Shown: one piece after another, positions 1-38,655 of the stretch
How positions within the stretch are numbered: the first letter of the stretch is position 1
How the letters are laid out: each line of letters begins with the position of its first letter
Assembly: GCA_002899795.1 (NCBI GenBank)
Contig: PPDG01000259.1
Location: 1-38,655, forward strand
From: Desulfobacteraceae bacterium
Lineage (GTDB): Bacteria; Desulfobacterota; Syntrophobacteria; BM002
Direction: 5' to 3'
Length of the DNA stretch: 38,655 nt
Notes under the pieces: generated by a model
Told to the model about the DNA's origin: nothing
Database searches by the model: none
The model's input: only the letters and a program-made list of their open reading frames with translations
Translations under genes and position numbers: made by a program

Positions 1-10
1 AGAGGATTTC

Positions 11-886
11 ATGAAAAAAACCGGTGTCTTCTACCATCCCAGCTTCAGCCGAAAAAGTTATCTCACCCGCGGATCTCGACTGGAGGATTTTCCCGAAGCG
101 ATTGATTATCTGCTGGCCCGTGACAACGTTGTTCTCTACGAATCGCCACCCATCGAGGAAGAGTGGATCCTCAAGGTGCACACCCCCGAACTTATCCGAG
201 GCGTGGAGGGTGATCCCCTTTGCTCCACTGGCTGGCACTCAGTTGGTGGCGTGGTCCTAGCCGGAGAAAAGATCTGCACTGGAGAGATTTACAACGGCTT
301 TGCCCTCATTGGTGCCGGTGGTCATCATTCGGGAAGAGATTATTTTGGCGGCTTCTGCTGTTTCAATGATGTGGTAATCACCATCACTTACCTGCGAGAG
401 ATACACAATATTCAACGCTTCGCCATCCTTGATACAGATGCCCACCACGGTGATGGCACGCGTGATCTCCTCAAGAATGATCCAGACGTGCTTCACGTTT
501 GTTTTTGCAGCATGGATTCTTGTTCAGCAGACGGCACCAAGGTGGACGTTCCTGCACCTGGCGGTTTCTGGGGATTCTCGGGTAAAGCCGCTGACAGTGT
601 GGATGAGGCCTACGCCAATAAGGTAAGAGAAGAGTTCGGTCCTCGGGTGGCTAATTTCAAACCAGATCTCATTTTCTGGTATTTCGGTTTCGACACCCAC
701 AAGGGAGATTATGGTAGCCTGGGGCTCAGCAAAGCGTGCTTCCTGGACATTGCCCACTTCATGCGACAGACCGCCGACGAGGTGACCGATGGTCGTCTGG
801 AGGTGGTTCTAGGGGGTGGATCCCGCACTGACCTTGCCACCGCACTTATCCCACCAATTATAGAAGTCCTGGCAGATACCGCCTAG
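11..886 (+). CDS. HDAC-fold (histone deacetylase / acetoin utilisation family) amidohydrolase
   Basis: 291-aa ORF with an AGAGGA SD just upstream of the ATG. HDAC-fold signatures are visible: GAGGHH, FCCFND, LDTDAHHGDGT. Confidence 0.85.
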   Translation: MKKTGVFYHPSFSRKSYLTRGSRLEDFPEAIDYLLARDNVVLYESPPIEEEWILKVHTPELIRGVEGDPLCSTGWHSVGGVVLAGEKICTGEIYNGFALIGAGGHHSGRDYFGGFCCFNDVVITITYLREIHNIQRFAILDTDAHHGDGTRDLLKNDPDVLHVCFCSMDSCSADGTKVDVPAPGGFWGFSGKAADSVDEAYANKVREEFGPRVANFKPDLIFWYFGFDTHKGDYGSLGLSKACFLDIAHFMRQTADEVTDGRLEVVLGGGSRTDLATALIPPIIEVLADTA

Positions 887-906
887 TTCTTCGCGCATTA
901 AAGCAT

Positions 907-930
907 CCCTCCCGACGCCGGGAGGGCTTT
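907..930 (+). terminator. putative intrinsic terminator after the HDAC-like gene
   Basis: CCCTCCCG-ACGC-CGGGAGGG perfect 8-bp GC stem followed by CTTT, 21 nt after the stop codon. The U-tract is short. Confidence 0.45.
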
Positions 931-1065
931 GGTCCATGAGCCGACCCGAAAGGGTGGCGCCCCCAACCGCCGAGGTCACGCCTGGGCGTGACTATGGCGA
1001 GTCAAGTAGGGTGCGATTCACAATTCCACGCCTTGTGGTAAGACCAAAGCCGTGCCCGTGAACGA

Positions 1066-1160
1066 AATCCCCCCTAACCCCCCTTTATGTAAAGGGGGGA
1101 ATTTATTGAAACCACTTCAGAATCTTCCCCCTTTTGTAAAGGGGGATCGAGGGGGATTTT
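1066..1160. repeat. inverted pair of G/C-tract hairpin elements (CCCCCTTTxxxAAAGGGGG type)
   Basis: 1066-1103 reads AAATCCCCCCTAACCCCCCTTTATGTAAAGGGGGGAATTT. 1124-1160 is a reverse-complement variant, CTTCCCCCTTTTGTAAAGGGGGATCGAGGGGGATTTT. Related GC hairpins occur at 7469-7503, 7584-7611 and 33053-33160. Confidence 0.6.
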
Positions 1161-1243
1161 GCTGCGCTGTCATTAGGTAGTTAAATGACAATAAATGACA
1201 GCGAAGCGTAATGACCTAATGACTATGAGTGACGCGAAGTATA
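1161..1243. repeat. TAATGAC-mosaic palindromic repeat, short copy (family C)
   Basis: GCTGCGCTGTCATTAGG...AAATGACAATAAATGACAGCGAAGCGTAATGACCTAATGAC. It shares the AATAAATGAC..ATGACAGCGAAGCGTAATGAC module with copies at 26941-26990 and 34741-34780. Confidence 0.6.
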
Positions 1244-1607
1244 ATTCTGCACGATTATTGCATTATTGTTTGTGACTTTCATGATGAAAAGAAGAATGGA
1301 GATGAAGGTTGAGAATCCCTGATATTTGCAAGACCTGTAAATACGTGACTATCCTTTCCCACGGAATTCGGTGCCGAAAAAAAGTGCGGGCTCGATACGT
1401 CAGGGGAAAATTCGTCTGCAGTAAGTATCGGCTGTCCAAGCGCTATCAAACAAATCCTCTTTATGGGTAAGTAATGAAAGAAAGTAGCCAGTAGTCAGTA
1501 GTCAGAATCCAGGAGTAAACGGAAAACGGTAATCTGTGAATAACTGACCTCTTTGACTAATTTTCTAATTCTCTAATAAACCAATTCTGTCCTCTACCGA
1601 TTACAAC

Positions 1608-1660
1608 AAATGACAGCGAAGCTTAGTGACCTAATGACGCCGAAGGCACATGACGCGAAG
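1608..1660. repeat. TAATGAC-mosaic repeat fragment (family C)
   Basis: AAATGACAGCGAAGCTTAGTGACCTAATGACGCCGAAGGCACATGACGCGAAG. It uses the same word set as the other family C copies. Confidence 0.5.
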
Positions 1661-1731
1661 CTCGATGAGAGCTGAGCGCTGCGGTCAGCTGTATTTCCCT
1701 ATGCTCTATGCCCCATGCCCTATGCGGTTCA

Positions 1732-2469
1732 TTACCCCAGCTTTCCCACTGTGATCATATAGAGGACCGTCTCTTCTTCGCCGTCCACCTCCACAAGTTT
1801 GTTGAGTTCGTCGTCGTAAAAGGCGCCTATGGGACAGGAACCAAGTTCCAGAGCGGTGGCTGCCAACTGCACATTTTGGCAGACATGGCCAAGGTCCATG
1901 CCAATATATCTCACTGCCCTTTCACGATATTTCACCATGCACCTGAGCATCATAGCAGTCCAGATAATCACCACCGCTGCCTTGCGAACCACAGGCTGAC
2001 CCAAGCTGGCAGCAGTAATCACTCCATTGAAATTACCTTCCTGTAAACACTCCAGCACGAAATCTGCCACATCTAAATGGTAGATTCCCTGCGGTACACC
2101 CTCAACCCGGTCAATGTAGACATAGGTCTCAAATGGATAAAGGGCGCCTGCCGAAGGTGCGGTTCTGAGCAAATACATCCCCGCCCGAGCTGTTATTCCC
2201 TGGGCTGCCCACAAGACTTTTGCAAGCTCCTCCAAGCTGAGGGGCTCCTGGGTTGTATTCCGCTCAGATCTCCGTCTTGCCAGACAATGCCACAGATCGG
2301 CAGATTCGCTAAAATCTGGTTGCGGTAACTGTACGCGCTCAGCGCCACCGTAGGTTTTGAAGTGATCAGGTGAAGGAATAGAACCCAGATCATCCCTAGG
2401 AGCTCGCTCTCGGGAATACTTGGTTTTCTGCACATAACTGAAGGCTAACCCTTTCTTGTATTTTGCCAC
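1732..2469 (-). CDS. SagB/ThcOx-type nitroreductase-fold dehydrogenase
   Basis: 245-aa ORF with a GTG start preceded by AAAGGAG (6-nt spacer). It has the SagB-type motif TAPSAGALYPFETYVY and a C-terminal nitroreductase-like ...GSCPIGAFYDDE. Confidence 0.8.
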   Translation of the reverse strand: MAKYKKGLAFSYVQKTKYSRERAPRDDLGSIPSPDHFKTYGGAERVQLPQPDFSESADLWHCLARRRSERNTTQEPLSLEELAKVLWAAQGITARAGMYLLRTAPSAGALYPFETYVYIDRVEGVPQGIYHLDVADFVLECLQEGNFNGVITAASLGQPVVRKAAVVIIWTAMMLRCMVKYRERAVRYIGMDLGHVCQNVQLAATALELGSCPIGAFYDDELNKLVEVDGEEETVLYMITVGKLG

Positions 2470-2624
2470 GACGATCTCCTTTCATATGTCATTGGTTTTT
2501 CAATTAAGGATATCCGTGGAAAAGGCCATGGAGATAAAAAGAATTGAACCACGGAGACACAGAGGAGTGCTTCGCACTCAAATTCGAAATACGAAACCCG
2601 AAGCACGAAACAAATACAAAATTG

Positions 2625-2668
2625 GTCCTCCGGACTCCCCACCCTTCGGGCGGGGCCCCAGTTTCGAA
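2625..2668 (-). repeat. twin-hairpin element, copy a (family E)
   Basis: + strand reads GTCCTCCGGACTCCCCACCCTTCGGGCGGGGCCCCAGTTTCGAA. On the - strand it folds as CCCCGCC-CGAAG-GGTGGGG plus GTCC-GGA-GGAC, followed by a U-rich tract. Flanked by TTCGAAAT-type stutters and a GTTTTGAACATTTGAG block shared with the 28520 region. Confidence 0.7.
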
Positions 2669-2774
2669 TTCTCAAATGTTCAAAACGTGACTGCTCAAAA
2701 TGACTTGTCTGGTGTTTCGGTCATTTAGATTTTGGTAATTCGAATTTGTTTCGGATTTTATTACACTCTCGAAT

Positions 2775-2846
2775 CGCAACCAAAGGTTGCTCCTACATGA
2801 CGAGCATCATGTAAGTAATTCCTGTAGGAGCAAGCTCTGCTTGCGA
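2775..2846. repeat. REP-like doublet, GTAG-type variant
   Basis: 2775-2797 is CGCAACCAAAGGTTGCTCCTACA and 2822-2846 is CTGTAGGAGCAAGCTCTGCTTGCGA. They lie head to head with a 24-nt spacer. The architecture matches the GTGG-type REP doublets, and the stems differ by a compensatory C-G/G-C swap. Confidence 0.65.
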
Positions 2847-2873
2847 TAAATAAAAGGATAGCTCTTAAGTCCT

Positions 2874-2923
2874 TTCATTTTAGACATTTTAGGCACTTTA
2901 GCTCACTTTAGTTCATTTGAGAC
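2874..2923 (+). repeat. tandem 9-10-nt CAYTTTAG array
   Basis: TTCATTTTAG ACATTTTAG GCACTTTAG CTCACTTTAG TTCATTTGAG. It uses the same unit and orientation as the arrays at 22713-22811 and 19181-19210. Confidence 0.7.
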
Positions 2924-2972
2924 GGTGCCTCTGTGGTAAAACCAAACAGTGCGACTTCTGCTAAGGTTGCAC

Positions 2973-3791
2973 CTAGCGTGCAAAGGCCTGCTGTGTTAGC
3001 TGCTCCAAAAACGCTGGATACTCCGGATCAAGAATGCGCACTTGGGGCCTGCCATCCTCTCCACGCACCAGCTTCAAATCTCCCTGTGCCATCCACTGGA
3101 TACATTGCGAATAGATAGCATATTCAAGTTCGAGTCCCCGCCTTCGTACCACCTCCAAAGTGTCTTCCGGCCAGATGGGATATATGGCCTGGGCAATAAT
3201 GGGTCCGGTGTCTTCTCCCTCGTCTATGAAATGGACGGTGACTCCCCCGAACCTGCAACCATACGAGAAAGTGGCTCCATATCCATCAGTTCCCGGAAAA
3301 GCAGGGAGAAGCGCCGGGTGAATATTCATGATCCCGTAGCGGTCTTCCGTGTTGTAGTGTCCAATGAAATAGGGGGAGATCAACCGCATGAATCCCGCCA
3401 GACAGATGAGATCAGGATTCAGCGGTTTCAATAATGCTAAAACCTCCTGCTCGGCCAGTGCTAGTCGCGCCAACCGATCCCTTACTTCGCCATCTGCAAG
3501 ACCCGAATAGATTCGTTGCCGGTTGACAACCTCATCGAATTCTTTGGGAAGAGTGCTCTGGACAACTTCTGCAAGGAATCTCTTGCCGTAATTCCTGTAA
3601 TCCACTACGGCAGTGGGAATTCCGTGCTTCTGAGCCCTGACCAACCCATAGGCGTCGGGATTATTGCTCACCACCAAGCTGATCTCAGCATCCAGTTTGC
3701 CAGCCTCAATTCGGTCAATCATGGCCTGGAGGTTCGTTCCGCCCCCTGAGATCAGCACTGCAATTTTGAGCTTTTTGGTTTTCTCCTTCAC
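2973..3791 (-). CDS. purN: phosphoribosylglycinamide formyltransferase with an internal insertion
   Basis: 272-aa ORF with a GTG start after GAGGTGA. PurN motifs are present: VLISGGGTNLQA, LAGFMRLI, NIHPALLPAFPG, GVTVHFIDEGEDTGPII. It carries about 40 extra residues between the N-terminal strand region and LAGFMR compared with the ~210-aa canonical PurN. Confidence 0.85.
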   Translation of the reverse strand: MKEKTKKLKIAVLISGGGTNLQAMIDRIEAGKLDAEISLVVSNNPDAYGLVRAQKHGIPTAVVDYRNYGKRFLAEVVQSTLPKEFDEVVNRQRIYSGLADGEVRDRLARLALAEQEVLALLKPLNPDLICLAGFMRLISPYFIGHYNTEDRYGIMNIHPALLPAFPGTDGYGATFSYGCRFGGVTVHFIDEGEDTGPIIAQAIYPIWPEDTLEVVRRRGLELEYAIYSQCIQWMAQGDLKLVRGEDGRPQVRILDPEYPAFLEQLTQQAFAR

Positions 3792-3841
3792 CTTGTCTCA
3801 CCTCATATGCTTTGCAGGCTGCTGAAAAAGTATGCGAATAC

Positions 3842-3926
3842 GTCATTCTGAGGAGCGGCAGGCGACGAAGAATCTCGAGATCCTTCGCGGAGCCTGTCCT
3901 GAGCCTGTCGAAGGGCTCAGAATGAC
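3842..3926 (+). repeat. GTCATTCTGAG...CTCAGAATGAC nested-palindrome element, copy 1 (family B)
   Basis: Outer 11-bp perfect inverted repeat GTCATTCTGAG/CTCAGAATGAC and an inner GAAGAATCTC/GAGATCCTTC. Homologous to 13074-13172, 15699-15836 and, inverted, 19808-19909. Confidence 0.8.
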
Positions 3927-4141
3927 ATTGATTGAGACTTTTCCAGTATCCTGCTCTTGACGTTTTCTTCAACATCTCTTAAGTCATCAGGGGCAGGATA
4001 GCAAAGATGGTAGCGTTGATGGAAGTTTTTTCAGTTTAAGAAGCCTAGTTTGTCTGTCCGCTCGCCATTTACAATACCAAGTGCTATAATTCCTAGCAGG
4101 GTGCTGAAAGACTCGATATTTGTAGTGTGAGCACCACGTCT

Positions 4142-4243
4142 GTCATTCCGGAAGTCGCGAAGCGACTGTCCGGAATCTAGAAATAACAATAATTTACTGG
4201 ATACCCCTTCGACTTCGCTCAGGGTGGTGATCCTGTCGAACCA
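4142..4243 (+). repeat. family B-related variant element
   Basis: GTCATTCCGGAAGTCGCGAAGCGACTGTCCGGAATC (internal palindrome) followed by CCCCTTCGACTTCGCTCAGGGTGGTGATCCTGTCGAACC. It resembles the CCTTCGACAGGCTCAGG module of family B. Confidence 0.45.
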
Positions 4244-4364
4244 CGGATCTCGCCCGTCATAGGCGGACTCGTCCGGTATGACGATGGATGGAGTTGCCAG
4301 GCTAGTCCGAATTCTACATCACTAGCATTGCTGTCAACTGTGACGCGATAACCAGGAGTTTCCC

Positions 4365-4634
4365 ATGTCGATGTGGCTTTACGATGAAATGAATGAGATG
4401 GAGGATTACCAGAACTACCAGAAAGAAGTCCGGCTCCTTGAGAGAGAGTACCTTGAAATCCGGATCCTTCTTCGTGATGCCGAGGCAGATTATAGAAAAG
4501 AACCTGAGAGCGAGTATCTCGAAGCAAAGGTGAAGTATTTGCAAAAAAGGCTGAAGGGTTTGGAGGGCCTAGCAGCCCGGCTTGCCGCTGACCACCCGCT
4601 GGAAATATCCCTTTTTGCTCCGCCCCACGGCTAA
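4365..4634 (+). CDS. hypothetical small acidic/basic coiled-coil protein (89 aa)
   Basis: AGGAG SD 7 nt upstream of the ATG. Charged heptad-like sequence (EYLEIRILLRDAEADYRKEPESEYLEAKVKYLQKRLKGLE). I recognise no family. Confidence 0.45.
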   Translation: MSMWLYDEMNEMEDYQNYQKEVRLLEREYLEIRILLRDAEADYRKEPESEYLEAKVKYLQKRLKGLEGLAARLAADHPLEISLFAPPHG

Positions 4635-4673
4635 CCCCTACTCTTATCAATCTGGGAAGACAAAAGGTGTGGG

Positions 4674-4870
4674 TAACCCTAACGTTGCATACCTACTCCG
4701 AGGAAAAACGCGCCAGAGTGCGCCAGATGTGGCTGCGCACAGGCTCGGTCAGGACGAAGCATACTTCACCGTACGTTGAGATCCTGGCCGAGGCGAGCAC
4801 AGCCGCAGATGGGGTACTATAGCGCGAGCCTAGCGATTTTAGCCGGTGTGGGTATGCAACGTTAGGGTTA
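4674..4870 (+). repeat. ~193-nt long-hairpin element D1 (MITE-like or structured RNA)
   Basis: Perfect 20-bp terminal inverted repeats TAACCCTAACGTTGCATACC / GGTATGCAACGTTAGGGTTA. It aligns end to end with 6838-7029. Inner stems include CTCGGTCAGGA/TCCTGGCCGAG and GTGCGC-N11-GCGCAC. The wobble pairs are G.T only when read on the + strand. Confidence 0.8.
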
Positions 4871-4873
4871 AGC

Positions 4874-5053
4874 TCAGTGGAGGTCGGTATCAAAATCATG
4901 ACTCACGCAATCCCATACACCATCAGGATCACACTCTTTACAATGGTAGTGCTCCGCATATATGAGGTGACTTTGGTAGGATACGGCTTCCTCTAAACGG
5001 ACCCGGGCTTCGCAATGGGCACAGTCAACATATCGAATGTTATCTTTATTCAT
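4874..5053 (-). CDS. hypothetical 59-aa CxxC...CxxC zinc-ribbon-like protein
   Basis: Internal ATG of the 131-aa track ORF, chosen because the upstream part overlaps the neighbouring gene. Sequence is MNKDNIRYVDCAHCEARV...HYHCKECDP. No clear SD. Confidence 0.35.
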   Translation of the reverse strand: MNKDNIRYVDCAHCEARVRLEEAVSYQSHLIYAEHYHCKECDPDGVWDCVSHDFDTDLH

Positions 5054-5084
5054 TCTGTGGGGACCATGAGGATTGAGAGGCGGC

Positions 5085-5315
5085 TCATTCTTTCGGTTCC
5101 TTAGGTTTGTGCATGGGCAGCCCATAAAGGGTATCAATGTAATATTCAAAATTCTCGGGACCTGCCTCTTCCACTTCTTTGCGGAATTTTTTGCAGATCT
5201 CCAATCCTTTCTCCTGGGCGCCTTCGGGAAAACCTTCCTCGTCGGACAAATACCGCTTCTCAATCTCATCTAATTTATTCATGAACTCTTCATAGGTGAT
5301 TTCCTCTATCGCCAT
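5085..5315 (-). CDS. hypothetical 76-aa acidic protein
   Basis: ORF with a GGGGG SD-like tract 5 nt upstream of the ATG. Co-directional and closely spaced with its neighbours. No family recognised. Confidence 0.45.
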   Translation of the reverse strand: MAIEEITYEEFMNKLDEIEKRYLSDEEGFPEGAQEKGLEICKKFRKEVEEAGPENFEYYIDTLYGLPMHKPKEPKE

Positions 5316-5351
5316 ATTCGCCCCCTAAAGTAATGAGCTGAATCAACCGGA

Positions 5352-5543
5352 TTATTCAAATGTAACCTCGACTTCGCTGAGGGCTTTTCTGGCCTCGGCA
5401 ATCAAATCATAAAAAGCGTCCGATTGATAAGTATCGAAACCGCCGCATCCCATGTCACCGGCTTTGTCAAAAACATGCTCTTTATCAATGTAGGTTATCA
5501 GATCTCTTGCGGCCTCAAAGAGGGTCAAATACTCATCCTTCAT
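5352..5543 (-). CDS. hypothetical 63-aa protein
   Basis: Internal ATG at 5543 preceded by a strong GGAGGAGAGGAG SD. It overlaps the stop of the upstream MBL/TPR gene by 11 nt, which suggests translational coupling. Confidence 0.5.
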   Translation of the reverse strand: MKDEYLTLFEAARDLITYIDKEHVFDKAGDMGCGGFDTYQSDAFYDLIAEARKALSEVEVTFE

Positions 5544-6819
5544 TTGTCTCCTCTCCTCCGGGTGTCTTATCATCCTTCTTAGGTTCTTGTTCTTGTTTGT
5601 CAATCTCAGTCTTGAATCTTTCCATAAACTCCGTCTTGAAGGCTTCGATCTCCATAGCCTCGTCATATTTGCCCATAAAGTACAGGGCCATACCCTTGAA
5701 TACCTGGGCTTCCTTGATCTCAGGGTTTATGGCCAGAGCGTCATCGAAGTATTTTATACTCTCATCATATTTTTGCAGCCCCAACAAAGCGTGGCCTTTG
5801 GCTGCAAGGGCGTGAACATCATCGCCTTTCTGCGCCAGAATCTGATCCAAAATCTCAATAGCCTCTTCACACCTGCCCATGTCGTTCAGGGCAAAGGCCT
5901 TCAACTGTGAGGCTGATAAATTTTCCGGTCTGAGGGCCAGCTCCTTGTCGCAGCAATAAACAACCTCTTCCAAAAGCCCCTTTTCAGCCAATACCGCGGC
6001 TCCCTCCATCCAGGTTGTTTTGGAGTCCGGCTCGACCTCCATGAGCTTCATCATCACGCCCTCGTAGGTCTCCTCCACGCTGCGTCTGCCGGTGGCCGCC
6101 ACGGGAACACCGTGGCCGGGGAGTATATTTTCAATGTCTTTTTGCATCAATTGCTTGAGCCCGTACAAGTAATGCTCCAGCCTTCCTCCGGCGGTTTTGT
6201 CAGCATCCCCAATAGAGTGCGGTATTACAGTGTCCCCGGTAATGGCGGTTCTTGTTGGCCCGTGATACAAACATATGCCGTCAATGGTATGGCCGGGAGT
6301 GTGAATCACTTCCCATTCAAAGCCGCTCAGTTCAAGGGTTTCCCCGCCCTTTACTTGGGTCAGGGAGAATCCTTGACTTTCGAGTATTTTCTTAAACTCC
6401 TGGGGACCTCCTTCATGGTTGATAATCTCGATCTCTTTACTTTCATAGATGGGGGGGTATCTCAACAGTTCGAATACGCCCATGCAGTGGTCACGGTGCC
6501 CGTGAGTGACCACCACCTTTTTGATGTCCAGAGGATTGAACCCTAATTTTTCAAGCTCAGTAAAAACCGTATAATCATTTCCCGGATCGACGATGGTCAG
6601 GTAGTCACCTGCAAGCACATAGACATTGCTGGATTCTCCATAGCCGATAAGAAACTTGCTCTTTGCAAAGACAGGATCTGATATCTTCATAACCTCTGCG
6701 ATAGACAGCCAGCCCGGGTGATCCGGTTCTAACTCGGCCGGGAGGGCAACCCCCTCTTCAAGGGGATCAAACTCCTTTGGGAACTCAAACTTCTCACCTT
6801 CTTTCTTTTCCTTTGTCAT
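5533..6819 (-). CDS. MBL-fold metallo-hydrolase fused to C-terminal TPR repeats
   Basis: HxHxDH motif (VVTHGHRDHC), a downstream HTPGHT, and a C-terminal TPR-like region (ALNDMGRCEEAIEILDQIL..., KYDESIKYFDDALAINP..., MGKYDEAME). I chose ATG 6819 with AGGGAG 5 nt upstream over the track's GTG 6825. Confidence 0.8.
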   Translation of the reverse strand: MTKEKKEGEKFEFPKEFDPLEEGVALPAELEPDHPGWLSIAEVMKISDPVFAKSKFLIGYGESSNVYVLAGDYLTIVDPGNDYTVFTELEKLGFNPLDIKKVVVTHGHRDHCMGVFELLRYPPIYESKEIEIINHEGGPQEFKKILESQGFSLTQVKGGETLELSGFEWEVIHTPGHTIDGICLYHGPTRTAITGDTVIPHSIGDADKTAGGRLEHYLYGLKQLMQKDIENILPGHGVPVAATGRRSVEETYEGVMMKLMEVEPDSKTTWMEGAAVLAEKGLLEEVVYCCDKELALRPENLSASQLKAFALNDMGRCEEAIEILDQILAQKGDDVHALAAKGHALLGLQKYDESIKYFDDALAINPEIKEAQVFKGMALYFMGKYDEAMEIEAFKTEFMERFKTEIDKQEQEPKKDDKTPGGEETNEG

Positions 6820-6837
6820 GTTCACTCCCTTCGATTT

Positions 6838-7029
6838 ACCCTAATGTTGCATACCTACGTCGAGGAAAAACGCGCAAGAGTGCGTCAGATGTGGCTGCGC
6901 ACAGACTTGGACAGGTCGAGGCGTACTTGACCGTACGTCGAGTCCTGTCCGAGACGAGCACAGCCGCAGATGGCGTGCTATCAAGCGAGCGCAGCGGTTT
7001 TTACCGGTGTAGGTATGCAACATTAGGGT
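6838..7029 (+). repeat. ~192-nt long-hairpin element D2
   Basis: Perfect 19-bp terminal inverted repeats ACCCTAATGTTGCATACCT / AGGTATGCAACATTAGGGT. About 85% identical to D1 by hand alignment, with compensatory differences in three helices. It starts 18 nt upstream of the MBL/TPR start codon. Confidence 0.8.
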
Positions 7030-7140
7030 TTACTTTATTTCATAGAATTAGACCGCCAATAATAGACTAATCACCAGGGATTCTCAAGCTTTGATTGTGC
7101 AAAAGGCAAAGGCATGGGCCGGCTCCTAACTAGGATCCCA

Positions 7141-7440
7141 TAAGTCATTACACTTCACTGGCACTCATGGTCATTTGGCCACCGAAAGTGGCCGTCACTA
7201 CGCTTCGCTGTCAATATGCCTCCGGCGTCATTTATGGTCACTAGGTCACTAAGCTGTCACTCGTGGTTAACTGTCATTGTGGAGTTAGAACAACTTAATG
7301 ACGGCCGTGAGGCCAAACTAGGGACCAGCTTGCGGGACTGAGCGGAGCGCAGCGAGCGCGAAGAAATGACGGGCGCAGCCCTAATGACAACGAAGCGCAC
7401 ATGCGCGAAGTGTAATGACTTGTAATTGCCTAGTGTTTAG
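7141..7440 (+). repeat. TAATGAC-mosaic long palindromic repeat, full copy (family C)
   Basis: The left arm is rich in GTCATT/GTCAC words and the right arm in AATGAC/GTGAC words (GTCATTACACTTC... pairs with ...GAAGTGTAATGAC). It is collinear with 18027-18255, including the shared tail GTAATGACTTG..TGCCTAGTGTTTAG. Confidence 0.85.
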
Positions 7441-7461
7441 CAGATAAGCAGGCGAAAGACC

Positions 7462-7503
7462 AAAAAAACCCCCTCCCCTGGTAAACCATTGCAGGAGAGG
7501 GGG
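7462..7503 (-). terminator. intrinsic terminator of the CoA-transferase operon
   Basis: On the - strand: CCCCCTCTCCT-loop-AGGGGAGGGGG followed by TTTTTTT, about 135 nt downstream of the last gene of the operon. Additional GC hairpins lie at 7521-7546 and 7584-7611. Confidence 0.65.
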
Positions 7504-7636
7504 ATGAAAACTGAGTGACGGCGGGCACAGAGGCCCGCCTTTTTTACGGCAGGCAGAAACGCCTGCCCTACTCTACTGGACGACCCTCTCCCCCGCGAGC
7601 AGGGGAGAGGGTATTGATGTTATGGGTTTGTGGTGG

Positions 7637-8059
7637 CTACTCGATGTAGTCCAGAGTGTAATCCAGCTTCATCTTGTCATCAGGCCACCAGTTCTTGCTC
7701 TGCACTTCTTTACCGGGGGCGACGTCTTTGCCGTCAATCTTCTCAAGATTCATCTCGAAGAACTTAAATGCCGTGACCTTGTATTTGGTGATAAAGTCAG
7801 ACGGCAGCAAGACGACCCGGCCGGTCTCCTTGGCACACTCCCACTCAAACGCTTCATTGGGAGCTGATTCTTCCGCACCGGTTATGCCGGAGTAGATCTT
7901 GAGCAGCTTGCCGGAGACCTTCATTCCCGGCTTCATGTCAAATTCCTCGAAAAGCGCGTCGGGTATGTGCCACCAACAGGCTCTCATGTTGGCGGCTGCA
8001 TATGCTTTTACGAGCATGGGATCGAAGCCGCAGACTCCCACTCGACATTTTTCAGGCAT
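7637..8059 (-). CDS. hypothetical 140-aa protein (operon gene 6)
   Basis: AAGGAGG SD 6 nt upstream of the ATG, which lies 12 nt after the previous stop. Four Cys and a WW/WWP-rich sequence. No family recognised. Confidence 0.6.
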   Translation of the reverse strand: MPEKCRVGVCGFDPMLVKAYAAANMRACWWHIPDALFEEFDMKPGMKVSGKLLKIYSGITGAEESAPNEAFEWECAKETGRVVLLPSDFITKYKVTAFKFFEMNLEKIDGKDVAPGKEVQSKNWWPDDKMKLDYTLDYIE

Positions 8060-8070
8060 ATTAAACCTCC

Positions 8071-8352
8071 TTATTCACTTTGATCGGTTTCCACTTGCCG
8101 CAACTGATCGCGAAGATCTTCAACCTGGCTGTGGCAGTAATCCATGAACTCTTGGGCCTCAGAATTGGTGAGGTGTTCCGTCTCACGCAATCTGGTGACA
8201 AGGGGGTAAACTTGCTCCTGGATCTCTTCGGTGAATTCCAGCAGCACATAATCGTTATCCCCGTCAGGCGAGGCCCAGCTAAGAAAACCCCTCTTCCAGT
8301 TGTTCAGCATCTGCTTGAGGGTATCGAGTTCTTGGCGGACGTTTTCTTCCAC
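8071..8352 (-). CDS. hypothetical 93-aa acidic helical protein (operon gene 5)
   Basis: GTG start 2 nt after the upstream TAG, with a purine-rich tract upstream. Strongly acidic, with predicted helical character by composition. Confidence 0.5.
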   Translation of the reverse strand: MEENVRQELDTLKQMLNNWKRGFLSWASPDGDNDYVLLEFTEEIQEQVYPLVTRLRETEHLTNSEAQEFMDYCHSQVEDLRDQLRQVETDQSE

Positions 8353-8354
8353 AG

Positions 8355-8588
8355 CTAGCCTTTCTTTCTCTGTTCAAAGGCATAGCACTTCTTGACCACG
8401 TTGAAATCCGCTACACACCAGTAATGGGGCCAGTGGATCTTCGTGCACCAACCAATGATGTCTGCCGGCGGAAACTTGGAGTCTTTGAGAACAGGCTTCA
8501 AGCCCCGGCAGTTCCAGCATATATGGTCACTCGACTTTTCCGGCACCAATACGGTATCCAGAAACTCTTCAGGTGTTAACTCTGCCAT
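8355..8588 (-). CDS. hypothetical 77-aa Cys/Trp-rich protein (operon gene 4)
   Basis: I chose the internal ATG 8588 with an AAGGAG SD 7 nt upstream. The track ORF start at 8663 would overlap the upstream gene. Motifs: CWNCRG, GWCTKIHWPHYWC, KKC. Confidence 0.55.
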   Translation of the reverse strand: MAELTPEEFLDTVLVPEKSSDHICWNCRGLKPVLKDSKFPPADIIGWCTKIHWPHYWCVADFNVVKKCYAFEQRKKG

Positions 8589-8607
8589 GTGACACTCCTT
8601 TCTACAG

Positions 8608-9093
8608 TTACCAGTCCTTGACTTCGCCGGCAGCGAGCTTCTGCTGATACTCCTCCCAGACATCGGGCGTCAATTTCTGAATATCCCAGTTGAAGCCAAA
8701 GCTTCCAGCCAAACCGGCAGAAGGCGGCTGCGGACGCCAGCCGCGCACCGGCCGACCCCGGATGCTGAACTTGACCATGTCGGCAACGCCAGTTAACCAA
8801 GACCTTGGCTTGCACTGGTAAGGCCTGGTCCTCCCCTCGATACCGTCTCTGTAGTTGGAATAGCCATCAAACGGCTTGTCCGCATAAAGCGGGCTGGTGT
8901 CCGGCTCCTCACCGGGTCTTTCCTCCGGACCCTTGAACATAAAGCCCTTGATCATGTGGATGTAGTACACCGTCTTGCACTCGGCGCAGTTGATCGTGCC
9001 TTCCCAGTCCCAGAAACAGTAAGGGTCGAGGTAGTTGATAGTGTCACAGTCTTTGCCACCAACCTCTTTTTTGCACCAGATTATATCACACAC
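8608..9093 (-). CDS. hypothetical 161-aa protein with an N-terminal Cys cluster (operon gene 3)
   Basis: GTG start with an AGGAGGG SD 7 nt upstream that overlaps the stop of the upstream gene. N-terminus is MCDIIWCKKEVGGKDCDT...CFWDWEGTINCAECKT. The C-terminal half is Trp/Arg/Pro-rich. Confidence 0.6.
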   Translation of the reverse strand: MCDIIWCKKEVGGKDCDTINYLDPYCFWDWEGTINCAECKTVYYIHMIKGFMFKGPEERPGEEPDTSPLYADKPFDGYSNYRDGIEGRTRPYQCKPRSWLTGVADMVKFSIRGRPVRGWRPQPPSAGLAGSFGFNWDIQKLTPDVWEEYQQKLAAGEVKDW

Positions 9094-9107
9094 AGTCGTC
9101 CCTCCTT

Positions 9108-10523
9108 TTAGATCCAGGCCTTGTCATACCACTCTTGGATTTGAGTGAGCGGAATGCCGAGCAGGTCACGGTAGATCTTCTTGTTGTCCGCACCAACCGG
9201 GCGCCAGTGCCAGTTAATCCTTCTCGGGGTTTTTTCCATCAACCCGCAGCTGTAACCGGCATGGAGCAGCATATCGCCAAAGAGGGGATCGTCCAGCCAC
9301 CTTACGGTGCCTCTCTCCCTGTAGTGCGGGCTCTCGTAAACCTCGCGGTCATTCCGAACAGGTTCGGCCAAAATGCCTGCATCTTGCAGGATCTTGGCAA
9401 CTTCCGACCTGGATTTGTCCGCAGCCCAGCTTTCCAGAGCCGCATAGATCTCCACCTGAGCTTCACCTTCAGCCCGGTCCTTGTGGGCCTTGTATTTGTC
9501 GAGAAGGCCCTTGTTCCCGGTTATGGCGCAGAGCTCTGCGAAGTCCTCATCCTGGAAGGCGCTGACCATGACATAACGCGCACAGAACTGGTCCTGCGGG
9601 TTGTCGGCATCCGGAAAATCGGACTTGCCGCACAGGATGATGCCGTGCGCCGCCAGTTGGGTGTCCCAGTTGCCCCAGCGCTGGCGGACGATGCCGAACT
9701 TGCCGTACATGGGCAAGGTATGTCCGAGCATCCGGGTCGGGACCTGTACCTGGGAGAATTCTATCATGGTGCCCAGTCCGGTCTTTCTCCGATGGTGGAT
9801 GGCCGCCAGGATTGAGCAGGTGATCAGGTTGCCGGATTGCCAGTCAATGACCCAGTTGGTGCACTTGGTGGCATGGCCGCCCATGAACTCGTGCATACCG
9901 GTTATGGAGGCGAGTCCGGCGTGGGCCTGGCCCAGGATGTCGTAAGAACCGCCGAAGATTTTGGGACCGTAACCGAAACCGCCGCCCCAGACATAGATGA
10001 ACCGGGGGTTGATTTCGCTCAGGTACCTGTAGCTCATCTTCCACTTGTCCAGGGTTCCCGGCCGGTAAAGCTCGGTCAGCCCGTCGGATTTCTTCACCAA
10101 CCCGTAAAAGATATCCACCATCTCGGGGATGTGGTAATCCATGGTGAGAAAGTACTTGTTGGGGTTGGCGTTGGTGAAACCCAGGCCGGTACCGGTCATG
10201 GGCCGCGTGTCATGCAGCGGATACAGGTAGCACTCGTTGAACGGGGATGTGTGGCGCATGGCGTCACCCATCCTCGGCATCTCGATCTTGATGACCTCGG
10301 CCCCCAGTTCGGCCAGGTTGGCCACAGAGTGGGGCGTGAAGATATACATGGTGCAGCTCAACCACCTAATCCCTTTAAGCGCTATGGGCTTGGTGTGCTC
10401 ATTGCCCACATCGAAGATCTTCTTGCAATACTCCTCGTAGGGCATCTTCATCTCATCCATTTCACCCTTGCTCTTGGGGCCTGGCAGGTCTTCTATTCGT
10501 GTTACTCTTGGATCTTTTGCCAT
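9108..10523 (-). CDS. family III (CaiB/BaiF/Frc-type) CoA-transferase, 471 aa, catalytic-type subunit
   Basis: N-terminal Rossmann signature [21 protein letters not shown]. Active-site region [28 protein letters not shown] retains the conserved Asp. AAGGGGG SD. Confidence 0.85.
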
Positions 10524-10591
10524 TAGATTACCCCCTTTGCCATGAGTTCATTAACCTTGATCTGAGTCATTCCGGTCCACTTCAGGAAGAT

Positions 10592-12007
10592 TTAGTAGTT
10601 GTCAAACCCTAGGTCTCTGCCCACCCACTTGGCCCGGAACGGCGCATAGAGCTGATAGGACGCCGGACTCGAAGCAATCAGCAGCGGACCGTAGTCGGTC
10701 TCATGGACGTACTGCCATGGACGGTACTTGAAGTGGGGGAACTCGGCGACCTCGTCGATGTACAGAAGCGGCCCGGCCGCAAGCTGGTAGGCCATCAGTT
10801 TTGTTTCGGCCTCGACCCTGTTGGTGTCCCTCAGCCAGCGGGTGGTAAGGGTGTAGGTCTTGATCAGGGCGTGCAAGGCGTTCCTGGCTCCCATCTCCTT
10901 GAGGAAGGGGTCTTCATGGATCAGCCGGCCGAACATGTCGTAATCGTTCTCAAGACAAAAGCCGATGTTGTACCAGAGCTTGTCGGTCTGGCCGCCGATC
11001 ATCATGTAGCCGTCCTTGCAGGGGTTCCAGGCATACTGGTTCAGGTTGGGGTCCCAGCCGCCGGATCTTCCTTTGATACTGGCATTGAAACCGTACCAGG
11101 TGATATCGAAGTCGATGATGTCCATCAAAGTTTCGGCACCGGTGACCTCGATCATCTGGCCGTCGTTCCCGAGCTCGTCGCGCCAGTAAAGGGCCGCACA
11201 GGCGTTCAGGAATCCCTGCGCCCCGGCAACATAGTCGGCCAGCCAGACACCCGAGCGGGTCGGATCGCCGCCCTTGCCCCTGGGAAGCAGGTCCTGGGCC
11301 AAACCGGTGTTGTGAACCCAGGAGTTGGCGCAACTGGCAAAGGGCTCCAGTTCCCACTGGCCGAACTTGGATTGCTTGTCCTTCCAGGGGCCCCACTGGC
11401 CAAGCATGCCGACCCAGATGTAGACCATCTTGGGGTTGGCTGCCTTGAGCTGGCGGTAGCCGATACCCAGACCATCCATATAGCCGGGAGGCATGCCGTC
11501 GATCAAAACATCGACGTTTTGAGCCATTTGCTTGAAAATCTCCTGGCCTTCCGGGGTCTCGACATCCAGGGTTACGCAGTGGGTGTTCACCGTCTCGCAG
11601 ACGAACTCCATGCCGCACTTTTCGCCGGTCTCGGTATTTTCCAGCAGGTACTCTTCGCGGCCGAAAGGCGTCAACTGCCTCAAAGGATCGCCACCGGGCG
11701 GTTCGACAGAGACGACCTCGGCCCCGGCTTCGCCAAAGAGAGAGGCGCAAAACTTGTGGCCCAGCCGCCAGAGGCCGATATCCAGTACCCTGAGGTGTCC
11801 CAGGGACTCATCTTTGCCGTATCTTTTTTCGAATTTGAAGCTGTCCTCAGCCCAGTCGCAGAACTCCAGCGCCTTCCTTTTTTCGTACGTCGGTTTCACT
11901 TCCTCGTAGGAAGGCGGCGGTGTGACCGGGTAGGGCCTTACATCCAAATCCATCAGACCTATGGTGTCGGCCCTGCTGTTTATTTCAACATCTTTTTTTT
12001 CTGCCAT
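10592..12007 (-). CDS. family III CoA-transferase-like protein, 471 aa, divergent paralogue
   Basis: [40 protein letters not shown] matches the family III N-terminal signature. The segment equivalent to the Asp loop reads [33 protein letters not shown], with Glu rather than Asp by eye. GGAGG SD. Confidence 0.8.
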
Positions 12008-12726
12008 GTTTTAACCTCCGATTCAGCAGTTTTATCTCCAGACTTGCTGTACACTCCTTGTTGGCGTTAGAGGTTAGTCCGATAATCCCTCATCGCTTTA
12101 ACTCACCACCCCCTTTCTCACTGCGATCTGGTTAGAGCTTGTAGTTAGAACCTCCGCCCCAGTGGTTTGCCTCTCATGGGGCTTCACGGTTGATTGATCC
12201 TTCCTAGTTCGTCTGCTCTACCAGCCGGCAAGTCGTTTTCACCACCTGGTCCGGTGGCAATTGACTGGTCTTTTATCACCCCCTTTACAATGTTGAAGAA
12301 ATGGCACAAGTGTCAGAATGCAGAATACGACTGTGCCCCCTCAAAGACCACGTCGTTGGCATTAGCCATTGGGCTGAGAGAAGACAGATGCTCTACTTGG
12401 ATTAGGTACCGTCGTTTCGTATTCGGCTACTTTGGTGGAAATATGCGCTGGCCTGCTTGCCAGATATAGAAACTGTATGCTCGCAGAGTGTCGATGCTCT
12501 GAAGCAACAGATTACTCTCGGAGTTGTCTTTGTATCTGACCGTGTTAGCTGATTCCGCTGGAACTCGAACTCCAGGTACCGCTAGAAATATAGGACGCGA
12601 GTTCGCTACTCGAGCTAGCTCTATTTGCTATTCTGGTTTAACAGGTGCGCTTCTGCGAAGGATTGAGAAGCTTGCGATTGTAGAAAACATGAAGAAAACA
12701 GCATTAAGCAACTGAATTTGTTTCTA

Positions 12727-12754
12727 ATCATATATTGACCCATAATTTTGTCAA
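12727..12754 (-). promoter_or_regulatory. candidate sigma70-type promoter for the CoA-transferase operon
   Basis: The - strand reads TTGACA-N16-TATGAT. It would give a leader of roughly 710 nt. No experimental support. Confidence 0.3.
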
Positions 12755-12856
12755 GCCAAAAGATAGCTCGTGATTTTTTTCTCTAAGCCGGGTCATGTTT
12801 AAAGCTCCCCAAATGGTCCGCTGGAAGGGGGGAGCGGTTTTCAATGCTTGGTTGTT

Positions 12857-12929
12857 CGCGGCTGGAAAGCCGCTCCCACAGAACCAACATCTATCCTCTT
12901 TAAACTGTGGGAGTGGCTTTCCAGCCACG
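12857..12929. repeat. REP doublet (BIME-like), GTGG type
   Basis: 12857-12881 is CGCGGCTGGAAAGCCGCTCCCACAG and 12905-12929 is CTGTGGGAGTGGCTTTCCAGCCACG. They lie head to head with a 23-nt spacer. The two arms differ by a compensatory stem change (GCGGCT/AGCCGC versus GTGGCT/AGCCAC). Confidence 0.85.
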
Positions 12930-13073
12930 ACAAAGTTAATGGTATCTGGTCACTCTCTAATTGGTTTTCCATTACCAGTTCTTCGAGGTTCCCCGCCATG
13001 CGAGCAAGGCGAGGCGGGCGGGGAAAGCCGCTCTCACTAACAAGCCTCCATCCCGAAAACTGACTTTTTCCGT

Positions 13074-13172
13074 GTCATTCTGAGCAGTGAAGCGACGAAG
13101 AATCTCTTGACTACAACGTTCGGAGATTCTTCGCGGAGTTTATCCTGAGTGTGTCAAAGGGCTCAGAATGAC
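13074..13172 (+). repeat. family B nested-palindrome element, copy 2
   Basis: GTCATTCTGAG...CGACGAAGAATCTC-loop-GAGATTCTTCGCGG...CTCAGAATGAC. Confidence 0.8.
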
Positions 13173-13409
13173 ATTCAACAGTTTCCGGATGGACATTAAG
13201 CTATACCGCTTCTTGACAATGCTCTGAAAGGTGTGCCAACATCCGTGAGAGAAACAGCTGGCAGCCAGTGTCCATCCGACGGGAGTCAGCTGGAGTCATC
13301 ACATTTCGGATTGGAGATTTCGGATTTCGGATTGAAAATATAGAAACGAAGCTCAAAAACTATATAAGAATTCCGCAATCCGCATTCCGCATTCGAGAGG
13401 AGGCGCATC

Positions 13410-13826
13410 ATGCTTACCCACAGGACCCAGGTGCGTGTTCGTTTTGGTGACACTGATCCGTATGGCATTGTGTATTTTGTCAGCTATTTTCGCTACTGCC
13501 ATCGAGGTATAGAAGAGTTCCTGCGAAACCTCGGCCTGGCTCCCGAAAATACCTTTCGCAACCGAGAAGAGAAATTTGGCTTACCCATCGTGGCCGCCGA
13601 TTGCCGCTTTTTGATTCCGGCACGTTACGGTGAACTGCTCGAGCTGGAGACCTCGGTAAAGGAGATCAAAGAAAAGGCCATCGTCTTTCAGTTTCGCTTT
13701 TACCGACCGCCGGAAACTGGGCTGCTAGCGGAAGGCACTGCCACCATTGTAGCCATAGACCATACCTGGAAGGCGAGACCGTTGCCGGAGGTTGTGGCGG
13801 AGAAGCTGCGCTCAGCGCCAGAATAA
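13410..13826 (+). CDS. 4HBT/YbgC-type hot-dog-fold acyl-CoA thioesterase
   Basis: 138 aa with a GAGGAGG SD. The N-terminal signature VRVRFGDTDPYGIVYFVSYFRYCHRGIEEFL is typical of 4-hydroxybenzoyl-CoA thioesterase-like proteins. Confidence 0.8.
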   Translation: MLTHRTQVRVRFGDTDPYGIVYFVSYFRYCHRGIEEFLRNLGLAPENTFRNREEKFGLPIVAADCRFLIPARYGELLELETSVKEIKEKAIVFQFRFYRPPETGLLAEGTATIVAIDHTWKARPLPEVVAEKLRSAPE

Positions 13827-13857
13827 CTAGGCACTGTTAAGTCATTAGGCTACGAGT

Positions 13858-14446
13858 CGCGGCTGGAAAGCCGCTCCCACAGACAACATGACGATGTAAT
13901 ATGACCTGTGGGAGCGGCTTTCCAGCCGCGATCCCAAAATACCAATGGTTATGGAACACAGAAAAGGAACGCACCATCTGCGTAAAGGTCGCGTTTCCGA
14001 AATAGGCCATTACTATTTACTCACAGCGACCACTCACGACAAAATTCCTGTATTTACCAACCCCGAAGCTGCAAGAATAGTTCTTTCCAGTTTGCAGTCG
14101 CTTGAAGAGCAGGGACGGATTTGTCTTGAAGCTGCGGTAGTCATGCCTGATCATCTTCATTTCGTGGCTGGGTTATCTGATGGAAATTTGAGTGTGCTAA
14201 TGCAGAGTCTAAAAGGCTATAGTGCTCGCAAAATAAACGAGTTGCTCGGCCGGAAAGGACCACTGTGGCAGCCTCAATATCACGACCATGCGATAAGAAA
14301 GGATGAGGTTCTTGAGGAAGTTACTCTTTATTGCTTGCACAATCCAGTGAGAGCTGGTTTAGTTCAGGATTTCCGTGACTATCCCTATTGGTATTGCCGT
14401 TGGGAAGTGTGAAGATTGTATCGCGGCTGGAAAGCCGCTCCCACAG
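13858..14446 (+). mobile_element. REPtron: RAYT gene flanked by cognate REPs
   Basis: A REP doublet at 13858-13930 (both arms GCGGCT type, 23-nt spacer) lies upstream, and a single REP at 14422-14446 lies 10 nt after the RAYT stop. Confidence 0.8.
13945..14412 (+). CDS. REP-associated tyrosine transposase (RAYT, IS200/IS605 Y1 HUH family)
   Basis: 155 aa. HUH motif in VVMPDHLHFV and a catalytic Tyr region YCLHNPVRAGLV. Flanked by REPs. Confidence 0.85.
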   Translation: MVMEHRKGTHHLRKGRVSEIGHYYLLTATTHDKIPVFTNPEAARIVLSSLQSLEEQGRICLEAAVVMPDHLHFVAGLSDGNLSVLMQSLKGYSARKINELLGRKGPLWQPQYHDHAIRKDEVLEEVTLYCLHNPVRAGLVQDFRDYPYWYCRWEV

Positions 14447-14495
14447 AGTGACATATTTCAATGATGTAGCTGTTAAGTAAAGCTAAGGAGTACGC

Positions 14496-15665
14496 ATGGC
14501 TAAGTTTCAAGTAAACAAGTCTATTCAGGAGATTAATGAAAAAATCAAGAGCGGCCAGGCAGTGGTGGTTACTGCCGAGGAAATGATCGACATTGTGAAG
14601 AAGAAGGGAGAGGTGAAGGCGGCTCAGCAGGTGGACGTGGTCACCACCGGGACCTTTGCTCCCATGTGTTCCTCGGGTGCTTTCATTAATTTTGGCCCTG
14701 TAAGCCCACCGATAAAGGCATCGAAGGTCTGGCTCAATGATGTGCTGTCCTACGCCGGAATCGCTGCTGTCGATATTTACATCGGAGCTACCGAGCCATC
14801 TGAAGAAGATCCACTCAATAAAATTTATCCCGGTGCCTTTGCCTACGGCGGCGGCCACGTGATAGGTGATCTGGTGGCTGGAAAAGCAATCAAATTGAGA
14901 GCAGAGGCCTACGGTACGGATTGTTACCCGCGTCGACAGTATGAAAAGAAAATACGGCTCAAGAATTTGAATCATGCTGTATTGTGCAATCCAAGAAACG
15001 CATATCAGAACTATAACTGTGCTGTTAACCTTTCTAAGAAAACCATCTACACCTACATGGGTGTGCTCAAACCGAATGCAGCCAACGCCAACTATTCCTC
15101 TTCCGGTCAGTTGAGTCCTCTCTTTAATGATCCGCTTTACCGAACTGTGGGCCTAGGAACGCGTATATTTTTGGGGGGCGCACAAGGTTATGTCACCTGG
15201 CCAGGCACACAGCATCGTCCCCGGGTGGATAGAGGCGACAATGACACTCCCCTGGTGCCTGCAGGCACCCTCATGGTCATAGGGGATCTGAAGCAGATGG
15301 ATCCGCGCTGGCTGTTTGGGGTGAGTATACTTGGTTACGGTTGCTCCCTGGCGGTTGGTCTCGGAGTGCCAATCCCAATACTTGATGAGGAGATGGCGCG
15401 CTACACTGCGGTGTCCGACCAAGAACTTTTTGCCCCGATTGTAGACTACAGCGAAGACTATCCCAAGGGCATGGGCAAGACCATAGACCAGGTAAGCTAT
15501 GCCAAACTGAAGAGCGGCTCCTTCCGCTTCAATGGGAGAGAGGTGCAAGCAGTGCCGCTCTCGAGCTTTCCAAGAGCGAGAGAGATCGCCGAGACCCTGA
15601 AGAAGTGGATCAGCAAAGGAGAATTTCTACTGGGTGAGCCGCAGCATTTCCTACCGACTAAGTAG
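14496..15665 (+). CDS. DUF39/COG1900 homocysteine-biosynthesis-type protein
   Basis: 389 aa with an AAGGAG SD. The N-terminus INEKIKSGQAVVVTAEEM...VDVVTTGTFAPMCSSGAFINFG matches the conserved COG1900 (MA1821/MJ0100-type) N-terminal region as I recall it. Confidence 0.75.
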   Translation: MAKFQVNKSIQEINEKIKSGQAVVVTAEEMIDIVKKKGEVKAAQQVDVVTTGTFAPMCSSGAFINFGPVSPPIKASKVWLNDVLSYAGIAAVDIYIGATEPSEEDPLNKIYPGAFAYGGGHVIGDLVAGKAIKLRAEAYGTDCYPRRQYEKKIRLKNLNHAVLCNPRNAYQNYNCAVNLSKKTIYTYMGVLKPNAANANYSSSGQLSPLFNDPLYRTVGLGTRIFLGGAQGYVTWPGTQHRPRVDRGDNDTPLVPAGTLMVIGDLKQMDPRWLFGVSILGYGCSLAVGLGVPIPILDEEMARYTAVSDQELFAPIVDYSEDYPKGMGKTIDQVSYAKLKSGSFRFNGREVQAVPLSSFPRAREIAETLKKWISKGEFLLGEPQHFLPTK

Positions 15666-15698
15666 ATCAGTGTCCATTCGGACTTCCCCTTTTCGGTT

Positions 15699-15836
15699 GT
15701 CATTCTGAGGAGTCCCGCCAGCGGCGGGACGACGAAGAATCTCTTGACTCTGGCTTTTCTGGGATATTCTTCGCGGAGTTTATCCTGAGCCTGCCTGCCC
15801 TGAGCCTGTCGAAGGGGTCGAAGGGCTCAGAATGAC
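15699..15836 (+). repeat. family B nested-palindrome element, copy 3 (longest)
   Basis: GTCATTCTGAGGAGTCCCGCCAGCGGCGGGACGACGAAGAATCTC...GATATTCTTCGCGGAGTTTATCCTGAGCC...GTCGAAGGGCTCAGAATGAC. It begins 34 nt after the DUF39 stop. Confidence 0.8.
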
Positions 15837-15972
15837 AATGCTGAGTTTCCTGATGAACACTACCTAAAGACGCGGGGACACGCAGCAGTATTGATCAACT
15901 CTCTTATATTTGTTCTAATAGTGGCAATACTATCAGCCTATCAGTTGGATGCAGTAGTCACGGAGAAGAACC

Positions 15973-16809
15973 TTGGACAAACACCTTGGAAGACTAAAAG
16001 AAATCCTCCGTGACCTCGACTCGGTTCTCGTCGCTTTCTCCGGTGGTGTGGACAGCAGTTTTCTTCTCCACGTTGCTCACGAGGTCTTGGGAGATCAGGC
16101 CCAGGCCATCACATTTGTGTCGCCGTTTCTTTCAGGTATTGAACGAGAGCGCGCCACTTCCTTTTGCGAGGAGCAAGGAATAAAGCAAATAATCCTTGAG
16201 GCGGATCCGCTGGAAGTGGAGCAAATAAGCTCCAATCCGCCGGATCGTTGTTACCATTGCAAAAGACAGCTTTACTCTGAAGCGCTTGCCCAGGCCCGGA
16301 AAATGGGCATTCTTCACCTGATCGATGGAACCCAACTGAGTGACGCCAGTGATCACCGGCCGGGCCACCGGGCCCTCGAAGAGTTGGGGATCCGCAGTCC
16401 CTTGATGGAAGCGGGTTTGGACAAGGAACAGGTCCGCCTACTCAGCAAAGAGCTAGGCTTATCTTCTTGGAATCTTCCTCCCATGGCTTGCCTTGCCTCG
16501 AGAATTCCTTACGGTACACCGATTAGTCCTGAGGTCCTTGCCCGAATTGAAGCTGCTGAAGAGTTTCTTTTTAACGAGGATTTTAACCTGGTGCGGGTAA
16601 GGGACCACCATCGCATGGCTCGCATCGAACTGTCACCCGAAGGCATTGAAAGGTTCAGCCATAGGGACTTACGTGAGCGCTTGGTGGCTCATTTCAAGTC
16701 TCTGGGTTTTGTGGCTGTTACCCTGGATTTGGAAGGATATCGAACAGGCAGGCTGAATGAATTGTACGAGGGCGAAGTCGCGGCTGGAAAGCCGCTCCCA
16801 CAGGGCTAG
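15973..16809 (+). CDS. LarE-family PP-loop ATP-dependent sulfur transferase (three-Cys, probable Fe-S type)
   Basis: TTG start with GGAG 8 nt upstream. PP-loop VAFSGGVDSS. CYHCKRQLY plus MACLASRIPYG occupy the positions that hold the cluster-binding or sacrificial Cys in LarE homologues. The last 10 codons are encoded by a REP. Confidence 0.7.
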   Translation: MDKHLGRLKEILRDLDSVLVAFSGGVDSSFLLHVAHEVLGDQAQAITFVSPFLSGIERERATSFCEEQGIKQIILEADPLEVEQISSNPPDRCYHCKRQLYSEALAQARKMGILHLIDGTQLSDASDHRPGHRALEELGIRSPLMEAGLDKEQVRLLSKELGLSSWNLPPMACLASRIPYGTPISPEVLARIEAAEEFLFNEDFNLVRVRDHHRMARIELSPEGIERFSHRDLRERLVAHFKSLGFVAVTLDLEGYRTGRLNELYEGEVAAGKPLPQG

Positions 16810-16851
16810 TAATCATCTTATTGAAAATGTGGGAGTGGCTTTCCAGCCACG
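16779..16851. repeat. REP doublet overlapping the 3' end of the LarE-like gene
   Basis: 16779-16803 is CGCGGCTGGAAAGCCGCTCCCACAG and 16827-16851 is ATGTGGGAGTGGCTTTCCAGCCACG, with a 23-nt spacer. Confidence 0.85.
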
Positions 16852-16990
16852 ATTAAGGCTTGGTTTCCGTTCACTGCTTGGGTTGATTTAGGATGCCGTT
16901 GTTCACGATTAAGAAAGTCGTTCAGCCTAGTGTCCGTTGCAAGGAACTCTCTTAACAACGGACGACTGACCACTGACTACGGACACTGCT

Positions 16991-17965
16991 CTAAATAAGC
17001 AGCTCGCGAAACTCTTCCTTGGGTCTTACCGTAACTGTAATCTCCCGGTTTTCCCTCCCTGATAGCACGACAACCGCATCTTCACCAGTCGGGGTGTCAC
17101 TGTAGGAAGCCACAATGTTAGCCGCCAATTCCACCTCTTGCTCAGAGACTTGAGCAGCTATCAACCCGGTGGGACCTGGAACTCCCTTGACTCTCAAAAG
17201 AAGATCTTCCTCCCGAGCCAATTCCTGCAGTTTCAGGCTATCGGCATGTATTCTACCCACCACCAGACGTCTCCCGCTTGGAAGTCTCAGATGGCGACCA
17301 CATTTGAGAAGTTCCACGTCGTGAAGCCCCACCTCTTCCTGGGTGGCCAAGAGATCCCGCAACCTTTCAGCAAAGCCTGCCTTGGTGAGAATGCAGCCGC
17401 CACCCGGACTGGGGTATTCTTCAATCCCGTAGTGAGCGGCGAGAGCCATCTGAGGCTTGCGAGAACGTCCGTGGATATCGAGAAGCCTCTGCCGATCCAC
17501 CTTGCCCAATTCTTCCGGCACTGTCTCCCATAACAGCTTAGCGCTTAGTGGCCGGAGAATGTACCTCCCATAGCCAGAAAGCTTATCCACAGCTCTGAGA
17601 GCGTCCTTTCGCTGTGACATGGGGCGCTGCCCCAACACCTCCCCCGTGCAAAGAAAGTCAAACTCTTCAGCATCCATGATCCCACCGGCAGTCTTGAGCA
17701 TGAGCGCGTGACAATCGATGCACGGATTCATCTGGCTGCCGTAGCCATACTTAGGATTCTTGAGCATTTCCAGATGAACCGCGCCGATATCTATCACCCG
17801 CAAGGATATCCCCAGCTGTCTGGCTGCCTTTTGCGCACCTTCCGGTCCGAAGAACGGAGTTTGAAAGGTAATTCCCGTCATCTCGATATCTTGATCCAGG
17901 AGCACCCTGACTGCCAGCATACTATCCAGGCCTCCGGACATGAGACCCAAGCCCCTTACTTTCAT
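16991..17965 (-). CDS. PP-loop ATP pyrophosphatase, ThiI/MnmA-like putative tRNA sulfurtransferase (no THUMP domain)
   Basis: 324 aa. PP-loop GLMSGGLDSMLA, Cys pair NPCIDCH and a later GGGCILT. The exact subfamily cannot be assigned by eye. Confidence 0.6.
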   Translation of the reverse strand: MKVRGLGLMSGGLDSMLAVRVLLDQDIEMTGITFQTPFFGPEGAQKAARQLGISLRVIDIGAVHLEMLKNPKYGYGSQMNPCIDCHALMLKTAGGIMDAEEFDFLCTGEVLGQRPMSQRKDALRAVDKLSGYGRYILRPLSAKLLWETVPEELGKVDRQRLLDIHGRSRKPQMALAAHYGIEEYPSPGGGCILTKAGFAERLRDLLATQEEVGLHDVELLKCGRHLRLPSGRRLVVGRIHADSLKLQELAREEDLLLRVKGVPGPTGLIAAQVSEQEVELAANIVASYSDTPTGEDAVVVLSGRENREITVTVRPKEEFRELLI

Positions 17966-18026
17966 CAGCGACCTCTCATTGTTATACTCTTAGCGTTTTT
18001 CGCAAGCATTCCGAATCTTTTGGCAT

Positions 18027-18255
18027 TAAGTCATTACGCCTTGCTGTGACTCATGGTCATTTGGCCACGGAACGTGGCCGTCACTACGCTCCGCTGTCAT
18101 TATGCCTGCGGCGTCATTTATAGTTAACTGTAATTGTGGCGTTGAAACAACTTAATGACGGCCGTAAGGCCTCATGACGGGCGCAGCCCTACTGACAACG
18201 AAGCGCACATGCGCGAAGTGTAATGACTTGTGGGTGCCTAGTCCCTAGTGTTTAG
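18027..18255 (+). repeat. TAATGAC-mosaic long palindromic repeat (family C), copy collinear with 7141-7440
   Basis: TAAGTCATTACGCC...CATGGTCATTTGGCCACGGAACGTGGCCGTCACTACGCTCCGCTGTCATT...AATGACGGCCGTAAGGCC...GACGGGCGCAGCCCTACTGACAACGAAGCGCACATGCGCGAAGTGTAATGACTTG. It ends 3 nt before the nth stop codon. Confidence 0.85.
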
Positions 18256-18258
18256 TGC

Positions 18259-18891
18259 CTAGTGTCCTGCTGTCTGCTGCCCGTGGTCGCAGTGCTCCAG
18301 CAGCGGACATTCTGAGCATTTTGGCTTCCTGGCTTTGCACACTTTCCGGCCGTGCTGAATTAGTTGGTGAGAGAAGAGCGTCCACTTCTCCTGAGGGATA
18401 AGTTCCATCAAATCAAATTCTATCTTTACGGGGTCGCGCTGCTGGGTGAGACCAAGCCGTTGGGAGATTCGACCCACATGAGTATCCACCACAATCCCGG
18501 GCGTGTTGAAAGCTGTACCCAGTATGACGTTGGCCGTCTTCCTGCCGATACCGGGAAGTTTCACCAACTCCTCCAGACTGTCCGGCACCTCAGCCTGATG
18601 TTTTTCCACCAATGCTGCCCCGCAGTTTTTCAAACTCTTGGCCTTATTTCTGAAAAATCCAGTGGACCGTATATCCTCCTCCAACTCTCCTGGGGGAGCA
18701 TTGGCATAATCTGCTGCAGTTCGATATTTTTTGAACAACTTCTTGGTGACCTGATTCACCCTCTCATCCGTGCACTGAGCTGAAAGCACAGTGGCCACCA
18801 GAAGTTCCAGGGGGTTGCTGAAATCTAAACTGATATTGGCCTCAGGATAAGTCTTGTCAAGGATGTCAAGGATTGCCGGCATGTCCATCAT
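18259..18891 (-). CDS. nth: endonuclease III (DNA-(apurinic or apyrimidinic site) lyase)
   Basis: HhH-GPD region LPGIGRKTANVILG, catalytic VDTHV and a C-terminal 4Fe-4S motif CKARKPKCSECPLLEHC. I chose ATG 18891 with a GAGGAG SD over the track's TTG 18906. Confidence 0.9.
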   Translation of the reverse strand: MMDMPAILDILDKTYPEANISLDFSNPLELLVATVLSAQCTDERVNQVTKKLFKKYRTAADYANAPPGELEEDIRSTGFFRNKAKSLKNCGAALVEKHQAEVPDSLEELVKLPGIGRKTANVILGTAFNTPGIVVDTHVGRISQRLGLTQQRDPVKIEFDLMELIPQEKWTLFSHQLIQHGRKVCKARKPKCSECPLLEHCDHGQQTAGH

Positions 18892-18996
18892 TCGATCTCT
18901 CCTCAATTAACAATGTAGAGTGGGCACCGCCCACCTCAGGTCTTTATAAATAACATAATCACAGATGATTACCCACCTTCGCACCATTTTTTACTC

Positions 18997-19180
18997 GAGC
19001 CCGGATATTTCACGAATTGCCTGCTGCGACCGCGGATATGAGCGTCCTTCCGGGCGTCCTCGGGTATCGGGCCCTGCGACGTACTGTTCAAGTACGTCTC
19101 GGATCCAACCCCCGCGGTTGCCCGGTGGCACACCCTTCTCCCCGGTCTCTCTACGGTAATTCGTGAAACAGCCGGGCTGG
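18997..19180 (+). ncRNA. candidate ~184-nt rod-shaped structured RNA, 6S RNA-like architecture
   Basis: 23-position closing stem, 18999-19021 with 19155-19177 (20 WC, 1 G.T, 2 mismatches). Inner helix 19029-19035 with 19112-19118. Perfect 8-bp apical hairpin 19078-19098. Asymmetric internal loop of 7 nt on the 5' side and 36 nt on the 3' side. It lies in a 400-nt gap between divergent genes. The strand is uncertain. Confidence 0.4.
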
Positions 19181-19313
19181 GCATTTTAGTTCACTTTAGC
19201 TCAATTTCTCTTTATCGCTTGACCCAATAAAGCAGTTCGGTTAGCATCAGCCTTCCTTATCGACTCAGAACTCAATTAGGCATTATCGCTCAGTTGAGGT
19301 TAGAGGCTTGGCC

Positions 19314-19784
19314 ATGGAAGCAGAAGCTTTTCCCTCAGAAGGCCGAATTGTGGCAGTATCCGTCAGCCAGAGCAAGGGCATTAAGAAGTCAAACCTACCT
19401 GAATGCAAGCTTCTTGAAGATGAAGGGTTAGACGGCGATGCCCACGCCGGGGACTGGCACCGGCAGGTTAGTCTCCTCGCCATGGAAAGTATCGATAAGA
19501 TTCGAGGAAAAGGACTTGATGTCTCCCCTGGAGATTTTGCCGAAAATATCACCACCTCTGGACTGAAAATTTGGAAGCTGCCAATGGGGACGCGGCTGGC
19601 CGTCGGCAGTGAAGCGCTGCTGGAAGTTACACAGATCGGCAAAGAATGTCACGACCGCTGCGCCATCTATCACCAGGTGGGAGACTGTGTCATGCCGAGG
19701 GAGGGAGTGTTTACTCGCGTCTTGCGTGGCGGCTCTATCAGGCCTGGAGATGAAATTCGCGTTTTGCCACAAGCTGATGGTTAG
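19314..19784 (+). CDS. MOSC domain-containing protein
   Basis: About 156 aa from ATG 19314 (AGAGG 7 nt upstream). MOSC-like beta-barrel sequence with a conserved Cys region, EVTQIGKECHDRCAIYHQVGDCVMPREGVFTRVL. Confidence 0.75.
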   Translation: MEAEAFPSEGRIVAVSVSQSKGIKKSNLPECKLLEDEGLDGDAHAGDWHRQVSLLAMESIDKIRGKGLDVSPGDFAENITTSGLKIWKLPMGTRLAVGSEALLEVTQIGKECHDRCAIYHQVGDCVMPREGVFTRVLRGGSIRPGDEIRVLPQADG

Positions 19785-19807
19785 TGGTCAGATGAAAACA
19801 ACCCAAT

Positions 19808-19909
19808 GTCATTCTGAGCCCTTCGACAGGCTCAGGATAAACTCCGCGAAGAATCTCCTGCGAAACAATGAACTACGAGATTCTTCGTCGCCTTGCTCCT
19901 CAGAATGAC
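19808..19909 (-). repeat. family B nested-palindrome element, copy 4 (inverted orientation)
   Basis: GTCATTCTGAGCCCTTCGACAGGCTCAGGATAAACTCCGCGAAGAATCTC...GAGATTCTTCGTCGCCTTGCTCCTCAGAATGAC. This is the reverse complement of the arrangement in the other copies. Confidence 0.8.
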
Positions 19910-20012
19910 ACCCATAAATGTGATTTCCGGATGACCACTAGTTAACAACTTCTGGAATTTAGGGATTCCATAGTGCAGGATAATGATTTATAATCTCTCA
20001 ATTTTTGAAGCT

Positions 20013-20135
20013 CCCTGCAGCAAGCTGCAGGGAATCTTCGAAATGTAAGGAAGTGATTCCATTTTATTGTAGTTCGCTCGCTAACCCCGTAGCCCCGAAG
20101 GCGGGATCTCCGCTTCGCTACGACAAGCTACGGGG
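20013..20135 (+). repeat. two related hairpins (CCCYGYAGC...GCTRCRGGGAAT)
   Basis: 20013-20032 is CCCTGCAGC-AA-GCTGCAGGG. 20085-20135 is CCCCGTAGC-(33-nt insert with a CCCG-AAGG-CGGG hairpin)-GCTACGGGG. The two stem differences are compensatory, and both hairpins are followed by GAAT. Confidence 0.6.
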
Positions 20136-20197
20136 AATGCGCTCGCTGTAGCATTTTCAATCCCCAAACCTTACAATCTTGTTGACGGAGATCTCTT

Positions 20198-20530
20198 ATG
20201 CACCTTAATATCATCTGCCCGTTCTGCGACGGAAAACACCCTGTTCCTTTTGATTTCGACGATGTCTATGATTGCGACTGTGGTGCCAGTTACTGGATCG
20301 GTAGCAGTAATCTACTCGAAAATGAAATGACCATGGTCTCAAAATCCGTCTTGCCCAGCGACCTCGTGCGGCTTACTGACGAAGAGGACCTGGGCTTGTG
20401 CCAAGTGGTGGTGAACAAGGAGTTCGACCAACTTATCTCACTCATACAGTCAGATGAGACGCCGGAAATGCGTTTCTGTAAATATGACCGCTCCGCCCAG
20501 TTGGCCCTCGTCTGGATGAAGAGACCATGA
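20198..20530 (+). CDS. hypothetical 110-aa protein with an N-terminal CxxC...CxC zinc-ribbon-like motif
   Basis: GGAG SD 8 nt upstream of the ATG. Sequence ICPFCDGKHPVPFDFDDVYDCDCG. It lies directly upstream of the radical SAM gene on the same strand. Confidence 0.5.
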   Translation: MHLNIICPFCDGKHPVPFDFDDVYDCDCGASYWIGSSNLLENEMTMVSKSVLPSDLVRLTDEEDLGLCQVVVNKEFDQLISLIQSDETPEMRFCKYDRSAQLALVWMKRP

Positions 20531-20643
20531 GCGTTTCGGATTGTATCTTTCCCCTTCTTAAATGTATTCCTGACACATTCAGCCACTGTTCGACGATGCT
20601 CGTATTCCAATCTTCCCACTGCGGAGTGAAGCGGAGCTGACTC

Positions 20644-22509
20644 GTGGGGACATTCCGGCTGGCTCTCGTTTCAATGCCATGGCCTCTGGCCAATCGCCCC
20701 TCCATACAATTAGCCACCCTCAAGAGTTTCCTCAGAGAAAAGGCACCAGAGGTAGAGACCGATTGCTATCATCCTTACCTCCAGGTCGGCAATCTCCTGG
20801 GAATTCAGGCTTATAACAATATTGCCGAGCGAACCTGGATGGCGGAGGCTATTTACGGTTATCTCTTGAATCCGAAGAAAAGGGTTGAGATTCTGGATCT
20901 GGTTCGCAAAGAACATGCTTCCAGAACCAAAACGTCTCCCCCGGACCTAAAAACTATATCCAGCCAAATTCATCGTTTGCACCAAGGTCACCATTTCGAC
21001 CTGGAATGGTCGTCCTACGATCTCGTCGGCTTTTCCATCTGCCTTTCGCAATTGACCTCGTCACTCTATATGTTCAGGCAGATTCGCGCCCGCCACCCTA
21101 GTTGCCGTATCGTGGTTGGTGGTTCCAGTTGTGCTGGTGAGTTGGGCTACTCCTTGCTCGCCAACCTACCCGAGATCGATTTCGTGGTGAGCGGCGAGGG
21201 TGAGCTGCCGCTGCTGGAGTTAATCAACCGGATCAAAAAGGATGAGCTGGAAGGTGATGAGTCTTCTGGACTACTGTGGCGGGATGCACAGGGGAGCATC
21301 AGAGGGGGAGAATTCAATCAACTGCCGGATCTCAATGATCTCCCGGTACCGGAATACCGTGACTACTTTGATGAATTGAGCCGACAGCCCCGCCTGGCCA
21401 CTTTGGTGCCCAGCCTGCCTCTGGAAACCTCCCGGGGATGCTGGTGGCATCGAGTCAAGACGGGTTCGGTGGAGCGAGCCTGCAAATTCTGCAACCTGAA
21501 TCTCCAGTGGCGGGGTTACCGGAGCAAAGAGCCGCACCAGGTAGCACGGGAGATGGAGGAACTGGCTGCACAGTACGCCAGCCTCAAGTTCTTTTTTGTT
21601 GATAACATCCTCGACAACAACAAGCTCCATGAGCTTTTCAAATGCATCAATGATGCAGGGCGTGATTTTGAGATTTTCACTGAACTCAGGGCACCGGTAT
21701 CGCGTTCCGACCTCATCCAAATGCGAAGAACTGGGGTCACCCAGGTACAGGTTGGCATTGAAGCACTGAGCACCAGGCTCTTGCGAAAAATCAACAAAGG
21801 GACCACGGCTATCCAGAATATCGAGATCATGAAACATTGCGAAGAGCTGGGTATCCAGCATTTGTCCAACCTTATGCTCGGATTTCCTGGAAGTGATGCC
21901 GAGGATGTGGCGGAGACCCTCCATAATCTAAGGTTTGTCATGCCATTTCAGCCCCTGCGCAAGGTGCGCTTCTGGCTGGGCCAGAACAGCCCGGTTGCCC
22001 TTCACCCAAAAGAGTATGGCATCCGGCGCATCACCAATCACCCGCATTATCACAGTTTGCTCCCGGATTCCCTGGCGAACTCTCTCTGCTTGATGGTCAA
22101 GACCTACGTGGGTGATCGGACCAGGCAAAAGAAACTTTGGCGCCCCGTAGCCCGCGAGATTGAACGTTGGCAGCAGCGCTATACATCACTGCGCCGACAA
22201 CATCTCCAGACACCCTTACTGAGCTATCGGGACGGAGGGGATTTTCTCCTGATTCGCCGGCGCGCCGAGGGTTCTGAGATGGAGACCTTTCGCCTGCGGG
22301 GATCCTCCCGCGCCATTTACCGCTTTTGCGAAACACGTCGAACCTTAGAAGAAATCCGCAGGGAATTTCCTCGTTTCTCCTCGGACAAGCTTCAGACCTT
22401 CATTTCACATATGGTTGGCAAACTTCTCATGTTTCAGGAGGGAAGGCAAGTCCTCAGCCTGGCGGTCAGCGAGGAACCACACAAGATTCTGTGTAATGAG
22501 AAAACCTAA
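20644..22509 (+). CDS. B12-binding-domain radical SAM enzyme, RiPP-maturation C-methyltransferase-like
   Basis: 621 aa with a GTG start. N-terminus FRLALVSMPWPLANRPSIQLATLKSFL, B12-domain-like VGFSICLSQ...IVVGGSSC, and an Fe-S motif ETSRGCWWHRVKTGSVERACKFCNLN. The C-terminal ~90 aa look PqqD/RRE-like (AIYRFCETRRTLEEIRREF...FISHMVGKLLMFQEG). Confidence 0.75.
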   Translation: MGTFRLALVSMPWPLANRPSIQLATLKSFLREKAPEVETDCYHPYLQVGNLLGIQAYNNIAERTWMAEAIYGYLLNPKKRVEILDLVRKEHASRTKTSPPDLKTISSQIHRLHQGHHFDLEWSSYDLVGFSICLSQLTSSLYMFRQIRARHPSCRIVVGGSSCAGELGYSLLANLPEIDFVVSGEGELPLLELINRIKKDELEGDESSGLLWRDAQGSIRGGEFNQLPDLNDLPVPEYRDYFDELSRQPRLATLVPSLPLETSRGCWWHRVKTGSVERACKFCNLNLQWRGYRSKEPHQVAREMEELAAQYASLKFFFVDNILDNNKLHELFKCINDAGRDFEIFTELRAPVSRSDLIQMRRTGVTQVQVGIEALSTRLLRKINKGTTAIQNIEIMKHCEELGIQHLSNLMLGFPGSDAEDVAETLHNLRFVMPFQPLRKVRFWLGQNSPVALHPKEYGIRRITNHPHYHSLLPDSLANSLCLMVKTYVGDRTRQKKLWRPVAREIERWQQRYTSLRRQHLQTPLLSYRDGGDFLLIRRRAEGSEMETFRLRGSSRAIYRFCETRRTLEEIRREFPRFSSDKLQTFISHMVGKLLMFQEGRQVLSLAVSEEPHKILCNEKT

Positions 22510-22511
22510 AT

Positions 22512-22584
22512 CGCGGCTAAAAGCCGCTCCCACAGAAAGGAAATTGTATACAGTCAAAACTGTGGGAGTGGCTTTCCAGCCACG
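22512..22584. repeat. REP doublet directly after the radical SAM stop codon
   Basis: 22512-22535 is CGCGGCTAAAAGCCGCTCCCACAG (AAAA loop variant) and 22560-22584 is CTGTGGGAGTGGCTTTCCAGCCACG, with a 24-nt spacer. Confidence 0.85.
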
Positions 22585-22712
22585 ATATTACCGAGGGAAC
22601 ACAACAACTATTCGGCGTGGCGATCTGGGGAAGTAATTGCTAGGAACGAGACACCAAGAACCTTTATCATTTCGCAATTCACATTGCGCATTTCGCATTT
22701 CACTTGTAGGAT

Positions 22713-22811
22713 TTTTAGTTCATTTTAGACACTTTAGGCACTTTAGTCATTTTAGCTCACTTTAGTTCACTTTAGTTCATTTTAGACACTTTAGACACTT
22801 TAGACACTTTG
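22713..22811 (+). repeat. tandem array of ten 9-10-nt CAYTTTAG units abutting the livH start codon
   Basis: TTCATTTTAG ACACTTTAG GCACTTTAG TCATTTTAG CTCACTTTAG TTCACTTTAG TTCATTTTAG ACACTTTAG ACACTTTAG ACACTTTG. It ends 5 nt before ATG 22817. Confidence 0.85.
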
Positions 22812-22816
22812 ATCTA

Positions 22817-23698
22817 ATGATCTGGAATCAACTCCCACAGTTTTTGGTCTCAGGCATTACCAGTGGCAGTATTTATGCTCTTATTGCCTTGGGCTTTGGC
22901 ATCATCCATAACGCCACCGGCATCGTTAACTTCGCCCAAGGCGAGTTCGTTATGCTGGGGGCAATGACCATGATCAGCTTCACTCGAGGTGTGGGAATGC
23001 CCGTATTTGTGGCATTTCCTCTGGCAGTACTGGTTGTGATGGGAGTGGGCTGGCTCATGGAAATTGGGCCTATGCGGAGAGCGCGATCGAACAATATTCT
23101 CATCCTGGTAATGATCACCGTGGGTGCATCTATCACCATGCGGGAAGTGGCCATGTTGATCTGGGGCAAGACTCCGCGTATCCTGCCGCCTTTTTCCGGA
23201 GATGATCCTTTTGTTTGGGGCCATGCTGCTATCTTACCGCAGACCCTTTGGATTCTCGCAATCATGCTTCTGGTGGTTGTTTTACTCGGCTTCTTTTTCA
23301 GCAAGACCATGGTAGGGAAAGCCATGAGGGCAGCAGCTGAAAACCGCAGGGGTGCTGCTCTCATTGGTATTGCCGTCCATCGCATGACAATGCTTGCCTT
23401 TGTTTTAAGTGGTGGCATTGGCGCGGTGGCCGGCATCATTATTACCCCAATTACCACAATGTCATACAGCGCTGGGGTTATGCTGGCCTTAAAAGGATTC
23501 TCCGCGGCAATATTAGGTGGGTACGGCAGCATGAAGGGGGCAATCGTCGGCGGCTTGCTCCTTGGCACCCTGGAATCCTTTGGCGCCGGCTTTGTTTCCT
23601 CGTCTTACAAGGATGCCTTTGCTTTCCTCGTGCTGCTACTGGTCCTCTTTGTCAGGCCTACAGGGTTGTTCGGGAAAGAAGAGATCAAGAGAGTATAG
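22817..23698 (+). CDS. livH: branched-chain amino acid ABC transporter permease LivH
   Basis: 293 aa, polytopic. The N-terminus FLVSGITSGSIYALIALGFGII is typical of LivH. It is the first gene of a livHMGF block. Confidence 0.9.
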   Translation: MIWNQLPQFLVSGITSGSIYALIALGFGIIHNATGIVNFAQGEFVMLGAMTMISFTRGVGMPVFVAFPLAVLVVMGVGWLMEIGPMRRARSNNILILVMITVGASITMREVAMLIWGKTPRILPPFSGDDPFVWGHAAILPQTLWILAIMLLVVVLLGFFFSKTMVGKAMRAAAENRRGAALIGIAVHRMTMLAFVLSGGIGAVAGIIITPITTMSYSAGVMLALKGFSAAILGGYGSMKGAIVGGLLLGTLESFGAGFVSSSYKDAFAFLVLLLVLFVRPTGLFGKEEIKRV

Positions 23699-23785
23699 AA
23701 AAACATTGCGGATTTCGGATTTCGGATTGCGGATTTGAGAAGGCATAGGGCATGGGGAACAGCATTTAGCATTGGCTTTAAAAAG

Positions 23786-23860
23786 TTGTGGGAGTGGCTT
23801 TCCAGCCACGACTCCATTGCTGGTCCGACGGCTTATCGCGGCTAAAAGCCGCTCCCACAA
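23786..23860. repeat. REP doublet, tail-to-tail arrangement
   Basis: 23786-23810 is TTGTGGGAGTGGCTTTCCAGCCACG and 23837-23860 is CGCGGCTAAAAGCCGCTCCCACAA, with a 26-nt spacer. It lies between livH and livM. Confidence 0.85.
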
Positions 23861-23883
23861 ACTAATGACCACAGAAACTATTG

Positions 23884-24849
23884 ATGAGTAAAACCCGCAA
23901 AAAATGGATCTCTTTTTGCGCTCTGGCCTCGGTGGTAGCCCTTCTTCCCCTGGTGGTCAAAGGGAGTTACTACCTTCTGGTACTTAATATTATCGCCATC
24001 AACGGACTCATAGTCCTGGGGTTGAACCTGTTAATCGGTTTTGCCGGTCAAATCTCGTTAGGCCATGCAGCGTTTTTCGGCATGGGAGCGTACTTGTCAG
24101 CCATCCTTACCTCCATGTACAACACGCCGCCCTGGCCGACTCTCGTTCTGGTAATGGTCTTTACTGGTGTGGTTGCTTATGTGCTGGGTGTACCAACTCT
24201 TCGGCTTGCTGGTCACTACCTGGTTATGGCAACCCTGGGCTTCAACATTATCCTTTACATCCTGATGGTCCAGATGGAACATTGGACTGGCGGACCATCC
24301 GGCTTTGCTGAAATTCCTCCTCTCCACCTGGGATCCGTCCCCATCCAGGGTGACTTTCACTTCTACTGGTTGATTTGGCCGCTTTTTCTCATCATTTTCA
24401 TTTTTTCTCTTAATCTGGTTGATTCACGCGTGGGCCGTGCTCTGCGTGCGATTCATGAAAATGAACTTGTCGCCAATGCCATGGGGGTGAACACTGAGAG
24501 GTATAAAGTCATCATTTTTGCGATCAGTGCTGCCTATGCCTCTTTGGCTGGAAGCCTTTATGCGCATTACCTTTCGTTTATCAGTCCCAAGACCTTCGAC
24601 ATTTTTTATTCTATTCAGATCGTAACCATGGTGGTGGTGGGCGGCATTGGGAATCTATGGGGAGGCTTATTGGGAGCGGCGGTGCTTACAGCTTTGCCGG
24701 AAGTGCTTCATGCCATGCGTGATTATGCTCTCCTGTTCTACGGCGTGATTCTGATGGGAGTGTTGGTGTTTTTCCCGGAGGGTTTGCTACCGGGGCTGGT
24801 AAGGATCTGGTCTCGGAAGAAAGGTGCAAAAGCCGTGGCATCAGAGTAA
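23884..24849 (+). CDS. livM: branched-chain amino acid ABC transporter permease LivM
   Basis: About 321 aa, polytopic. Contains GQISLGHAAFFGMGAY, typical of LivM. I used the ATG one codon after the track's TTG start. Confidence 0.9.
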   Translation: MSKTRKKWISFCALASVVALLPLVVKGSYYLLVLNIIAINGLIVLGLNLLIGFAGQISLGHAAFFGMGAYLSAILTSMYNTPPWPTLVLVMVFTGVVAYVLGVPTLRLAGHYLVMATLGFNIILYILMVQMEHWTGGPSGFAEIPPLHLGSVPIQGDFHFYWLIWPLFLIIFIFSLNLVDSRVGRALRAIHENELVANAMGVNTERYKVIIFAISAAYASLAGSLYAHYLSFISPKTFDIFYSIQIVTMVVVGGIGNLWGGLLGAAVLTALPEVLHAMRDYALLFYGVILMGVLVFFPEGLLPGLVRIWSRKKGAKAVASE

Positions 24850-25076
24850 AGAATCCAGGCTTAGGGAAAGTGACTTTGCTTTGCCTCTGAAAAGGACTAC
24901 AAAACTACCGGATCAAGTTTCCCCGGTTAGCGCTCTGCATTCAACTATCTACGATAAAGTCTTTGAGAATATGAACCGCAGAACCGCAGAACAAGGAACC
25001 GCAGAATGTCGAAGTGAAAAACATTGTCTTATTCGTTTCAAAAACTTCTGCTGTTCGAAATTCCTTGTTCGATATT

Positions 25077-25119
25077 GTCCTTCGGACTCCCCACCCTGCG
25101 GGCGGGTCCCCAGTTTCGA
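25077..25119 (-). repeat. twin-hairpin element, copy b (family E)
   Basis: + strand reads GTCCTTCGGACTCCCCACCCTGCGGGCGGGTCCCCAGTTTCGA. It lies between livM and livG, oriented opposite to the operon. Confidence 0.7.
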
Positions 25120-25140
25120 TATCAAAATACAAAAGAAGCC

Positions 25141-25926
25141 ATGAAAACAAACGGCACATTATTACAGATCCAGGATGTGAACAAGCAATTCGACGGCCTG
25201 CTGGCAATTGCAGGGGTCTCATTCGCTGTAAACTCCGGAGAAATTGTATCCCTCATTGGCCCAAACGGCGCAGGTAAAACCACACTTTTCAACTTGATTT
25301 CAGGGGTTTACCCACCAACCAGTGGACAGATTCTGCTGAGTGGCGAGAACATCACTGGCATGAAGCCATACCAGATAGCCACCAAGAGAATCGCCCGAAC
25401 TTTTCAGTCAGTCCAAATATTTCAGGAGATGACCGTACTGGAAAATGTGTTATTGGGGCTACACCACCGGTTGAGCAGCGGTTTTGTCAAAGGTATGCTA
25501 CACTTACCCGGAGAACGGCGAGAGGAGCAGAGTGCTGGCACTCAGGCCAGAGAAACGCTGGAGCAGTTAGGCATCGAGCAATTGGCGGAAAGAAAAGCTG
25601 ACAGCATTAGCCTGAAAGAGCAAAGGTGTCTGGAAATTGCTCGTTCTGTAGTGTCCAAACCTCGTTTGCTGCTTTTGGACGAACCAGCCGCTGGTCTCAA
25701 TATCCGAGAAACCGAGGAAATGGGCGATATTATTCAAGGCTTAGGGCAATACGGTCTGACCATTCTTCTGGTAGAGCATGACATGAACCTGGTAATGAGC
25801 ATAGCGCATAGAGTCGTGGTTTTGCACCACGGTATGATGATCGCCGAAGGGTTACCCGAGGAGATTCAAAGAAACCCGGAGGTAATCCGGGCGTATTTGG
25901 GAGGGACGCATAGCGCAGAGCGCTAA
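25141..25926 (+). CDS. livG: branched-chain amino acid ABC transporter ATP-binding protein LivG
   Basis: I chose ATG 25141 because the track's upstream extension translates a repeat. Walker A GPNGAGKTT, signature-region LKEQRCLEIARS, Walker B LLLLDEPAAG and a LivG-type C-terminus EVIRAYLG. Confidence 0.9.
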   Translation: MKTNGTLLQIQDVNKQFDGLLAIAGVSFAVNSGEIVSLIGPNGAGKTTLFNLISGVYPPTSGQILLSGENITGMKPYQIATKRIARTFQSVQIFQEMTVLENVLLGLHHRLSSGFVKGMLHLPGERREEQSAGTQARETLEQLGIEQLAERKADSISLKEQRCLEIARSVVSKPRLLLLDEPAAGLNIRETEEMGDIIQGLGQYGLTILLVEHDMNLVMSIAHRVVVLHHGMMIAEGLPEEIQRNPEVIRAYLGGTHSAER

Positions 25927-26077
25927 GCGCAGAGCGTCCGCATCATTTCAAGTCAGAACCTGTTTTTTATTGGTCTTTGGTTGATGTATTGATGCTGAAA
26001 AATTTCTTTTTAGAATTATTTGTCAGTCCTATGTCCTACGCTATGCGCCATGCGCTATGCGCTTTGCGAGTTTCTTG

Positions 26078-26815
26078 ATGCTTCGTGTAAAAAATGTATC
26101 GGCCTTTTACGGCAATATACAAGTTCTGCGCCGGGTGACCTTTCATGTCAAACAGGGAGAGGTAGTGTCGCTTATTGGCGGCAATGGAGCCGGCAAGAGC
26201 ACGTTGCTCAACGTAATCAGCGGCATTCACCCAGCCAGTTCCGGCACCATCGCCTTCGAGCGTCAGGAAATTCAGAAACTGGAACCTAATAAGATGGTTC
26301 GTCTTGGCTTGCTGCAAGTGCCAGAGCAGAGGCAAATCTTCAACTCCATGACTGTCACCGAGAACCTCGAATTGGGATCTTACTGTCTGCCCAGGAAAGA
26401 GCAGAAACGTATGGCCAGCTCCCAACTCCAAGAGATATACACCCTTTTCCCCATCCTGGAAGAGCGAGCCCGGCAGAGGGCAGGCACTTTGAGTGGCGGC
26501 GAGCAGCAGATGTTATCCATCGCCAGGGCCCTCATGGCACGACCCAGAATGCTTCTCCTTGACGAACCTTCGTTGGGATTGGCACCATTAGTGGCGGAGG
26601 AGATTTTTCGTGTGACCCAGGAACTCCGGGACAATGGGACCACTATACTTTTGGTGGAACAGAACGCCTTGGCTGCCCTGGAGGTCTGCGATCGCGGTTA
26701 CGTCCTGGAGGCTGGCCGCATTGTTCTTGAGGGGAGTCCTGAGGACCTTCTGGAAGATGATGAAGTGCAGCGGGCATTCTTAGGACGGGATTACAAGGAA
26801 AAATGGGAAAGATAG
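26078..26815 (+). CDS. livF: branched-chain amino acid ABC transporter ATP-binding protein LivF
   Basis: I chose ATG 26078 (MLRVKNVSAFYG). Walker A GGNGAGKST, LSGGEQQML, Walker B MLLLDEPSLGLAP. No SD, because a CTATGCGC stutter array abuts the start. Confidence 0.9.
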   Translation: MLRVKNVSAFYGNIQVLRRVTFHVKQGEVVSLIGGNGAGKSTLLNVISGIHPASSGTIAFERQEIQKLEPNKMVRLGLLQVPEQRQIFNSMTVTENLELGSYCLPRKEQKRMASSQLQEIYTLFPILEERARQRAGTLSGGEQQMLSIARALMARPRMLLLDEPSLGLAPLVAEEIFRVTQELRDNGTTILLVEQNALAALEVCDRGYVLEAGRIVLEGSPEDLLEDDEVQRAFLGRDYKEKWER

Positions 26816-26824
26816 ATTGTCTTA

Positions 26825-27008
26825 TGGTCAGTACACTGTGCTGTCACTCATGGTCATTAAGCCACTAAAGTGGCTGTCACTAGGCCTGGCGGCCGTCAGT
26901 TGGGCTGCGCCCGTCATTAGGCCTTATGGCCGTCATTGAGTCATTATGTCTTAACAATAAATGACCATTAATGACAGCGAGGCGTAATGACGGCTTTAGC
27001 CAAATGAC
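26825..27008. repeat. TAATGAC-mosaic palindromic repeat (family C) between livF and the first PaaK-like gene
   Basis: ...CTGTCACTCATGGTCATTAAGCCACTAAAGTGGCTGTCACTAGGCC...GGGCTGCGCCCGTCATTAGGCCTTATGGCCGTCATTGAGTCATTATGTCTTAACAATAAATGACCATTAATGACAGCGAGGCGTAATGACGGC... Confidence 0.85.
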
Positions 27009-27047
27009 ATTCTGAGGTATTGAGACAAAAGGAGGCCGAGACAAGGA

Positions 27048-28337
27048 ATGAGTGCCTTTTGGAACGAGAAAATTGAGACTCTCCCCCGGGAGGAGCTTGC
27101 CGACCTGCAGCTGGAACGTTTGCAGGTGACTCTCAACCGTGGCTACGCCAAAGTCGACTTTTATCGGCAACGGTTCGAGGAACTGGGTTTTCTTCCCGAA
27201 GACATCAATTCCATGGAGGACTTAGCCCGTCTGCCCTGCACTACCGTCAATGACTTGGTTGAGCATTACCCTTATGGCCTATTTTCCGTCCCCTTAAAGT
27301 CCATTGTCCGGCTCAAATTCTCGACCGCCCCGCGTATACGTCCTCTGGTAATTGGCTATACCCAGCGAGATGTCCAGAATTGGCTTGAAGTGATGGCCCG
27401 GCACATGATCGCTATGGGTATTGGGGTCCAGGACATTATTCAGATAGCTTTCAACTATGGGCTTTTCACCGGTGCCTTCACTTTCAACCAGGCAGCAGAA
27501 TTAATTGGTGCCACCGTAGCTCCCACTTCAATTGCGTCCGCTACCATCCAAATCCAGATTATGCAAGACTTCCGCAGTACAGTGCTCGCCACCTCACCTA
27601 CTTTTGCCATGCACATTGCAGAGACCAGAGAACGTCTTGGCATTGACCTCGATCAGACTTTTCTCAAGATAGGTCTTTTCGGGCCCGAGGCCATGTCGCC
27701 AGATGTTCGTCGCCGTCTGGAAGAGCGCCTCCGCATCCAAGCCTATACAGTTTACGGGGTCAACGAGATGGTGGAGCCTGGTATGGCCGCGGAATGCCAG
27801 GAAAAATCAGGACTGCACCTGGCCGAAGATCACTTTTATCCTGAAATTGTCGATCCCGACTCATGCCAGCCTTTGGCTCAAGGACAAGAAGGGGAGTTGG
27901 TGATAACAACCCTCACCAACGAAGGATATCCACTTATCCGTTTCCGGACTGGTGACATTACACGTCTGGACTTTAGTCCTTGTCCCTGCGGTCGCACGGG
28001 GGTCAGAATGGCCCCGCCATTGAGCCGTTCGGACGATCTGTTCATGGTGCGCGGCATATCCATACACCCGAAACAGGTGGAACGGTTGCTAAGGGAGGCT
28101 GCACCAGAGGTTGAGAGCTATCGAATCATCGTTCGTAAACGCGATGGTCTCAATGATCAACTTGAATTACAGGTGGCTTATCCCGAGAACTATGTTTCTG
28201 AGTGGTACCACACCCATGCACTTGCCGACGATATTAGAGCTCATTTGAGAAGGGCTCTTGGCCTGGGCGTCAAGGTCAAGCTCATGGAGGCGAGTAACCT
28301 CGCGGAAGATGCGGGTCGAGTTGTGTTTGAAGATTGA
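27048..28337 (+). CDS. PaaK-like (phenylacetate-CoA ligase / F390 synthetase family) paralogue with degenerate adenylation motifs
   Basis: 429 aa, collinear with the next gene. Where PaaK has IHASSGTTGK it reads LKFSTAPRIRP. The C-terminal Lys region reads DAGRVVFED. It retains RFRTGD and SRSDDLFMVRGISIHP. Confidence 0.8.
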   Translation: MSAFWNEKIETLPREELADLQLERLQVTLNRGYAKVDFYRQRFEELGFLPEDINSMEDLARLPCTTVNDLVEHYPYGLFSVPLKSIVRLKFSTAPRIRPLVIGYTQRDVQNWLEVMARHMIAMGIGVQDIIQIAFNYGLFTGAFTFNQAAELIGATVAPTSIASATIQIQIMQDFRSTVLATSPTFAMHIAETRERLGIDLDQTFLKIGLFGPEAMSPDVRRRLEERLRIQAYTVYGVNEMVEPGMAAECQEKSGLHLAEDHFYPEIVDPDSCQPLAQGQEGELVITTLTNEGYPLIRFRTGDITRLDFSPCPCGRTGVRMAPPLSRSDDLFMVRGISIHPKQVERLLREAAPEVESYRIIVRKRDGLNDQLELQVAYPENYVSEWYHTHALADDIRAHLRRALGLGVKVKLMEASNLAEDAGRVVFED

Positions 28338-28397
28338 GCAATGCTGCATGGTTGTAGATCCTATTGCCTACACTAGCTCAATCCCCAAATCCGAAAT

Positions 28398-28613
28398 TCG
28401 AAACTGGGAACCCACCCGAAGGGTGGGAGTCCGAAGGACAATATCGAATATCGAAACAGTTTTCAAATTTTCAAAATTCAAATGACCAAAACCAAATATC
28501 TTCAGTATTATTCAACTTGTTTTGAACATTCGAGCATTGAGTAATTCGGATTAGTTTCGAGATTCGTGCTTCGAAACTGGGGCCCCGCCCGAAGGGTGGG
28601 GAGTCCGCAGGAC
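28398..28613 (+). repeat. two twin-hairpin elements, copies c and d (family E), with TTCGAAAT-type stutters
   Basis: 28398-28439 contains CCCACC-CGAAG-GGTGGG plus GTCC-GAA-GGAC. 28571-28613 contains CCCCGCC-CGAAG-GGTGGGG plus GTCC-GCA-GGAC. A G.T pair in one copy is A-T in the other. Confidence 0.75.
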
Positions 28614-28694
28614 AATTTCGAATTTAATACTTCATGTCATTCTTTGGTGAGCACCATTTGTAACACCTAATTTCGCTATTCTGGAGACGGACCG

Positions 28695-29984
28695 ATGAAC
28701 CGCAATTTCATGCCGAATATTTCTACCGAGGAAGAACTTCTTACCTTGCAGTTAGACGGTCTTCGCTGGACAGTGCGCCACTCATACCAGAACTCACCTT
28801 TCTATCGTCAGCGGTTGCAGAAAGCTAACATCACTCCGGATGACATCAACTCTATGGATGATTTGATCCGCCTGCCCTTCACCACGGCCGATGACCTACG
28901 GGAGGGCTATCCCTTTCCCTTGCGGGCCGCACCCTTTGACCAGATTGTCCGCATTCACGCTTCTTCGGGCACCACTGGCAAACGTAAGGTGCTTTGCTAT
29001 ACCCAGAAGGACATCGACGACTGGGCCGACATGTTTGCCCGCTGTTATGAGATGGCAAACCTTTCTGAGGAGGATCGTGTGCAAATCGCAGTGGGCTATG
29101 GCCTCTGGACTGCCGGTGTCGGTTTTCAGTTGGGGTGCGAGAGATTTGGTGCCATGACCGTGCCGGTAGGCCCAGGAAATACTGAAATGCACTGCGAGAT
29201 GCTTGTGGATCTACAAAGTACAGTATTCTGCGCCACTGCTTCCATGGCACTCCTTATGGGGGAAGAGGTACAGCGGCGCAACCTGGGCGACCAAATTGCA
29301 CTTACCAAAGTCATCTTGGGGGCGGAGCGCCACAGCGAGTCAATGGACCGACGTATCAAGGAGCTTCTTGCTGTTGACGACGTCTTTGACATCCCGGGCC
29401 TCACTGAATTGTACGGTCCCGGCACCGGTCTCGACTGCGGTAAACACGAGGGCGTTCACTATTGGGCTGATTATTACATCCTGGAAATCATTGACCCGGA
29501 CACCCTCGAGCCGGTTGAACCTGGGGAGATGGGCGAAATGGTAGTCACAACTTTGCGAAAAGAAGGTGCTCCTCTCATTCGTTACCGCACTCGGGATCTG
29601 ACCCGGCTGATTCCCCAACCATGCTCTTGCGGCAACCCCTTGCCCATGCATGACCGAATTCTTGGACGTTCAGATGACATGTTCATTGTCCGGGCCGTGA
29701 ATATTTATCCCGGCCAGATTGATCACGTTCTGTCGCAAGTTCCAGAAATAGGCAGCGAGTACCAGGTACACCTAGAACGTCGAGAGGACGGGCGAGATTA
29801 TATGAACCTCAAGGTGGAGAGGCGGCCGCGATTCGATGCCGATCAGAACAAAGCGATCGCGGACCGTATTGCCCGCGACATCCGCCAACACATCTTGGTG
29901 AGTGCTGAAGTTGAAGTCTTGGATCACTCCGCCCTGCCCCGTACTGAACGCAAGAGCAAACGGGTCTTCGATCATCGCCAGTAA
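28695..29984 (+). CDS. paaK: phenylacetate-CoA ligase family adenylate-forming enzyme (canonical motifs)
   Basis: 429 aa. Motifs: IHASSGTTGKRKV, YRTRDLT, GRSDDMFIVRAVNIYP and a C-terminal ERKSKRVFD. Confidence 0.85.
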   Translation: MNRNFMPNISTEEELLTLQLDGLRWTVRHSYQNSPFYRQRLQKANITPDDINSMDDLIRLPFTTADDLREGYPFPLRAAPFDQIVRIHASSGTTGKRKVLCYTQKDIDDWADMFARCYEMANLSEEDRVQIAVGYGLWTAGVGFQLGCERFGAMTVPVGPGNTEMHCEMLVDLQSTVFCATASMALLMGEEVQRRNLGDQIALTKVILGAERHSESMDRRIKELLAVDDVFDIPGLTELYGPGTGLDCGKHEGVHYWADYYILEIIDPDTLEPVEPGEMGEMVVTTLRKEGAPLIRYRTRDLTRLIPQPCSCGNPLPMHDRILGRSDDMFIVRAVNIYPGQIDHVLSQVPEIGSEYQVHLERREDGRDYMNLKVERRPRFDADQNKAIADRIARDIRQHILVSAEVEVLDHSALPRTERKSKRVFDHRQ

Positions 29985-30293
29985 ACTTGGCAATTCACAT
30001 TTGTCATTTCACATTTGTTATTTTTAGTGTATTTATCTCTTAGCTCCCAGATATCATCATCGACGGATAGAGACTCTATCCTGGGATTTCAACAAAATAA
30101 ACATTCACCTTTCAGCATTGATCTGACCAACAAGTTAGACCAGCAGTCCCAAATTTTTAGATAAGTCAAACCTAGACTTAGCAATGAAAAATGCGAAATG
30201 TGAACTGAGAAATTACCAGGGGAGGTGATACTGAACTGACTAGGGATGTGTACTTATAATTCTATAATACTATCCAAAAAGGGAGGTTGTAGT

Positions 30294-31493
30294 ATGAACA
30301 CGAGGAGAAAGATTCTGGTTTTGCTCTGTGCCATCACTATAGCTTTCTCATGGGGATGCGGCAAAAAGGAGGAACCTGTTTCCAAAGAACCTATCAAGAT
30401 TGGGGCCTTTTTCGCACTCTCTGGTCCTGCAGCCTTCATCGGTGCCCCCACTCAACTGGTGGCGGAGATGGTGGTTGACAAGATCAACAAGGAAGGTGGT
30501 ATCAACGGGCATCCTCTTGAACTTGTGATCGGCGATACCGAAAGCGATCCCACTAAGGCAATTATGGTGGCCAAACGGCTGGTGGAGAACGAAAAGGTCG
30601 TGGCCCTCATCGGCCCCACCCGCACAGGCACAGGCATGGCAGTGAAGAAATATCTGGAAAGCAAACAGATTCCCACTGTCATGACGGTTGGCGGTGATCC
30701 GGTGATCATGGAGGGGGTACACGGTGGTAAGAACTTCGGTACTGCCAAATTTATTTTTAAGTCACCGCAACGAAGCTCGATAGCTGTGAAGAAAATTTAC
30801 CTTTACCTCCAGGCCAACGGCTATCGCAAGGTAGCCCTTATAACAGCGTCTGACGGGTTCGGCCGAGATGGGAAGCGTTGGCTTACCAAACTGGCCGCCC
30901 AATATGGACTGGAGATCGTTGCGGATGAATCTTTTGAGCCCAAAGACGCTGACATGACGACTCAGCTGACAAAAATTAAAAGCACTGATGCTCAGGTTAT
31001 CGTCTGCTGGACCATCGGCCCGGCTGGATCAATAGTTGCCAAGAATGTCAAACAGCTGGCTGTCAAACTGCCGCTGGTGCAGTGCCACGGACTGCCTGAT
31101 CCCAAGTACATCGAGCTGGCAGGCAGCGCTTCCGAAGGCAATGTCATGCCCTCCACCAAGTTGATGGCGGCAGATCAACTCCCGAAGGCTGACCCGCAGA
31201 GGCAACTTATTGCTGATTTTGTTCATCTTTACAATGAAGTGTATGATTACGACAAACAATTTCCCATCAACGCCCACTCGGGCTACGCCTGGGATGCCAT
31301 TTATATATTGGCGAACGCCATGAAAAAGGTCGGAACCGATCCTGTAAAATTGAGAGCTGCCATTGAGCAGACTACAGACTATGTGGGTATTAGTGGCATC
31401 TACAACATTACTCCGGAAGACCACAATGGCCTCGACACCGACTCCATGATAATAGTCCAGATCGAGAAAGGTCAGTGGAATTTGGTCTATTAA
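30294..31493 (+). CDS. LivK-type (type I periplasmic binding fold) ABC substrate-binding lipoprotein
   Basis: I chose ATG 30294 with an AAGGGAGG SD. Lipobox FSWGC. IKIGAFFALSGPAAFIGAP is typical of Leu/Ile/Val-binding family proteins. TATAAT hexamers lie at about 30255 and 30264. Confidence 0.85.
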   Translation: MNTRRKILVLLCAITIAFSWGCGKKEEPVSKEPIKIGAFFALSGPAAFIGAPTQLVAEMVVDKINKEGGINGHPLELVIGDTESDPTKAIMVAKRLVENEKVVALIGPTRTGTGMAVKKYLESKQIPTVMTVGGDPVIMEGVHGGKNFGTAKFIFKSPQRSSIAVKKIYLYLQANGYRKVALITASDGFGRDGKRWLTKLAAQYGLEIVADESFEPKDADMTTQLTKIKSTDAQVIVCWTIGPAGSIVAKNVKQLAVKLPLVQCHGLPDPKYIELAGSASEGNVMPSTKLMAADQLPKADPQRQLIADFVHLYNEVYDYDKQFPINAHSGYAWDAIYILANAMKKVGTDPVKLRAAIEQTTDYVGISGIYNITPEDHNGLDTDSMIIVQIEKGQWNLVY

Positions 31494-31872
31494 AGCAAAA
31501 AAAACAGTTCCGGCCTGGTCTATGCGAAGATAGGTCGGCTCATCCGTAAAACTTACAACAGAAAACGGGCGCTTGAAACCTGGTGCTAAGCGGGTCTCGG
31601 CGCCCGAATACTTTCTAGCCGTTCGACCTCCCACAATCCTTTACGACACCAATTCGTGAAACATCCGGGCTAGTGACAAGTGCTGGATTTAGTGCCCAAG
31701 TTGGCAGATCCATTCCCTTGACATCATCATTGAATTGCATCTACAGTGATCGGGGATTGTAGAATGCGGATTGCGGATTTCTACTAGAAGATATTTTTGA
31801 CATTGGCCTGCATATATTTTTATTGAAAGCACAAGATTGATCATCAGTGACATACCCTTGGTCTTCGTTTTT

Positions 31873-31903
31873 AAATCTAAAATCTGAAATCTAAAATCTA
31901 AAA
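31873..31903 (+). repeat. tandem 8-nt AAATCTRA array abutting the SD of the DUF362 gene
   Basis: AAATCTAA AATCTGAA ATCTAAAA TCTAAAA, that is, four 8-nt units directly before GGGGAGG and ATG 31917. Confidence 0.7.
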
Positions 31904-31916
31904 TGGGGAGGCCCTC

Positions 31917-33023
31917 ATGCCCAGTAAAGTATTTGCCATGGATTTGCGGACCAGTTTGCAGGAGAACCTTTACGTCAAGCTGGATCGGTTGCTGGATGTA
32001 GCTGGCTTTGATGAAATTGTCAAAGAAAGGCACCTCATTGCCATTAAGCTCCACTTTGGAGAGAAGGGCAATACGGCTTACATCCCACCCACTCACCTCC
32101 GTCACTTAGTGAATAGAGTTTATAACTTGGGAGGAAAACCGTTTCTTACTGACACGAATACACTTTATGTGGGAACGCGGACCAACAGCGTGGACCACCT
32201 CACTACAGCCATTGAAAATGGGTTTGCTTATGCTGTGGCCGGCGCCCCTCTCACCATTGCTGACGGTCTGAGAGGCAACTCTGAGGTGGCCGTACCAGTA
32301 AATCTGCCGATTTATGAAGAAGTCTACCTGGGTTCCGACGTGGTGCAGGCGGACGGACTAATTAGCGCCGCCCACTTCAAGGGACACGAACTTGCAGGGT
32401 TTGGGGGCACTATTAAGAATCTCGGCATGGGCTGTGCCTCCAGAAAAGGAAAACTTGCCCAGCATTGCGAGATTTCACCCGAGTTCGACTCCAAAAAGTG
32501 TATCGGCTGTGGCGAATGTGTGGCTCATTGTCCTGCAGACGCCATTGAACTGCGCAAGAAAAAGGCCAAGATGGATGCCGAAAAATGCATCGGCTGCGGT
32601 GAGTGTATAGCGGTGTGCCCGGAGGAGGCTGTCTCCATCCCTTGGGATAGCGACACGGCCCGCTTCCAAAAAAAGATGGCGGAATACACGGTGGGAGTCC
32701 TCAAAGACAAGGAAGACCGTGCCTTCTACCTGAACTTTGTCACCAAAGTAACTCCCCAATGTGACTGCTATGGCTTCAGCGACGTTCCATTGGTCAAAGA
32801 CCTGGGCATATTAGCCAGCAGGGATCCGGTGGCAATCGATCAGGCTGCTGTGGATCTGGTCAATGCCCAGCCAGCCCTGGCTGACTGTTGCCTCGAGACT
32901 AACAGAGGGCCTGGTGAGGATAAGTTTCGCGGCGTCTATCCCCACATTGATTGGTCCATCCAGTTGGGTTATGCAGAAGAGGTGGGACTTGGCAGCAGAG
33001 ATTACGAACTCATTTACGTATAG
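31917..33023 (+). CDS. DUF362 domain protein with an inserted 2x[4Fe-4S] ferredoxin domain
   Basis: 368 aa. Two CxxCxxCxxxCP motifs (CIGCGECVAHCP, CIGCGECIAVCP) and a DUF362-like N-terminal region (IKLHFGEKGNTAYIPP, FLTDTNTLY). Confidence 0.75.
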   Translation: MPSKVFAMDLRTSLQENLYVKLDRLLDVAGFDEIVKERHLIAIKLHFGEKGNTAYIPPTHLRHLVNRVYNLGGKPFLTDTNTLYVGTRTNSVDHLTTAIENGFAYAVAGAPLTIADGLRGNSEVAVPVNLPIYEEVYLGSDVVQADGLISAAHFKGHELAGFGGTIKNLGMGCASRKGKLAQHCEISPEFDSKKCIGCGECVAHCPADAIELRKKKAKMDAEKCIGCGECIAVCPEEAVSIPWDSDTARFQKKMAEYTVGVLKDKEDRAFYLNFVTKVTPQCDCYGFSDVPLVKDLGILASRDPVAIDQAAVDLVNAQPALADCCLETNRGPGEDKFRGVYPHIDWSIQLGYAEEVGLGSRDYELIYV

Positions 33024-33052
33024 GTAGTTTTCATCCAGAAACCTCATAATTT

Positions 33053-33160
33053 CCTCCCCCTTGACGGGGGAGGATCAAGGTGGGGGTGACAAAACAAATA
33101 TGATTTCAGGCACTTAATATTCCCCCCTCCCCTTAATCCCCTCCCGCCAGGGGAGGGGAA
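33053..33160. repeat. G/C-tract hairpin elements
   Basis: CCTCCCCCTTGACGGGGGAGG at 33053-33073 and TTCCCCCCTCCCCTTAATCCCCTCCCGCCAGGGGAGGGGAA at 33120-33160. Same style as 1066-1160 and 7469-7611. Confidence 0.6.
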
Positions 33161-33233
33161 TAGGCGTTTCCGGATGGGCAAAAAACACTTCCTTCGATGA
33201 CAGGCGTGAATCCGTTTTCTTAAAGGGAACCCC

Positions 33234-34631
33234 ATGTCTCAATACGATACCGTGATCCTGGGTGCCGGACCTGGAGGTTATGTCGCCGCCATTCGAGCCG
33301 CCCAACTGGGAGCTAAGGTCTGCATTATTGAAAAAGAGCTGGTTGGTGGCACCTGCCTCAACTGGGGCTGCATTCCTACCAAGGCCATGTACAAATCCGC
33401 TGTGCTTTTCGAGCAGATGCGCAAGGCCGAAACATTTGGACTGAGTTGCGACCGGCCTCGCGCTCATCTAGACAAAATTGTCAGCCGCAACCAGCGGATC
33501 GTTGCAGAGCTTAGAGAGGGGGTTGAGCGACTATTCAATAAAAACAAGGTCAACCTGATCATGGGGGAAGGGTACGTCAAGGGACCTGGTGAGGTTGAGG
33601 TGACAACCACTAATCATGGTAAGCAGACCATTCGCGGCAAACAACTCATTATTGCTACCGGTTCTCAGCCTCTCGCCCTCGATTTGCTTCCCTGGGATCA
33701 GCAGAAGGTACTTAATACCCGAAGCATGCTGGAATTGAAGCGAATTCCCAAAAGCCTCTTTATTGTGGGCGGCGGTGTCTCTGGCTGTGAGTTCGCTCTT
33801 CTTTTCAGCGCCCTTGGCTCTACTATTCACATGACAAAGCGCAGCAAAGAGCCCATAAAAGGTCTTGATCGGGATATTAACAGCGGCTTGATTCGAGCAC
33901 TCAAAAAACGAAAAGTCAAACTGCATCTTGGAGATCCTCCTGAGGCTGCAGTTCACACTGAATCAGGCGTGAGGCTAACGCTTCAATCAGGTAAGCAGAT
34001 TGAAACCGAAATGGTCCTGGTCACAGTGGGGCGTTCTCCGGTCTCTCGGGGGATAGGATTAAACCGACTTGGCCTTGACTTGAAAAACGGTTATGTCCAG
34101 GTAAATCAATACTGCCAGACAAATATGGAGAGGGTTTACGCCATCGGAGATGTTACGGGTAAGCAGGAACTAGCTCACTTTGCTTCCCATCAGGGAATAG
34201 TTGCCGTGGAGCATGGATTGGGCGAGCAGGAAGCTGCAGTTGACGAAGATGCTGTGCCCGTTGCCATCTTTACCAGTCCTGAGATTGCCAGCGTCGGACT
34301 TACTGCCCAGCAATGCGAAGAGCGATCCATTGGTTACCTCGAGGGCTCCTTTCCTTTTCGAGCCCTCGGCAAATCCCACGCCATTGGTGAAATTGATGGC
34401 TTTGTCAAAGTAATTGCGAGGAAAAAGGATGAACGCATAATCGGCATCCATATCATCGGGCCGGATGCCAGCACCTTGATTGCTGCATGCAGCGTGGCGC
34501 TAACCAAGGGTGTGACCCTCAAGGAGATGTCCAAGACCATACAGGCTCACCCTACGGTGGCCGAGGCCTTGTGGGAGGCGGTGGAAGACGCACGGGGTCT
34601 CTCCATTCATAAGTTGGATCTGGGACTTTGA
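33234..34631 (+). CDS. lpdA: dihydrolipoyl dehydrogenase
   Basis: 465 aa. FAD motif GAGPGGYVAAIRAAQLG, redox-active disulfide GGTCLNWGCIPTK, NAD motif VGGGVSGCEFA and a C-terminal HAHPT-type motif (IQAHPTVAE). Confidence 0.9.
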   Translation: MSQYDTVILGAGPGGYVAAIRAAQLGAKVCIIEKELVGGTCLNWGCIPTKAMYKSAVLFEQMRKAETFGLSCDRPRAHLDKIVSRNQRIVAELREGVERLFNKNKVNLIMGEGYVKGPGEVEVTTTNHGKQTIRGKQLIIATGSQPLALDLLPWDQQKVLNTRSMLELKRIPKSLFIVGGGVSGCEFALLFSALGSTIHMTKRSKEPIKGLDRDINSGLIRALKKRKVKLHLGDPPEAAVHTESGVRLTLQSGKQIETEMVLVTVGRSPVSRGIGLNRLGLDLKNGYVQVNQYCQTNMERVYAIGDVTGKQELAHFASHQGIVAVEHGLGEQEAAVDEDAVPVAIFTSPEIASVGLTAQQCEERSIGYLEGSFPFRALGKSHAIGEIDGFVKVIARKKDERIIGIHIIGPDASTLIAACSVALTKGVTLKEMSKTIQAHPTVAEALWEAVEDARGLSIHKLDLGL

Positions 34632-34671
34632 GGCAGCTAGCAGCAGACAGCGGGCAGCGGGCAGTCAATAG

Positions 34672-34826
34672 GTCATTACGCTCCGCGCCTTAGCGCTTCG
34701 CTGTCATAAGGGCTGCGCCCGTCATTGAGTCATTAAGTCTCAACAATAAATGACCATTAATGACAGCGCAGCGTAGTGACGGCCACCTTCCGTGGCCTAA
34801 TGACCCAATGACTAACGACTAATGAC
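34672..34826. repeat. TAATGAC-mosaic palindromic repeat (family C) between lpdA and lipB
   Basis: GTCATTACGCTCCGCGCC...GCTGTCATAAGGGCTGCGCCCGTCATTGAGTCATTAAGTCTCAACAATAAATGACCATTAATGACAGCGCAGCGTAGTGACGGCCACCTTCCGTGGCCTAATGAC.... It runs up to the lipB ATG. Confidence 0.85.
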
Positions 34827-34828
34827 TT

Positions 34829-35545
34829 ATGACAAATATTTTACCAGATGGCTGGATCGCGAACCTCGGTCAGGCCAAATACCTCGAGGTACTCGACCTG
34901 CAGCGGGAACTGGTCAAGCTCCGCCAGGGGCAGAGCATTCCCGATACTCTGCTCCTGGTAGAACACGAGCCGGTAATCACCTTGGGTCGACGTGGAAGTA
35001 CAAGCAACATTTTGTCCTCTTCTGAACAGCTTGCTTCTCAGGGGATAAAAGTGCGCCAGGTTGAAAGAGGAGGAGATGTCACCTACCATGGCCCCGGGCA
35101 GTTGGTGGGCTATCCGGTGATCGATCTGGCCGCAAGGAAAATTGGGGTCCGCCAGTTTGTCGACTTGCTCGAAGAAACCATAATCTTGACTCTGGCCGAC
35201 TTTGGCCTCCGCGCCGGGCGGCAGTCGCAACACCGTGGTGTCTGGGTTGAAGACCGTAAAGTTGCTGCCCTCGGGGTTGCAATTAAACGATGGGTTAGCT
35301 TTCACGGCTTTGCCCTGAATGTCTCTCCCAACCTGGATCACTATTGCCACATTAACCCCTGCGAGCTTCAACATGAGCAAGTGACATCAATGGCAAGCCT
35401 TTTGGGAAAGGCACCGAGCATGGCAGAGGTGACCAAAAAGCTGCTGAACAATTTCATTGGACTCTTTCCTGGGGAGTGGCGAGAGGTTTCGCCTGCAGAA
35501 GTCTTCAGGAGAGTTCCGGCTGAGCTGACTTTAAATATAGCTTAA
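34829..35545 (+). CDS. lipB: lipoyl(octanoyl) transferase LipB
   Basis: 238 aa. Motifs: LLLVEHEPVITLGRRG, RGGDVTYHGPGQLVGYPV, KVAALGV. No SD is visible because the repeat abuts the ATG. Confidence 0.9.
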   Translation: MTNILPDGWIANLGQAKYLEVLDLQRELVKLRQGQSIPDTLLLVEHEPVITLGRRGSTSNILSSSEQLASQGIKVRQVERGGDVTYHGPGQLVGYPVIDLAARKIGVRQFVDLLEETIILTLADFGLRAGRQSQHRGVWVEDRKVAALGVAIKRWVSFHGFALNVSPNLDHYCHINPCELQHEQVTSMASLLGKAPSMAEVTKKLLNNFIGLFPGEWREVSPAEVFRRVPAELTLNIA

Positions 35546-35561
35546 TAGCTTCTGTCTTTGA

Positions 35562-35621
35562 CCGTGGGAGCGGCTTTCCAGCCGCGATTATGAAGTCGTG
35601 GCTAGAAAGCCACTCCCACAA
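35562..35621. repeat. REP doublet, tail-to-tail, short spacer
   Basis: 35562-35586 is CCGTGGGAGCGGCTTTCCAGCCGCG and 35597-35621 is CGTGGCTAGAAAGCCACTCCCACAA, with a 10-nt spacer. It lies between lipB and gcvH. Confidence 0.85.
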
Positions 35622-35659
35622 TGTAGTGAACTGTAAATTACACTGTTAGAGGAGATCTC

Positions 35660-36049
35660 ATGACAAACGGGACTTTGAAAATCAGTCAAGATCACGTCTG
35701 GGTGCAGACCAACGGAGAAGGTGCACAGGTAGGAATTTCCGATTTTGCCGCTGAAGCTCTCGGCAGCATCATTTATGTGGAACTCCCAGAGGTCGGCGAT
35801 GAAGTAACCAGGGGCGACAGCTTCGCGGCAGTGGAATCCGGCAAAGCCAGTGTAGAACTCCCTGCGCCCATATCAGGCCACGTTCTCAAAGTGAACGAAG
35901 AGCTCGAGGACGCTCCCGATCTGATAAATCAAGACACCTATGGCAAGGGCTGGATAGTCGTCCTAGCTATAAAGGACGCCACGGAACTTGACGAACTCAT
36001 GAGCAAACCTGACTACGATTTATTTGTAGCAGGCGCAGCTGAAGGCTAA
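35660..36049 (+). CDS. gcvH: glycine cleavage system H protein (lipoyl carrier)
   Basis: 129 aa with a GGAG SD. Contains HVWVQ..., GISDFAAEALGSIIYVELPEVG, and lipoyl-Lys context AVESGKASVELPAPISG. Confidence 0.9.
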   Translation: MTNGTLKISQDHVWVQTNGEGAQVGISDFAAEALGSIIYVELPEVGDEVTRGDSFAAVESGKASVELPAPISGHVLKVNEELEDAPDLINQDTYGKGWIVVLAIKDATELDELMSKPDYDLFVAGAAEG

Positions 36050-36284
36050 TTTCCTCCCGCCTCATGCAGCCCTCAGTGGCAGTCTTTCTCGTTGACATGC
36101 ACCATTTGGTTGCATTAACGTAAAAATAGTTGATATTTCAAGTTCCACCTCGTTTTGGAGGCTTTATACCTTTCCCCACTGAGCTTCAGGATCACGCACC
36201 GTAGCCATTGGCTTCATCTCTCCGGAGGTAGTACTGAGGGACTTTCCTCCCTCCTTGAGAGTAATAATGAACGGGGAGGCTATT

Positions 36285-37055
36285 ATGAAAAAGCTATTTA
36301 TACTAGTGGCAGCAGTGTTTCTCGTTTCTGTTCAACCTGCACTGTCGGCAGAACTTACTATTTTGACAGAAAATCTGCCGCCCTTGAACTATGTAGATAA
36401 CGGCGTTCTGGTTGGTCCTTCTGTTGACATAGTTAGAGAAATTCAGAGAAGGGTAGGATCCCATGAGGAAATCAAGGTTTATCCATGGACAAGAGCCTAC
36501 AAAATGGCTCTGGAAGAGGAAAATGTTGTATTGTTCAGTATGACTTATACCAAAGTACGTTATGACAAATTCAAATGGATTGGCCCGGTAGCGAAGAAAA
36601 GAGATATTCTGGTCGCCAAGAAGGGTTCAGGTATAAGAATTAACAGCCTGGAAGATGCCAAAAAAGTAAACCGCATTGGCACGCTTCGAGACGATACCAG
36701 AGAGCGCTTGCTCAAGAGTCACGGATTTACCAATCTTGAACCTGTTTCTGATGAACAGATGAATGCTCAAAAGCTTGATCTCGGGCGGATAGATTTATGG
36801 ACGTACAAGAAACCGGGATTACGAACTGTTTGTGACTTGGCCGGGGTTGATTATAATGAAATGGAGGAAGTCTACAATCTCCGGGAAATCGATGTCAGCA
36901 TTGCTTTTTCAAAGAAAACGTCAGATTCAATTGTACAAAAGTGGAGAACTGCTTTTAACCAAATGGTAGCTGATGGAACAATAATGAAAATTCGCAAGAA
37001 ATGGAATAACAGAATACCAGATGCTCCATTTCCAGAGCTTGAAGACAAACCCTAG
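36285..37055 (+). CDS. family 3 (polar amino acid-type) periplasmic substrate-binding protein
   Basis: I chose ATG 36285 with a GGGGAGG SD. Signal peptide MKKLFILVAAVFLVSVQPALSA. The mature start ELTILTENLPPLNY is typical of SBP_bac_3-like proteins. Confidence 0.7.
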   Translation: MKKLFILVAAVFLVSVQPALSAELTILTENLPPLNYVDNGVLVGPSVDIVREIQRRVGSHEEIKVYPWTRAYKMALEEENVVLFSMTYTKVRYDKFKWIGPVAKKRDILVAKKGSGIRINSLEDAKKVNRIGTLRDDTRERLLKSHGFTNLEPVSDEQMNAQKLDLGRIDLWTYKKPGLRTVCDLAGVDYNEMEEVYNLREIDVSIAFSKKTSDSIVQKWRTAFNQMVADGTIMKIRKKWNNRIPDAPFPELEDKP

Positions 37056-37122
37056 AACTCAAGCCTTAAAAAACACCCACCAAGACCTTGCCAACGTTTG
37101 GCTGGCGCAGTAGAATTGTGCC

Positions 37123-38655
37123 ATGCAAAACGGCTCCCCAACAAAACCCTCTCAAAAAGTCAGTAGCATCAGCCGTCGTTTCAGTTACGCCTTGATTGGC
37201 GTAGTGACCTTAATGTTAGTGGGCTTTGCTGCGTTCGCCATATTTTTCAATATTTCCAAGATGGAAGGTGAATTAGAAGAAAGATTGAACAACTCTTTGG
37301 AACTTGCTCAGATAAGTTTACCAAAACCACTCTGGAATGTTGACAAAGATATTGTCAGAGATTTTATCAAATCCCTATTTTTAGATAAATTAATTGTTTA
37401 TGCCAAAGTTTTGTGGGGGAATCTCGTCATTACAGAAAGGAAACATGAAAAATTTGAACAAAAAGATTTCTCATATTTTGAATCCTCTTCAACATTCATC
37501 GCCAAAACCTCTGATATTGTTTACGCGGGACAGAAAGTCGGGACGATACAACTCGTCATGTCGCGCGAGATCATCAAGAAAGAGCTCATTGTAAATATTA
37601 GTGTAATTGTTAACTTAACGCTTGTCATAATTGCTGCTATTTCAGTGACATCTGTTTTCATTACAAGACGCTATATTTCTCGCCCCTTATTAGAACTGCA
37701 AAACTCGGCAACGGCTATTGCTCAAGGAGACTTGGAAGCTTTGATTGATACCAGTAGTAGTGATGAGATAGGAAGCCTCGCCAAGGATCTCGATGTCATG
37801 CGGGATTCGATCAAGCAGTTATTTGGAGAGCTTAGCGATAGCAAGGATAAGCTGGAGGAGTACAGCCGGACCCTGGAGCAGAAAGTCGAAGTGCGCACCC
37901 AAGAGCTGGCTCGCTCGGTGGAGGAACTGAAAGCCCTGGGGGAAGTCAGCCAGGCGGTCAGCTCCACACTAGACCTGCAGAAAGTTCTCGCCACGATAGT
38001 TGCCCACGCTGCCGATCTTTCGGGCGCGGAGTCTGGGGCGATCTATGAGTTCAATGAGCCAAGCGAGGAGTTCCAGCTCCGGGCAACACACCGGATGAGT
38101 GAGGAACTGATCCAGGCGATTCGAGAGGGTGGGGTCAAACTGGGTGAGACTGCCCTGGGGTGGGCAGGGGTAAACCGTGAAGCGGTGCAAATTCCGGACA
38201 TCCTGGAAGAGCCAACCTACCCGACCAGCGAGATCATGAAGCAGGAAGGATTCCGAGCCTTGCTCGCCGTTCCGCTGTTTCGCGAAGACAGGCTCATCGG
38301 TGGGCTGGTGGTTAGGCGCAGAGCACCTGGCCAGTTCCAAAAAGAAACGGTTGACCTCCTCCAGACCTTCGCCACCCAGTCGGCCCTGGCAATCCAGAAC
38401 GCACGGCTTTTCCGTGAGATCGAGGCAAAGGGACGAGAGCTTGAGATCGCCAGCAAACACAAATCCGACTTCCTCGCCAACATGAGCCACGAACTCAGAA
38501 CCCCCCTCAACGCCATCCTGGGCTATACGGAACTGATCCTTGATAAGATCTACGGTGATGTCCCAGAGAATATTCAAGAAGTTCTGGAGCGCGTGGAGAA
38601 AAATGGTCGCCATCTCCTCGGCCTCATCAATGACGTCCTCGACCTTTCCAAAATA
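37123..38655 (+). CDS. sensor histidine kinase (TM-sensor-TM-HAMP-coiled coil-GAF-HisKA), 3' partial
   Basis: This gene is absent from the supplied ORF track because it has no stop in the window. Frame 1 is open from ATG 37123, with an in-frame TAG 12 nt upstream. I translated it by hand: two TM segments, HAMP (RPLLELQNSATAIAQGDLEALIDTSSSDEIGSLAKDLDVM), GAF (...LLAVPLFREDRLIGGLVVRR...) and H-box KSDFLANMSHELRTPLNAILGY. Confidence 0.85.
   Translation, partial: MQNGSPTKPSQKVSSISRRFSYALIGVVTLMLVGFAAFAIFFNISKMEGELEERLNNSLELAQISLPKPLWNVDKDIVRDFIKSLFLDKLIVYAKVLWGNLVITERKHEKFEQKDFSYFESSSTFIAKTSDIVYAGQKVGTIQLVMSREIIKKELIVNISVIVNLTLVIIAAISVTSVFITRRYISRPLLELQNSATAIAQGDLEALIDTSSSDEIGSLAKDLDVMRDSIKQLFGELSDSKDKLEEYSRTLEQKVEVRTQELARSVEELKALGEVSQAVSSTLDLQKVLATIVAHAADLSGAESGAIYEFNEPSEEFQLRATHRMSEELIQAIREGGVKLGETALGWAGVNREAVQIPDILEEPTYPTSEIMKQEGFRALLAVPLFREDRLIGGLVVRRRAPGQFQKETVDLLQTFATQSALAIQNARLFREIEAKGRELEIASKHKSDFLANMSHELRTPLNAILGYTELILDKIYGDVPENIQEVLERVEKNGRHLLGLINDVLDLSKI

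What the first reader, a model, noticed from the sequence alone, without database searches (positions are those of the whole stretch)
4674..7029. Two ~193-nt covarying long-hairpin elements in direct orientation that precisely bracket a four-gene cassette
**The two copies**
- D1 (4674-4870) and D2 (6838-7029) align end to end, at roughly 85% identity by my hand alignment with one 1-nt indel.
- Each has perfect 19-20-bp terminal inverted repeats, and the whole element is an imperfect palindrome.

**Compensatory differences between copies**
- Terminal stem: AACG/CGTT in D1 becomes AATG/CATT in D2.
- Next pairs: TAC/GTG (T.G) becomes TAC/GTA.
- Inner stem: CTCGGTCAGGA/TCCTGGCCGAG becomes CTTGGACAGG/CCTGTCCGAG, with one T.G to A-T change and one C-G to T.G change.
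- Local hairpin: GTGCGC-N11-GCGCAC becomes GTGCGT-N11-GCGCAC.

**Strand**
- Every non-Watson-Crick pair is G.T on the + strand and would be A.C on the - strand. This suggests the selected fold is that of the + strand, as RNA or as single-stranded DNA.

**Placement**
- D1 ends 3 nt from the stop codon of the last cassette gene and starts 40 nt after the stop of the + strand ORF 4365-4634.
- D2 starts 18 nt upstream of the ATG of the MBL/TPR gene, with only the SD in between.
- Flanking dinucleotides (TA/TA for D1, TT/TT for D2) could be 2-bp target duplications.

**Possible interpretations**
- A MITE pair forming a composite mobile unit.
- Cis-antisense structured RNAs controlling both ends of the cassette.
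- A recombination-site system.
- I do not recognise the sequence as any named RNA family.
Basis: seen in the sequence. Interest (0 to 1): 0.7.

Follow-up and report, generated by a model that had tools for sequence, protein, structure and literature searches.

The report
Hairpin-forming MITE copies flanking a conserved operon
The two ~192-bp hairpin repeats are separate insertions of a previously undescribed small mobile element (a MITE) common in uncultured Syntrophobacterales; the four genes between them are an ordinary conserved operon, not a mobile cassette.

Summary
D1 (4676-4868) and D2 (6838-7029) are direct copies, about 84-88% identical. Each is a ~192-nt imperfect palindrome with perfect 20-21-bp termini and a very stable fold.

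They are not a cassette-specific pair. The same element occurs at more than 180 loci in Syntrophobacterales/Desulfobacterota MAGs and sediment metagenomes. It is always intergenic and carries a 2-bp duplication inside a T-WW-A target. Close relatives have the whole gene block with empty D1 and D2 sites. D1 and D2 belong to different subfamilies, and each has its own duplication. So these are two independent MITE insertions. D1 lies between two convergent stop codons. D2 lies between a conserved promoter-like motif and the Shine-Dalgarno sequence of a conserved MBL/TPR operon.

No transposase partner, Rfam match or literature match was found.

Two features go beyond a routine MITE:
- Pair changes favour G·U over A·C on the + strand, on a strand-neutral pair list and with a control for mutation bias.
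- At diverged orthologous sites the element is more conserved than its flanks.

What causes these two features (RNA, single-stranded DNA, or conversion between copies) is unresolved.

The parts
4676..4868 (+). D1, a full-length copy (193 nt) of the dispersed hairpin element, of the D1-type subfamily
   Evidence: nhmmer E 7.5e-61. The closest copies are L173 at 99.5% (same species, same site) and L003 at 93%.
4674..4675 (.). Left copy of D1's 2-bp target duplication (TA); the right copy is at 4869-4870
   Evidence: family statistics.
4869..4870 (.). Right copy of D1's 2-bp target duplication (TA)
6838..7029 (+). D2, a full-length copy (192 nt), of the D2-type subfamily
   Evidence: E 1.2e-64. 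It is 100% identical in L059 and 97.9% in L036 at the same site.
6836..6837 (.). Left copy of D2's 2-bp target duplication (TT, in the context T-TT-[D2]-TT-A); the right copy is at 7030-7031
7030..7031 (.). Right copy of D2's 2-bp target duplication (TT)
5533..6819 (-). Metallo-beta-lactamase-fold plus TPR protein (428 aa), first gene of the conserved operon. It is not part of the mobile element.
   Evidence: Pfam; 1075 homologs at E<=1e-30; conserved synteny.
5352..5543 (-). 63-aa gene of the operon, with no Pfam match
   Evidence: orthologues called in L059-L064.
5085..5315 (-). 76-aa gene of the operon, with no Pfam match
4874..5053 (-). 59-aa CxxC...CxxC gene, last gene of the operon (its start could lie further upstream, up to 5095). 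Its stop codon is 3 nt from D1's flanking TA.
4365..4634 (+). Convergent 89-aa gene, conserved in relatives. D1 lies between its stop codon and the operon's stop codon.
7059..7087 (-). Promoter-like site TTGAGA-17-TATTAT, conserved in both filled and empty loci. It places D2 inside the operon's 5' UTR.
   Evidence: sequence block conserved in L036, L059, L060, L064. This is a consensus match plus conservation, not a mapped transcription start.

Best explanation
D1 and D2 are two independent insertions of one family of non-autonomous transposable elements (MITEs). The family is about 192 bp long, has 21-26-bp terminal inverted repeats and is palindromic over its whole length. It is abundant in uncultured Syntrophobacterales.

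**Shown**
- The family is dispersed and intergenic.
- It leaves a 2-bp duplication inside a weakly palindromic T-WW-A target.
- It has empty sites in close relatives.
- It encodes nothing: copy lengths differ by non-multiples of 3.

**Inferred**
- Copies are cut and pasted by a transposase supplied in trans that makes a 2-bp staggered cut at the target. That enzyme was not found.

**Where the two copies sit**
- D1 landed in the 62-nt spacer between two convergent genes.
- D2 landed between the promoter and the ribosome-binding site of a conserved MBL/TPR operon. The operon mRNA should therefore carry the - strand version of the hairpin in its 5' UTR.
- The 'bracketing' arises because such elements survive only between genes.

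**Why the hairpin covaries**
- Propagating lineages, and apparently resident copies too, keep the + strand fold. Whether the selected molecule is RNA or single-stranded DNA cannot be decided here.
For: **Dispersal**
- 58 loci in about 12 species-representative MAGs.
- 118 copies with both ends, most often 192 nt long.

**Insertion footprint (83 distinct sites)**
- T at -3 in 71 sites and A at +3 in 73.
- The adjacent 2 bp are identical on both sides in 45 sites, against 17.4 +/- 3.5 in shuffles (maximum 30).

**Location**
- 1 of 83 sites overlaps a called gene.

**Empty sites**
- L060-L063 lack D1; L060 and L064 lack D2.
- The gap closes to nearly the same length once D2 and one TT are removed.

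**The cassette is a conserved operon**
- The MBL/TPR gene has 1075 homologs.
- Gene order is the same from the CoA-transferases to the HDAC gene in L059-L064.

**Independent insertions**
- D1 and D2 are 84% identical to each other, but 93-99.5% and 94-98% identical to copies elsewhere.
- Each has its own duplication.

**Hairpin conservation**
- 96.8% standard pairs; 12 pairs changed on both sides.
- Covariation score 0.182, against 0.123 +/- 0.004 in shuffles and at most 0.041 when slid.

**Other**
- No Rfam match, even at E<=1.
- The literature definition of a prokaryotic MITE is met.
Against: **No autonomous partner**
- No inverted terminal pair is more than 260 nt apart in the 120 metagenome loci, and none in L001-L058 bounds a transposase gene.
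- No transposase sits next to solo termini.
- No multi-copy transposase-like ORF was found in about 1 Mb of loci.
- Mobilisation by a DDE enzyme is therefore inferred from the footprint only.

**Features a purely selfish, neutrally decaying MITE does not predict**
- A strand-specific excess of G·U over A·C changes.
- Elements more conserved than their flanks at 5 of 5 diverged orthologous sites.
- D2 versus L036 is 97.9% identical, against 75% at neighbouring third codon positions.

**Duplication**
- The two flanking bases match in only about half of the sites.
Confidence: 0.85

Rival explanations
1. Exapted structured RNA. The elements arrived as MITEs, but resident copies now act in cis as RNA hairpins (processing, stability or termination signals). 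Here they would act at both ends of the MBL/TPR operon, and they are kept by selection.
For: **Strand-specific preservation of pairing**
- Changes from Watson-Crick pairs to G·U against A·C are 135:75 on terminal and 47:12 on internal branches, on a strand-neutral pair list.
- The same transition classes in unpaired columns show no bias: 78:107 and 45:37.
- Differences between orthologous copies are 39 G·U against 13 A·C.

**Conservation**
- The element is more conserved than its flanks at 5 of 5 diverged sites.
- D2 and L036 differ at 4 of 192 positions, with the identity step exactly at the element ends.

**Placement and precedent**
- D2 sits in a 5' UTR just upstream of the Shine-Dalgarno sequence.
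- Correia and ERIC elements have documented RNase III and RNase E effects.
Against: - The favoured + strand is not preferentially the transcribed strand. There are 23 antisense against 11 sense sites, and D2 itself is antisense to its operon.
- The G·U excess is present in all orientation classes: 159:74 in antisense copies.
- No promoter for the + strand is evident.
- Close relatives do without D1 and D2.
- Orthologous copies in nearly identical flanks swap whole internal modules. This suggests that conversion between copies could mimic constraint.
Confidence: 0.2
2. Composite mobile unit. D1 and D2 act together as the ends of a transposon that carries the four genes as cargo.
For: - The two copies are in direct orientation about 2.2 kb apart and enclose exactly four genes.
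- MITE pairs can mobilise intervening DNA, as the MITE reviews note for resistance genes.
Against: - The four genes sit in the same conserved synteny in relatives that lack one or both elements.
- Each element has its own 2-bp duplication, with no shared outer duplication.
- The copies are from different subfamilies.
- The MBL/TPR gene tracks the host lineage, with 1075 homologs at graded identity.
Confidence: 0.03
3. Single-strand (HUH/Y1) mobilisation. The palindromic elements are moved as + strand DNA hairpins by a Y1 transposase such as the RAYT encoded 7 kb away. That would explain the strand asymmetry.
For: - The window encodes a Y1_Tnp protein.
- Y1 enzymes act on hairpins of one DNA strand (established for IS200/IS605 and RAYTs; own knowledge, and for RAYT/REP).
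- G·T is tolerated in DNA hairpins too, so the asymmetry fits.
Against: - The RAYT is flanked by its own unrelated 26-nt REP hairpins.
- It does not co-occur with D copies in the loci.
- IS200/IS605-type transposition leaves no terminal inverted repeats and no target duplication (own knowledge). This family has both.
Confidence: 0.05
4. Site-specific recombination or inversion sites for the segment between them.
For: Two similar sites flank a gene block.
Against: - The copies are direct, not inverted, and only 84% identical.
- No recombinase gene is nearby.
- Hundreds of solitary copies exist elsewhere.
- The segment's orientation is the same in all relatives.
Confidence: 0.02

Closest known systems
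Chunjie MITE of Geobacter uraniireducens Rf4 (Chen et al. 2008, as summarised in PMC3184786 and PMC10969869)
   Same: - The host was classed as a deltaproteobacterium.
- Size is 178-235 bp, against 188-214 bp here.
- Terminal inverted repeats are 21 bp.
- RNA folds are about -98 to -130 kcal/mol, against -90 to -133 here.
- Both have many intergenic copies plus partial copies, and both insert into or next to operons.
   Different: - Chunjie has 9-bp direct repeats and is A+T-rich.
- This family has a 2-bp duplication in a TWWA target (readable as 4-bp TNNA) and is about 55% G+C.
- That implies a different transposase family.
- Terminal sequences could not be compared because the original paper is not held.
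Correia elements (Neisseria) and ERIC/IRU elements (enterobacteria)
   Same: - Both are 100-200-bp imperfect palindromes with terminal inverted repeats.
- They are intergenic and co-transcribed with neighbouring genes.
- They fold as long RNA hairpins that are cleaved by RNase III or change mRNA stability.
- This is the best model for what D2 may do in the 5' UTR.
   Different: - There is no sequence relationship.
- The phylum is different.
- No RNA-level effect has been demonstrated here.
- Correia duplicates TA (own knowledge).
REP/BIME elements with RAYT (TnpA_REP)
   Same: - Both are palindromic, intergenic, multi-copy repeats.
- This same window holds a genuine REP/RAYT system.
   Different: - REPs are 20-40 nt, lack terminal inverted repeats and target duplications, and cluster around a Y1 transposase gene.
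- The D family is 192 nt, has both features, and is unrelated in sequence to the window's REPs.
Rfam structured-RNA families
   Same: It is a long covarying hairpin in intergenic DNA.
   Different: There is no match for D1 or D2 at the gathering threshold or at E<=1 among 4227 families.

Membership tests
Prokaryotic MITE | Small size (50-800 bp) and no coding capacity | tested here: met
   - Copies are 188-214 nt long.
- Copy lengths of 188, 192, 193, 194, 197 and 198 nt differ by non-multiples of 3, so no conserved reading frame is possible.
Prokaryotic MITE | Terminal inverted repeats of at least 10-15 bp | tested here: met
   The termini are 20-21 bp and perfect in D1 and D2, and are conserved across 44 copies.
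Prokaryotic MITE | Flanking target-site duplication (2-10 bp) | tested here: met
   - The 2-bp repeat matches in 45 of 83 sites, against 17.4 +/- 3.5 in shuffles.
- It lies in a T-WW-A context.
Prokaryotic MITE | Many dispersed copies, mainly intergenic, with filled and empty sites among relatives | tested here: met
   - More than 180 loci.
- 1 of 83 sites overlaps a called gene.
- Empty D1 and D2 sites in L060-L064.
Prokaryotic MITE | A related autonomous IS with the same termini that supplies the transposase | tested here: inconclusive
   - None was found in 185 loci or in the window.
- Whole genomes could not be searched with degenerate termini.
Composite transposon | Cargo moves with the two flanking elements, is absent from relatives at this site, and has a single duplication at the outer ends | tested here: not met
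   - The cargo is present in conserved synteny without the elements.
- Each element has its own duplication.
REP/RAYT system | 20-40-nt hairpins with a GT[AG]G head, clustered around and flanking a Y1 transposase gene, with no target duplication | tested here: not met
   - The D family is 192 nt with TIRs and a TSD.
- The window's RAYT is flanked by unrelated REPs.
IS200/IS605-derived palindromic elements | Subterminal hairpins, no terminal inverted repeats, no target duplication, and insertion 3' of a fixed tetra- or pentanucleotide | tested here: not met
   - TIRs and a symmetric duplication are present.
- The family's defining features are from own knowledge.
Chunjie MITE family | 9-bp direct repeats and Chunjie terminal sequence | tested here: not met
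   - The duplication here is 2 bp (readable as 4), not 9.
- The terminal sequence is not testable because the paper is not held.
Any Rfam RNA family | Covariance-model score at or above the family's gathering threshold | tested here: not met
   There is no hit on D1 or D2.

The most novel reading that the evidence does not exclude
The family is not just a passive palindromic MITE. Its ~90-bp + strand hairpin would be a functional single-stranded molecule, either an element-encoded structured RNA or a single-stranded DNA transposition intermediate. It would be under purifying selection both in the propagating lineage and in resident copies. That would account for three things: the excess of G·U over A·C changes, conservation above that of neighbouring coding sequence, and termini that co-vary at both ends.
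Probability: 0.2. Interest if true: 0.6.

Novelty: new member of a known kind. Interest (0 to 1): 0.38.

Why it matters
**Annotation**
- The result removes a false lead, a 'mobile cassette', from a conserved operon.
- It defines a repeat family that breaks MAG assemblies in a poorly known syntrophic lineage. Many copies lie at contig ends.
- That is useful for annotation and binning.

**Biology**
- The family offers a clean natural data set: more than 100 copies, orthologous filled and empty sites, and two orientations.
- It could be used to ask whether long MITE hairpins are selected as single-stranded molecules.
- It could also show how a 192-nt hairpin dropped between a promoter and a ribosome-binding site is tolerated or used.

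Tried and rejected
- **Solo termini as ends of a larger IS.** The interiors are unrelated to one another and the neighbours are housekeeping genes. L006 and L025 are one orthologous remnant.
- **Long-range inverted terminal pairs.** I searched for pairs more than 260 nt apart in the 120 metagenome loci and found none.
- **Multi-copy ORF clustering across about 1 Mb of loci.** It returned only syntenic orthologues.
- **Plasmid collection.** A BLASTN search with D2 gave no match.
- **Viral contigs.** There was one 22-nt terminal match only.
- **Literature.** Full-text searches for the terminal sequences and for MITEs in Syntrophobacter or Deltaproteobacteria returned nothing.
- **The RAYT as mobiliser.** I rejected this because it has its own REPs and does not co-occur with D copies.
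- **Strand asymmetry measured on a + strand-derived pair list.** I rejected this as biased. The - strand-derived list gave the opposite picture. I replaced both with a strand-neutral palindrome alignment.
- **3-bp and offset duplication models.** These showed no excess over chance.
- **A sigma-70 or sigma-54 promoter inside the consensus.** Inspection by eye found nothing convincing.
- **The Chunjie paper.** It could not be opened.
Full report
**1. The observation**

The window holds exactly two copies of the repeat, at 4676-4868 (D1) and 6838-7029 (D2), both on the + strand.
- Ungapped identity is 88% and 84% in two blocks separated by a 1-nt indel.
- Each copy has perfect 20-21-bp inverted termini.
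- Each folds into a single long rod. The RNA MFE is -117.8 and -113.8 kcal/mol for the + strand (z about -12), against -98.7 and -95.9 kcal/mol for the - strand.
- No Rfam family matches, either at the gathering thresholds over the whole window or at E<=1 over 4600-7700.

**2. It is a dispersed family**

- A 21-nt terminal motif shared by all four ends (about one chance hit expected) found 58 loci. They lie in about a dozen species-representative MAGs, all labelled Syntrophobacterales, Syntrophobacteria, Desulfobacterota or Deltaproteobacteria.
- BLAST and end-refinement gave 118 copies with both ends. The commonest length is 192 nt and the range is 188-214 nt. There are also internally deleted derivatives of 40-130 nt and truncated remnants.
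- There are at least two or three subfamilies.
- There are also modular variants in which an arm segment is replaced by a local GC hairpin, TCCCGCC-N4-GGCGGGA.

**3. Insertion footprint**

Counts are on 83 distinct sites, with orthologous insertions merged.
- The base at -3 is T in 71 sites and the base at +3 is A in 73.
- The two bases next to the element are identical on both sides in 45 sites. Shuffles give 17.4 +/- 3.5, with a maximum of 30.
- The duplicated contexts are TTTA (15), TTAA (9), TAAA (6), TATA (1) and TGAA (1). The extended target is weakly palindromic.
- The pattern can be read in two ways: a 2-bp duplication in a T-WW-A target, or a 4-bp TNNA duplication if the outermost A and T are assigned to the target. 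The A/T pair is invariant in the 44 aligned copies, against 86-88% for T(-3) and A(+3). I therefore prefer the 2-bp reading.
- D1 (TA/TA) and D2 (TT/TT) each have their own duplication.
- A staggered-cut footprint of this kind is what DDE-type transposases leave. That is an inference from established transposition chemistry, not something shown here.

**4. Where copies sit**

- Copies are intergenic: 1 of 83 sites overlaps a called gene by more than 40 nt (using a crude codon-usage gene caller of my own).
- Relative to both neighbours, 23 sites are antisense and 11 sense (p = 0.06). Ten lie between divergent genes and 2 between convergent genes (p = 0.04).
- D1 is one of the two convergent cases.

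**5. The 'cassette' is a conserved operon**

- The MBL-fold/TPR protein (5533-6819, - strand) has 1075 homologs at E<=1e-30, at 70-98% identity.
- In five relatives the gene order is the same: two CoA-transferases, four small genes, MBL/TPR, three small genes, a convergent 89-aa gene, formyltransferase, nitroreductase and HDAC.
- L060-L063 are 88-90% identical in nucleotides to the window and lack D1. Their spacer between the two stop codons is 62 nt.
- L060 and L064 lack D2. Removing D2 and one TT from the window restores a spacer of almost the same length.
- L059 (97% nucleotide identity) has an identical D2, and L173 (98%) has D1 at 99.5%.
- D1 and D2 are 84% identical to each other. D1 is 93-95% identical, and D2 about 94%, to non-orthologous copies in other genomes.
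- Together with the separate duplications, this shows two independent insertions. It rules out a composite transposon.

**6. What D2 interrupts**

- A - strand promoter-like site, TTGAGA-17-TATTAT (7087 to 7059), lies just upstream of D2.
- Its sequence block is conserved in both filled and empty loci.
- If it is the operon promoter, the mRNA starts near 7052. Its 5' UTR then contains the - strand version of D2, ending 7 nt before the AAGGGAG Shine-Dalgarno sequence. The transcription start is inferred, not mapped.
- The 371 nt immediately upstream (7090-7460) are absent from L059 and L060. They belong to a second, unrelated repeat family.
- This promoter region has therefore taken at least two insertions.

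**7. Structure and strand**

On 44 aligned copies, the 57-pair consensus has these properties:

| Measure | Observed | Shuffled | Slid by 1-3 columns |
|---|---|---|---|
| Standard pairs | 96.8% | 93.6% | 29-45% |
| Pairs changed on both sides | 12 | 7.3 | 3-12 |
| Covariation score | 0.182 | 0.123 +/- 0.004 | at most 0.041 |

- The + strand is the more stable strand in 105 of 109 unique copies, by 14.7 kcal/mol on average.
- A pair list derived from folding one strand is biased towards that strand. The - strand fold shares only 22 pairs with the + strand fold and gives the opposite picture.
- I therefore defined 88 pairs neutrally. I aligned the consensus to its own reverse complement with plain match/mismatch scoring, and counted parsimony events on a UPGMA tree.

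| Changes from a Watson-Crick pair | To G·U | To A·C | p |
|---|---|---|---|
| Terminal branches | 135 | 75 | 4e-5 |
| Internal branches | 47 | 12 | 5e-6 |

- The same two transition classes in columns left unpaired by the 57-pair structure show no such bias: 78 against 107, and 45 against 37. Fisher tests against the paired-column counts from that structure (108:64 and 41:10) give p = 1e-4 and 0.003.
- The excess is present in every orientation class: sense 79:21, antisense 159:74, divergent 61:25. It is only marginally stronger in sense copies.
- Host read-through transcripts are therefore not the main cause.

**8. Conservation in place**

- At the five independent sites where flanks have diverged to 70-93%, the element is always more conserved than its flanks.
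- D2 and its L036 counterpart share 7 derived states relative to their subfamily consensus, so they are one insertion by descent. They differ at 4 of 192 positions. The adjacent coding sequence is 86% identical (75% at third codon positions) and the short non-coding flanks are 89-90% identical. The identity step falls at the element ends.
- Differences between orthologous copies favour G·U over A·C by 39 to 13 (p = 4e-4), or 28 to 12 without the two least certain pairs.
- Against simple constraint, closer relatives have empty D2 sites.
- Also against it, some orthologous copies in 97-99.7% identical flanks differ by whole modules. That indicates replacement or conversion between copies.
- I cannot separate selection in place, conversion from a conserved pool, and lateral exchange of alleles.

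**9. The partner**

No autonomous element was found.
- No inverted terminal pair lies more than 260 nt apart in the 120 metagenome loci.
- No transposase sits next to solo termini.
- No multi-copy transposase-like ORF appears in about 1 Mb of loci.
- Nothing was found in plasmids or, meaningfully, in viral contigs.
- The window's only transposase-family gene is a Y1/HUH protein at 13945-14412. It is a textbook RAYT, flanked by inverted 26-nt REP hairpins that are unrelated to D1 and D2. There are 11 such REPs in the window. It does not co-occur with D copies.
- From memory, 2-4-bp duplications occur in the IS630 family and in some IS5 subgroups, and 4-5-bp duplications with CC termini occur in IS1380. 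These are leads, not tests.

**10. Comparison and verdict**

- The family meets the literature definition of a prokaryotic MITE in size, termini, duplication, lack of coding capacity, intergenic dispersal and stable hairpin.
- The closest named analogue is Chunjie of Geobacter uraniireducens: 178-235 bp, 21-bp TIRs and folds of -98 to -130 kcal/mol. Chunjie makes 9-bp repeats, so a different transposase is implied.
- Functionally, Correia and ERIC elements are the best model for what a co-transcribed copy may do.
- I found no prior description of this sequence.
- It is a new member of a known kind.
- The cassette idea is refuted.
- The strand-specific hairpin conservation is a real, moderately interesting residue, and its cause is open.

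Noticed in passing
window 13945-14412 (+); REPs at 12858, 12905, 13859, 13906, 14423, 16780, 16827, 22560, 23786, 35562, 35598: - A 155-aa Y1/HUH transposase-like gene (Pfam Y1_Tnp, E 3e-9) is flanked by inverted 26-nt hairpin repeats (TCGCGGCTGGAAAGCCGCTCCCACAG).
- There are 11 such repeats, singly or as inverted doublets, across the window.
- This is a typical RAYT/REP system and is unrelated to D1 and D2.
   Followed up: partly
window 7090-7460; partial copies at 18027-18242, 26827-26885, 34672-34805; also L061-L063, L051, L151: - A 371-nt segment sits directly upstream of the operon's -35 box and is absent from the closest relatives (L059, L060).
- It has 28-nt inverted arms (7129-7156 / 7407-7434).
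- It carries about 9 direct GTCA(Y)T motifs followed by about 4 inverted AATGAC motifs.
- It is a second, modular dispersed repeat family of unknown nature.
   Followed up: partly
window 6838-7029 versus L036 1807-1998: - The same insertion by descent (7 shared derived states) is 97.9% identical in a genome whose adjacent coding sequence is 86% identical (75% at third codon positions).
- Closer relatives have an empty site.
- Constraint, conversion or lateral exchange has not been resolved.
   Followed up: partly
L010 3453-3650, L050 2179-2380, L058 5326-5517, L137 3373-3564 (one orthologous site): - Copies at one site have flanks 94-99.7% identical.
- Yet they differ by whole internal modules: a GC hairpin TCCCGCC-N4-GGCGGGA in the left arm, the right arm or both, plus a 4-nt deletion.
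- This suggests replacement or gene conversion between family members.
   Followed up: no
family consensus positions 51-52/132-133, 61/123, 41/143, 82/103 (D2: about 6888-6889 with 6969-6970): - Some non-Watson-Crick oppositions are conserved in nearly all of 109 copies.
- They are a tandem G·A/A·G inside direct AGAU/AGAU segments, a C·A (105 of 109), a G·A (100 of 109) and an A·A (104 of 109).
- They could be inherited quirks or recognition features.
   Followed up: no
L032 about 5797-5841; L053 904-978; L038 4628-4726; L012 1838-1941; L040 1233-1349: These are miniature derivatives of 45-120 nt that keep both termini but have lost most of the interior. Many full copies lie at contig ends, so the family probably breaks assemblies.
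   Followed up: no
window 13291-13395: Direct repeats of GGATTTCGGATT face inverted AATCCGCATTCCGCATTC just upstream of the ORF at 13410-13826. This may be an operator-like or repeat structure.
   Followed up: no
window 4874-5543: The three small genes downstream of MBL/TPR (63, 76 and 59 aa, the last with CxxC...CxxC) have no Pfam match. They are nevertheless conserved in order across all the relatives examined.
   Followed up: no

Follow-up and report, generated by a model that had tools for sequence, protein, structure and literature searches.

A conserved gene module around a family III CoA-transferase pair and two putative zinc-ribbon proteins, probably an undescribed multi-subunit CoA-transferase

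Family III CoA-transferases work as dimers, and a locus in which two paralogous genes of this family are followed by four small Cys- and Trp-rich reading frames raises the question of whether the small proteins belong to the enzyme. We analysed such a locus, genes A–F, in a 38,655-nucleotide window of contig PPDG01000259.1 of a Desulfobacteraceae bacterium (Table 1). All six reading frames lie on the minus strand as the first-pass annotation had placed them, with intergenic gaps of 68, 14, 19, 2 and 11 nt from A-B to E-F. Boxes precede the starts of A to F (GGAGG, AAGGGGG, AGGAGGG, AAGGAG, GAAAGG and AAGGAGG), although the one of E is weak and the apparent Shine–Dalgarno sequence (SD) of B turned out to be ancestral A coding sequence. 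Direct reading also confirmed a strong terminator (minus strand, 7503-7462: CCCCCTCTCCTG, an 11-nt loop, CAGGGGAGGGGG, then T7), which an automatic scan had overlooked because its loop exceeds 8 nt. In a codon test against eight relatives, changes piled up at the third codon position, with 135/102/506 changes at positions 1/2/3 for gene C and 53/55/205 for gene D; constraint was weakest for E. A–F are real genes on which purifying selection acts.

Table 1. Features of the locus and its surroundings in the window.
Feature	Position	Strand	Description and basis
Gene A	10592..12007	-	family III CoA-transferase paralogue; 471 aa here; Pfam PF02515, 193 bits
Gene B	9108..10523	-	family III CoA-transferase, putative catalytic subunit; 471 aa; PF02515, 230 bits
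Gene C	8608..9093	-	161-aa putative zinc-ribbon protein; alignment A1
Gene D	8355..8588	-	77-aa Cys/Trp-rich putative zinc-binding protein; alignment A3
Gene E	8071..8352	-	93 aa; alignment A4 and codon test
Gene F	7637..8059	-	140 aa; alignments A2 and A5
Intrinsic terminator 3' of F	7462..7503	-	read directly in the sequence
Premature TAA (10592-10594) and 23-codon ancestral A tail	10523..10594	-	C-terminal alignment, 55+ orthologues
5' leader of A	12069..12113	-	SD-like box, then anti-SD-like CCTCT
Metallo-beta-lactamase (MBL)+TPR gene	5533..6825	-	430 aa; Pfam Lactamase_B + TPR
Small ORF, family c14	5352..5543	-	63 aa; 3' of MBL gene; conserved in ~20 loci
Small ORF, family c13	5085..5315	-	76 aa; 3' of MBL gene; conserved in ~20 loci

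The identical length of the two transferases, which had seemed a feature of the pair, is an artefact. A has 471 residues here only because its codon 472 is TAA; near-identical contigs, e.g., locus L002, read GAA and encode a 494-aa product, and A orthologues elsewhere have 494-505 aa and a stop codon overlapping the start of B. The 23 codons past the TAA keep an intact frame that ends in TAATG, an overlap with the ATG of B. Hence, the 68-nt gap and its SD are ancestral coding sequence. With A truncated in the window, this copy may be impaired or may hold a sequencing error.

A and B, CoA_transf_3 paralogues whose genes overlap at the stop and start codon, both exceed the Pfam cut-off of 23.3 bits. 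The N-terminal motif of A departs from the [IV]K[IV] pattern first described. Both have long, highly conserved N-terminal extensions, of ~65 aa in A and ~45 aa in B, and are under about equal constraint. B carries an apparently catalytic Asp loop, SYDILGQA, that is invariant in 70 orthologues, recurs identically in the B' protein of a distant branch and can be aligned with YDFVVQA, the corresponding loop of formyl-CoA transferase 10uh. The first-pass annotation had found the canonical loop only in B and regarded A as possibly a non-catalytic or Glu-using partner. To call the loop of A degenerate would be too simple: Glu220 occupies the canonical Asp position, which is Glu in the window, Asp in deep-branching A proteins and in A' of the distant branch, and Ala in four loci. 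Since deep-branching A proteins carry the canonical Asp in place of this Glu, a Glu-using partner was an apt suggestion. Asp-to-Glu replacement reportedly inactivates formyl-CoA transferase, however, so the A site may be inactive rather than Glu-using.

Among known systems, BbsEF, the succinyl-CoA:(R)-benzylsuccinate CoA-transferase (PDB 9fn0), comes close, since it likewise consists of two adjacent paralogous family III subunits that form a heteromer with non-equivalent loops. In 9fn0, YGVNLNA replaces YD...QA in chain B, while chain A keeps GSDL; BbsEF is thus an earlier case of a heteromer in which one chain lacks the Asp. Similarity to A/B is only remote (E 1e-15 to 1e-23). B, which resembles the Asp-less Bbs chain, has an invariant Asp, from which it follows that the asymmetry arose independently. 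BbsEF furthermore differs from A/B, which have N-terminal extensions of 45-65 aa and no bss or bbs genes nearby, and to our knowledge it has no extra subunits. The best sequence matches of B are Frc/YfdW and YfdE, which share its Asp loop (SYDILGQA vs YDFVVQA) but reach only 122-131 bits against NCBIfam cut-offs of 442-504; Frc and YfdW are homodimers, unlike the proposed A/B heterodimer, and the oxalyl-CoA decarboxylase of Frc systems is absent from the neighbourhood.

These likenesses might suggest an ordinary member of a described pathway, i.e., BbsEF-type aryl- or alkylsuccinate activation, Frc/YfdE oxalate metabolism, a FldA/HadA 2-hydroxyacid dehydratase complex or the ORM2 'Magic' benzene cluster. 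The best PDB matches are indeed a formyl-CoA transferase and the two BbsEF chains, and the ORM2 cluster also contains a pair of type III CoA-transferases, after which come a hypothetical and an AMP-binding protein. We nevertheless consider this assignment highly improbable. All NCBIfam equivalogs fall 4-8 fold under their cut-offs, which sets the pair apart from characterised heteromers, and genes for bss/ass, other bbs proteins, oxalyl-CoA decarboxylase or 2-hydroxyacyl-CoA dehydratase occur in 0 of ~170 loci. The ORM2 hypotheticals are described as poorly annotated with weak PaaZ-domain homology only; around them lie MaoC-family dehydratases together with GlcDEF-like flavoproteins, which our loci lack. 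In the literature searched, we found no description of the module.

The small proteins C–F gave no match to Pfam, NCBIfam, PDB-sequence or defence families; a known family such as DUF35 did not emerge, in line with the first description. Their cysteine patterns were also as first described. C contains C2, C7, C16, C26, C36 and C39 (Trp 5.0%), of which C7/C16/C36/C39 are invariant and form knuckles of CxxC or Cx8C, then CxxC, with an NYLDPxxFWNW motif in between; C94 and the C-terminal ...GEVxDW are invariant as well. D features CWNC, WC, WC and KKC motifs (Trp 5.2%) and invariant H22, C24, C27, C48 and C68. Weak Zn_ribbon matches and a sub-threshold zf-ChsH2 match in 5/26 C proteins, together with weak PknG rubredoxin matches in 10/17 members of the D family, point to C and D being small zinc-ribbon-type proteins. 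The AF2 model of C (pLDDT 81) found no fold match in the PDB. All 119 homologues of C are labelled 'hypothetical', and the family has only 51 representatives among 1.84 billion proteins. In DUF35/ChsH2-type systems (BbsA, the archaeal thiolase/HMG-CoA synthase scaffold), a small zinc ribbon is likewise the obligate partner of a CoA-ester enzyme. The enzyme here, however, is a CoA-transferase and not a thiolase, and C showed neither a detectable OB-fold nor an above-threshold Pfam, PDB sequence or fold match.

E appears helical from its sequence alone and has one invariant cysteine, C73. F has 409 homologues and contains C5, C10, C28 and C75; in its N-terminal CRVGVCGFDP motif, C10 is invariant and C5 near-invariant. 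The description of the small proteins as metal-binding-looking hence holds for C and D, whereas nothing points to the redox dependence once considered, with a single invariant Cys in E and one plus one near-invariant in F. The AF2 model of F (pLDDT 89, pTM 0.83) resembles PhS018, with a predicted swapped-hairpin beta-barrel: Foldseek returned 2glw (prob 1.00, TM 0.65 by target and 0.46 by query, E 0.048), with an rmsd of 3.5 Å over 106 columns. This match to PhS018/AbrB-type barrels comes without sequence similarity, F has an additional Cys-bearing N-terminal strand and a C-terminal tail, and PhS018 itself is a protein without known function.

Do the small proteins belong to the transferase? 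Nearly all of the 80 genome loci that we compared, and archaea too, preserve the order A-B-C-D-E-F. The small genes have homologues in strict synteny with the pair in anaerobic bacteria and archaea. C relatives occur in 252 species-level genomes from Syntrophobacteria, Desulfobacterales, Archaeoglobus, Thermoplasmata and Nitrospinota. Where the module is rearranged, its pieces are always [A B], [C D] and [E F MBL]. In a distant branch (436 metagenome matches), only A', B', C' and D' persist, and these occur in every locus with enough sequence; D' takes the operon position of D in 63/80 loci (hhalign E 9e-4). Three loci encode D' and the small protein after it as a single fusion, suggesting that the small proteins act together physically. 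C and D thus accompany the A/B pair in all lineages, and the core consists of the transferase pair and the two zinc-ribbon-type proteins. E, F and the MBL+TPR hydrolase are a second, lineage-restricted accessory set. The annotated six-gene unit has to be redrawn accordingly.

One could argue that C–F merely share the operon as independent proteins, F as an AbrB-like regulator and C/D as nucleic-acid-binding ribbons, chaperones or assembly factors. F is predicted to fold like AbrB/MazE-type DNA binders, zinc ribbons frequently bind nucleic acids, and E and F are missing from the distant branch, E also from some other loci (L074-76, L081, L069). C and D, however, are conserved as strongly as the transferases; C proteins share 58-88% identity across bacteria and archaea, and the codon pattern of C is similar to that of B. 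Both always lie directly 3' of B with short spacing, the C family is confined to this gene context across 160 loci, and dedicated sigma-54 and IclR regulators are already encoded nearby. We therefore regard independent roles as distinctly unlikely.

The locus probably codes for an inducible family III CoA-transferase that has several subunits and belongs to a hitherto undescribed subtype, and the notion of a CoA-transferase-centred multi-protein unit fits the strict synteny. Like BbsE/BbsF, A and B would interlock as a heterodimer in the manner typical of the family; B would follow a ping-pong mechanism via Asp-anhydride and Asp-CoA-thioester, and the second site, in A, would be more dispensable. 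C and D might be obligate structural zinc subunits that dock on the conserved N-terminal extensions of A/B and help to build or gate the substrate site. Since the ribbon is the only fold that can be recognised in C, its role as a structural subunit is argued from co-occurrence. A family III CoA-transferase within a larger enzyme complex has a precedent in the phenyllactate dehydratase FldABC, where FldA is complexed with FldBC. There, though, the partners are [4Fe-4S] 2-hydroxyacyl-CoA dehydratase subunits and an ATP-dependent activator, for which no genes are present here.

Alternatively, the complex may have the CoA-transferase fold but not perform simple intermolecular CoA transfer. The superfamily includes racemases, isomerases and a lyase; the complex might catalyze an intramolecular transfer or isomerisation, as mesaconyl-CoA transferase (Mct) does, a reaction of the racemase or lyase type like those of MCR and DddD, or a new C-C or C-heteroatom reaction. 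The zinc proteins would then be catalytic, and the B site and the Asp/Glu site of A would carry out different half-reactions. MCR and Mct are among the PDB matches, both transferases have their long conserved extensions at about equal constraint, and the canonical Asp of A' suggests that two different active sites are ancestral. Moreover, a mere transferase would not usually come with four to five additional conserved proteins, and an adjacent ligase that makes the thioester renders a second CoA-activating enzyme partly redundant. The loop of B, by contrast, is a canonical transferase loop and its best score is with formyl-CoA transferase; C–F contain no nameable catalytic motif, and the Cys sets of C/D look like structural zinc ribbons. 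Such non-transfer chemistry hence appears rather unlikely to us.

For the multi-subunit transferase, the MBL+TPR companion suggests a further step. Its MBL domain features a THGHRDH motif, the THxHxDH common to glyoxalase II and LACTB2-type thiolesterases, and its nearest solved structures are LACTB2 and hydroxyacylglutathione hydrolases. It differs from glyoxalase II by a C-terminal TPR array and scores only 53 bits against the GloB cut-off of 200.8. The gene co-occurs with E and F. Most main-clade loci, as well as Archaeoglobus, Thermoplasmata and others, have it beside the cluster, with the exception of one sub-clade; in the window, it is a separate transcription unit, with the strong terminator and 811 nt between F and MBL. 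The MBL domain might hydrolyze thioesters for product release or proofreading, while the TPR repeats together with E and F would tether it to the complex. The c14 and c13 ORFs are possible further module members.

Recurrent neighbours are U32 proteins, regulators of the sigma-54 or IclR type, and a CoA ligase most similar to anthranilate- and benzoate-CoA ligases. In the two branches, the ligase adjoins the cluster in 20 and 23 loci, to which L007, L092, L093 and L175 are added. We may speculate that this AMP-forming enzyme primes the CoA pool and that transfer then recycles the CoA moiety, with an organic acid common in anoxic sediments, possibly an aromatic one, as substrate. The proposed link to aromatic acid metabolism thus receives weak, indirect support from the ligase and U32 neighbours. 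The 4HBT thioesterase, which had been taken to fit the same metabolism, is kept in ~12/80 loci, all close relatives, and hence reflects local synteny outside the module.

The PAS-sigma-54 or IclR regulators next to the module could control its expression. In 29+ loci, sigma-54 activators are encoded upstream; the region 5' of A showed no consistent sigma-54 promoter. An SD/anti-SD leader may contribute: an SD-like GGGGGTG at 12107-12113 (position -106) is followed by the anti-SD-like CCTCT at 12069-12073, and a second box lies at 12277-12283. The leader matched no Rfam family, and its consensus pairing consists of GGAGG/CCUCU alone, without covariation. A leader box occurs at -100 to -200 in 58/61 loci, against a background of 0.16 per kb. 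Cultured organisms are among the module carriers, through which the module can be tested.

On the minus strand lie six co-directional ORFs, as the first-pass annotation had described them: two paralogous family III CoA-transferase genes (A and B), followed by four small Cys/Trp-rich ORFs (C–F) and by the strong intrinsic terminator that had likewise been noted (see the table). Intergenic spacings across A–F are 68, 14, 19, 2 and 11 nt, and a purine-rich box precedes each of the six starts, the one ahead of E being weak. In a comparison with eight relatives, changes at codon positions 1/2/3 numbered 135/102/506 in C, 53/55/205 in D and 344/186/1215 in B, with E showing the loosest constraint of the six. 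With changes piled up at the third position, the six ORFs are expressed proteins under purifying selection. Long plus-strand ORFs over the same DNA were discarded as antisense artefacts. The best reading of the set is an inducible multi-subunit family III CoA-transferase whose products would associate physically, with B as the putative catalytic subunit, A as the paralogue interlocked with it, and obligate zinc-ribbon subunits in C and D. Domains, motifs, purifying selection and the co-occurrence with its breakpoints are observed directly, whereas the physical association, the parts played by C-F and the MBL protein described below, and the class of substrate are inferred.

Features of the module and its surroundings in the window
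Feature	Position	Strand	Description
A	10592-12007	-	CoA_transf_3
B	9108-10523	-	CoA_transf_3
C	8608-9093	-	161 aa
D	8355-8588	-	77 aa
E	8071-8352	-	93 aa
F	7637-8059	-	140 aa
Intrinsic terminator, strong	7503-7462	-	downstream of F; 12-bp G+C stem, 11-nt loop, T7
MBL-TPR gene	5533-6825	-	metallo-beta-lactamase-fold hydrolase fused to TPR repeats
Small ORF	5352-5543	-	after MBL gene; recurs in ~20 loci
Small ORF	5085-5315	-	after MBL gene; recurs in ~20 loci
Zinc-ribbon ORF	4874-5053	-	59 aa, CAHC...CKEC
Leader elements	12069-12113 and 12277-12283	-	
REP-like copies	12856-12930 and 13857-13931		~75 nt, palindromic
Tandem repeats	13291-13400		CGGATTT / CCGAAAT type
IS200-like Y1 transposase ORF	13945-14412	+	PF01797, E 3e-9

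Both A and B matched PF02515 (CoA_transf_3) over nearly the full profile (193.3 and 230.1 bits, cut-off 23.3), and both stayed below the curated cut-offs of the NCBIfam equivalogs for Frc, YfdE, CaiB, mesaconate, succinate-glutarate and Mct, with B reaching at best 130.8 (cut-off 442) and 130.7 (cut-off 700) and A 93.3 (cut-off 700). Conserved N-terminal extensions of about 65 residues in A and 45 in B precede the region aligned to solved family III enzymes. The closest alignment for B was with formyl-CoA transferase, in which SYDILGQA stands opposite the Asp loop YDFVVQA (10uh), and this loop of B was invariant in 70 orthologues as well as in 58 B' proteins, its counterparts in a distant sister branch of metagenome relatives. 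The loop of A reads WELEPFASC in the window, with Glu220; the equivalent position is Glu in most Desulfobacterota, Asp in Archaeoglobus and Desulfosoma (LDPIAQC) and Ala in four loci. Since the distant-branch A' proteins carry the canonical [MLY]DP..Q ([MLY]DP[VT][AG]Q) at this place, in all listed variants but one with Glu, Glu220 corresponds to the canonical Asp position. These alignments suggest that B holds the obligate active site and A a second, ancestrally canonical site that has since drifted, leaving at position 220 a natural Asp/Glu/Ala series. The chief rival explanation is a family III fold put to a non-canonical reaction with two different sites. In BbsEF, too, the two paralogous subunits are encoded side by side and their active-site loops are not equivalent, one chain featuring YGVNLNA in place of YD...QA (9fn0); there, however, the Asp-less chain is the other paralogue, so that the asymmetry of A/B arose independently.

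The two transferases had been described as both exactly 471 aa long, which proved to be an artefact. A orthologues elsewhere all have 494-505 aa and share a C-terminal helix (...EIYLKWTGM.Q..VNE.K.KGVI), and on 19 metagenome contigs with an identical C, the gene call for A gives 494 aa and borders directly on B. Codon 472 of A (10592-10594, minus strand) is TAA in the window versus GAA in near-identical contigs, a single-base nonsense change, and the 23 codons past it are intact in frame and end in TAATG, in which the ancestral A stop overlaps the B start. Given the 494-aa orthologues and this intact tail, the equal lengths, the 68-nt gap and its Shine-Dalgarno box all go back to a single nonsense change, and the supposed A-B gap lies in ancestral A coding sequence. 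The TAA may be an allele of very recent origin that inactivates or truncates A; alternatively, the MAG contig contains an assembly or sequencing error here. With such corrections the initial observation holds, and its interpretation is supported in part.

The small proteins are annotated 'hypothetical' everywhere, and profile searches in Pfam, NCBIfam and PADLOC returned no match for C-F, in agreement with their first description as ORFs of no recognisable family. Profiles of C and F found nothing meaningful among PDB sequences. C features a classical zinc ribbon, a CxxC (widened to Cx8C in the window) and a second CxxC with an invariant NYLDPxxFWNW between them; C94 and the C-terminus ...GEVxDW are invariant too. 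AlphaFold2 modelled its residues 1-90 with confidence (mean pLDDT 81), and the model had no neighbour among PDB folds (best E 1.6, all E > 1), and scattered SCP2-like fold fragments at E > 1 were not trusted. Some C members gave sub-threshold zinc-ribbon matches, among them zf-ChsH2 in 5 of 26 (best E 0.017). No DUF35/ChsH2 domain scored above threshold in C, with no OB-fold match and no match to a PDB sequence or fold; nor does the conserved neighbourhood contain a thiolase or SCP-x-like partner gene. The C family is small and stands apart: of 1.84 billion proteins, 51 representatives reached E <= 1e-3. D has invariant H22, C24, C27, C48 and C68 and weak rubredoxin-domain matches, and E has one invariant Cys (C73) and is helical by sequence reading only. 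F begins with a conserved CRVGVCGFDP and gave a confident model (pLDDT 89, pTM 0.83), for which the swapped-hairpin barrel PhS018 (2glw) was the sole plausible fold neighbour (prob 1.00, TM 0.65 target / 0.46 query, weak E 0.048). An inter-subunit 4-Cys metal site composed of C94 (C), C73 (E) and C5/C10 (F) was dropped because C94 is retained in loci without E and there is no C5 in the F of Archaeoglobus. D-like domains also occur in fusions (P0124, P0128, P0123, P0125-P0127) with an unknown N-terminal domain of ~210 aa, a C-terminal extension or a long Lys/Pro/Ala-rich N-terminal tail. A Rosetta-stone link via P0124 and P0128 was ruled out, since their N-domains are unrelated to E or F.

Relatives of C were present in 252 genomes (one genome per species scanned), and the 80 best loci preserve the order A-B-C-D-E-F with hardly an exception. 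The synteny check proposed at the outset yielded a block conserved in both Desulfobacterota and archaea. Carriers belong to Syntrophobacteria, Desulfobacterales, 'Desulfatibia', Nitrospinota, Archaeoglobus and Thermoplasmata, some genomes having two or three copies, and module identity between Desulfobacterota and archaea is 57-70%. Sediments, peat and groundwater are the sources of single 90%-identity clusters that comprise about 1000 sequences for C and about 900 for B. Archaeoglobus carries the set in two parts, A-B-C-D and, on the opposite strand, E-F-MBL; in Thermoplasmata the division falls between A-B and C-D-E-F-MBL. Distant C-like proteins of 130-140 aa led to 436 metagenome matches. 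Among 80 distant-branch loci examined, C' comes after an A'-B' pair wherever sequence sufficed, and in 63 the next gene is D', a protein of 55-65 aa with the CxxC...GxCxKxxWP...C pattern of D (hhalign E 9e-4). E, F and MBL were not found in these loci, their place being taken by an unrelated 123-aa protein. This retention of A'B'C'D' without E, F and MBL marks A+B+C+D as the ancient core. A lesser rival explanation takes the small proteins for unrelated passengers. Judged from its genes, the module is most probably a widespread CoA-transferase complex with familyless zinc partners. The 123-aa protein showed no relationship to C, D, E or F; in L099, L102 and L110 of the distant branch, D' is fused in frame to it (MKVEFYYDS... 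family; no Pfam match), which suggests that the two act together physically.

In most loci an MBL-fold hydrolase with a TPR tail comes next after F, in the window behind the terminator. The module thus extends past six genes to this one, and possibly to the two small ORFs beyond it. Its product matched PF00753 (Lactamase_B, 91 bits) and has the THxHxDH metal motif as THGHRDH; the domain is nearest to glyoxalase II and LACTB2, and it scored below the GloB equivalog (53.2 bits, cut-off 200.8). E, F and MBL-TPR would represent a lineage-specific accessory set, probably a tethered thioesterase. The zinc-ribbon ORF farther downstream, with homologues in 6 related loci, may be a further small zinc protein of the module. 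One Desulfobacterales sub-clade (L074, L080, L081) has no adjacent MBL gene and, directly upstream of A, encodes a CooS-like Prismane/CO-dehydrogenase protein (680 aa), a GNAT acetyltransferase and a double-PAS sigma-54 activator; further downstream in L081 are ORFs whose beginnings resemble HdrA- and MetF-type proteins. PADLOC defence models matched none of A-F, with a weak generic MBL match alone, and a defence-system reading was rejected.

An AMP-forming ligase adjoins the cluster in 20 loci of one branch and 23 of the other, as well as in archaeal loci. It is closest to anthranilate-CoA ligase (E 9e-70) and benzoate-CoA ligase (E 3e-65), below the cut-off for the benzoate-CoA ligase family; such a benzoate-type ligase would prime the system. 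It is fused to a GNAT domain once, and in one sub-clade GNAT is present as a gene of its own. One to three U32 genes, with TrhP and UbiU as the nearest named models, recur in 14 and 9 loci of the two branches and in Archaeoglobus and Thermoplasmata. The neighbouring 4HBT thioesterase, taken earlier as metabolic context, and the HcyBio gene next to the operon in the window are retained in close relatives only. Upstream regulators are PAS-sigma-54 activators (29 or more loci) or IclR; despite the adjacent activators, no consistent -24/-12 sigma-54 promoter was found upstream of A in ~65 loci.

The known pathways considered do not match this gene content. Neighbourhoods of ~170 loci contained no bbs beta-oxidation or bss/ass glycyl-radical genes, and the Bbs, Frc and Fld/Had pathways, the acetone/ketone clusters of Desulfococcus and Desulfosarcina and the ORM2/BzS1 benzene ('Magic') clusters were set aside as differing in content or ill-suited; a full-text literature search found no description of the gene set. 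All four small proteins fall outside every family and are without a solved relative, a combination that is usually the sign of a missing part in core anaerobic carbon metabolism. We may speculate, as a long shot, that A-B-C-D is an unrecognised class of CoA-thioester enzyme, a two-site heterodimer of family III fold with dedicated zinc-ribbon subunits in substrate handling. Together with the benzoate-type ligase and with U32 proteins of the O2-independent hydroxylase type, it would serve an undescribed anaerobic pathway by which sulfate reducers, syntrophs and archaea alike process an abundant acid, perhaps an aromatic one. In a more speculative variant, the invariant C-terminal carboxylate of C (...GEVxDW) would enter the active site as a plug or protein-borne acceptor. 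If the subunit assignment is true, obligate subunits made of zinc proteins would be a first for family III CoA-transferases. Anoxic habitats harbour the module in abundance, it is conserved across domains, and a direct experimental approach to its function is possible since cultured, sequenced hosts exist (Desulfoferrobacter suflitae DRH4, Desulfacinum infernum DSM 9756, D. hydrothermale DSM 13146 and Desulfosoma caldarium).

In 58 of 61 loci (leaders of L015-L089), a perfect SD-like box, GAAAGGAGGTG (in the window GGGGGTG), stands 100-200 nt ahead of the A start, often with CCTCT ~40 nt further on and with no start codon at a fixed distance. RNAalifold paired GGAGG with CCUCU and found no covariation in these leaders, and a riboswitch reading was rejected, Rfam giving no match in window or leader. 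The box resembles a STAB-SD-type stabiliser or, alternatively, an SD-decoy/anti-SD switch. The 1.4-kb leader region also contains the two REP-like copies (26-nt arms, 23-nt loop, 92-100% complementary), the second directly upstream of the Y1 transposase ORF; element and transposase form a REP/RAYT-type pair between thioesterase and operon. Short tandem repeats lie just upstream of the thioesterase start. Farther along the plus strand, 20644-31493 encodes a B12-binding radical SAM protein, a branched-chain-type ABC transporter (two permeases, ATPase, binding protein) and two 429-aa AMP-binding proteins with an AMP-binding_C_2 domain, which may form a separate acid-uptake and activation cluster.
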